From Planctomycetales bacterium (GTDB taxonomy: Bacteria; 4484-113; JAFGCY01): 32,000 nt of DNA. The notes below the pieces were generated by a model, which saw nothing but the letters and a program-made list of their open reading frames with translations, made no database searches and had not been told where the DNA came from. Below are positions 1 to 32,000 of this stretch, one piece after another (within the stretch, counting starts at the first letter, position 1; each line of letters opens with the position of its first letter). The position numbers and the translations under genes are program-made. The DNA is taken from the NCBI GenBank assembly GCA_022646745.1, contig CP060262.1, forward strand, positions 3,510,001 to 3,542,000, given 5' to 3'.

Positions 1-1
1 C

Positions 2-244
2 GTGCCGAAGCTGATGGCGGATACGATGGACATGCACCCGCTGACGGTGATCCTCGCGATCATGATCGGCGGCACGCTGGGCGGGATCCCCGGCCTGTTC
101 GTGAGCATCCCGGTGGCGGCGATGATCAAGGTGCTGCTGAAGATCTTCTACTTCCGCATGGCGGAGCCGGGCATCGAGGTGCCCGAGGAACTGGGGATGG
201 AGCGCGAACTGTCCGCCGCTGCCGACACCACGGAAGCGCTCTAG
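2..244 (+). CDS. AI-2E family (PerM/UPF0118-like) transporter, C-terminal fragment; the 5' end lies outside the window
   Basis: The frame is open from the window edge to TAG at 242-244. The translation HPLTVILAIMIGGTLGGIPGLFVSIPVAAMIKVLL looks like the glycine-rich last TM segments of AI-2E/PerM permeases, followed by an acidic tail. Confidence 0.55.
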   Translation: MPKLMADTMDMHPLTVILAIMIGGTLGGIPGLFVSIPVAAMIKVLLKIFYFRMAEPGIEVPEELGMERELSAAADTTEAL

Positions 245-1041
245 CTGCCGACCACCCCGTCCATTGGTGAGCTCGCACTGGCATAGCGCCGGCGGGCGAT
301 ACGCCCGGCGAGCCAGGCATTGCGGCCGGCCTCGATCCCCTGTGCCATCGCCGTTGCCATCATGGCCGGGTCCTTGGCCATCGCGATCGCCGTGTTGATC
401 AGGCAGGCATCGGCACCGAGCTCCATTGCCAGCGCTGCATCTGAAGGGGCACCGATGCCGGCGTCGACGATGATCGGCACCTTGCCACCGAGTTCCTCGA
501 TGATGAACTGCAGGCCACTGAAGTCGGGCAGGCCCTGCCCGCTGCCGATCGGCGAGGCGAGCGGCATCACGGTGTCGGCCCCGGCCTCGAACAGACGGCG
601 GGCCACGATCGGGTCCTGGCTGGTGTAGGGCAGTACGATGAAGCCCTCATCCTTGAGGATCTTCGTGCCTTCTACAGTGGCGCTGACATCCGGCAGGAGC
701 GTCTTCTCGTCGCCGAGCACTTCAAGCTTGATCCAGTTCGTGCCGGTGGCGGCGCGGGCCAGCCGGGCTGTGCGCAGCGCGCTGTCCAGGTCGAAGCAGC
801 CGGCGGTGTTTGGCAGCAGCTGGATGCGCGAGAGGTCCATGTAGTCGATGAAGTTCTTCTCACTGCGCTTCTCGTCAAGGTCGATGCGGCGCACGGCGAC
901 GGTCACGCACTCAGTGCCGCCGGCCGCGAATGCCGACACCATCGTGTCCGGGTCCGGGAACTTGCCGGTCCCCATGAACAGGCGGCTCGTGAAGGTACGG
1001 CCGCCGATGACGAGCTGATTGTCAACACCTGTCTGGGTCAT
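241..1041 (-). CDS. thiG: thiazole synthase ThiG
   Basis: The translation MTQTGVDNQLVIGGRTFTSRLFMGTGKF...NWIKLEVLGDEKTLLPD...VMPLASPIGSGQGL...PIIVDAGIGAPSDAALAMELGADACLINTAIA matches ThiG over its full length. The start is placed at the ATG at 1039-1041, preceded by GGAGGA (reverse complement of 1049-1054), not at the upstream-extended ORF start at 1122. The stop is TAG at 241-243. Confidence 0.93.
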   Translation of the reverse strand: MTQTGVDNQLVIGGRTFTSRLFMGTGKFPDPDTMVSAFAAGGTECVTVAVRRIDLDEKRSEKNFIDYMDLSRIQLLPNTAGCFDLDSALRTARLARAATGTNWIKLEVLGDEKTLLPDVSATVEGTKILKDEGFIVLPYTSQDPIVARRLFEAGADTVMPLASPIGSGQGLPDFSGLQFIIEELGGKVPIIVDAGIGAPSDAALAMELGADACLINTAIAMAKDPAMMATAMAQGIEAGRNAWLAGRIARRRYASASSPMDGVVGS

Positions 1042-1190
1042 CTGGAATCCTCCGGCTGATTGCCACCGGAAGATTAACACAGGTATCCCGCGCCGACGGT
1101 GACAACGGACCCGCAATTGCATATACTGGACGCAGCAAGCTGAGACCGGGCTGCACGGACAGGACAGAATTCCACGCCCGGGGGACGGAC

Positions 1191-1877
1191 ATGATGACTG
1201 GTACGAGCGGTGGGCAGAACATGAGCTGCCCGGAATGCGGGGGGATGATGGAGCTGCGCCTCGGGCGCTGGGACTGTTCCCGCTGCGGACATGTGATTGA
1301 ACCTGATAAGCCCGTTGGAATCGATGTCGGCTCGCCGGCTGACAGCGTCAACCGGGCGAAGCTGATCAGGCGAGCGGATGACCCGGTGCCCATGAGCGGG
1401 GACTCCAGCAAGCTGGAGTCAAGGCTGCACCTGATGAAGCAGGCCCAGCCCTACTCACTCGCTGTCCGGCTGTCCTGCCTCGGCGGGCAGCTGCTGGTGG
1501 TGGCGGTGAGCCACATGTACATACTGATGCGCGGCGAGGTCGGCAGCTGGCTGGAAAGCGGGCAGATCGGTCTGAGGCTGGCGCTCCAGGCGGTGTATGT
1601 GCTGCTTATCTGCGTCGGCCTGTTCTGGCGCGAACTGCCAACCAAGTACTTCGCGCTTGCGCTGAACATCCTGGTGTTCATCGGGCTGTTCGCGATGGTG
1701 CTGATGCAGTATGGCCTGCTGCCTCGACCGGACAGCTTCTACAACTCGATCTTCCCATCAATGCCGGAATGGTACTGGGTCGTGCTGCTGTTCCTGCATA
1801 CCAGCCTGATGTTCGTGATCTTCACCGTGATCAGGCAGGACCTTGAATCCCGGGTTTCCCCGGGGGATGGCAGATGA
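1191..1877 (+). CDS. zinc-ribbon (CPxC...CxxCGH) N-terminal domain fused to about 4 TM helices; hypothetical membrane protein
   Basis: The N-terminus reads SCPECGGMMELRLGRWDCSRCGH, followed by four long hydrophobic segments. It is paralogous in architecture to the next gene. The start is uncertain (ATG at 1191, 1194 or 1221). Confidence 0.6.
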   Translation: MMTGTSGGQNMSCPECGGMMELRLGRWDCSRCGHVIEPDKPVGIDVGSPADSVNRAKLIRRADDPVPMSGDSSKLESRLHLMKQAQPYSLAVRLSCLGGQLLVVAVSHMYILMRGEVGSWLESGQIGLRLALQAVYVLLICVGLFWRELPTKYFALALNILVFIGLFAMVLMQYGLLPRPDSFYNSIFPSMPEWYWVVLLFLHTSLMFVIFTVIRQDLESRVSPGDGR

Positions 1878-1914
1878 GCGATCCTATGGCTGAAATGGAT
1901 AAGAGGAACTGACA

Positions 1915-2547
1915 ATGGCTGAGACACGCAACTGCCCGCAGTGCGACATGATGATGGACTACCGCCTCGGTGAGTACGAATGCCCGTCCTGTGGACACCG
2001 GGAAAGCAGCAAGCCGGCTGAGGCCCCGGCGGAGCAACGCAAGGCCAGCGGCCCGGGATTCAAGGCCACCCCTCCCCCGCCCCCCGGCATGCAGGTGCCC
2101 GGGATGCCCGGCTCGAGCATGGGCGGCTACCACGGCAGCCCGATTGAGCCGCAGCCGCGCCAGAAGGATCCCGGACTGGAGATGGAGAAGAAGGGCATCC
2201 TGGCCTACTACGTGCTGCAGAACTTGATCATCCTCAGCTGGGCCTACTCCTCTCCCGGATCAGCGCTGGCGGATCGCGTCGGCTTCATGTTCCTGATGGC
2301 GCTGCCGCTGATCCTCGGTTTCGTGCTGCTGTTCTTCATCCTGCAGACCGACCAGGACTGGCTGCGATACACCTGCATGGGCTGCATCGGTCTTGGCATC
2401 CTGCTGAACATTTACACACTGGTCGGGCCAGGAGTGATGAACCAGACGATGCTGCTGACGCCGGCGATGCAGTACACCAATTCGCTTCTGAGCCTGGCGT
2501 ACGGCATCTGGCTGGTCACGATCCTCTACCGCGACATGCAACGCTGA
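1915..2547 (+). CDS. zinc-ribbon N-terminal domain, Pro-rich linker and about 4 TM helices; paralog of the preceding gene
   Basis: NCPQCDMMMDYRLGEYECPSCGH has the same Cys spacing as the 1191 gene. It is followed by a PPPPPGMQVPGMPG linker and four hydrophobic segments. AGGAAC lies upstream of the ATG. Confidence 0.65.
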   Translation: MAETRNCPQCDMMMDYRLGEYECPSCGHRESSKPAEAPAEQRKASGPGFKATPPPPPGMQVPGMPGSSMGGYHGSPIEPQPRQKDPGLEMEKKGILAYYVLQNLIILSWAYSSPGSALADRVGFMFLMALPLILGFVLLFFILQTDQDWLRYTCMGCIGLGILLNIYTLVGPGVMNQTMLLTPAMQYTNSLLSLAYGIWLVTILYRDMQR

Positions 2548-2577
2548 GCCGCAGGGCATCGCGGCTATAATCAGGGA

Positions 2578-3219
2578 ATGGCTTTGCTGTCGCAGGAATT
2601 GAACGACTACATCGTCGGGCAGACACGCTTTGATGATCCGATCGTCCTCGAGATGGAGGAACGCGCAGCGCGTGACGGCTTCCCGATCATCGGCCCGGCA
2701 GTCGGGCCCTGGCTGTACTTCTTCACGCGGTTGCTGAAGGCCAGCCACGTGTTCGAGATGGGCAGCGGCTTCGGCTATTCCACCTGGTTCTTCGCCAGGG
2801 GGATCAAGGACAATGGCGGCGGCACCGTGACGCATACCGTGTGGGACGAGGGCCTGAGCCGTGATGCACGCGGCTACCTCGAGCGCAGCGGGCTGGCGGA
2901 CCAGTGCGACTTCCAGGTGAGCGAGTCGGTGCTGGCGCTGAGTGGTGCTGCGAGCGGGATCGACATCATCTTCTGCGACATCGACAAGGAGATGTACCCG
3001 AACGCGCTGGACGTGGTGGAAAGCAAGCTCAAGCCAGGCGGGCTGTTCATCTGTGACAACCTGCTGTGGGACGGCAAGGTGATGGCAGCGACAGCTGAAG
3101 GCGACGAGGCCACGGCCGGGGTGAAGGAGATCACGCGCATGCTGCGTGAGTCGCCGCGCTGGGACTTCCTGCTGACCCCGCTGCGCGACGGCGTGGGCTT
3201 CGCGCGCTTCAACGGATGA
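2578..3219 (+). CDS. cation-dependent class I SAM-dependent O-methyltransferase (family 3, CCoAOMT/YrrM-like)
   Basis: SAM motif I is present as VFEMGSGFGYST. The metal and catalytic signatures IFCDIDKEMY and LFICDNLLWDGKV correspond to the FxDADKxxY and DNxLWxGxV hallmarks of this family. Its length of 213 aa is typical. Confidence 0.85.
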   Translation: MALLSQELNDYIVGQTRFDDPIVLEMEERAARDGFPIIGPAVGPWLYFFTRLLKASHVFEMGSGFGYSTWFFARGIKDNGGGTVTHTVWDEGLSRDARGYLERSGLADQCDFQVSESVLALSGAASGIDIIFCDIDKEMYPNALDVVESKLKPGGLFICDNLLWDGKVMAATAEGDEATAGVKEITRMLRESPRWDFLLTPLRDGVGFARFNG

Positions 3220-3983
3220 AGCAGGGAACGGAAGCCAGGCGGATCCTAGATGGCATCAGCTGCCGGACGCCGCACTCCGTTCCAGTACGCAAAGCTGAGC
3301 CCGGACCTCCGTTCTGGGAACAGGACTGGCAACTCAACAAGCCACTGCCCTACCTCGCAACCGGCCTGCCGTGCTTCCCTGAACTGGCCAGGCAGATGCT
3401 GCTGGAGCAGTTCCCGGAGGCAGCCGGGCTTGAGCGCATTGCCGACCTTGACCTGCCGCAGCAGGAAATCCTGGTGGCTGCCGTTGCCAGTATCCACGGC
3501 CCCAGCGGAGCAATCAACCTGATTGACAGTGAATTGATCGATGACCGCTTCAGCCCTGTGCGGAAAATGCTGTCAAAAGATGTGACTGAAAGGCAGCGGC
3601 AACGCCGCAGAGCGGTGATGGATATTGCCAGCACCATATCGATGAAGGTCAAGGAACCCCTATCCGCCCGTTCCACGGGCATGGCGGCTGTGCTGCTGCA
3701 TATCAGCATCTACATCGCGCTGCTGGTATTCAGCTTCGGCATTGCCAGGATCAGCAGTCTCGGCCAGTTGCCCGGCGGGAATGCAATTCCGTTCCTGATG
3801 AACATTGTGGCCTTCTGGATCATATCCCTGTGGCTCAACCCCTTTCGCCGGAGCCGGGATGAGCAGTTGCCAGTCTGGCTGGCAATGTTCCTGTGCATCC
3901 GTGAGGCGGACCGCACGCTGGAGCAGCGGGAGCAGGAACGTAACCAGGAACGGGCAATGCGCAGGCGCAGGCAGGGGAACTGA
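3216..3983 (+). CDS. hypothetical 2-TM protein, possibly a highly diverged member of the downstream array family
   Basis: ATGA start/stop overlap with the methyltransferase gene. It has a soluble N-terminal part of about 150 aa and two hydrophobic helices (MAAVLLHISIYIALLVFSFGIA and IPFLMNIVAFWIISLWL). These are followed by LAMFLCIREAD, positionally equivalent to LALYISFTDEF, and then a charged tail. Confidence 0.55.
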   Translation: MKQGTEARRILDGISCRTPHSVPVRKAEPGPPFWEQDWQLNKPLPYLATGLPCFPELARQMLLEQFPEAAGLERIADLDLPQQEILVAAVASIHGPSGAINLIDSELIDDRFSPVRKMLSKDVTERQRQRRRAVMDIASTISMKVKEPLSARSTGMAAVLLHISIYIALLVFSFGIARISSLGQLPGGNAIPFLMNIVAFWIISLWLNPFRRSRDEQLPVWLAMFLCIREADRTLEQREQERNQERAMRRRRQGN

Positions 3984-4030
3984 AATGGACAGGGGGAGAC
4001 AGTACCAACAGGCTTGGCAGGGGGAAGGCG

Positions 4031-4738
4031 ATGCTGGCTGACAAGCCCTGGTATGACTACGAAGCGCTGCGGCATATCACGCTCGGTGAACTGAAGACGC
4101 GCCAGTGGATGATCACGAATGAGCAGGCCCGCGTGATTGCGCAGCGGCTGTGGAAGATCACGGAGGACAGCTGGAATCGGGGCCGGCGGCGGCGCATCTG
4201 GAACAACCCGAATGACGAATGGACGGCGATGCGCTTCGTCTCGGGAGCGAGTGGCAGCCTGCCCCACAGCATCAATGAGCTGCGCGGGGTGGACTTCGGC
4301 GACCTGATCGTGGAGGGGCCGGATCGCCTGCGCGAGTGCATTGCCAGGATGAATCCGTTGATGCAGCTGTTCAAGGGCCGGCCGCGGCTGCGCAATACCG
4401 AGGACTGCGCGGACTTCATCGTGCACTACCTGGAATTCATCAGGTATCCCGGCACCAGCCTGACAATGCCCTTCATCCTGGAAGCGATCTGGTGGATTGC
4501 AGTGCTGGGTTTCGTGCCGTTCTGGTTCTGGCTGCAAGGCAGCGCCGGACGGGGCCAGGTCAGCAATGAAGTGATCATCATGGCAATTGCCGCGGTGGCC
4601 GGTGCCAGCCTGCTGACAGCCCACAACAATGGCCGGGCCCGGGTGCGGGCAATGGCGGTGTACATCTCCTTCACGGATGAGTTCATCGAGAGCGATGCGC
4701 CGATGGATGGCAACCTGCCACAGGGCCCGGGCTGGTGA
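4031..4738 (+). CDS. array paralog P1 (soluble N-domain, 2-TM hairpin and YISFTDEF tail)
   Basis: Motifs: DKPWYDYEAL..LGELKTR, ELRGVDFGDLIVEGPDRL, YLEFIRYP, two TM segments, AVYISFTDEFIE, C-terminal GPGW. GGGGAAGG lies upstream of the ATG. Confidence 0.85.
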   Translation: MLADKPWYDYEALRHITLGELKTRQWMITNEQARVIAQRLWKITEDSWNRGRRRRIWNNPNDEWTAMRFVSGASGSLPHSINELRGVDFGDLIVEGPDRLRECIARMNPLMQLFKGRPRLRNTEDCADFIVHYLEFIRYPGTSLTMPFILEAIWWIAVLGFVPFWFWLQGSAGRGQVSNEVIIMAIAAVAGASLLTAHNNGRARVRAMAVYISFTDEFIESDAPMDGNLPQGPGW

Positions 4739-5445
4739 TGGGCATGATGCAGGGAAAACCGACTTATGACGTAACGCTGCTCAGGCATGTCACGATCGGT
4801 GAGCTGAAGGAGCGCATCGGCCGGATCAGCAATCCGCAGGCACGGCATATCGCGGTCGGGTTGTGGCAGGAACTGGCGGGCTGCTGGCGCGGGATGGATG
4901 CGCGGCAGCTCAGGGACAATGCGACGGTCGTGCAGGCGCTGGGCTGGCGGCCGCAGGCACTGGTCGAGCTTGTCAACGTGCTGCGCGGGATGGACTTCGG
5001 GCAGGTGATCATGGAGGGGCCGGAGGGGATGGATGAGTTCCTCGGACGCCTGCATCCACTGTGGCGGATGTTCATGCCGCCGCCGCACCTGCGCCGCAGC
5101 TTTGACAACGCACGGCGCCTGACGCGCTTCCTCGAGTTCTACATCAACCCGGATCGCAGCATGCCGGCCGGCGTGCTCAACTGGCTGAAGCTGCTTGGCA
5201 GCCTGCTCATCGGGCTGGCAATGCTGTACGGCGGGATGCTGTACCTGAAGACGCAGAACCAGCCGCCGCCCTGGAAGCTGGCGCTGGCCGGACTGCCGGC
5301 GATCCTCGTGAACATCGCCGCCGGCCGTGAGTTCCAGGCCTACTTCCGCCGGCGAGTGCTGGCGATCTACATCTCATTCACCGACGAATTCATGGATGAC
5401 GAGAAGCAGTATGACGGCCGCCTGCCGCGCGGCCCGGGCTGGTGA
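4735..5445 (+). CDS. array paralog P2
   Basis: Motifs: GKPTYD, GRISNPQARHIAVGLWQ, LRGMDFGQVIMEGPEGM, FLEFYINP, 2 TM, AIYISFTDEFMD, GPGW end. The GTGATG junction overlaps the P1 stop. The start may be ATG at 4738. Confidence 0.85.
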   Translation: MMGMMQGKPTYDVTLLRHVTIGELKERIGRISNPQARHIAVGLWQELAGCWRGMDARQLRDNATVVQALGWRPQALVELVNVLRGMDFGQVIMEGPEGMDEFLGRLHPLWRMFMPPPHLRRSFDNARRLTRFLEFYINPDRSMPAGVLNWLKLLGSLLIGLAMLYGGMLYLKTQNQPPPWKLALAGLPAILVNIAAGREFQAYFRRRVLAIYISFTDEFMDDEKQYDGRLPRGPGW

Positions 5446-6164
5446 GCATGCTGCAGCGCAAGCCCTACTACGATGAGCACGAGCTGGCGGGCATCTGCTT
5501 TGCGGAACTGCGCGGGCGGGTCGGCCGGATCAGCAACCAGCAGGCGCGGCATATCGCGGTGCGGCTCTGGCAGTTCCTGCAGAAGGCGGCGCAAAGTGAC
5601 GACACCTGGCAGACAGCGGTTGCCAGCCAGGACAGGCCGGGCTTCCTGCTGAAGACCCGCAAGCGCAGGCTGCTGCAGCTGCTGGAACAGCTGCGGGAGG
5701 TGGACCTGGGCGACATGCTGGTGGAGGGGCCGGAGTCGCTGCAGGAACGCTTCAGCCCGACGCATCCACTGGGCCGGCTGATCAGGCCGCAGTGGAAACC
5801 ACGAAACACTGACGACCTGGCGCGTTTCATGCTGGACCACCTGGAGTTCCTGATTGACCCATCCCGCCGCTCGAAGCTCACTGGATCACAGATTGGCAAG
5901 CTGCTGCTGATGATCGTTTCCCTGGCTACCGGCTTCTACTTCCTGCACAGCGTTGTCGGCTTCGCGGCCATTGGGAGCCCATTCTCAGTGCTGATCATCG
6001 TGGCGCTGCTTCTGCTGGTCGGCGCAGAGTATTTTGTGAGAATGAGCCAGGCATCCCCATACGAGACTGAGCAGGTGCTCGCCCTCTACATCTCGTTCAC
6101 CGATGAGTTCATTGACGACGAGCGGCAGTATGAGGACCCACTGGTCGTCAAGGGGGGCTGGTGA
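5442..6164 (+). CDS. array paralog P3
   Basis: Motifs: RKPYYDE, GRISNQQARHIAVRLWQ, LREVDLGDMLVEGPESL, HLEFLIDP, 2 TM, ALYISFTDEFIDDERQYED. The start is either GTG at 5442, overlapping the P2 stop, or ATG at 5448. Confidence 0.85.
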   Translation: MSMLQRKPYYDEHELAGICFAELRGRVGRISNQQARHIAVRLWQFLQKAAQSDDTWQTAVASQDRPGFLLKTRKRRLLQLLEQLREVDLGDMLVEGPESLQERFSPTHPLGRLIRPQWKPRNTDDLARFMLDHLEFLIDPSRRSKLTGSQIGKLLLMIVSLATGFYFLHSVVGFAAIGSPFSVLIIVALLLLVGAEYFVRMSQASPYETEQVLALYISFTDEFIDDERQYEDPLVVKGGW

Positions 6165-6871
6165 TGGATGTCGCCGCGGGCAAGCCCGGATACAGCGAGC
6201 GCGACCTTGATGAGATACGGGGCTCACATCTGCGGGCCCGGGTCGGTCGCATCAGCAACCAACAGGCGCGGCATATCGCGGTCGGACTCTGGCAGATCCT
6301 GGAGGGACAGGTCACCAGTGGCCGGGATAGTCCGACCCAGCTGCCTGACAACTGGAGCCTGCGCAAGCTGGCAATGGGGGGCGGGACACAGCTGCTGCTG
6401 CAGATGGACAAGCTGCAGTCTGTCGATTTCGGGGACATGGTTGTCATGGGCCCGGAATACATGGACGGCTTCCTGGATAACATGCATCCGTTCTACCGCC
6501 TGATTGTCAGCCCGCCTCCGGTGAAGAGCAGTTTTGACATAGCGAAGAGGCTGTATGACTACATGGAGTTTTACACTAACCCCGGCCAGAGCTTTCCGCA
6601 GGAGTTCATGAACAAGGTCCACCTGGTGCTTCTGTATGCCTTCGCCGCATTGGCAGGACTGGCGGAAAGGATGTTCAATACAAACGGAGACATAGACTGG
6701 CTGTTATTGATCATCTTCCTGATTGCCTGCGGTTTGATGCTGCTGTTGTCCTTTGGCCATGGCCGGGCCAGGCGGGTCCGCATCCTGGCACTGTTCATCT
6801 CCTTCACGGATGAGTTCATTGACGACGAACGGCAGTATGACGATCCGGCGGTGGAGGATCCGGGCTGGTGA
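6161..6871 (+). CDS. array paralog P4
   Basis: Motifs: GKPGYSE, GRISNQQARHIAVGLWQ, LQSVDFGDMVVMGPEYM, YMEFYTNP, 2 TM, ALFISFTDEFIDDERQYDD, DPGW end. GTGATG junction with P3. Confidence 0.85.
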   Translation: MMDVAAGKPGYSERDLDEIRGSHLRARVGRISNQQARHIAVGLWQILEGQVTSGRDSPTQLPDNWSLRKLAMGGGTQLLLQMDKLQSVDFGDMVVMGPEYMDGFLDNMHPFYRLIVSPPPVKSSFDIAKRLYDYMEFYTNPGQSFPQEFMNKVHLVLLYAFAALAGLAERMFNTNGDIDWLLLIIFLIACGLMLLLSFGHGRARRVRILALFISFTDEFIDDERQYDDPAVEDPGW

Positions 6872-6878
6872 GCGGCGC

Positions 6879-7631
6879 ATGGGAGAATCAGCGTTGATGG
6901 ATGGCAAAACCGCACTGCGTCGGGAGGGCAAGCCTGCGTATACGCAGGCGGACCTGCAGCGGATCACTGCAGGGGATCTCAGAGCGCGGCTGGAGCGGAT
7001 TGACAACCGGCAGGCGCATGCGATTGCGGCGAAGCTGTGGAAGGCGGTGGAGCTGCAGTACACCAACCAGTACGGCCAGCTGATGCTGAAGGATTCACAT
7101 ACGCTGCTGCGGATGGCCGGCAACTCGCTGCGCCACAGGCTGCTCGCCAGGCTGGAAGCTCTGCGGCGCGTGGACTTCGGCGACATCGTGGTGGAGGGGC
7201 CGCCGCGCATGGAGCTGATGATTGCCAACCTGCATCCCTTCGTGCGCTTCCTGCACCCGCCCCTGCGACTGAAGAAGACGGAGGACAGCGCGGCGCACCT
7301 GCTGCGCTACCTGGAATTCATCGAGAACCCGGAGCAGAGCGTGCCGGAGTCATTCCGCCGCAGCTGGCTGTTCGTGGGTGGGATGTTCGGCTTCCTGATC
7401 ATGCCGATGCTGATGCTGGTGTTGTTCATCGACAGGGTGCGGGAGGCAAAGTGGCTGCTGATCGTCGGCTTTGCGGTGATGCTTGGCGGCGTGATACTTT
7501 CGGGGTTCCAGCTGGCGGGTTTCGGCAGGCTGCGCACGATCTCGCTGTACATCTCGTTCACGGATGAGTTCGTAAACCTCGATGAAGAGCAGGAAATGGA
7601 GAGCGGTGAGCAGGGGGATGCGGAAGCATGA
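6879..7631 (+). CDS. array paralog P5
   Basis: Motifs: GKPAYTQADL, RLERIDNRQAHAIAAKLWK, LRRVDFGDIVVEGPPRM, YLEFIENP, 2 TM, SLYISFTDEFVNLDEEQ. The start is placed at ATG 6879 (or 6897), after the P4 stop. The ORF-track start at 6753 lies inside P4 and was not used. Confidence 0.82.
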   Translation: MGESALMDGKTALRREGKPAYTQADLQRITAGDLRARLERIDNRQAHAIAAKLWKAVELQYTNQYGQLMLKDSHTLLRMAGNSLRHRLLARLEALRRVDFGDIVVEGPPRMELMIANLHPFVRFLHPPLRLKKTEDSAAHLLRYLEFIENPEQSVPESFRRSWLFVGGMFGFLIMPMLMLVLFIDRVREAKWLLIVGFAVMLGGVILSGFQLAGFGRLRTISLYISFTDEFVNLDEEQEMESGEQGDAEA

Positions 7632-8332
7632 CGGGCAAGCCAGGCTATGACGAGGCCCGCCTGCAGGCGCTGACGGTGGCCGAGCTGCGGGACAGGCTCA
7701 GCCGGATTGACAACCCGACTGCGCTGGCGATTGCCACGAAGCTCTGGCAGGCGATGGAAAGCCTGTTCACCAACCAGTACGGCAGCAGCCTGATGCGCGA
7801 TGAATACAGCACCTGGCAGATTGCCGCACGCAACCGCCACAGGCTGCTCAGGCGGCTGGAGGCCCTGCGCCGTGTTGACATCGGCGACTTCCTCGCGGAG
7901 GGGCCGCAGCGGATGGACATGGCTTTGCAGCACCTGCATCCACTGGTGCGCCTGCTGCGGCCTGCACAGAAGGCGAAGCGCAGTGAGGACAGCGCGGACT
8001 GGCTGCTGCGCAACCTGGAGTTCGTGGAGGACCCTGAGCGGCAGTTCCCCGAGGGATTCGTGCGCAGCTGGATCTTCGGCGTCGGGATGTTCCTGACGAT
8101 GGCACTGCCGGTGCTGCTGGTGCTGCTGCTTGCCCCGCTGCTGGAGAACAAGGTAGTGCTGCTGCTGCCGACCTTCGTGATCCTTGTGACGGGGATCCTT
8201 GTTTCGGTGCTCCAGCTGCATGGCTACAGCGTGGTGCGGATCATGGCGGCCTATATCTCGTTCACGGATGAGTTTGTGAACCTCGATGGAGAGCAGGGAG
8301 CAGAAAGCAGGGAGCAGAGTGATGAGACCTGA
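7628..8332 (+). CDS. array paralog P6
   Basis: ATGA overlap with P5. Motifs: GKPGYDEARL, RLSRIDNPTALAIATKLWQ, LRRVDIGDFLAEGPQRM, NLEFVEDP, 2 TM, AAYISFTDEFVNLDGEQ. Confidence 0.85.
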   Translation: MTGKPGYDEARLQALTVAELRDRLSRIDNPTALAIATKLWQAMESLFTNQYGSSLMRDEYSTWQIAARNRHRLLRRLEALRRVDIGDFLAEGPQRMDMALQHLHPLVRLLRPAQKAKRSEDSADWLLRNLEFVEDPERQFPEGFVRSWIFGVGMFLTMALPVLLVLLLAPLLENKVVLLLPTFVILVTGILVSVLQLHGYSVVRIMAAYISFTDEFVNLDGEQGAESREQSDET

Positions 8333-9071
8333 AATGAAGAAGCACCCTCCCCTGCCCGGCAAGCCGGAATACAGAAGAGAAGACATCATTGAGTTGGGTA
8401 AGGAGGAATTACTAAACCGACTAGCACGAGTCAGTAACCCGCTAGCATGGAAAATTGCCGCTGATCTGCTGGTCAAGTCAATGCAAAACGGACCCTCAAT
8501 GCGTAACCGAGACCAGGTACATGCAGACTTGCGCCGGTTATGTGACGGCAAGGAAGCACCTAATCTGTCAGTGAACTTCGAAATCCTGCCACGCCTTGCT
8601 TACACGGCAAGCCTTAGGTATTACCTTGCAACTTTAGATCGTCTTCGCAGTGTTCAATTGTCTGAATACATCATGCTCGGCCCGCATGAAGCGAAGGAAA
8701 TGCTGATGAAAAGGCATCCTGTCCTGAACCTGTTTCCACTCGCAATTCGCCTGCGTCACAGCCGCGATATCGCTGAACTGTTAGTCGATCAGTTTGAAGT
8801 GGTGTCCAGGCCGGATTTCGGCTGGAGTAATGTGATCAAGAGCTACGCCATTTCCGTTGGCGGATTTTTACTGCTGGTCATTGTCAACTTAATGAATTCC
8901 AGCTCAATCATGGGAGCATTGACCATTTCAGCAATTATGCAAGTGATTGGCGCAATCATCTTCAAGCTATTGGCAACCAAATCCGGCCAAGCTCTGCCTT
9001 TGTTCCTTTCCTTCACGGATGAAGTGATGGACGAGCCGGAATGGGCTGCTAAGCAGGGCTCGGAGAGCTGA
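8322..9071 (+). CDS. array paralog P7 (AT-richer member)
   Basis: Motifs: KKHPPLPGKPEYRRED, RLARVSNPLAWKIAADLL, LRSVQLSEYIMLGPHEA, 2 TM, PLFLSFTDEVMDEPEW. The start is ATG at 8322 (11-nt overlap with P6) or 8334. The ORF-track start at 8286 was not used. Confidence 0.8.
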   Translation: MRPEMKKHPPLPGKPEYRREDIIELGKEELLNRLARVSNPLAWKIAADLLVKSMQNGPSMRNRDQVHADLRRLCDGKEAPNLSVNFEILPRLAYTASLRYYLATLDRLRSVQLSEYIMLGPHEAKEMLMKRHPVLNLFPLAIRLRHSRDIAELLVDQFEVVSRPDFGWSNVIKSYAISVGGFLLLVIVNLMNSSSIMGALTISAIMQVIGAIIFKLLATKSGQALPLFLSFTDEVMDEPEWAAKQGSES

Positions 9072-9832
9072 TGGCAGGCAAGCTGAAAAAGCCTCCCCTG
9101 CCCGGCAAGCCGGAATACAGTGACCAGGAAATCCTGCTGATGAGCCCGTTTGAACTGGTTGCCAGGCTGGGGCATGTGTCGAACCCCGCTGCCTGGCGCA
9201 TCGCCGCAGACCTGCTGATCAGGGCAATGGACGAGAAGCCGGCTGCGATGGAGCGTGAGACCATCCATTACAAGCTGCGCAAGATGTGCAACAGGCAGTA
9301 CGTGCCGGAAATCAAGCTGCGCTTCAGCAACCTGCCCAGGACGCGGGAAGGACCAGGCCTGAGGCAGCTGCAGTCACGGCTGGAGCGGCTGAGGCGCGTG
9401 CGGCTGGCGGACTACATCATGATGGGGCCACTGGAGGCGCAGCAGATGCTGCTGGACAGGCACCCGGTGCTCAGGCTGCTGCCGATGGTGCGCCGCCTGC
9501 GCAAGGCATCAGACATAGCCGCATTCCTGGTGGAGAACTTTGAGCTGGTCTCCCGTACGGAGTACAGCATGTGGGATGCGCTGGCCATGCCACTGACGCT
9601 TGTGCTGACAACACTGGTGATCTTCGCCTTCATCTACCAGGATTCCGGTTCGTTCTGGGAGAGCCTGCTGGGTGCACTGTTTGCCCAGACGGTGTTCGCC
9701 ATCGTGAACCGCATCAGGCCGAAGAACCAGCTCGAGGCGCTGTCGCTGTTCCTGTCCTTCACGGATGAGGTGATGGATGAGCTGGAATGGGATGAAAGCA
9801 TCATTGAAGCGGACACAGCGCCGGGGGCGTAG
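9071..9832 (+). CDS. array paralog P8
   Basis: TGATG junction with P7. Motifs: KKPPLPGKPEYSDQE, RLGHVSNPAAWRIAADLL, LRRVRLADYIMMGPLEA, 2 TM, SLFLSFTDEVMDELEW. Clearly the sister copy of P7. Confidence 0.85.
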   Translation: MAGKLKKPPLPGKPEYSDQEILLMSPFELVARLGHVSNPAAWRIAADLLIRAMDEKPAAMERETIHYKLRKMCNRQYVPEIKLRFSNLPRTREGPGLRQLQSRLERLRRVRLADYIMMGPLEAQQMLLDRHPVLRLLPMVRRLRKASDIAAFLVENFELVSRTEYSMWDALAMPLTLVLTTLVIFAFIYQDSGSFWESLLGALFAQTVFAIVNRIRPKNQLEALSLFLSFTDEVMDELEWDESIIEADTAPGA

Positions 9833-9847
9833 CGGTAACATTATCGG

Positions 9848-10528
9848 GTGACCGATGATGGAATCAGGATGGATCCCCATTACTCGGCTGACGAGCTTGA
9901 GGTGATCACCGTGCGCGAACTGAAGGACCGGGTTCGCATGCTGCGCACCGCGCGCGCCCAGCAGGTGGCGCATGAGCTGTGGCGGCAGGCCGAGCTGGTG
10001 TTCACATCCACGAACCCCTGGCCCAAGCGCTTCCTGCGCAATGAGGAGTGCACGCTCCACGGCCTGTGCGGGCCGCTGGGGAGGGGCCTGCTGCTGGAGA
10101 TGCTCGTGAAGCTGCGCAAGACGAACTTCCAGAGGCTGATTGACAACATTGCCCAGACCGAGGGCAGCACCCCGCTCACGATCGGGGTGAAGCCGAAGCT
10201 GCGCAAGGGCCGGCACATCACGATCGACACCGCCGACTTCATGCACAGCCAGCTGGAGAGCATCATGGCCGGCCGGCCGCAGACACCCTTCCACGTGCAG
10301 CGCAACCTGGTCTGCGCACTGTTCGCCGTGGCGCTGGGCTTCGGGCTGTACTCGGCGCGCTGGTGGCTGCTGGAGCAGTTCGGCCACGCGGTCTGGACGG
10401 TGCCCGCGCTGCTGCTGGCGCTGGGCATCAGCTACGGCATCTGGTACCGGCTGACCTACTGGGTGCTGGCCAAGATGCGAATCCTCGCACTGTACATGGC
10501 CTTCACCGACCAGTTCCTGGAACAATGA
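9848..10528 (+). CDS. array paralog P9 (most degenerate; ends right after the tail motif)
   Basis: Motifs: VRELKDRVRMLRTARAQQVAHELWRQ, LRKTNFQRLIDN, 2 TM, ALYMAFTDQFLEQ then stop. Start is GTG at 9848 or ATG at 9869. Confidence 0.72.
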   Translation: MTDDGIRMDPHYSADELEVITVRELKDRVRMLRTARAQQVAHELWRQAELVFTSTNPWPKRFLRNEECTLHGLCGPLGRGLLLEMLVKLRKTNFQRLIDNIAQTEGSTPLTIGVKPKLRKGRHITIDTADFMHSQLESIMAGRPQTPFHVQRNLVCALFAVALGFGLYSARWWLLEQFGHAVWTVPALLLALGISYGIWYRLTYWVLAKMRILALYMAFTDQFLEQ

Positions 10529-11223
10529 TGCAGGAGACCGGGGAGTGGGCGGCAGTCGGGAAACCCAGCTATGACAGGGATCGCCTCAGGCAACTGAAGG
10601 TAGGTGAACTGGAGAAGCGCCTGCAGCGGATTGACAATGAGATCGCACACGAAGTGGCGGCGATCCTATGGAAACGGATTGAGGACATCGGTATTTTCAG
10701 GGCTGCGATCCACGGCAAGAGTACGCGGGATCTGAGTGTCGCGCAGCAGGCCGGGATGGGATCCAGCGTCGTCACGAGGCTGCTTAAGAAGCTGAGGCAG
10801 GTGCAGCTGGCGGAATGCCTGCTGGCAGACAGGGAGCGGCTGGCAGCGATGCTGGAGAACATGCACTGGAGCTGGAAGATGTTCGTGCCGATCCCGCCGA
10901 TGCGGGATGCCCGCAGCCGGGCGGCCTTCCTGACAAACTACCTGGAATGCCTGGTGCCAAACGGCTGGCAGGTGAGCTGGGGCATCAACATGCCGCTCAA
11001 CCTTTTCTTCATTGCCTGGTTCCTGGCATTCAATTATCTGTTCCTGCTTTACGCACCATGGAATGCCCCCAGTTGGCAGTTCACAACGGTGGTTATTTCC
11101 AGCAATCTGCTGCTGCATTCATTCTTCCACTTCAAGAACTACTACTACCAGCTCAGGTCAATCGCTCTTTACATCTCTTTCACGGATGAGTTTGTGGTAC
11201 ATGAACCAGGCGTGACGGAGTAA
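10525..11223 (+). CDS. array paralog P10
   Basis: ATGA overlap with P9. Motifs: GKPSYDRDRLRQL, RLQRIDNEIAHEVAAILWK, LRQVQLAECLL, NMHWSW, YLECLVPNGW, 2 TM, ALYISFTDEFVV. The ORF-track start at 10363 lies inside P9 and was not used. Confidence 0.82.
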   Translation: MMQETGEWAAVGKPSYDRDRLRQLKVGELEKRLQRIDNEIAHEVAAILWKRIEDIGIFRAAIHGKSTRDLSVAQQAGMGSSVVTRLLKKLRQVQLAECLLADRERLAAMLENMHWSWKMFVPIPPMRDARSRAAFLTNYLECLVPNGWQVSWGINMPLNLFFIAWFLAFNYLFLLYAPWNAPSWQFTTVVISSNLLLHSFFHFKNYYYQLRSIALYISFTDEFVVHEPGVTE

Positions 11224-11268
11224 ATCAACTTCACTTCATCCCGGAAATCAGGCAGAATGTGGGTGTAG

Positions 11269-11955
11269 ATGGAAAGCATCGGGGAGACAGCGGTAATCGG
11301 GAAGCCGGCCTATGACCGGGAAGCGTTGAGGCAGCTGACTGTCAGGGACATTGAATTGCGCCTTGACAGGATTGACAACGTGATCGCGAAGGAAGTTGCT
11401 TCGGAATTATGGGCCATCCTGTTTCATGAGGGCGTGATTGCCCACTCGGTGATCGGCAGGATTGTTGCCGAACTCGGGGTCACGCGCATCGCTGGCCATG
11501 GGATGGAACTCCTGATCCTGATCGTGAACCGGCTGCGCAGGATCCAGTTCAGTGAATTCCTGCTGCTGGACAAGGTGCTCCTGAAGGAAAAACTGAGCAA
11601 CATGCACTGGTCATGGCATTCATTTGATTTCCTGCCGTCCAAGCTGGACCGGCAGGGCCGCGTCAGGTTCCTGACTGGCTACATGGAATGCCTGCTGCCG
11701 GATGGCTGGAATGTTCCATGGGAGCGGGCCAGGCTGGCGTACGAGATTGCAAACCCCATTATCGCCATTGCGGCAATCTTCTTCATGCTTTCCCAGCAGG
11801 ATGTCCTGCCAGTGCGGATCTACCTGCCGGTTACGCTGCTGCTGATGCTGGCCTATCCAACGCAGACCTGGCTGGTCAACATGTACCGCAAGATGCGCCT
11901 GCTCGCCCTCTACATCTCATTTACGGATGAGTTCGTTGGAGATGAGCCGGCATGA
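11269..11955 (+). CDS. array paralog P11
   Basis: Motifs: GKPAYDREALRQL, RLDRIDNVIAKEVASELW, LRRIQFSEFLL, NMHWSW, YMECLLPDGW, 2 TM, ALYISFTDEFVG. Sister copy of P10. Confidence 0.85.
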   Translation: MESIGETAVIGKPAYDREALRQLTVRDIELRLDRIDNVIAKEVASELWAILFHEGVIAHSVIGRIVAELGVTRIAGHGMELLILIVNRLRRIQFSEFLLLDKVLLKEKLSNMHWSWHSFDFLPSKLDRQGRVRFLTGYMECLLPDGWNVPWERARLAYEIANPIIAIAAIFFMLSQQDVLPVRIYLPVTLLLMLAYPTQTWLVNMYRKMRLLALYISFTDEFVGDEPA

Positions 11956-13508
11956 ACGAACTCGAGCGCAATGACCGCAGTGACGGGCTGGCAGGTGAGC
12001 GGCGGGATGAGCGAGGGGATTCACTGAAGCAGGGATCGGCAACAGGCGGTGCGGCACTTCGCTCACAGGCCGCTGATGACAATGCGATACAGCATGATGC
12101 GCAGCCCAGATACAGTATCAACCTGCTGGACCGGCCAGGCCTGATCACGGACAGGCGGGCTGCGCGGCTCTGCCACCAGATCCTGAGCTACCTGCAGGGC
12201 CGGCTCTTTACCCGGATCCATTCGAACTGGCCGCTCGGTGGCAATGAACCCGAAATGCAGCACGGCGCAAGGTTCTGGCAGTATGACGAAAAGCCGGAAT
12301 GGTTTCGCGGACTGCTGGCAGAACTGCGCGAGGTGGACTTCGATGAACTGCTGGCGCTCAACCCGCGGGAGCTGCACTTCCAGCTTGACAAGCGCTACGA
12401 TGCCGGGCGGATCAGCATTGGCAACCTGTGGCAGATCAATGATGAGCATGCACTGGTGCTGATGCAGTGCGTACTGTCCCTGAATCCCAGCGGCAGGACC
12501 CGCCTGCCGGGCCTGGCCGGAGGCCTCAACGCCTGGGGAATCGTGTCAATCGTGCTGATCGCCATCTGCCTGCTGGTGCTTGGGAGCATATACGGCCAGG
12601 GCCTGGCTGGTTTCATTCTGGTGCTGCCAGCCGTGGCATCTTTCGGTGTGCTGGCCGCCTACCGTACGGAGAAGATCACGCCGCTGGCAATCCTCGCGCT
12701 GTACATCGCGCTGACGGAGTACTACCTCAGGCGCGAATTGCCGGGCCTGGCCCGGGCAGTGGATGAAGCCGAGGAGTCCCGGCGCAGGCAGCAGGCTGCC
12801 GCTTCGGTGCTGAAGGGCGACCCGCACAGCATGGACAAGCACCACTATGTCAACGACGACCTGGATCGGCTGGATTCGCGGATGCTGCAGCAGCGCCTGT
12901 ACCGGATTGACAACAAGCTGGCGCGCGAGATCGCCAATGAGCTGTTCGAGCGCGTGCGGCGCACCTTCAAGTCTGTGGACTTCCTCTCCAGCGACCCGAA
13001 GTACCGCCCGAGCCTGCGCATGCTGTGTGGCAACGAGGCGATGGGCCTGTTGAAGCAGCTGCGGCGGATGCAGAAGCTGCGCCTGAGCGGGCTGATCATG
13101 GAGGGGCCGGAGTTCGTGGAGCGCATCCTTGGCAATCTGCACCCGATCGAACGCATGATGCAGCCTCCACCGCACCCCACAAGCTCCAGGGGCCTGACGA
13201 AGATCCTGGTGGAGTATGTCGAGTTCTTCGGCGACAGCAGGCGCAGCTTCAGCTGGCGCTTTGGCACGGTCATGAACCTGCTGCTCGGCCTCGCTGCGGC
13301 AGTCTTCCTGCTGTACATCTCGCCCGAAGTGATCCGCGGCATCCTGCTGCTGCTATTCGGGCCGGGATTCCTGTTCCTGTTCTGGGGAGTGCACGCCTTC
13401 ATGCAGAACTCGGAGCAGCGCCTGCTGGCCCTGTACATCTCCTTCACGGATGAGCTGGTGCAGCATGAGCTGGAGCAGCATGGCGGGGAGGCCGGCGATG
13501 GCGCATGA
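11952..13508 (+). CDS. array paralog P12: natural fusion of two family units (about 4 TM)
   Basis: ATGA overlap with P11. Unit a: QPRYSINLL, AARLCHQILSYL, LREVDFDELLALNPREL, 2 TM, LALYIALTEYYL. A charged linker follows. Unit b: RLYRIDNKLAREIANELF, LRRMQKLRLSGLIMEGPEF, YVEFFGD, 2 TM, ALYISFTDELV. Confidence 0.85.
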   Translation: MNELERNDRSDGLAGERRDERGDSLKQGSATGGAALRSQAADDNAIQHDAQPRYSINLLDRPGLITDRRAARLCHQILSYLQGRLFTRIHSNWPLGGNEPEMQHGARFWQYDEKPEWFRGLLAELREVDFDELLALNPRELHFQLDKRYDAGRISIGNLWQINDEHALVLMQCVLSLNPSGRTRLPGLAGGLNAWGIVSIVLIAICLLVLGSIYGQGLAGFILVLPAVASFGVLAAYRTEKITPLAILALYIALTEYYLRRELPGLARAVDEAEESRRRQQAAASVLKGDPHSMDKHHYVNDDLDRLDSRMLQQRLYRIDNKLAREIANELFERVRRTFKSVDFLSSDPKYRPSLRMLCGNEAMGLLKQLRRMQKLRLSGLIMEGPEFVERILGNLHPIERMMQPPPHPTSSRGLTKILVEYVEFFGDSRRSFSWRFGTVMNLLLGLAAAVFLLYISPEVIRGILLLLFGPGFLFLFWGVHAFMQNSEQRLLALYISFTDELVQHELEQHGGEAGDGA

Positions 13509-14235
13509 GCTTGCCGGGGCTTCCGCCCCACCCCGCTATACGGAGGCGGAGCTGGACAGCATCAGCAGCACGGACCTGCATGCCAGGCTGGAGCGGATTG
13601 ACAACGAAACCGCACAGGCGATCGCCGGCCGGCTGTATTCGATGGCGGGCATCGAGCGCCTGGTGATGCGAACTATCCCGCAAGCGGAAAATGCTGAAAG
13701 TGATGAGCCAGTCGGTGAAGACCAGCACTGGGTACGGCAGGACAACAGCCTGCGCCTGCTGGCCGCTGGGCGGCCGCAGGCACTGCTCAACAAGCTCAGG
13801 CAGATGGAAGGGCTGGACTATGGCATGCTGATGGTGATCGGGCCGCAGGGCATCCGCGAGCGGCTGCGCGAAAGGCCGGCCCTGATGCGCCTGCTCAGTC
13901 CCCCGATCAGGCTGGAGCTCAGCGAGGACATCGCCGATGCGCTGGTGCGCTACGGGGAGTTCCTCGCGGCGGAGGATGGCAGGCTGCCCTGGACGCAGTA
14001 CATTCCCTATCTCCCGCTGCTGCCGGCGCTGCTCTGCCTGGCGGTGCTGTTCCCGATGACAATGCTGCCAAAGGTGTTCTTCGCCCTGCCGATGGCAATC
14101 GTGATGCTGCTGATCCTGGGTGCCGGACGCTTCTTCAGCTGGTTCACCAATGAGGACCGCCTGCGCAAGCTGGCGCTGTACATCACCTTCACGGATGAGT
14201 TTGTGGTGGAGCCGGAGGAGGATGGGGAGGCATGA
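13498..14235 (+). CDS. array paralog P13
   Basis: Motifs: PPRYTEAELDSI, RLERIDNETAQAIAGRLYS, LRQMEGLDYGMLMVIGPQG, YGEFLAAEDG, 2 TM, ALYITFTDEFVV. Start ATG at 13498 (11-nt overlap with P12). The ORF-track start at 13450 was not used. Confidence 0.82.
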   Translation: MAHELAGASAPPRYTEAELDSISSTDLHARLERIDNETAQAIAGRLYSMAGIERLVMRTIPQAENAESDEPVGEDQHWVRQDNSLRLLAAGRPQALLNKLRQMEGLDYGMLMVIGPQGIRERLRERPALMRLLSPPIRLELSEDIADALVRYGEFLAAEDGRLPWTQYIPYLPLLPALLCLAVLFPMTMLPKVFFALPMAIVMLLILGAGRFFSWFTNEDRLRKLALYITFTDEFVVEPEEDGEA

Positions 14236-14924
14236 TACAGGCTGACGGAATGCTCTCCGGTAAGCCGAGCTACGCGATGGTGAAGCTCAGGCAACTTGAC
14301 AACCGCATGCTGCCCGCCCGGCTGGAACGGATTGACAATCAAATGGCGCGCAGCATTGCGACGGAGGTCTGGGAGGAATTCCACCGTATGTGGTCCGTGG
14401 ACCACCCAGAGGGAAGCAAGCAGTACCGCAGCCTGCAGTATGTCAATGAACGAGACATGCAGGTGCTGTACGATGAGCTTGAGCGCCTGCGCCAATGCTC
14501 ATTCGGGGCACTGGTGCTGGAGGGCCCGCAGATCCTGCGTGAACGCTGGGATGAGCTGCATCCGATGTTCAGGCTACTGATGCGGCCGCCAGCTGGCAAA
14601 CGGAGCAGCCAGGCCGGTCGCGACCTGCTTGACTATTCCGAGCTTCTGACGGGCCAGCGCAATGGCATACCCGGCGTCCTGATAAGAAACGCCCTGCGAT
14701 ATGGAGCAATACTCTCTCTGGTAATCCTGCCGCTGGCATTGATTGCCAGCATGTTCTGGAACAGCAGCTGGGTATCTTTTGTTCCAATGCCAGGCATCCT
14801 ATACCTGTTCATTTACATGTCCGTCCTGTATCGGGTGGAGAGCAGGCAATACATGAATGCACTCGCGCTGTACATATCGTTCACAGATGAGTTCGTGGAG
14901 GAAGGTGATGTAGATGCAGGCTGA
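14232..14924 (+). CDS. array paralog P14
   Basis: ATGA overlap with P13. Motifs: GKPSYAMVKLRQL, RLERIDNQMARSIATEVWE, LRQCSFGALVLEGPQIL, 2 TM, ALYISFTDEFVEE. Confidence 0.85.
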   Translation: MIQADGMLSGKPSYAMVKLRQLDNRMLPARLERIDNQMARSIATEVWEEFHRMWSVDHPEGSKQYRSLQYVNERDMQVLYDELERLRQCSFGALVLEGPQILRERWDELHPMFRLLMRPPAGKRSSQAGRDLLDYSELLTGQRNGIPGVLIRNALRYGAILSLVILPLALIASMFWNSSWVSFVPMPGILYLFIYMSVLYRVESRQYMNALALYISFTDEFVEEGDVDAG

Positions 14925-15657
14925 GGAAGGGAGTGTTTCCGGCAAGCGGCAGTACAGCTGGGCCGACCTTGAGAGCATCACAAACTTCCAGTTGGCTGAC
15001 CGGCTGCACCGGATTGACAACCCGATCGCGTACCGCATTGCGGATAACCTATACACACATTGTGTCCTGTCCGGCTCGATGCAGTGGCATTCCAGCCTTG
15101 ACCCGGGATATGCCAGACTGCACGGCACCAGCCTGGCAACTGAGGTGTTCGAGGAAGTGCCGGTCAGCCTCAGGCAGCTTGTCAACAGAAGGCCTGCGGA
15201 TTTCCTCAGGTTGCTCAACCGCTTGCGCCTGTTCAGCTTCCGCGAGCTGGTGGCCGGCGGGCCGGAAGCGCTCCGGGAAAGGCTGGATCAACGGCCATTG
15301 CTGGAACGCCTGTTCACGCCTGAGCCAAGGCTGAAGATTACTGAAGACATTGCCCCGCTGATCACTGAACAGCCTGAATGCATTGTCGGGATAAGAACAC
15401 TAGTACCGCAATGTGCGATCCGTGCGATCCAGCCATATTTTCCTGTCCTGTTCACCTTCGGCCCGCTGGCTATTGTGCTGCTGCTCGGCCTGCGCGATTC
15501 CGCCCTGCTGATGCTCGTGCTGCTGCCGTCGATGCTGGCCCTGTTCTACGTGGAGGACCGCATCAAGACAAATGAGCGCCACCTGAGGCTGGCGCTGTAC
15601 ATCACATTCACGGATGAGTTCGTGGAGGAAGACGGAAAGGCGATCGCCAATGAATGA
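14914..15657 (+). CDS. array paralog P15
   Basis: 11-nt overlap with P14. Motifs: GKRQYSWADLESI, RLHRIDNPIAYRIADNLY, LRLFSFRELVAGGPEAL, 2 TM, ALYITFTDEFVEE. Confidence 0.83.
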   Translation: MQAEEGSVSGKRQYSWADLESITNFQLADRLHRIDNPIAYRIADNLYTHCVLSGSMQWHSSLDPGYARLHGTSLATEVFEEVPVSLRQLVNRRPADFLRLLNRLRLFSFRELVAGGPEALRERLDQRPLLERLFTPEPRLKITEDIAPLITEQPECIVGIRTLVPQCAIRAIQPYFPVLFTFGPLAIVLLLGLRDSALLMLVLLPSMLALFYVEDRIKTNERHLRLALYITFTDEFVEEDGKAIANE

Positions 15658-16510
15658 GAATTCCCGGGTGCAGGATCCTGCCCAGCAGCTGGACAAGCCG
15701 TCCCATTCCGTTGATGAGCTAAAGGCTGCCAGCAATGAGGTGCTGCTCAGGCGACTCAGGCAGATGGATAGTCCGCTGGCAAGGCAGGTAGCCGCCGGGC
15801 TGTGGGGCATGCTGTACCCGGCACTTAGCAGTTTTGACGACGAAACGATTGATGACTGGCTGCTGCAGTGCCGGGTGATAGACGAAGGCAGGCGGGACAG
15901 GGCTGGCAAGCAGCAGGACACAGCGCATGCGTCAAACCTGGGCGGAGTCATGCGGGAAGCTGAACTGCGGTGGATGCACGCGTGGCTGGAGAATCTGCGC
16001 AGGACCAGGCTTTCACTGATCCTGATGGAGGACCCGGTCAGTCTGCGTGATGAAATCCTCGCGGACCGCCCGATCCTGCGAATGCTGTTGCCGAAGCGCA
16101 AACTGGAAAGCAGTGCAGACATTGCCCGCTTCCTGAACGAATATTGGCAGCTGTTGCATGACCGCAAGAAGGGAATTCCCAACAGCATATCGATGGCGGG
16201 GAATTTCGCGCTGTTGACATTGATCATGTTGAGTTCCCTACTGGCTAATGTCCTGCCTTACTGGTTGTTCGTCGCATACCTGGTGCTGCTGACGAGCTTC
16301 TGCCTGAAGTACATCCTTGGCCTGTTCTCTATGCCGGGACCTCTGCGGGCCAGGGCCCAGCTGCTGATGCTGTTCATCTCGTTCACGGACGAGTTCGTGG
16401 AGGACAGCAGCCTGCTGCCCGCAGGGAAGGATGAATCCTGTGAAATTGAGGCGCAGGACATTGAACGGAACAAGGACGGAAAGGAAAGGCGGCAGTTGGA
16501 AGAGAACTGA
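15650..16510 (+). CDS. array paralog P16 (last member, long acidic/basic tail)
   Basis: 8-nt overlap with P15. Motifs: RLRQMDSPLARQVAAGLWG, LRRTRLSLILMEDPVSL, FLNEYWQLL, 2 TM, LMLFISFTDEFVED, then a charged tail of about 40 aa. The ORF-track start at 15614 was not used. Confidence 0.8.
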   Translation: MNENSRVQDPAQQLDKPSHSVDELKAASNEVLLRRLRQMDSPLARQVAAGLWGMLYPALSSFDDETIDDWLLQCRVIDEGRRDRAGKQQDTAHASNLGGVMREAELRWMHAWLENLRRTRLSLILMEDPVSLRDEILADRPILRMLLPKRKLESSADIARFLNEYWQLLHDRKKGIPNSISMAGNFALLTLIMLSSLLANVLPYWLFVAYLVLLTSFCLKYILGLFSMPGPLRARAQLLMLFISFTDEFVEDSSLLPAGKDESCEIEAQDIERNKDGKERRQLEEN

Positions 16511-16612
16511 GGAACAAGATTACTTCAGACTTCCGTGCAGGTAGATTGGCTCATTGCCTGCAATCGCCAAGCTTACAGCTTGGCCTCCGTGCCGGACCTC
16601 CATCCATCCCCT

Positions 16613-16966
16613 ATGCTGTTAGGGATGTTCATGAGGATGCATCGCAAGCGTGCCGACCTGATCCACCTCGTGGTGGAGATCCACAGCAATGACTGGCAGG
16701 ACGCCCCGCCTGAGGGCCCGGGCCTCAGTGGCGTGGAGCAGCCGCTCAGTGCCGCGCTGATGGAGGACAGGATCGGCGAGTTCCTCGGCAGCCGCTGGGT
16801 TGACCTGGCGGCCGGCTATGAGATGGACTTCGTCGTGCTGCCCCAGAGCGTGGTGGCAGCGGTCGGCATCCTGCGCAGTGAACTGAAGAAGCTCGGTGCC
16901 CCGCCGGACACACTGGTGCGGGTGCTCGGTGTACAGGCCGCGGACTACCCGGTCTACGAAGGCTGA
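16613..16966 (+). CDS. small hypothetical protein (no recognisable family), last plus-strand ORF after the array
   Basis: Open frame with GC-rich third positions. The start is ambiguous: GTG 16535, or ATG at 16613, 16625, 16631 or 16637. No TM segment or motif was recognised. Confidence 0.4.
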   Translation: MLLGMFMRMHRKRADLIHLVVEIHSNDWQDAPPEGPGLSGVEQPLSAALMEDRIGEFLGSRWVDLAAGYEMDFVVLPQSVVAAVGILRSELKKLGAPPDTLVRVLGVQAADYPVYEG

Positions 16967-17053
16967 GCCGCAGGGACATGCAGGGTATTGCAGCGGACAC
17001 TGCAGGAAACCACCATTCAGGAAGCAACTGGCTTGGCAACTAAGCTGAACCCC

Positions 17054-19378
<2,325 letters not shown>

Positions 19379-19524
19379 TCTACATGATATAGTCAGGCTG
19401 TTCGCCAAGGTGAACGGGCCGGTGAGCCTTTGGGTGGTCAACAAATGCGGGCAGGATGGCCTGCAGGCTGGGCTGCTTCAGGCGCACTCTCACAAATCAA
19501 GCTGACGAACGTTGGACAGGTGAA

Positions 19525-21867
19525 ATGGAATTCATCCGTTTGGCGGCACGCAATAAGTCGAGCTTACTCCTGATCCTGATTGCCATCGTGGCGTGTTTCG
19601 GCTGCACTGAGCAGCCTGCGCCGGATACAGGGGATGAGGTGCGCGCGCAGGCGGAACAGGCTGCTGATTCGCCGGTGGACTCTGGGCGGGCCGGGCAGGA
19701 AGAACAGGCTGCAATCCCTATCCCTACAAGCAATCCGACTGAAGCGGAACTGCGCGCCGAGTTTGCAGCACTGGCAAGGCAGTTTGCCCAGAGCCAGAAC
19801 CCCTACCTCGGCCTGAGCGACATGGGCCAGTACCTGGAAGTGCTGAATGACCCGGCATCAGACGACATCGTCAAGGTGCAGGCGCGGGTCTCGCTGGCCA
19901 GCCAGCTCCTGAAGCGCGGGGAGATCGATGCAGCACTGGAGCAGGTGGATGAGGTGACCGCCTGGCTGGATGCGACGCAGGCCAGCGGCGGCTTCCCGAG
20001 CGTGGATGAGGAACGCATGGCGGTGTCCATCATCCGCGGGATCGAGGGCCTGGTCTGGCTGCGCAAGGCGGAGATCGAGAACTGCGTTGAGCGCAACAAC
20101 GAGGACTGCTGCATCTTCCCGCTCACGGGCGGCGGCGTGCATGACGTTGACAAGCCGGCGCGCAATGCGATGGCGGCCTATGAGAAGCTGCTGGAGCATG
20201 ACATGGGCAACCGCCGTTTCATCTGGCTGCTGAATGTGGCAGCGATGGCGGCGGATGAGTGGCCGGAAGGAGTGTCCGAGCGCAACCGACTACCGGTGGA
20301 AAGCTTCAGCGACGACTCCGGCATCCCGCGCTTCGAGAACATTTCAAAAGACCTTGGGGTTGACACCTTCAACCTCTGCGGCGGGACGATCGTTGACGAC
20401 TTCACGGGGGACGGCCTGTACGACATCGTCACCAGCAGCCTCGACTTCAATGAGCCGCTGCACTACTTCGTGAATGACGGCCAGGGCGGTTTCGAGGACC
20501 GTTCCGATGCATCCGCCCTGTCGGCGCAGTTCGGCGGACTGAACTGCATCGGCACGGACTATGACAATGACGGCGACCCGGACATCCTCGTGCTGCGCGG
20601 CGGCTGGCTGCGGGATGACGGCTGCGTGCGCAACTCGCTGATCCGCAACAATGGCGACGGCACATTCACCGATGTGACCGGCACGAGCGGGATGGTGCTG
20701 CCGGGGCGGCCGACGCAGGCAGCCTGCTGGCATGACTTCAACAATGACGGCTGGCTGGACCTGTTCGTGGCACATGAAAGCCGCACGGAGATCGAGCCGG
20801 ATGGCCCGAGCTACCCGGCCCGGCTGTGGGTCAGCAATGGCGATGGCACCTTCACCGAGCGGGCGCAGGAGTTCGGTTGCGCGATGGACGCCTTTGGCAA
20901 GGGCGTGAGCGCCGGTGACTATGACAGCGACGGGAATGTGGACATCTATGTCTCGAACGTCGGCCCGAACCGGCTGTACCACAACCTGGGCAACGGGAAG
21001 TTTGAGGAGATCGCGGCCCAGCAGGGCATGCAGCAGCCGGAGGGCCGCAGTTTCGTGCCCTGGTTCATTGACTATGACAACGATGGGCAGCTCGACCTGT
21101 TCGTGTCGGCCTACGAGACTTCGATCGAGGACCTGGTGGACCAGGCGCGCGGGCGCAGCATGCGCTGCCCGGCCCCGCGGCTGTACCGCAACACGGGCAA
21201 TGGCTTCACTGACATCGCGACGGAGAGCGGGCTGGCGATCCCGGTGATGCCAATGGGTGCCAACTTCGGGGACATTGACAACGACGGCTGGCTGGACGTG
21301 TACCTTGCCACCGGTGACCCGGAGTACGAAACCCTGATGCCGAACGTGATGCTGCAGAATGTCGGTGGTGCGACATTCCGCAATGCGACCTACAGCGGTG
21401 GCTTCGGCCACCTGCAGAAGGGGCATGGCGTGGCCTTCGCGGATATAGACAATGACGGCGACCAGGACATCTACAACCAGCTCGGCGGATTCTACCCCGG
21501 CGACAAGTTCAGCAATGCGCTGTTCCTCAATCCGGGTAATGCCAACCACTGGCTGAAGGTCAGGCTGGAAGGGGTACAGACCAACCGCCAGGGCTACGGT
21601 GTGCATATCCGAGTCAAGCTGGCCACGCCGAATGGTGAGCGTGAAATCCACCGGGCGGCGGGTTCGGTCAGCAGCTTCGGCGGCAGCCCGCGTATCCAGG
21701 AGATCGGGCTGGGGGATGCGACTGCAATATCGGAGCTGGAACTGTACTGGCCGGTGAGCGGCACGCGCCAGCTGTTCACGGATGTGCCGCTGGATACGCT
21801 CGTGAGCATCAGTGAGGATGCGGACAGCTGGGAAGCGATTGAGCTACCGGTGATCAGGCTGAAGTAA
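19525..21867 (+). CDS. CRTAC1-family lipoprotein, tandem paralog of the preceding gene
   Basis: ATG 19525 gives MEFIRLAARNKSSLLLILIAIVACFGC (lipobox). It is collinear with, and highly similar to, the 17054 gene from the SQNPYLG motif to the end. The FG-GAP blocks and the ASPIC/UnbV C-terminus are the same. Confidence 0.85.
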   Translation: MEFIRLAARNKSSLLLILIAIVACFGCTEQPAPDTGDEVRAQAEQAADSPVDSGRAGQEEQAAIPIPTSNPTEAELRAEFAALARQFAQSQNPYLGLSDMGQYLEVLNDPASDDIVKVQARVSLASQLLKRGEIDAALEQVDEVTAWLDATQASGGFPSVDEERMAVSIIRGIEGLVWLRKAEIENCVERNNEDCCIFPLTGGGVHDVDKPARNAMAAYEKLLEHDMGNRRFIWLLNVAAMAADEWPEGVSERNRLPVESFSDDSGIPRFENISKDLGVDTFNLCGGTIVDDFTGDGLYDIVTSSLDFNEPLHYFVNDGQGGFEDRSDASALSAQFGGLNCIGTDYDNDGDPDILVLRGGWLRDDGCVRNSLIRNNGDGTFTDVTGTSGMVLPGRPTQAACWHDFNNDGWLDLFVAHESRTEIEPDGPSYPARLWVSNGDGTFTERAQEFGCAMDAFGKGVSAGDYDSDGNVDIYVSNVGPNRLYHNLGNGKFEEIAAQQGMQQPEGRSFVPWFIDYDNDGQLDLFVSAYETSIEDLVDQARGRSMRCPAPRLYRNTGNGFTDIATESGLAIPVMPMGANFGDIDNDGWLDVYLATGDPEYETLMPNVMLQNVGGATFRNATYSGGFGHLQKGHGVAFADIDNDGDQDIYNQLGGFYPGDKFSNALFLNPGNANHWLKVRLEGVQTNRQGYGVHIRVKLATPNGEREIHRAAGSVSSFGGSPRIQEIGLGDATAISELELYWPVSGTRQLFTDVPLDTLVSISEDADSWEAIELPVIRLK

Positions 21868-21943
21868 GGGAGCGCGTGGCGAGGGAATGTGAAAGCATTT
21901 CATAGCCGAGCAATGGGAGCGCGTTGCGATGGAAATTGAACTG
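21868..21943. repeat. two imperfect 27-nt direct repeats spaced 47 nt apart in the intergenic region
   Basis: GGGAGCGCGTGGCGAGGGAATGTGAAA at 21868 and GGGAGCGCGTTGCGATGGAAATTGAAC at 21915. 22 of 27 positions are identical by hand alignment. Confidence 0.6.
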
Positions 21944-22070
21944 GAGGTGCGACCACGCCTTGGCGTAGCTGTCGCATAGCCAAATCCAGTTTATTGATCA
22001 CTAGTATCTAAGTGACATAACCCTTTCCAGCTTTAGGTCACCGGAGGTGTAAGCTCGCCACGCGCTCCGA

Positions 22071-22076
22071 TATAAT
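22071..22076 (+). promoter_or_regulatory. possible -10 box (TATAAT) 8 nt upstream of the trpS ATG, implying a leaderless or near-leaderless transcript
   Basis: A perfect TATAAT lies at 22071-22076 and the ATG is at 22085. No SD-like purine run lies between them, and no good -35 box was seen. Confidence 0.3.
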
Positions 22077-22084
22077 CTGCGGCG

Positions 22085-23590
22085 ATGGCAGACGAAGAGA
22101 AGAATGGGAGGCCCGCTGGTTCAGCGGGTGAAACGCCAGGCTCACAGCCTGGCCTCCAGCAGAGCAAGGGTGACAGCCGCGCGGTGGCGCGTGATGAGGA
22201 CCTGCAGCCGACCTGGACCGACAAGGATGGCAATGTCCACCGCAAGCGTATCCTGACCGGAGACCGCACCACCGGCAAGCTGCACCTCGGGCACTACGTC
22301 GGCAGCCTGAAGAACCGTGTGAAGCTGCAGACTCAGTACGACACCTTCGTGCTGATGGCTGACGTGCAGGCCCTGACGACGCACTGGGAGAACCCGAAGA
22401 TCCTCAAGGAAAGCGTGCGCGAGGTGGCACTGGACTACCTCGCGGTGGGGATCGACCCCTACACAGGTGGAGTGGATGACGGCACGAGGACCAAGATCGT
22501 GATCCAGAGCGCCGTACCGGCGATCGCTGAGCTGACCTGCCTGTATGGCCTGTTCACGCCGATGAGCATCATCCTTGACAACCCGACCACCAAGGCCGAG
22601 GCCCAGCAGTATGGCTTCGGGGCCAGTGAGGAGAATGCGGATGTCGTGCTCAATGAGGACGACCGCCAGCTCTACCAGGAACTGGCCAGCAAACTGCACA
22701 CTGAGTTTCCCGAGCTTGGCAGCGAACTGTCACCCAGCGACCTCGTCGTGATCGTCGGCTCGCTTGGCAGCAGCGGCGATGTGTCCCTCGTACATGACCT
22801 GGAAGGACATGGCTATGCTGACAACGCAGTGGCTGCTGTACTGCACAGTGCACGGGCCCTGCGCGTAGTGCGTGAACAGCTGATCTCCATGAAGCGCAGT
22901 GCCGGCATTCGCCAGATGAATTACGGCTTCCTCGGTTACCCCGTCAGCCAGGCGGCGGACATCACCTTCGTCAATGCGCACCTCGTGCCAGTTGGCGTGG
23001 ACCAGGTGCCGCACATCGAGCTGACCCGTGACATCGTGCAGCGCTTCAACCGCCAGTATGGCAAGCGCAGGCGGATCCTCGTGGAACCGCAAGCGCTGGT
23101 CGGCAAGGGCGGGACACTGAAGGGCATCGATGGCAACGCCAAGATGTCGAAGAGCCTCGGCAATGCGATCTACCTCTCGGACAGCCCGGATGAGATGTGG
23201 CAGAAGATCAAGCCGGCACCGACGGACCCGCAGCGCGTGCGCCGCGATGACCCGGGCCGGCCGGAGGTCTGCAACATCTTCAGTTACCACCAGGTGTTCT
23301 GCGGTGGTAATGAGGCCGGCATCAGCGAGGATGAGCTCGGCGTGGCTACGGTGGAGGAAGTGGCAGTGAACTGCCGCGGCGCGAAGTGGGGCTGTGTGGA
23401 GTGCAAGCAGCAGCTGCACAGGAAGATCACGGCGCTGACCGAGCCGATGCGCGAGAAGCGCAGCTACTGGGAGCAGCACCCGGACGACATGATCGACATC
23501 CTCAAGCTCGGCACCCAGCGCGGCATTGAGGAAGGCGAGCAGACGCTCCAGCGTGTGAAGGACGCAATGAGCGTGCGCTACTGGGACTAG
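22085..23590 (+). CDS. trpS: tryptophan--tRNA ligase, atypically long (501 aa) with an N-terminal extension and an internal insertion
   Basis: HIGH-type motif TGKLHLGHYVG and KMSKS motif GNAKMSKSLGNAI are present. YPVSQAADI and VPVGVDQVPHIELTRDIVQRFN match the TrpRS core (E. coli [11 protein letters not shown] and [22 protein letters not shown]). Confidence 0.9.
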   Translation: MADEEKNGRPAGSAGETPGSQPGLQQSKGDSRAVARDEDLQPTWTDKDGNVHRKRILTGDRTTGKLHLGHYVGSLKNRVKLQTQYDTFVLMADVQALTTHWENPKILKESVREVALDYLAVGIDPYTGGVDDGTRTKIVIQSAVPAIAELTCLYGLFTPMSIILDNPTTKAEAQQYGFGASEENADVVLNEDDRQLYQELASKLHTEFPELGSELSPSDLVVIVGSLGSSGDVSLVHDLEGHGYADNAVAAVLHSARALRVVREQLISMKRSAGIRQMNYGFLGYPVSQAADITFVNAHLVPVGVDQVPHIELTRDIVQRFNRQYGKRRRILVEPQALVGKGGTLKGIDGNAKMSKSLGNAIYLSDSPDEMWQKIKPAPTDPQRVRRDDPGRPEVCNIFSYHQVFCGGNEAGISEDELGVATVEEVAVNCRGAKWGCVECKQQLHRKITALTEPMREKRSYWEQHPDDMIDILKLGTQRGIEEGEQTLQRVKDAMSVRYWD

Positions 23591-23671
23591 GGCCAGTTGA
23601 TTATTGAATTCCGGAAAATACGCTAGAATTCCATTTTCAGATCCGGACCATCTGTAGATCTAGGAGTAAAG

Positions 23672-24277
23672 ATGAACCTGAAGCAGCAGTTCGATTCGAT
23701 TGTCGAGCAGTGGGATCTCAACAAGCATCCCTTCTACGAGAGCTGGCGCGCGGGCACCCTGCCCGTGGACACGCTGCGCAGCTACGCCGAGGAATACGGC
23801 CAGCTGGTGCGGCTGATGCCGAGCGGCTGGGCCACCCTCGCCTCCCCCGACCTGGTGCAGGAGGAGGAGGAGCACAGCGTGATGTGGGACGACTTCGCCC
23901 GCTGCCTGGACACCCAGGTCGGTGATGCTGCGGTGCTGCCCGAGACCCAGGAGATGGTGAGCGAGGTCACGAACCTGTTCAGCCGTCCGGCTTCCGCGAT
24001 CGGCGCGCTGTACGCCTTTGAGGTGCAGCAGCCCGCCACCGCCACGAGCAAGCTCGAAGGCCTGAAGGAGAACTACAAGCAGCTCAACGAGGACCTGTAC
24101 AGCGAGTACTTCAAGGTGCACGCCGTCAACCACCACGAGAGCGAGGCCGTGTACGCCCTGGCGCAGCAGCTTGACGAGGCTGGCCAGGCCGAGGCCGTCG
24201 CCGCCTGCGAGCGGATGTGCAAGACGCTGTGGAATGCGCTGAGCGGCATCCACGGTGAAGACTGCGCGATGGCGTAG
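23672..24277 (+). CDS. heme-oxygenase-like di-iron protein of the CADD/PqqC/TenA superfamily (CADD-like, possible pABA-related)
   Basis: AGGAG lies 5 nt upstream of the ATG. HPFYESWRAGTLPVDTLRSYAEEYGQLV aligns with Chlamydia CADD HTFYVKWSKGELTKEQLQAYAKDYYLHI. EEEEHSVMWDDF aligns with EENGYPNHIDLWKQF, and ALYAFEVQQP with ALYSYESQIP. Confidence 0.65.
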   Translation: MNLKQQFDSIVEQWDLNKHPFYESWRAGTLPVDTLRSYAEEYGQLVRLMPSGWATLASPDLVQEEEEHSVMWDDFARCLDTQVGDAAVLPETQEMVSEVTNLFSRPASAIGALYAFEVQQPATATSKLEGLKENYKQLNEDLYSEYFKVHAVNHHESEAVYALAQQLDEAGQAEAVAACERMCKTLWNALSGIHGEDCAMA

Positions 24278-24289
24278 TGGGAGAAGTGA

Positions 24290-24351
24290 TTAGTGGTTAG
24301 TTCTTAGTGGTTGCCAAACTGATGCAAACCAAGAACTAGCAACTAAGAACT
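24290..24351. repeat. AT-rich palindromic element built from TTAGTGGTT and AGTTCTTAG/CTAAGAACT motifs in the 3' region of the CADD-like gene
   Basis: TTAGTGGTT occurs at 24290 and 24304. TAGTTCTT at 24298-24305 faces AAGAACTA at 24331-24338, and CTAAGAACT lies at 24343, forming an imperfect hairpin around the loop CAAACTGAT. Confidence 0.5.
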
Positions 24352-24366
24352 GGTTTTGAGTTACCA

Positions 24367-24400
24367 GGGGAGGATCCACGGATCCTCCCCTTTTTGTTTT
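24367..24400 (+). terminator. rho-independent terminator
   Basis: The perfect GC-rich stem GGGGAGGATCC/GGATCCTCCCC is followed by TTTTTGTTTT. Confidence 0.7.
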
Positions 24401-24413
24401 CTGCTATGCTGCG

Positions 24414-24941
24414 ATGGTGAAGCAGAATCCAAAATCCATGCTATTCGCACTGCTCCTGTTGGCAGTGCTGCTAAGCGGCTGTCCGAAGAACAAGCAGAAT
24501 TCGGCTGCAAATAATGTGACAAGCACCACGAATGCCAGTATCGACAAAGTGGAGTTCGAGGAATTCTGCGCGGAAAGCGGTGCTGCAGAATGGCAAGAAC
24601 TGCTTGCATTGCTAAGGGGCTTCCGGCTTTCAAAAGATCGCAGCGGCACTGAAATGCCTGGCAAGGCATATATTGGCATTTTCGACAGTGATACTGACAG
24701 GGATGATTTCCTGCGCAGGGCCTATTCCCTGACCGGAAGGGAACTCTACAGGATGGATACAGAGCGGGACCCGGTGTACATGCTTTCGGATGGCGCTAGC
24801 CTACGTGTGATCAGCTGGAAGTACAACACTTCAATCAAGACAAACGGCAAACCGGGACTCGTAATCACTTACATGGACATGACAGACCAACAAAGCCTGA
24901 GTATAGTCCTTCAGCGAATGGATAAGGTTCCCTGGCAATAG
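24414..24941 (+). CDS. hypothetical lipoprotein
   Basis: The signal peptide with lipobox reads MVKQNPKSMLFALLLLAVLLSGC. The mature part was not recognised. The start may be GTG at 24417 (see findings). Confidence 0.6.
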   Translation: MVKQNPKSMLFALLLLAVLLSGCPKNKQNSAANNVTSTTNASIDKVEFEEFCAESGAAEWQELLALLRGFRLSKDRSGTEMPGKAYIGIFDSDTDRDDFLRRAYSLTGRELYRMDTERDPVYMLSDGASLRVISWKYNTSIKTNGKPGLVITYMDMTDQQSLSIVLQRMDKVPWQ

Positions 24942-24961
24942 GTCTGGCAATACCGGATTCG

Positions 24962-27655
24962 TTACTGCTTCGTGATCACCACGCTGACGGCGGATTCATC
25001 GTCCGTGCTGAACAGGATCGTATTGTCGCTAGAGTTGCAGGCATACACGCCAGCCGGCTGGCCGTTGACGGTAACGCTGTAGCTGCCGGGTTCGAGGTCG
25101 CCGACCAGGTGCAGCATGCCGGCCTGCGGGGCATCCACGGTATAGCTGCAACCGCTGCGCAGCATTTCCTCGCGGGCGAACACCGCACACAGCGGTCCCT
25201 GTACAACTCCGGCGTTGGCAGCATCGCTGATATGCTGCAGGTTGGCATCGAAATCCGTGAGTGAGCTGTCACCCATGCGGATCACGCTGAGGATGTCAAC
25301 GCTGTCCGACTCAGGCGGGCTGACCTGCGTCTGCCAGAGGCGCTGGTAATCCGGCACTTCATACTGATAGTACTCCGCCAGCAGCTGCTTCTCATCCACC
25401 ACGCTGATCTGGCAGCCGGCCGGTTCCAGCGTGCGGTGCAGCAGGCGCTGGCTGCCATCGGCACTGGTCTGGTTGATGGTGTCACCAATGAGCTGCGGCT
25501 CAGTCTCGGAGCGCAGGCGGTACAGGCACCAGCCGCTGTCCGCCGTGCGCAGGCGGTCCAGCACCACCAAGTAGTCACCTACCCAAACGAAGTGGCGGCG
25601 GTAGGAATTGACACGCAGGGTCGGGTCCCAGCTGTCCGGGTTGTCATCGTAGTTGTCATCGGCCTGCAGCATCGCATAGGCCAGCAGCGGGGAGTCCGAG
25701 CAGCGCCAGCGCAGCAGGCTGGCCGGGGCATCCATCCCGGTGGTCTTCATGTGCCCTTGCTCGGTGTCATTCTCGATGGACAGGGTGTTGTAGGTCTGGG
25801 CGCCGCATTCGAAGCTCTTGTAGCCGGGTGCCTCGCGCGTGAGGAACTGGCCATTGCGCTGCAATGAGAAGTGCCCGCTGTCAGGCTGCATGTGGTCGCA
25901 GGGCACGCTGCCCTGTCCGCTGAACACGCCCCAGCTGTCAGTGCTGCCCCAGCCCGTGCGGAAGCTGAGCATGTCCACCGGGCCGTACTTTGCCACAAGA
26001 GGCAGGTTGGCATCGAAGGGATCAGCCTCAGCGAGATTGCCGGAAGCGCTGAAGAAGAATTCGCGGAAGGGGTCGGTGTGGTAGCCCGGCAGGTTGCGCT
26101 GCAGGTGCCGGGCCCAGGCAGCTGACTCGCCGTCGCCATTCTGTTCCGCCTCATCAGCCCAGGATGCCAGCGCGGTGTGGATGTAGGCCTGGCCGCTGAG
26201 CAGGTCACCATCCTGCCAGTCACTGCCGCTGTAGGCGTGGTCGCCATCCGGGCTCATGCTGTAGATGAAGGCGCGGATCTGGCTGTCCCACAGGGTGTCA
26301 AAGCCCGGCTCCAGCTCGTTGACATCGTAACCGCAGGCCGTGCGCAGCGTTTCTGCCCAGTCCTTCAGGCCGTAGAAGTCGGTGCCGGTGCAGTAGAACC
26401 AGCCACTCGGCCAGGGCCCCTGCCCCCAGCCCTGCACCCAGTGGCGCACACTGGCGGCATCGGTGTACTCACGCCAGACGCCGCTGTCCGGAGGATCACC
26501 CGCTCCCTTGGTAAACATTCGCCAGCCGCGTTCGAAGATCTCCGGTGCGCGTTCGCTGTCACCCCACAGGGCGCAGCCGATCGTGGCCAGCGTGGCTCCA
26601 GCCATGCAAACGCGGTCGGTGTCCTGTGAATTGCCGACCCCGTCGCTGAACAGCGCATCCTCCCAGAGCATGTCGGAGAAGGTTTCCAGCTTGGCGATGT
26701 ATGCGGCCTTGCGCGCAGGCGTCATGTTGGGATGGTCGTAGAGCCAGTCGTAGCCAAGCGCGATGTGGTGGATCTGGCAGTGGTAGGGGCAGCAGCTGAT
26801 CTCCCACTCCAGCGGGGCGTCGTCAAGCAGCTGGAAGGCGCGCTGCGCGTACTGCTCATCGCCGGTCAGCTTGTACATCAGCAGCGGGTACGGGATGGTG
26901 TGGTTCAGCCCGGCCCAGTACAGCTCGGTCTGGTACTGCTGGGCGCGGATGTTGAACAGCTGCCATTCCGGTGTGTTGGAATTCATCGCATCAGTCAGGC
27001 CGCTGAGGCGTTCGGGAGTGAGCCAGAGACGCGGATGCGGGCCGTCCGGCAGGTAGTCGCTGCCAATGGACTGCAGGCGTACTTCCCTGAGCACGGCGGA
27101 GGGCTGGTCCTGCACCACGATCGCCACCAGCAGCTGGCCGCTGATGGACTCGGTGCAGTCGATAAGGCCGGGGACGCTGGCCATGCCGCCGTTCTCCGGC
27201 CGTTGCCAGTACCAGCGGCCTGCGCTCCAGTTGGCAAAGCCGATATACAGGCTGCCATCAGCCGGGGCAGCCTGCCAGTCCAGGCTGAGCTGTGGCAGCG
27301 CACTCTGGCCAGGGCTGAGCGAATAGATGGCCCAGCTGCAGCGCTCAGCGGCAGGAGTGGAAGCATCCAGCGGAGTGAAGCTGGCGGTGCCCTGCCCGGC
27401 ATCTGTCGTGAGGTTGCGGCTGCCCAGCGAAGCCGCGATGTCGTCACCGCTGCGTGCAAGCAGCTCGACGGCACTTGCATCGCGGTCCAGTGCAAAGGAA
27501 TCCGGGAAGGGAATGCCCAGCCGTTCCCCGGTCGGCAGTGATGACACAGGCGGGTTGCCGTCAGTCCTCGCGTTGCGGCCAGCACAGCCGGGTGCTAGCA
27601 ACAGGGCCAGGCACATTCCGGCCAGCAGCAGCTTCTTCATTCGCAGTCCACTCAT
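24962..27655 (-). CDS. heparinase II/III-like (polysaccharide-lyase-like alpha/alpha toroid plus beta-sandwich) lipoprotein
   Basis: The signal and lipobox read MKKLLLAGMCLALLLAPGC. The central region PRLWLTPERL...YWAGLNHTIPYPLLMY looks like an alginate-lyase/DUF4962-type toroid. CDHMQPDSGHFSLQRNGQFLTREAPGY matches the H-x-D-x-G-x-F-x-L signature of the heparinase II/III C-domain. The start is at 27655 or 27640. Confidence 0.72.
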   Translation of the reverse strand: MSGLRMKKLLLAGMCLALLLAPGCAGRNARTDGNPPVSSLPTGERLGIPFPDSFALDRDASAVELLARSGDDIAASLGSRNLTTDAGQGTASFTPLDASTPAAERCSWAIYSLSPGQSALPQLSLDWQAAPADGSLYIGFANWSAGRWYWQRPENGGMASVPGLIDCTESISGQLLVAIVVQDQPSAVLREVRLQSIGSDYLPDGPHPRLWLTPERLSGLTDAMNSNTPEWQLFNIRAQQYQTELYWAGLNHTIPYPLLMYKLTGDEQYAQRAFQLLDDAPLEWEISCCPYHCQIHHIALGYDWLYDHPNMTPARKAAYIAKLETFSDMLWEDALFSDGVGNSQDTDRVCMAGATLATIGCALWGDSERAPEIFERGWRMFTKGAGDPPDSGVWREYTDAASVRHWVQGWGQGPWPSGWFYCTGTDFYGLKDWAETLRTACGYDVNELEPGFDTLWDSQIRAFIYSMSPDGDHAYSGSDWQDGDLLSGQAYIHTALASWADEAEQNGDGESAAWARHLQRNLPGYHTDPFREFFFSASGNLAEADPFDANLPLVAKYGPVDMLSFRTGWGSTDSWGVFSGQGSVPCDHMQPDSGHFSLQRNGQFLTREAPGYKSFECGAQTYNTLSIENDTEQGHMKTTGMDAPASLLRWRCSDSPLLAYAMLQADDNYDDNPDSWDPTLRVNSYRRHFVWVGDYLVVLDRLRTADSGWCLYRLRSETEPQLIGDTINQTSADGSQRLLHRTLEPAGCQISVVDEKQLLAEYYQYEVPDYQRLWQTQVSPPESDSVDILSVIRMGDSSLTDFDANLQHISDAANAGVVQGPLCAVFAREEMLRSGCSYTVDAPQAGMLHLVGDLEPGSYSVTVNGQPAGVYACNSSDNTILFSTDDESAVSVVITKQ

Positions 27656-27809
27656 GTCAAGATAATAGTCTTGAAGTGCCTGACTTGTAACAGATAAATG
27701 TCAATTTGATGAAAAAAGTGTAAGGCTGATTTGCACAGATAGAGTATGCCTGATCAGTACTGGGCTGAACGCTTCACCGGCCTGAAGCGGACTCTGCTAT
27801 GCTGCGGGA

Positions 27810-28391
27810 GTGATAGGCAAGCACCTCTTCCTTTCGTTCCTTTGCCTGCTGCTCCCGCTGGCCCTGTTGCTGGGCGGCTGCCCGAAGCAGCAGCCGGCGG
27901 GTGACAATGCCCAGCAGCCGGAAGCAGCGGCAGCGCCTGAAGCAGAAGCGCCAGCCGGGGAAACTCCGGCCGAGACAGCGTCGGCTGCGCCGGAAGCTGT
28001 CAACATGGATGAGCTGGCTGAATTCAGCGGGCACCTGGCAATCGATGCCAGCCTGCTGGCCCCGCACCTGGAGTCGTTCAGCGAGTTTGATGAAGAGAGC
28101 AATGTCGGCCAGATGCATGTCTTCCGGCCCTGCAAGGCAGGCTTTGCCAACGAAGCTGAGTTCCAAAGCTTCGTGGACATCCTGCGAGGGGATGTGTTCG
28201 AGGACTACGCCCGCGAGACCGGCACGCATGCCGTGGAAGCGCTGGTAGACAGTGAAGTGATGCGCATCATCATCCTCAAGCATGACAAGGCGATCGCAGC
28301 CGGCCAGCCCCGGCAGGTTGAGATGGGCCTGCTGAGCTTCGGCGACCGCAGCGAATTCGAGCAGATGCTCAGCGGGATGCAGAAGCAGTAA
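27810..28391 (+). CDS. hypothetical lipoprotein with an Ala/Pro/Glu-rich linker
   Basis: The GTG start gives MIGKHLFLSFLCLLLPLALLLGGC (lipobox), followed by the low-complexity stretch PEAAAAPEAEAPAGETPAETASAAPEA and a globular part of about 120 aa that I do not recognise. Confidence 0.55.
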   Translation: MIGKHLFLSFLCLLLPLALLLGGCPKQQPAGDNAQQPEAAAAPEAEAPAGETPAETASAAPEAVNMDELAEFSGHLAIDASLLAPHLESFSEFDEESNVGQMHVFRPCKAGFANEAEFQSFVDILRGDVFEDYARETGTHAVEALVDSEVMRIIILKHDKAIAAGQPRQVEMGLLSFGDRSEFEQMLSGMQKQ

Positions 28392-28399
28392 GCTTCGGG

Positions 28400-30817
28400 C
28401 TAGTCCTGCGAGATGTAGAGCAGCTCACCCGTGGCGTTGTCTATTGCCAGGATGGCCACCTTGCCGCCCACTTCCTCACAGTCCAGCGGGGAGATGCCGG
28501 CTTCGCCATTGTCAATGTCCAGGATCACAGGGTCACCGAAGCCCGTTCCATCAGCCGTGCCGGACTTCATGTAGCGGATGCTGCCGTCCCTGCCAACGTA
28601 GACCACAACCGGCTTACCCTGTTCCAGGAGGGCCAGCCTGCCAGTGGTCCTAGTGTAGAAGAGACCTGGAACGACAGATTTGGGCGAGCCTGCGTCCAGC
28701 GGGCCGGTCACAGTGCATGATGTGTTCAGCGTCCAGCTGTCACCGTCCGGCAGCAGCTCTGCAAAGGCAAGGCAGGCTGAATATTCCAGCCCGGGAGAAC
28801 CGGCGTTGAGCTCCTCGCCCGTGAAGGACTGGAGGCCGAGGAACACGATGCGGTTGCCATCCTGCTGGTAGCGGCAACCATACAGGCTGATATCGGAGTC
28901 AATCTCGGTCGCATCTGACCAGCTTCTGGCATCCGGAGCGAGTGTGGTCCTTACATTTAGCTTCTGGCCGTTGTCAGCGATGGATATGGCTATCTGGCTG
29001 GAATCCAGCCTGAATATCCGCTGTCCGCGGCCAGGCATGAATGTATTCGTTGACTGCGGGAAGACCGTGTTGGTGAAGTCCATGCTTCCCGGTGCTTTTT
29101 CGATGTCCAGGTTGCCATCATCATTGATCCCGCCCACATGACTCAGCCAGAGCCTGTCGCCAACCACATCCAGACCGTAGGTAACCAGGGCCTTATACAT
29201 CGGTCCGGCAGTGAATCCGCTGCCATCAAGTAGCTCTGACTGCAGCAGGTGGAGATTTCCCGTGAAGGCGATGCCAGACGGCAGGGCAAACAGGGACAGC
29301 ACCGGCAGTCCGTCACGTTCGAGCAGGCTGATATAGGGGTTGGGATTGTCCGGTACTTCCAGTGCATTCAATACGGAAGAAATATCCTGAACCGGCGGCC
29401 AGCTGTTACCTGAAGCATCCAGCGAGCGCAGGTAGCCGGCCTGGAAAGCCCCGCTGCCGTTGCCAACGATATGGACAATAGCCGGGTTCCCAGAGATTTC
29501 CTGCAGGTCGGCACGGATGTTGTACATGCCGGGCACCGGTTCGAACAGGCTGGTATGCGTGACGCTCCAGCCGCTGTCCAGCGTCACCCGGGACGACTGA
29601 AGCGGGATGAGCTCCTCGGCGGCACTGAGGTACTTGCGAGAATCCTGCAGGGACAACACGATCCGGTAATCTCCGGCATCGTAAAGCGGGACTACCAGCA
29701 CTTTTCCCTTGTTTGAGTTGAGCTCCTTGTCAAACAGCAGTTCGCCAGACTCCGAATAGAGCTGGCAACGCTGATTGAGGGAACTTCCGTCGTCGTCACT
29801 GGAGCCGGAGAAGTCCACACTCAGCAGGCTCGGCGCGGAGTCCTCGGAAAGCTCAATGCTGTATTCAAGCACTGGTGGCTGGTTGCGTGGGAAGTCAAAG
29901 TGGTATGACGGTGCTTCGGGTTCATCGGCCTGCAGGTTGACGGCGACGAAGCGGAAACTCCAGTCTGACAATGCGTCAAGCACAGTGACATATGAGTAGA
30001 CAGCGATGCCGACAGGCCTGGTGTCGGGGGCAAGTGCGTAACTGAGGCTGCCGGGCTGCAGGCCGACAGCCGCCGGGTAATCACCATTGCGCGAAATGCT
30101 CAGCCCGGATTCCGGGAAGAAGGGATCCAGCAGCAGCTCCTCAGGCTCGCCATCACGGCTGACATAGATGCGGTAGCCGTCCAGGCTTTCCAGCCAGTGC
30201 TGCGCGATCACCGTTATGTCAGCGGCATTGATTACCCCATCAAGGTTGCCATCGATCCGCCCAAGCGCATAGTCGTCCGGATAGTCTCCATGGGCTCCAG
30301 GGATTTCCACCGGCGTATAGTTGAGGGTGCTACCCCAGTGCTGGGCGAGCGGCACGAGGTCTGAGGAGTTGACAACACCGTTGCCATCGTAATCCCCGGG
30401 CTGGTACTCATTGATGAGCAGCTCCGCTGCGACCGGTGAATCCGGCACTTCGCCCTGCATTTCGTAGGCGAATATCCCCGCATAGCGCAGGTACACACCG
30501 CTGGGTGCCTTGGTCTGGGTTGCAGAGATGTCCTTGCCGGCTGCACTCAGTTCACGGCCAAGCATATCCGAGAGATTGCTGAGAAGTTGCTGGTCCGTGC
30601 CAGCCTGGTTAGTCTGTTGATCGGCTGCCAGGTCCTGCGCAGCTTTGATGTCCACCGGGCCAGTGGCAGTATGTGGCAGTCCTGTACCCGCAGGTGCTTC
30701 CAGCGTAGCCGGATAATCAGCATTGGCCTGCTGCAAAGTGCTGCCTCCCCCGCAGCCGCCAATCAGCAGCAGTCCCATTGCGGTGGCAGCCAGTTGTCCC
30801 AGTCTCCCCTTAAGCAT
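28400..30817 (-). CDS. large lipoprotein with a dockerin-like double EF-hand module and beta-rich C-terminal domains
   Basis: The signal and lipobox read MLKGRLGQLAATAMGLLLIGGC. The dockerin-type repeats DYDGNGVVNSSDLVPLAQHW and IDGNLDGVINAADITVIAQHW lie at nt 30194-30397. The remaining ~600 aa are Ser/Gly/Asp-rich and beta-like, with no family recognised. Confidence 0.7.
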   Translation of the reverse strand: MLKGRLGQLAATAMGLLLIGGCGGGSTLQQANADYPATLEAPAGTGLPHTATGPVDIKAAQDLAADQQTNQAGTDQQLLSNLSDMLGRELSAAGKDISATQTKAPSGVYLRYAGIFAYEMQGEVPDSPVAAELLINEYQPGDYDGNGVVNSSDLVPLAQHWGSTLNYTPVEIPGAHGDYPDDYALGRIDGNLDGVINAADITVIAQHWLESLDGYRIYVSRDGEPEELLLDPFFPESGLSISRNGDYPAAVGLQPGSLSYALAPDTRPVGIAVYSYVTVLDALSDWSFRFVAVNLQADEPEAPSYHFDFPRNQPPVLEYSIELSEDSAPSLLSVDFSGSSDDDGSSLNQRCQLYSESGELLFDKELNSNKGKVLVVPLYDAGDYRIVLSLQDSRKYLSAAEELIPLQSSRVTLDSGWSVTHTSLFEPVPGMYNIRADLQEISGNPAIVHIVGNGSGAFQAGYLRSLDASGNSWPPVQDISSVLNALEVPDNPNPYISLLERDGLPVLSLFALPSGIAFTGNLHLLQSELLDGSGFTAGPMYKALVTYGLDVVGDRLWLSHVGGINDDGNLDIEKAPGSMDFTNTVFPQSTNTFMPGRGQRIFRLDSSQIAISIADNGQKLNVRTTLAPDARSWSDATEIDSDISLYGCRYQQDGNRIVFLGLQSFTGEELNAGSPGLEYSACLAFAELLPDGDSWTLNTSCTVTGPLDAGSPKSVVPGLFYTRTTGRLALLEQGKPVVVYVGRDGSIRYMKSGTADGTGFGDPVILDIDNGEAGISPLDCEEVGGKVAILAIDNATGELLYISQD

Positions 30818-31118
30818 TGCAGTCTCCCTGATATCAAACAGGATCGGCCCTGGTTAAATGATAGGCAGTTTGCCGGCCTGCCACAACGTACACTCCCGCG
30901 GATTCCGAGGGGAGACACTTGGCCTGGTCGCAGTAAGCCAGAATAGGAGAGCAGCCAGTTGCGCAGGATCGCAAATGACGGGATTGATCAACCCAGGCCG
31001 CAGGATGCGATAAAGCCCCTGCCCTGTTGATAGATTGGTAATTGCCGGGCCCGCAAGCCTGATTAACACTGGAATTCCTGCAATTTCGCTAATTTGCTGG
31101 TAATTTCTCTATTACCCC

Positions 31119-31146
31119 TTGACGATCGGGACGGATGTGCTACAAT
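31119..31146 (+). promoter_or_regulatory. sigma70-type promoter for the 23S rRNA gene
   Basis: TTGACG (31119-31124), a 16-nt spacer and TACAAT (31141-31146). An AT-rich UP-like tract (AATTTCGCTAATTTGCTGGTAATTTCTCTATTA) precedes it. The promoter lies about 255 nt upstream of the mature 23S 5' end. Confidence 0.55.
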
Positions 31147-31401
31147 CTCAGTCCTTTCGAATCCGGGAGGGCGGTTTTGCCGCCACTAAATCCGGGGTTC
31201 TGGGGTGGGTCGCGGGACCCGCAGTACATTGAAAATTGTTTTCTGGTGGTCGTTCGAAGGTTCCCAAGACCTTCGGACGTGGCAACTCAAACGAGAATAC
31301 ATTTTGTGTATCTCGCACAAGATCGCAATCATTAGTATCAATTAATTCATTTCAACCAGTGGATGCGTTCCACGAACAAGTCTGCAAAGTTGAGGTGAGA
31401 C

Positions 31402-32000
<599 letters not shown>

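Follow-up and report, generated by a model that had tools for sequence, protein, structure and literature searches.

When bacteria carry diverged paralogs in tandem, these are often immunity genes, as in EsaG/DUF600 of the staphylococcal T7SS, orphan cdiI (CdiI) and T6SS immunity islands. The array described here, from an uncultured wastewater-sludge bacterium, resembles these systems in its head-to-tail diverged paralogs, in a copy number and content that vary between strains, in purifying selection on each copy, and possibly in a common fold with variable surfaces. In contrast to the immunity-gene arrays, however, no toxin or secretion genes lie beside any of eight related loci, no sequence or fold relationship connects the two groups, and the units are membrane hairpin proteins that share a near-invariant motif and reside within conserved core synteny. 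A second parallel may be drawn with the chlamydial Inc proteins, T3SS substrates of obligate intracellular bacteria that carry a "bilobed" hydrophobic hairpin. Both groups would have two closely spaced TM helices with the termini on one side, as predicted for the units, and many lineage-specific paralogs, some of them in operons, and the soluble helical domains of Inc proteins dimerise. The units nevertheless have no sequence similarity to Inc proteins, and they carry their large domain at the N-terminus and a conserved juxtamembrane motif after TM2. The two-TM anti-phage effectors (CBASS Cap15-type, Pycsar PycTM) likewise seem to link a cytoplasmic domain to a pair of membrane helices, which might work via oligomerisation, but here there is no significant PADLOC match and no cyclase or signal generator, and the units differ in their array format and core-genome location. 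Finally, TolQ/ExbB/MotA and the F-type ATPase subunit a resemble the units in size and in being helical membrane proteins, part of whose helices lie in the cytoplasm, although they possess at least three TM helices and conserved intramembrane charges, whereas the hairpin of the units lacks any conserved residue.

Anatomy and surroundings of the array

The window, the whole 32,000-nucleotide stretch of DNA analysed, contains sixteen consecutive + strand genes between positions 4031 and 16510, of which fifteen encode single units and one a two-unit fusion according to the ORF listing and translation (Table 1). In the six-frame ORF set, every one of these 17 units matches the family profile A1, an HMM built from the units themselves, at about E 3e-52 to 9e-84, and the window has no other A1 match at E≤1, which agrees with the first-pass annotation of 16 plus-strand ORFs of one architecture. 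The tail motif [YF][ILM][SAT][FL]T[DE][EQY] is found in 17/17 units and none of the 17 carries an internal stop, so that the copies are indeed intact, as had been claimed. Two other points of that annotation required correction. First, the array does not start at position 4031, since a very divergent unit adjoins it upstream, the subgroup of which (A3) aligns with A1 in hhalign at a probability of 96.4% (E 1e-9); this brings the total to 17 genes and 18 copies, all 18 of them intact. Next, the reported ORF lengths of 261–298 aa were inflated because in-frame upstream extensions enter the preceding gene, and with the starts of independent gene calls on other assemblies the units measure 219–286 aa, in addition to the 518-aa fusion. 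The earlier reading had also overlooked a unit of outlying composition, the decayed copies found in a relative and the divergent unit at the head of the array.

Table 1 Features of the array and its flanks. L numbers denote related loci or assemblies.
Feature	Position	Strand	Length (aa)	HMM E	Characteristics	Related copies
Sigma-70-like promoter match	1099..1127	+				
Two paralogous zinc-ribbon + multi-TM proteins	1191..1877, 1915..2547	+			Pfam; context only	
Family-3 O-methyltransferase	2578..3219	+			Pfam; context only	
Head-type unit	3216..3983	+	255		Helical N-domain, hydrophobic hairpin, degenerate tail LAMFLCIREAD; 4-nt overlap with methyltransferase gene	Aligns with P0048, P0049, P0053 and L003 genes (subgroup A3); first in L003 and L006 arrays
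u01	4031..4738	+	235	6e-73	Canonical motifs; C-terminus ...GPGW	HKST-UBA01 ortholog only 76% identical, dN/dS 0.49
u02	4738..5445	+	235	9e-84	Ends ...GPGW	No counterpart in HKST-UBA01; L002.u02 91% identical
u03	5448..6164	+	238	1e-74	Ends ...GGW	L004.u03 95% identical, dN/dS 0.12
u04	6164..6871	+	235	6e-81	Ends ...PGW	L002 and L003, 83–84% identity; none in HKST-UBA01
u05	6897..7631	+	244	3e-80	Core subtype	Window, L002, L003, L004, L005, L006, L008
u06	7628..8332	+	234		P0001, H7A35_14260; unit chosen for modelling	Closest paralog of u05 (50% identical)
u07	8322..9071	+	249		Compositional outlier, strain-specific	No ortholog in HKST-UBA01; found in independent assemblies of source strain
u08	9071..9832	+	253	4e-66	Tail LFLSFTDEV	L004.u08 94% identical
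u09	9869..10528	+	219		Degenerate subtype without GKPxY and RIDN; tail YMAFTDQF	Widely conserved: L002, L003, L004, L006, L008, 46–96% identity
u10	10528..11223	+	231	1e-75		No ortholog in HKST-UBA01
u11	11269..11955	+	228	3e-70		L004.u10 93% identical
u12-u13 fused gene	11952..13508	+	518	2e-54, 1e-72	Two HMM domains; N-half degenerate u12 (tail LALYIALTEYY), C-half canonical u13	
u14	13498..14235	+	245	6e-70	Long variable segment	L004.u15 92–95% identical, aligner-dependent
u15	14232..14924	+	230	5e-78	Core subtype	L001 100% identical; L002 and L003 65%
u16	14914..15657	+	247	2e-71		Subtype also in L002 and L006
u17	15650..16510	+	286	1e-63	Longest variable segment; long charged C-terminal tail	L001 copy identical
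113-aa ORF	16625..16966	+	113		Directly 3′ of array in all relatives; context only	

Protein identity between pairs of units is 13–50%, with a median of 24%. Neighboring genes overlap by 1–11 nt (TGATG/ATGA type) at 11 of the 15 junctions, a 2-nt gap occurs at one and gaps of 25–45 nt at three. Promoter-like or terminator-like sites show no excess within the array, and the sole + strand sigma-70-like promoter match lies upstream of it. This arrangement makes co-transcription and translational coupling of the array genes probable. The same gene order recurs across several independent metagenome assemblies (L010–L017), and the array is therefore not an assembly artefact.

The array is invariably positioned between thiG and trpS, and its neighbors in the window and in L003, L005, L006, L008 and L010 comprise thiG, the two Zn-ribbon TM proteins, the O-methyltransferase, the 113-aa ORF, ASPIC/FG-GAP genes and trpS. 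The zinc-ribbon and methyltransferase genes are conserved immediately upstream of the array in identical order in L006, L008 and L010. The 113-aa ORF is 73–100% identical in L001, L002, L003 and L006 (dN/dS 0.13–0.22), is also present in L008 and has no match in Pfam, NCBIfam or PDB. As the related genomes are all close relatives, the conserved synteny is a weak sign of functional linkage. Toxin, Rhs, CDI, T6SS, T7SS and bacteriocin genes are absent from the window and the eight related loci, no recombinase was found among the larger flanking ORFs scanned, and no tRNA genes were found. A direct-repeat search recovered only diverged units, the best copies being 60–85% identical over 56–123 nt. 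Pfam scans and the repeat search bear out the earlier statement that the surroundings contain no toxin, secretion, recombinase or phase-variation element. A prophage or mobile element is ruled against by the lack of a PHROGs match, recombinase, tRNA or flanking repeats, and a holin identity is disfavored as units of 219–286 aa exceed holin size. Phase- or antigenic-variation cassettes were likewise rejected, given the absence of long identical DNA tracts and of a recombinase and a predicted exposed loop of only a few residues in the AF2 model.

Turnover and selection among related loci

The survey of copy number and synteny in other genomes that the first-pass annotation had proposed shows a fixed thiG–trpS position and a highly variable content, with 6 units in L006 and L008, 13 to at least 14 in L003 and L002, 18 in the window and at least 20 in HKST-UBA01. 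About 26 subtypes can be distinguished, 7 of which are common to at least four loci. Between the window and HKST-UBA01, which are ~95% identical strains, at least 11 units are found in one but not the other, with a dS of ~0.17 in the shared units. L003 contains one frameshifted unit and one deletion remnant, and orthologs persist where the TrpRS amino-acid identity is 70%. The u07 gene has a GC content of 0.50 and a GC3 of 0.56, compared to a GC3 of ~0.82 in neighboring genes, and looks laterally acquired. Rapid turnover would be equally expected of an immunity or defence locus.

The fusion of a canonical and a degenerate unit, of the u12-u13 type, is conserved in four genomes (window, L002, L003 and L004), another fusion in L008 has its halves in the reverse order, and the degenerate u09-type and head-type subtypes are widely retained across the loci. 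The pairing of canonical with degenerate units in the fusions suggests that the units associate. The AF2 model of the fused protein is poor (pLDDT 60, pTM 0.41), and an interface is thus not visible in it.

Pooled over 2907 codons, the dN/dS between the window and its HKST-UBA01 orthologs is 0.21, and every ortholog pair falls within 0.07–0.49, away from the value near 1 that had been named earlier as a mark of decaying duplication; flanking genes in the matching genome pairs give 0.09–0.37. By region, dN/dS is 0.08 in the tail, 0.08–0.14 in the N-domain motifs, 0.17 in the variable segment and 0.25 in the hairpin, the fastest-evolving part of the unit. The tail motif is invariant as a peptide with its codons varying synonymously. 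Orthologous units are under purifying selection, which the first reading had proposed and the pooled ratio and synonymous variation support. A possibility that the array consists of functionless decaying duplications, or is an annotation or assembly artefact, could draw on the frameshifted unit and deletion remnant in one relative, but it is effectively refuted by the dN/dS values, the synonymous motif codons and the recovery of identical order in independent assemblies, and both the intact state of all window units and the retention of orthologs at the above TrpRS divergence also speak against it.

These data also bear on an immunity battery, one of the three earlier ideas, in which each unit would counteract a single variant of a toxin from competitors, be it membrane-acting or delivered to the cytoplasm. 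Recognition would reside in the fast-evolving hairpin or in the variable segment, and tandem accumulation of orphan immunity genes would follow. Such a role would fit the differing copy number and content of near-identical strains, the decayed copies, the GC-outlier unit and the fast evolution of the hairpin. It nevertheless appears unlikely, as neither the window nor the eight related loci contain a cognate toxin or any secretion or bacteriocin gene, the locus lies within the conserved core synteny, no Pfam or NCBIfam immunity family was matched, a near-invariant polar site and tail in all units would be unusual against diverse toxins, and the fusions would be left unexplained.

Lineage restriction and structure of the unit

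The family is new with respect to the libraries searched, no known family, solved fold or viral-library fold being matched, and the impression from the first reading that it could not be recognized was therefore accurate. In Pfam-A and NCBIfam scans of ten members the best scores were 12–16 bits against cut-offs of 26–60, all in the TM region, the family profile had no significant match to PDB sequences (best E 0.33), and PHROGs gave zero matches for any unit. The lone PADLOC match, to a CARF_HEPN model, involved one unit only (E 0.005, 13 bits), with partner genes absent. Among 1.84 billion representative proteins only 51 relatives were found, and all traceable members belong to one uncultured lineage, probably the GTDB phylum 4484-113.

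These searches weigh on a further explanation, namely that the units act as sensors in abortive infection or defence. Their cytoplasmic domain would detect a phage or other foreign trigger, whereupon the units would oligomerise and the hairpin permeabilise the membrane, the array being a sensor repertoire. The combination of a cytoplasmic domain with a 2-TM hairpin recalls the TM effector modules of CBASS, Pycsar and further systems, and fast turnover with one seemingly laterally acquired unit would be in line with it. The explanation is improbable, since neither PADLOC nor PHROGs gave a significant match, the array lies outside any defence island or mobile element and has no nucleotide cyclase or signalling partner, a translationally coupled 17-gene operon would be atypical of defence systems, and the dN/dS of the units is at most about twice that of flanking genes.

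Each unit consists of an all-helical domain of ~135 aa, a two-helix membrane hairpin, a near-invariant LALYISFTDEF helix and an acidic tail, and a hydrophobic block of 55–60 aa is present in all units. The AF2 model of u06 is all-helical (pLDDT 89.1, pTM 0.83), with helices at 142–168 and 176–216 connected by a ~7-residue loop and the tail helix running on from TM2. From the lack of a signal peptide, the way charges are distributed and the short loop between the helices, each unit is predicted to be an inner-membrane protein with both the N-domain and the C-terminus in the cytoplasm. The conservation profile reveals no conserved residue in the hairpin, which is best explained as weakly constrained and mainly an anchor. 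Foldseek searches with the u06 model, a check proposed in the first-pass annotation, found no significant fold match in PDB (best E 0.75, TM-score ≤0.33) or in BFVD (best E 2.7); the top PDB hits, all non-significant, were TolQ/ExbB and the ATP-synthase subunit a (E 0.75–5, TM-score 0.18–0.33, rmsd 14–23 Å).

These hits are among the points that could favor a single hetero-oligomeric membrane machine or scaffold, such as a channel, a stator-like complex or a membrane-shaping lattice, with each paralog as an obligatory subunit. Translational coupling and common orientation, the fusions and conserved degenerate subunits, and the subtypes common to several loci would also suit an assembly of this kind. 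It is rather unlikely all the same, considering the Foldseek values given above, a hairpin without a conserved residue, an inter-helix loop too short to be a pore loop, and the range in unit number and the differences between nearly identical strains.

Close to the membrane, the residues R23, T213, D214 and a K, Y, N and E are invariant or near-invariant. The polar face of the LALYISFTDEF helix probably packs on the N-domain motifs GKPxY, RIDN and YLEF, which would create a single conserved site. K10, N35, S218 and E222 are lost jointly and E138 pairs with R211, a covariation signal that amounts to 2–3 independent losses in 68 related sequences, with phylogeny as a confounder. Were the K/Y/R/D/N/E/H/S/T/D/E cluster an active site, the units might be membrane-interface enzymes acting on lipids or envelope precursors, with paralogs differing in substrate; polar residues adjoining the membrane and degenerate copies reminiscent of pseudoenzyme partners would agree with this. 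There is little to recommend such a role, however, as no enzyme fold among PDB sequences or in Foldseek resembles the unit, 17 isoenzymes in one fast-turnover operon would be unusual, and pathway genes are absent nearby except for the O-methyltransferase of uncertain relevance. Profile positions of about 46–72 differ among subtypes and are conserved among orthologs, and this segment probably confers subtype specificity.

A possible repertoire of membrane-tethered modules

The three ideas among which the first-pass annotation had expressed no preference are thus narrowed, if not settled. A scaffold of fixed composition fits poorly with arrays of 6 to at least 20 units and at least 11 differences between ~95% identical strains, the immunity battery lacks a cognate toxin, and specificity variants on a common core fit best, to which the fusions add a probable association between units. 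Our tentative interpretation, which we hold as possible rather than established, is that the array represents a repertoire, shaped by birth and death, of cytoplasmic modules that are anchored in the membrane and associate with one another. A dN/dS above 1, which might be expected of a recognition repertoire under an arms race, is absent from every unit region examined, and this counts against the repertoire interpretation. Under the same interpretation, the lineage-restricted multigene family would evolve as units duplicate in tandem, diverge, are lost and are occasionally replaced laterally, and the units would probably pair or form larger mixed oligomers in the membrane, degenerate partner units included. 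Rather than a single machine of fixed composition, the cell may then present a panel, both variable and combinatorial, of membrane-tethered modules that serve in recognition or tethering on the cytoplasmic side.

Composition of the array and its flanks

The tandem array described in the first-pass annotation is confirmed as 16 consecutive plus-strand ORFs whose translations share one common architecture. As one of these ORFs is a fusion of two units, 17 units (u01-u17) can be aligned, with the consensus GKPxY .. L..RL.RIDN..A..IA..LW .. variable .. LL..L..LR.V.F.....GP......L...HP..RL..P.P .. D.A..L..Y.E .. hydrophobic block .. R.LALYISFTDEFV .. acidic tail. A search of the window's complete six-frame ORF set with the profile of this alignment matches every one of the 17 units (E 3e-52 to 9e-84) and nothing outside them. 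The first-pass count of sixteen genes and 17 units stands for this stretch, but not as the full count, since a divergent head-type gene just upstream of u01 had been overlooked. This gene aligns with a divergent subgroup whose alignment matches that of the 17 units in hhalign (probability 96.4%, E 1e-9), which brings the window total to 17 genes and 18 units. The lengths first reported for the ORFs, 261-298 aa, were inflated by in-frame upstream extensions; with the start codons of independent gene calls, the units measure 219-286 aa. Eleven of the 15 junctions between genes are overlaps of 1-11 nt, one is a gap of 2 nt and three are gaps of 25-45 nt.

At the protein level, pairs of units are 13-50% identical (median 24%), and DNA repeats among them are 60-85% identical over just 56-123 nt and recur every 704-775 nt. 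The first four units and several relatives end in DDERQYDDP....(P/G)GW, with the tryptophan as the last residue, while the other units carry unrelated acidic tails; the extension might serve this subfamily as its own docking peptide. Within the array, no family matches the antisense ORFs (up to 414 aa), which are also uncalled in independent annotations and were taken to be shadow ORFs of high-GC DNA.

Features of the window, in window positions
Feature	Position	Strand	Remarks
Sigma-70-like match	1099-1127	+	sole plus-strand match; upstream of first Zn-ribbon gene
Two adjacent Zn-ribbon paralogs	1191-1877, 1915-2547	+	N-terminal zinc ribbon, multi-TM C-terminal half
Head-type unit	3216-3983	+	divergent member; aligns with divergent subgroup
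Array, u01-u17	4031-16510	+	16 genes
Units u01-u04	4031-6871	+	
Unit u07	8322-9071	+	
Fused ORF, u12 and u13	11952-13508	+	518 aa; profile domains E 2e-54 and 1e-72
113-aa ORF	16625-16966	+	directly 3' of the array in all relatives; 73-100% identity, dN/dS 0.13-0.22
Tandem ASPIC/UnbV + FG-GAP repeat paralogs	16988-19378, 19456-21867	+	~800 aa; 75-83% DNA identity
Tryptophanyl-tRNA synthetase	22085-23590	+	501 aa; Pfam match in two stretches
ORF	24962-27655	-	897 aa; no Pfam or NCBIfam match
23S rRNA gene, 5' end	31402-32000	+	Rfam LSU_rRNA_bacteria, 505 bits; extends past the window

Promoter-like and terminator-like sites in the window occur at or below chance, with no enrichment. The pair of Zn-ribbon membrane proteins upstream of the array is also found in three relatives (L006, L008 and L010), but as all available genomes are close relatives whose synteny is conserved in general, this position says little on whether they and the methyltransferase form one system with the array; these proteins have no informative family or PDB match, and a word-indexed search recovered only the query. 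The 113-aa ORF, which has no match in Pfam, NCBIfam or PDB, is a candidate soluble partner. The number of ASPIC/UnbV-FG-GAP genes varies: L006 has none, L008 a single one and strain HKST-UBA01 apparently three. Typical bacterial tryptophanyl-tRNA synthetases are much shorter than the one encoded here, and its split Pfam match implies that the protein is extended at its N-terminus and interrupted by an insertion. The 3 kb upstream of the 23S gene are filled by a minus-strand dockerin-domain ORF of 805 aa, so that the 23S is apparently unlinked from any 16S gene. The window has no tRNA genes, and none of the units matches a phage family. The reported absence of toxin, secretion and recombinase genes nearby is likewise borne out, as no integrase, toxin or secretion component is present among the larger flanking ORFs scanned.

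Unit architecture and a lineage-restricted family

The units form a lineage-restricted family with a predicted membrane hairpin and a putatively cytoplasmic domain, and their fold has no match in the PDB and BFVD libraries searched. The AlphaFold2 model of unit 6, for which the alignment consisted of the 17 window paralogs alone, is confident (pLDDT 89.1, pTM 0.83). In the model, eight short helices extend to residue 134, ahead of one at 142-168 that a loop of about seven residues separates from a long helix at 176-216. This long helix leaves the membrane and continues into the conserved tail motif, and residues 220-231 form a further, acidic helix. At the hairpin position, every unit has 55-60 aa of hydrophobic sequence. 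Across 59 non-redundant units, entropy is low in the N-terminal motifs, the LR.V.FG..EGP/HP/YLEF region and the tail; positions ~46-75 and the entire hairpin are highly variable, with only hydrophobicity being kept in the latter. The units have no signal peptide, and basic residues are located in the N-domain and downstream of TM2, from which an N-in/C-in topology is inferred.

The family, not recognised in the first reading of the sequence, is unrecognisable in all libraries searched as well. Pfam-A and NCBIfam give nothing above threshold for the units, the best scores of 12-16 bits all falling within the TM segments, and the family profile finds no significant match among PDB sequences (best E 0.33). 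PADLOC yields a single sub-threshold match of 13 bits and PHROGs none. Foldseek with the unit 6 model returns no significant match in either PDB (best E 0.75, TM-score at most 0.33) or BFVD (best E 2.7); TolQ, ExbB and ATP-synthase subunit a, all generic helical membrane proteins, head the sub-threshold PDB matches. The family is therefore rated as lying outside all known families and systems, as judged on the sequence libraries searched and on PDB and BFVD folds, although it may have remote relatives. Among uncultured bacteria, families that are confined to one lineage and uncharacterised are common.

Word-indexed searches recovered one to four proteins each and missed even the paralogs in the window itself, and an exhaustive profile search was required. 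Among 1.84 billion cluster representatives, it found 51 proteins with E<=1e-3, 35 of them with E<=1e-30, and about two thirds of these map at >=97% identity to units of the window or of retrieved loci. A scan of 185,579 species-representative genomes with a pattern derived from a 6-unit subset of the 17-unit alignment gave five loci in four MAGs, and 241 million JGI metagenome records added one contig of 1.3 kb. Short-read assemblies tend to break within the array (13 of the 19 contigs with unit 6 are shorter than 2 kb), which together with word-indexed searches that miss most members makes such expansions easily overlooked. Besides the saline activated-sludge series, the samples with the array include SRR12358675, SRR12358676, SRR7638773 and the WANG18-1 samples.

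The near relatives HKST-UBA01 and HKST-UBA03, labelled 'UBP7', come from saline activated sludge (PMC8495973), and present-day UBP7 genomes measure 0.8-1.4 Mb (PMC11382960). Phylum 4484-113 ('Ca. Niteriota') comprises 12 genomes of up to 4.11 Mb with a GC content of 44-64%, from activated sludge, and one relative's contig is labelled Bacteria_4484_113. Since this label and the GC and habitat of the phylum fit, 'UBP7' and 'Planctomycetales', the latter the annotation on the source protein (H7A35), were rejected as reliable taxonomy, and the array-bearing lineage is probably candidate phylum 4484-113.

Turnover and purifying selection at one chromosomal site

The units are encoded in a tightly packed putative operon, are under purifying selection and follow birth-and-death evolution at a fixed chromosomal site. 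In every relative examined, the array lies between thiG and trpS, in the order thiG (minus strand), two Zn-ribbon multi-TM proteins, a family-3 O-methyltransferase, the array, the 113-aa ORF, ASPIC/FG-GAP genes (in most loci) and trpS. Within this frame, the array comprises 6 units in L008 (in five genes) and in L006, about 13 in L003, at least 14 in L002, 18 in the window and at least 20 in HKST-UBA01, where locus L004 reaches the contig end and is continued by L001. A fixed hetero-oligomeric machine is a rather improbable reading of arrays that differ so much in content.

Average-linkage clustering at ~38% identity separates ~26 subtypes, of which seven are common to at least four loci and many are confined to one. 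The units common to the window and HKST-UBA01 are 92-100% identical (dS ~0.17 or less), whereas seven HKST-UBA01 units have no counterpart in the window, and u02, u04, u07 and u10 have none in HKST-UBA01. Several of the subtypes missing from one strain persist in remoter relatives, which points to differential loss. Unit u07, with a GC of 0.50 and a GC3 of 0.56 versus ~0.82 in neighbouring genes, by this composition suggests a recent lateral acquisition from a lower-GC relative. For u02, which is 91% identical to its L002 counterpart, recent exchange was considered and rejected; its dS of 0.40 equals that of the flanking genes, so the unit is merely more constrained. A direct-repeat search found no long identical DNA tracts between window paralogs, and recent gene conversion is thus not evident. 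In L003 (MAG AC1.30), a frameshift-interrupted unit (2841-3640) and a 74-aa remnant with KPxY joined straight to the tail motif (5997-6218) are either decayed copies or assembly errors.

Purifying selection across many copies, proposed from the protein motifs, is well supported by Nei-Gojobori dN/dS on orthologous pairs. Between the window and HKST-UBA01, the values per unit are 0.07-0.45 (pooled 0.21 over 2907 codons), and remoter ortholog pairs give 0.13-0.52. Flanking genes of the same genome pairs have 0.09-0.37, indicating that the units are functional and evolve at most ~2x faster than their neighbours. The tail peptide is invariant while its codons vary synonymously (Ser TCC/TCA/TCG/TCT, Thr ACG/ACC/ACA, Asp GAT/GAC), and the constraint consequently acts on the protein and not on a DNA motif. 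Gene order is, moreover, identical on several independent metagenome contigs (L010-L017). Decay or artefact as an account of the array is scarcely credible beside these observations. By region, close pairs have a dN/dS of 0.14 in the N-terminal motifs, 0.17 in the variable segment, 0.08 in the second conserved block, 0.25 in the hairpin, which behaves like a loosely constrained anchor, and 0.08 in the tail. The 'variable' segment differs only between subtypes and is conserved inside each, a pattern expected of a specificity determinant.

Possible association of units and possible function

The u12 half of the window fusion is degenerate, without GKPxY and RIDN and with the tail LALYIALTEYY, and the u13 half is canonical; this fusion is kept in L002, L003 and L004. 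A second fusion in L008 (10001-11524) has the halves reversed, canonical first and degenerate second, and may be an independent event, its ~25% identity to the window fusion being too low to settle orthology. Degenerate subtypes are widely kept, the u09 type in six loci and the head type in the window, L003 and L006. Following Rosetta-stone logic and the analogy of active and pseudo-subunits, the fusions and retained degenerate subtypes suggest that the units may function in physical association. The AlphaFold2 model of the 518-aa fusion, for which neighbouring units were concatenated as the alignment, is too poor for interface reading (pLDDT 60, pTM 0.41).

Mutual information with APC correction over 68 sequences ties the tail residues R211, S218 and E222 to K10, N35 and E138. 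The pairs are physically sensible and loosely consistent with one composite polar site, and joint counts show that the covariation comes mainly from the whole set being lost together in two or three subtypes. Membrane-interface enzymes, another way to read such a site, appear improbable.

The role that we regard as the likeliest, at somewhat less than even chances, combines association in the membrane, a single shared polar site and subtype specificity surfaces. The units would associate as canonical-degenerate pairs or larger mixed oligomers; where membrane and cytoplasm meet, all would have the same conserved polar site, to which each subtype would add its own specificity surface. Tethered to the membrane, these recognition or tethering modules would form a panel that the cell could change.

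Closest in behaviour are the orphan immunity-gene arrays, which likewise consist of tandem diverged paralogs that turn over between strains and vary in surface on a common fold. The window family is unrelated to these in sequence and fold, and no cognate toxin or secretion system adjoins any of eight loci, so the array lacks what defines an orphan immunity array; that it is an immunity battery is accordingly unlikely. The predicted protein layout recalls that of chlamydial Inc proteins and that of 2-TM effector modules in defence systems, but neither homology to them nor their partner genes are found here, and there is little to recommend the units as defence sensors with a membrane effector. 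More tentatively than the panel of tethered modules itself, the array might be a repertoire without precedent in a single candidate phylum: self-associating membrane-tethered modules of a new fold, under birth-and-death evolution and with canonical-degenerate pairing, whose shifting subtypes would recognise or protect against diverse intracellular or membrane targets. Such a repertoire would be functionally analogous to immune-receptor and immunity-gene repertoires and unrelated to the known ones.

We know of no cell biology described for 4484-113. The locus offers an unusually rich natural experiment: ~26 subtypes, some canonical and some degenerate, and natural fusions turn over fast at one chromosomal site, and this variety could make specificity determinants and assembly rules readable from comparative data and testable in a heterologous host. 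If the proposed role is true, bacterial cell biology would gain from this family both a protein fold and a kind of expandable membrane-protein repertoire that are new.
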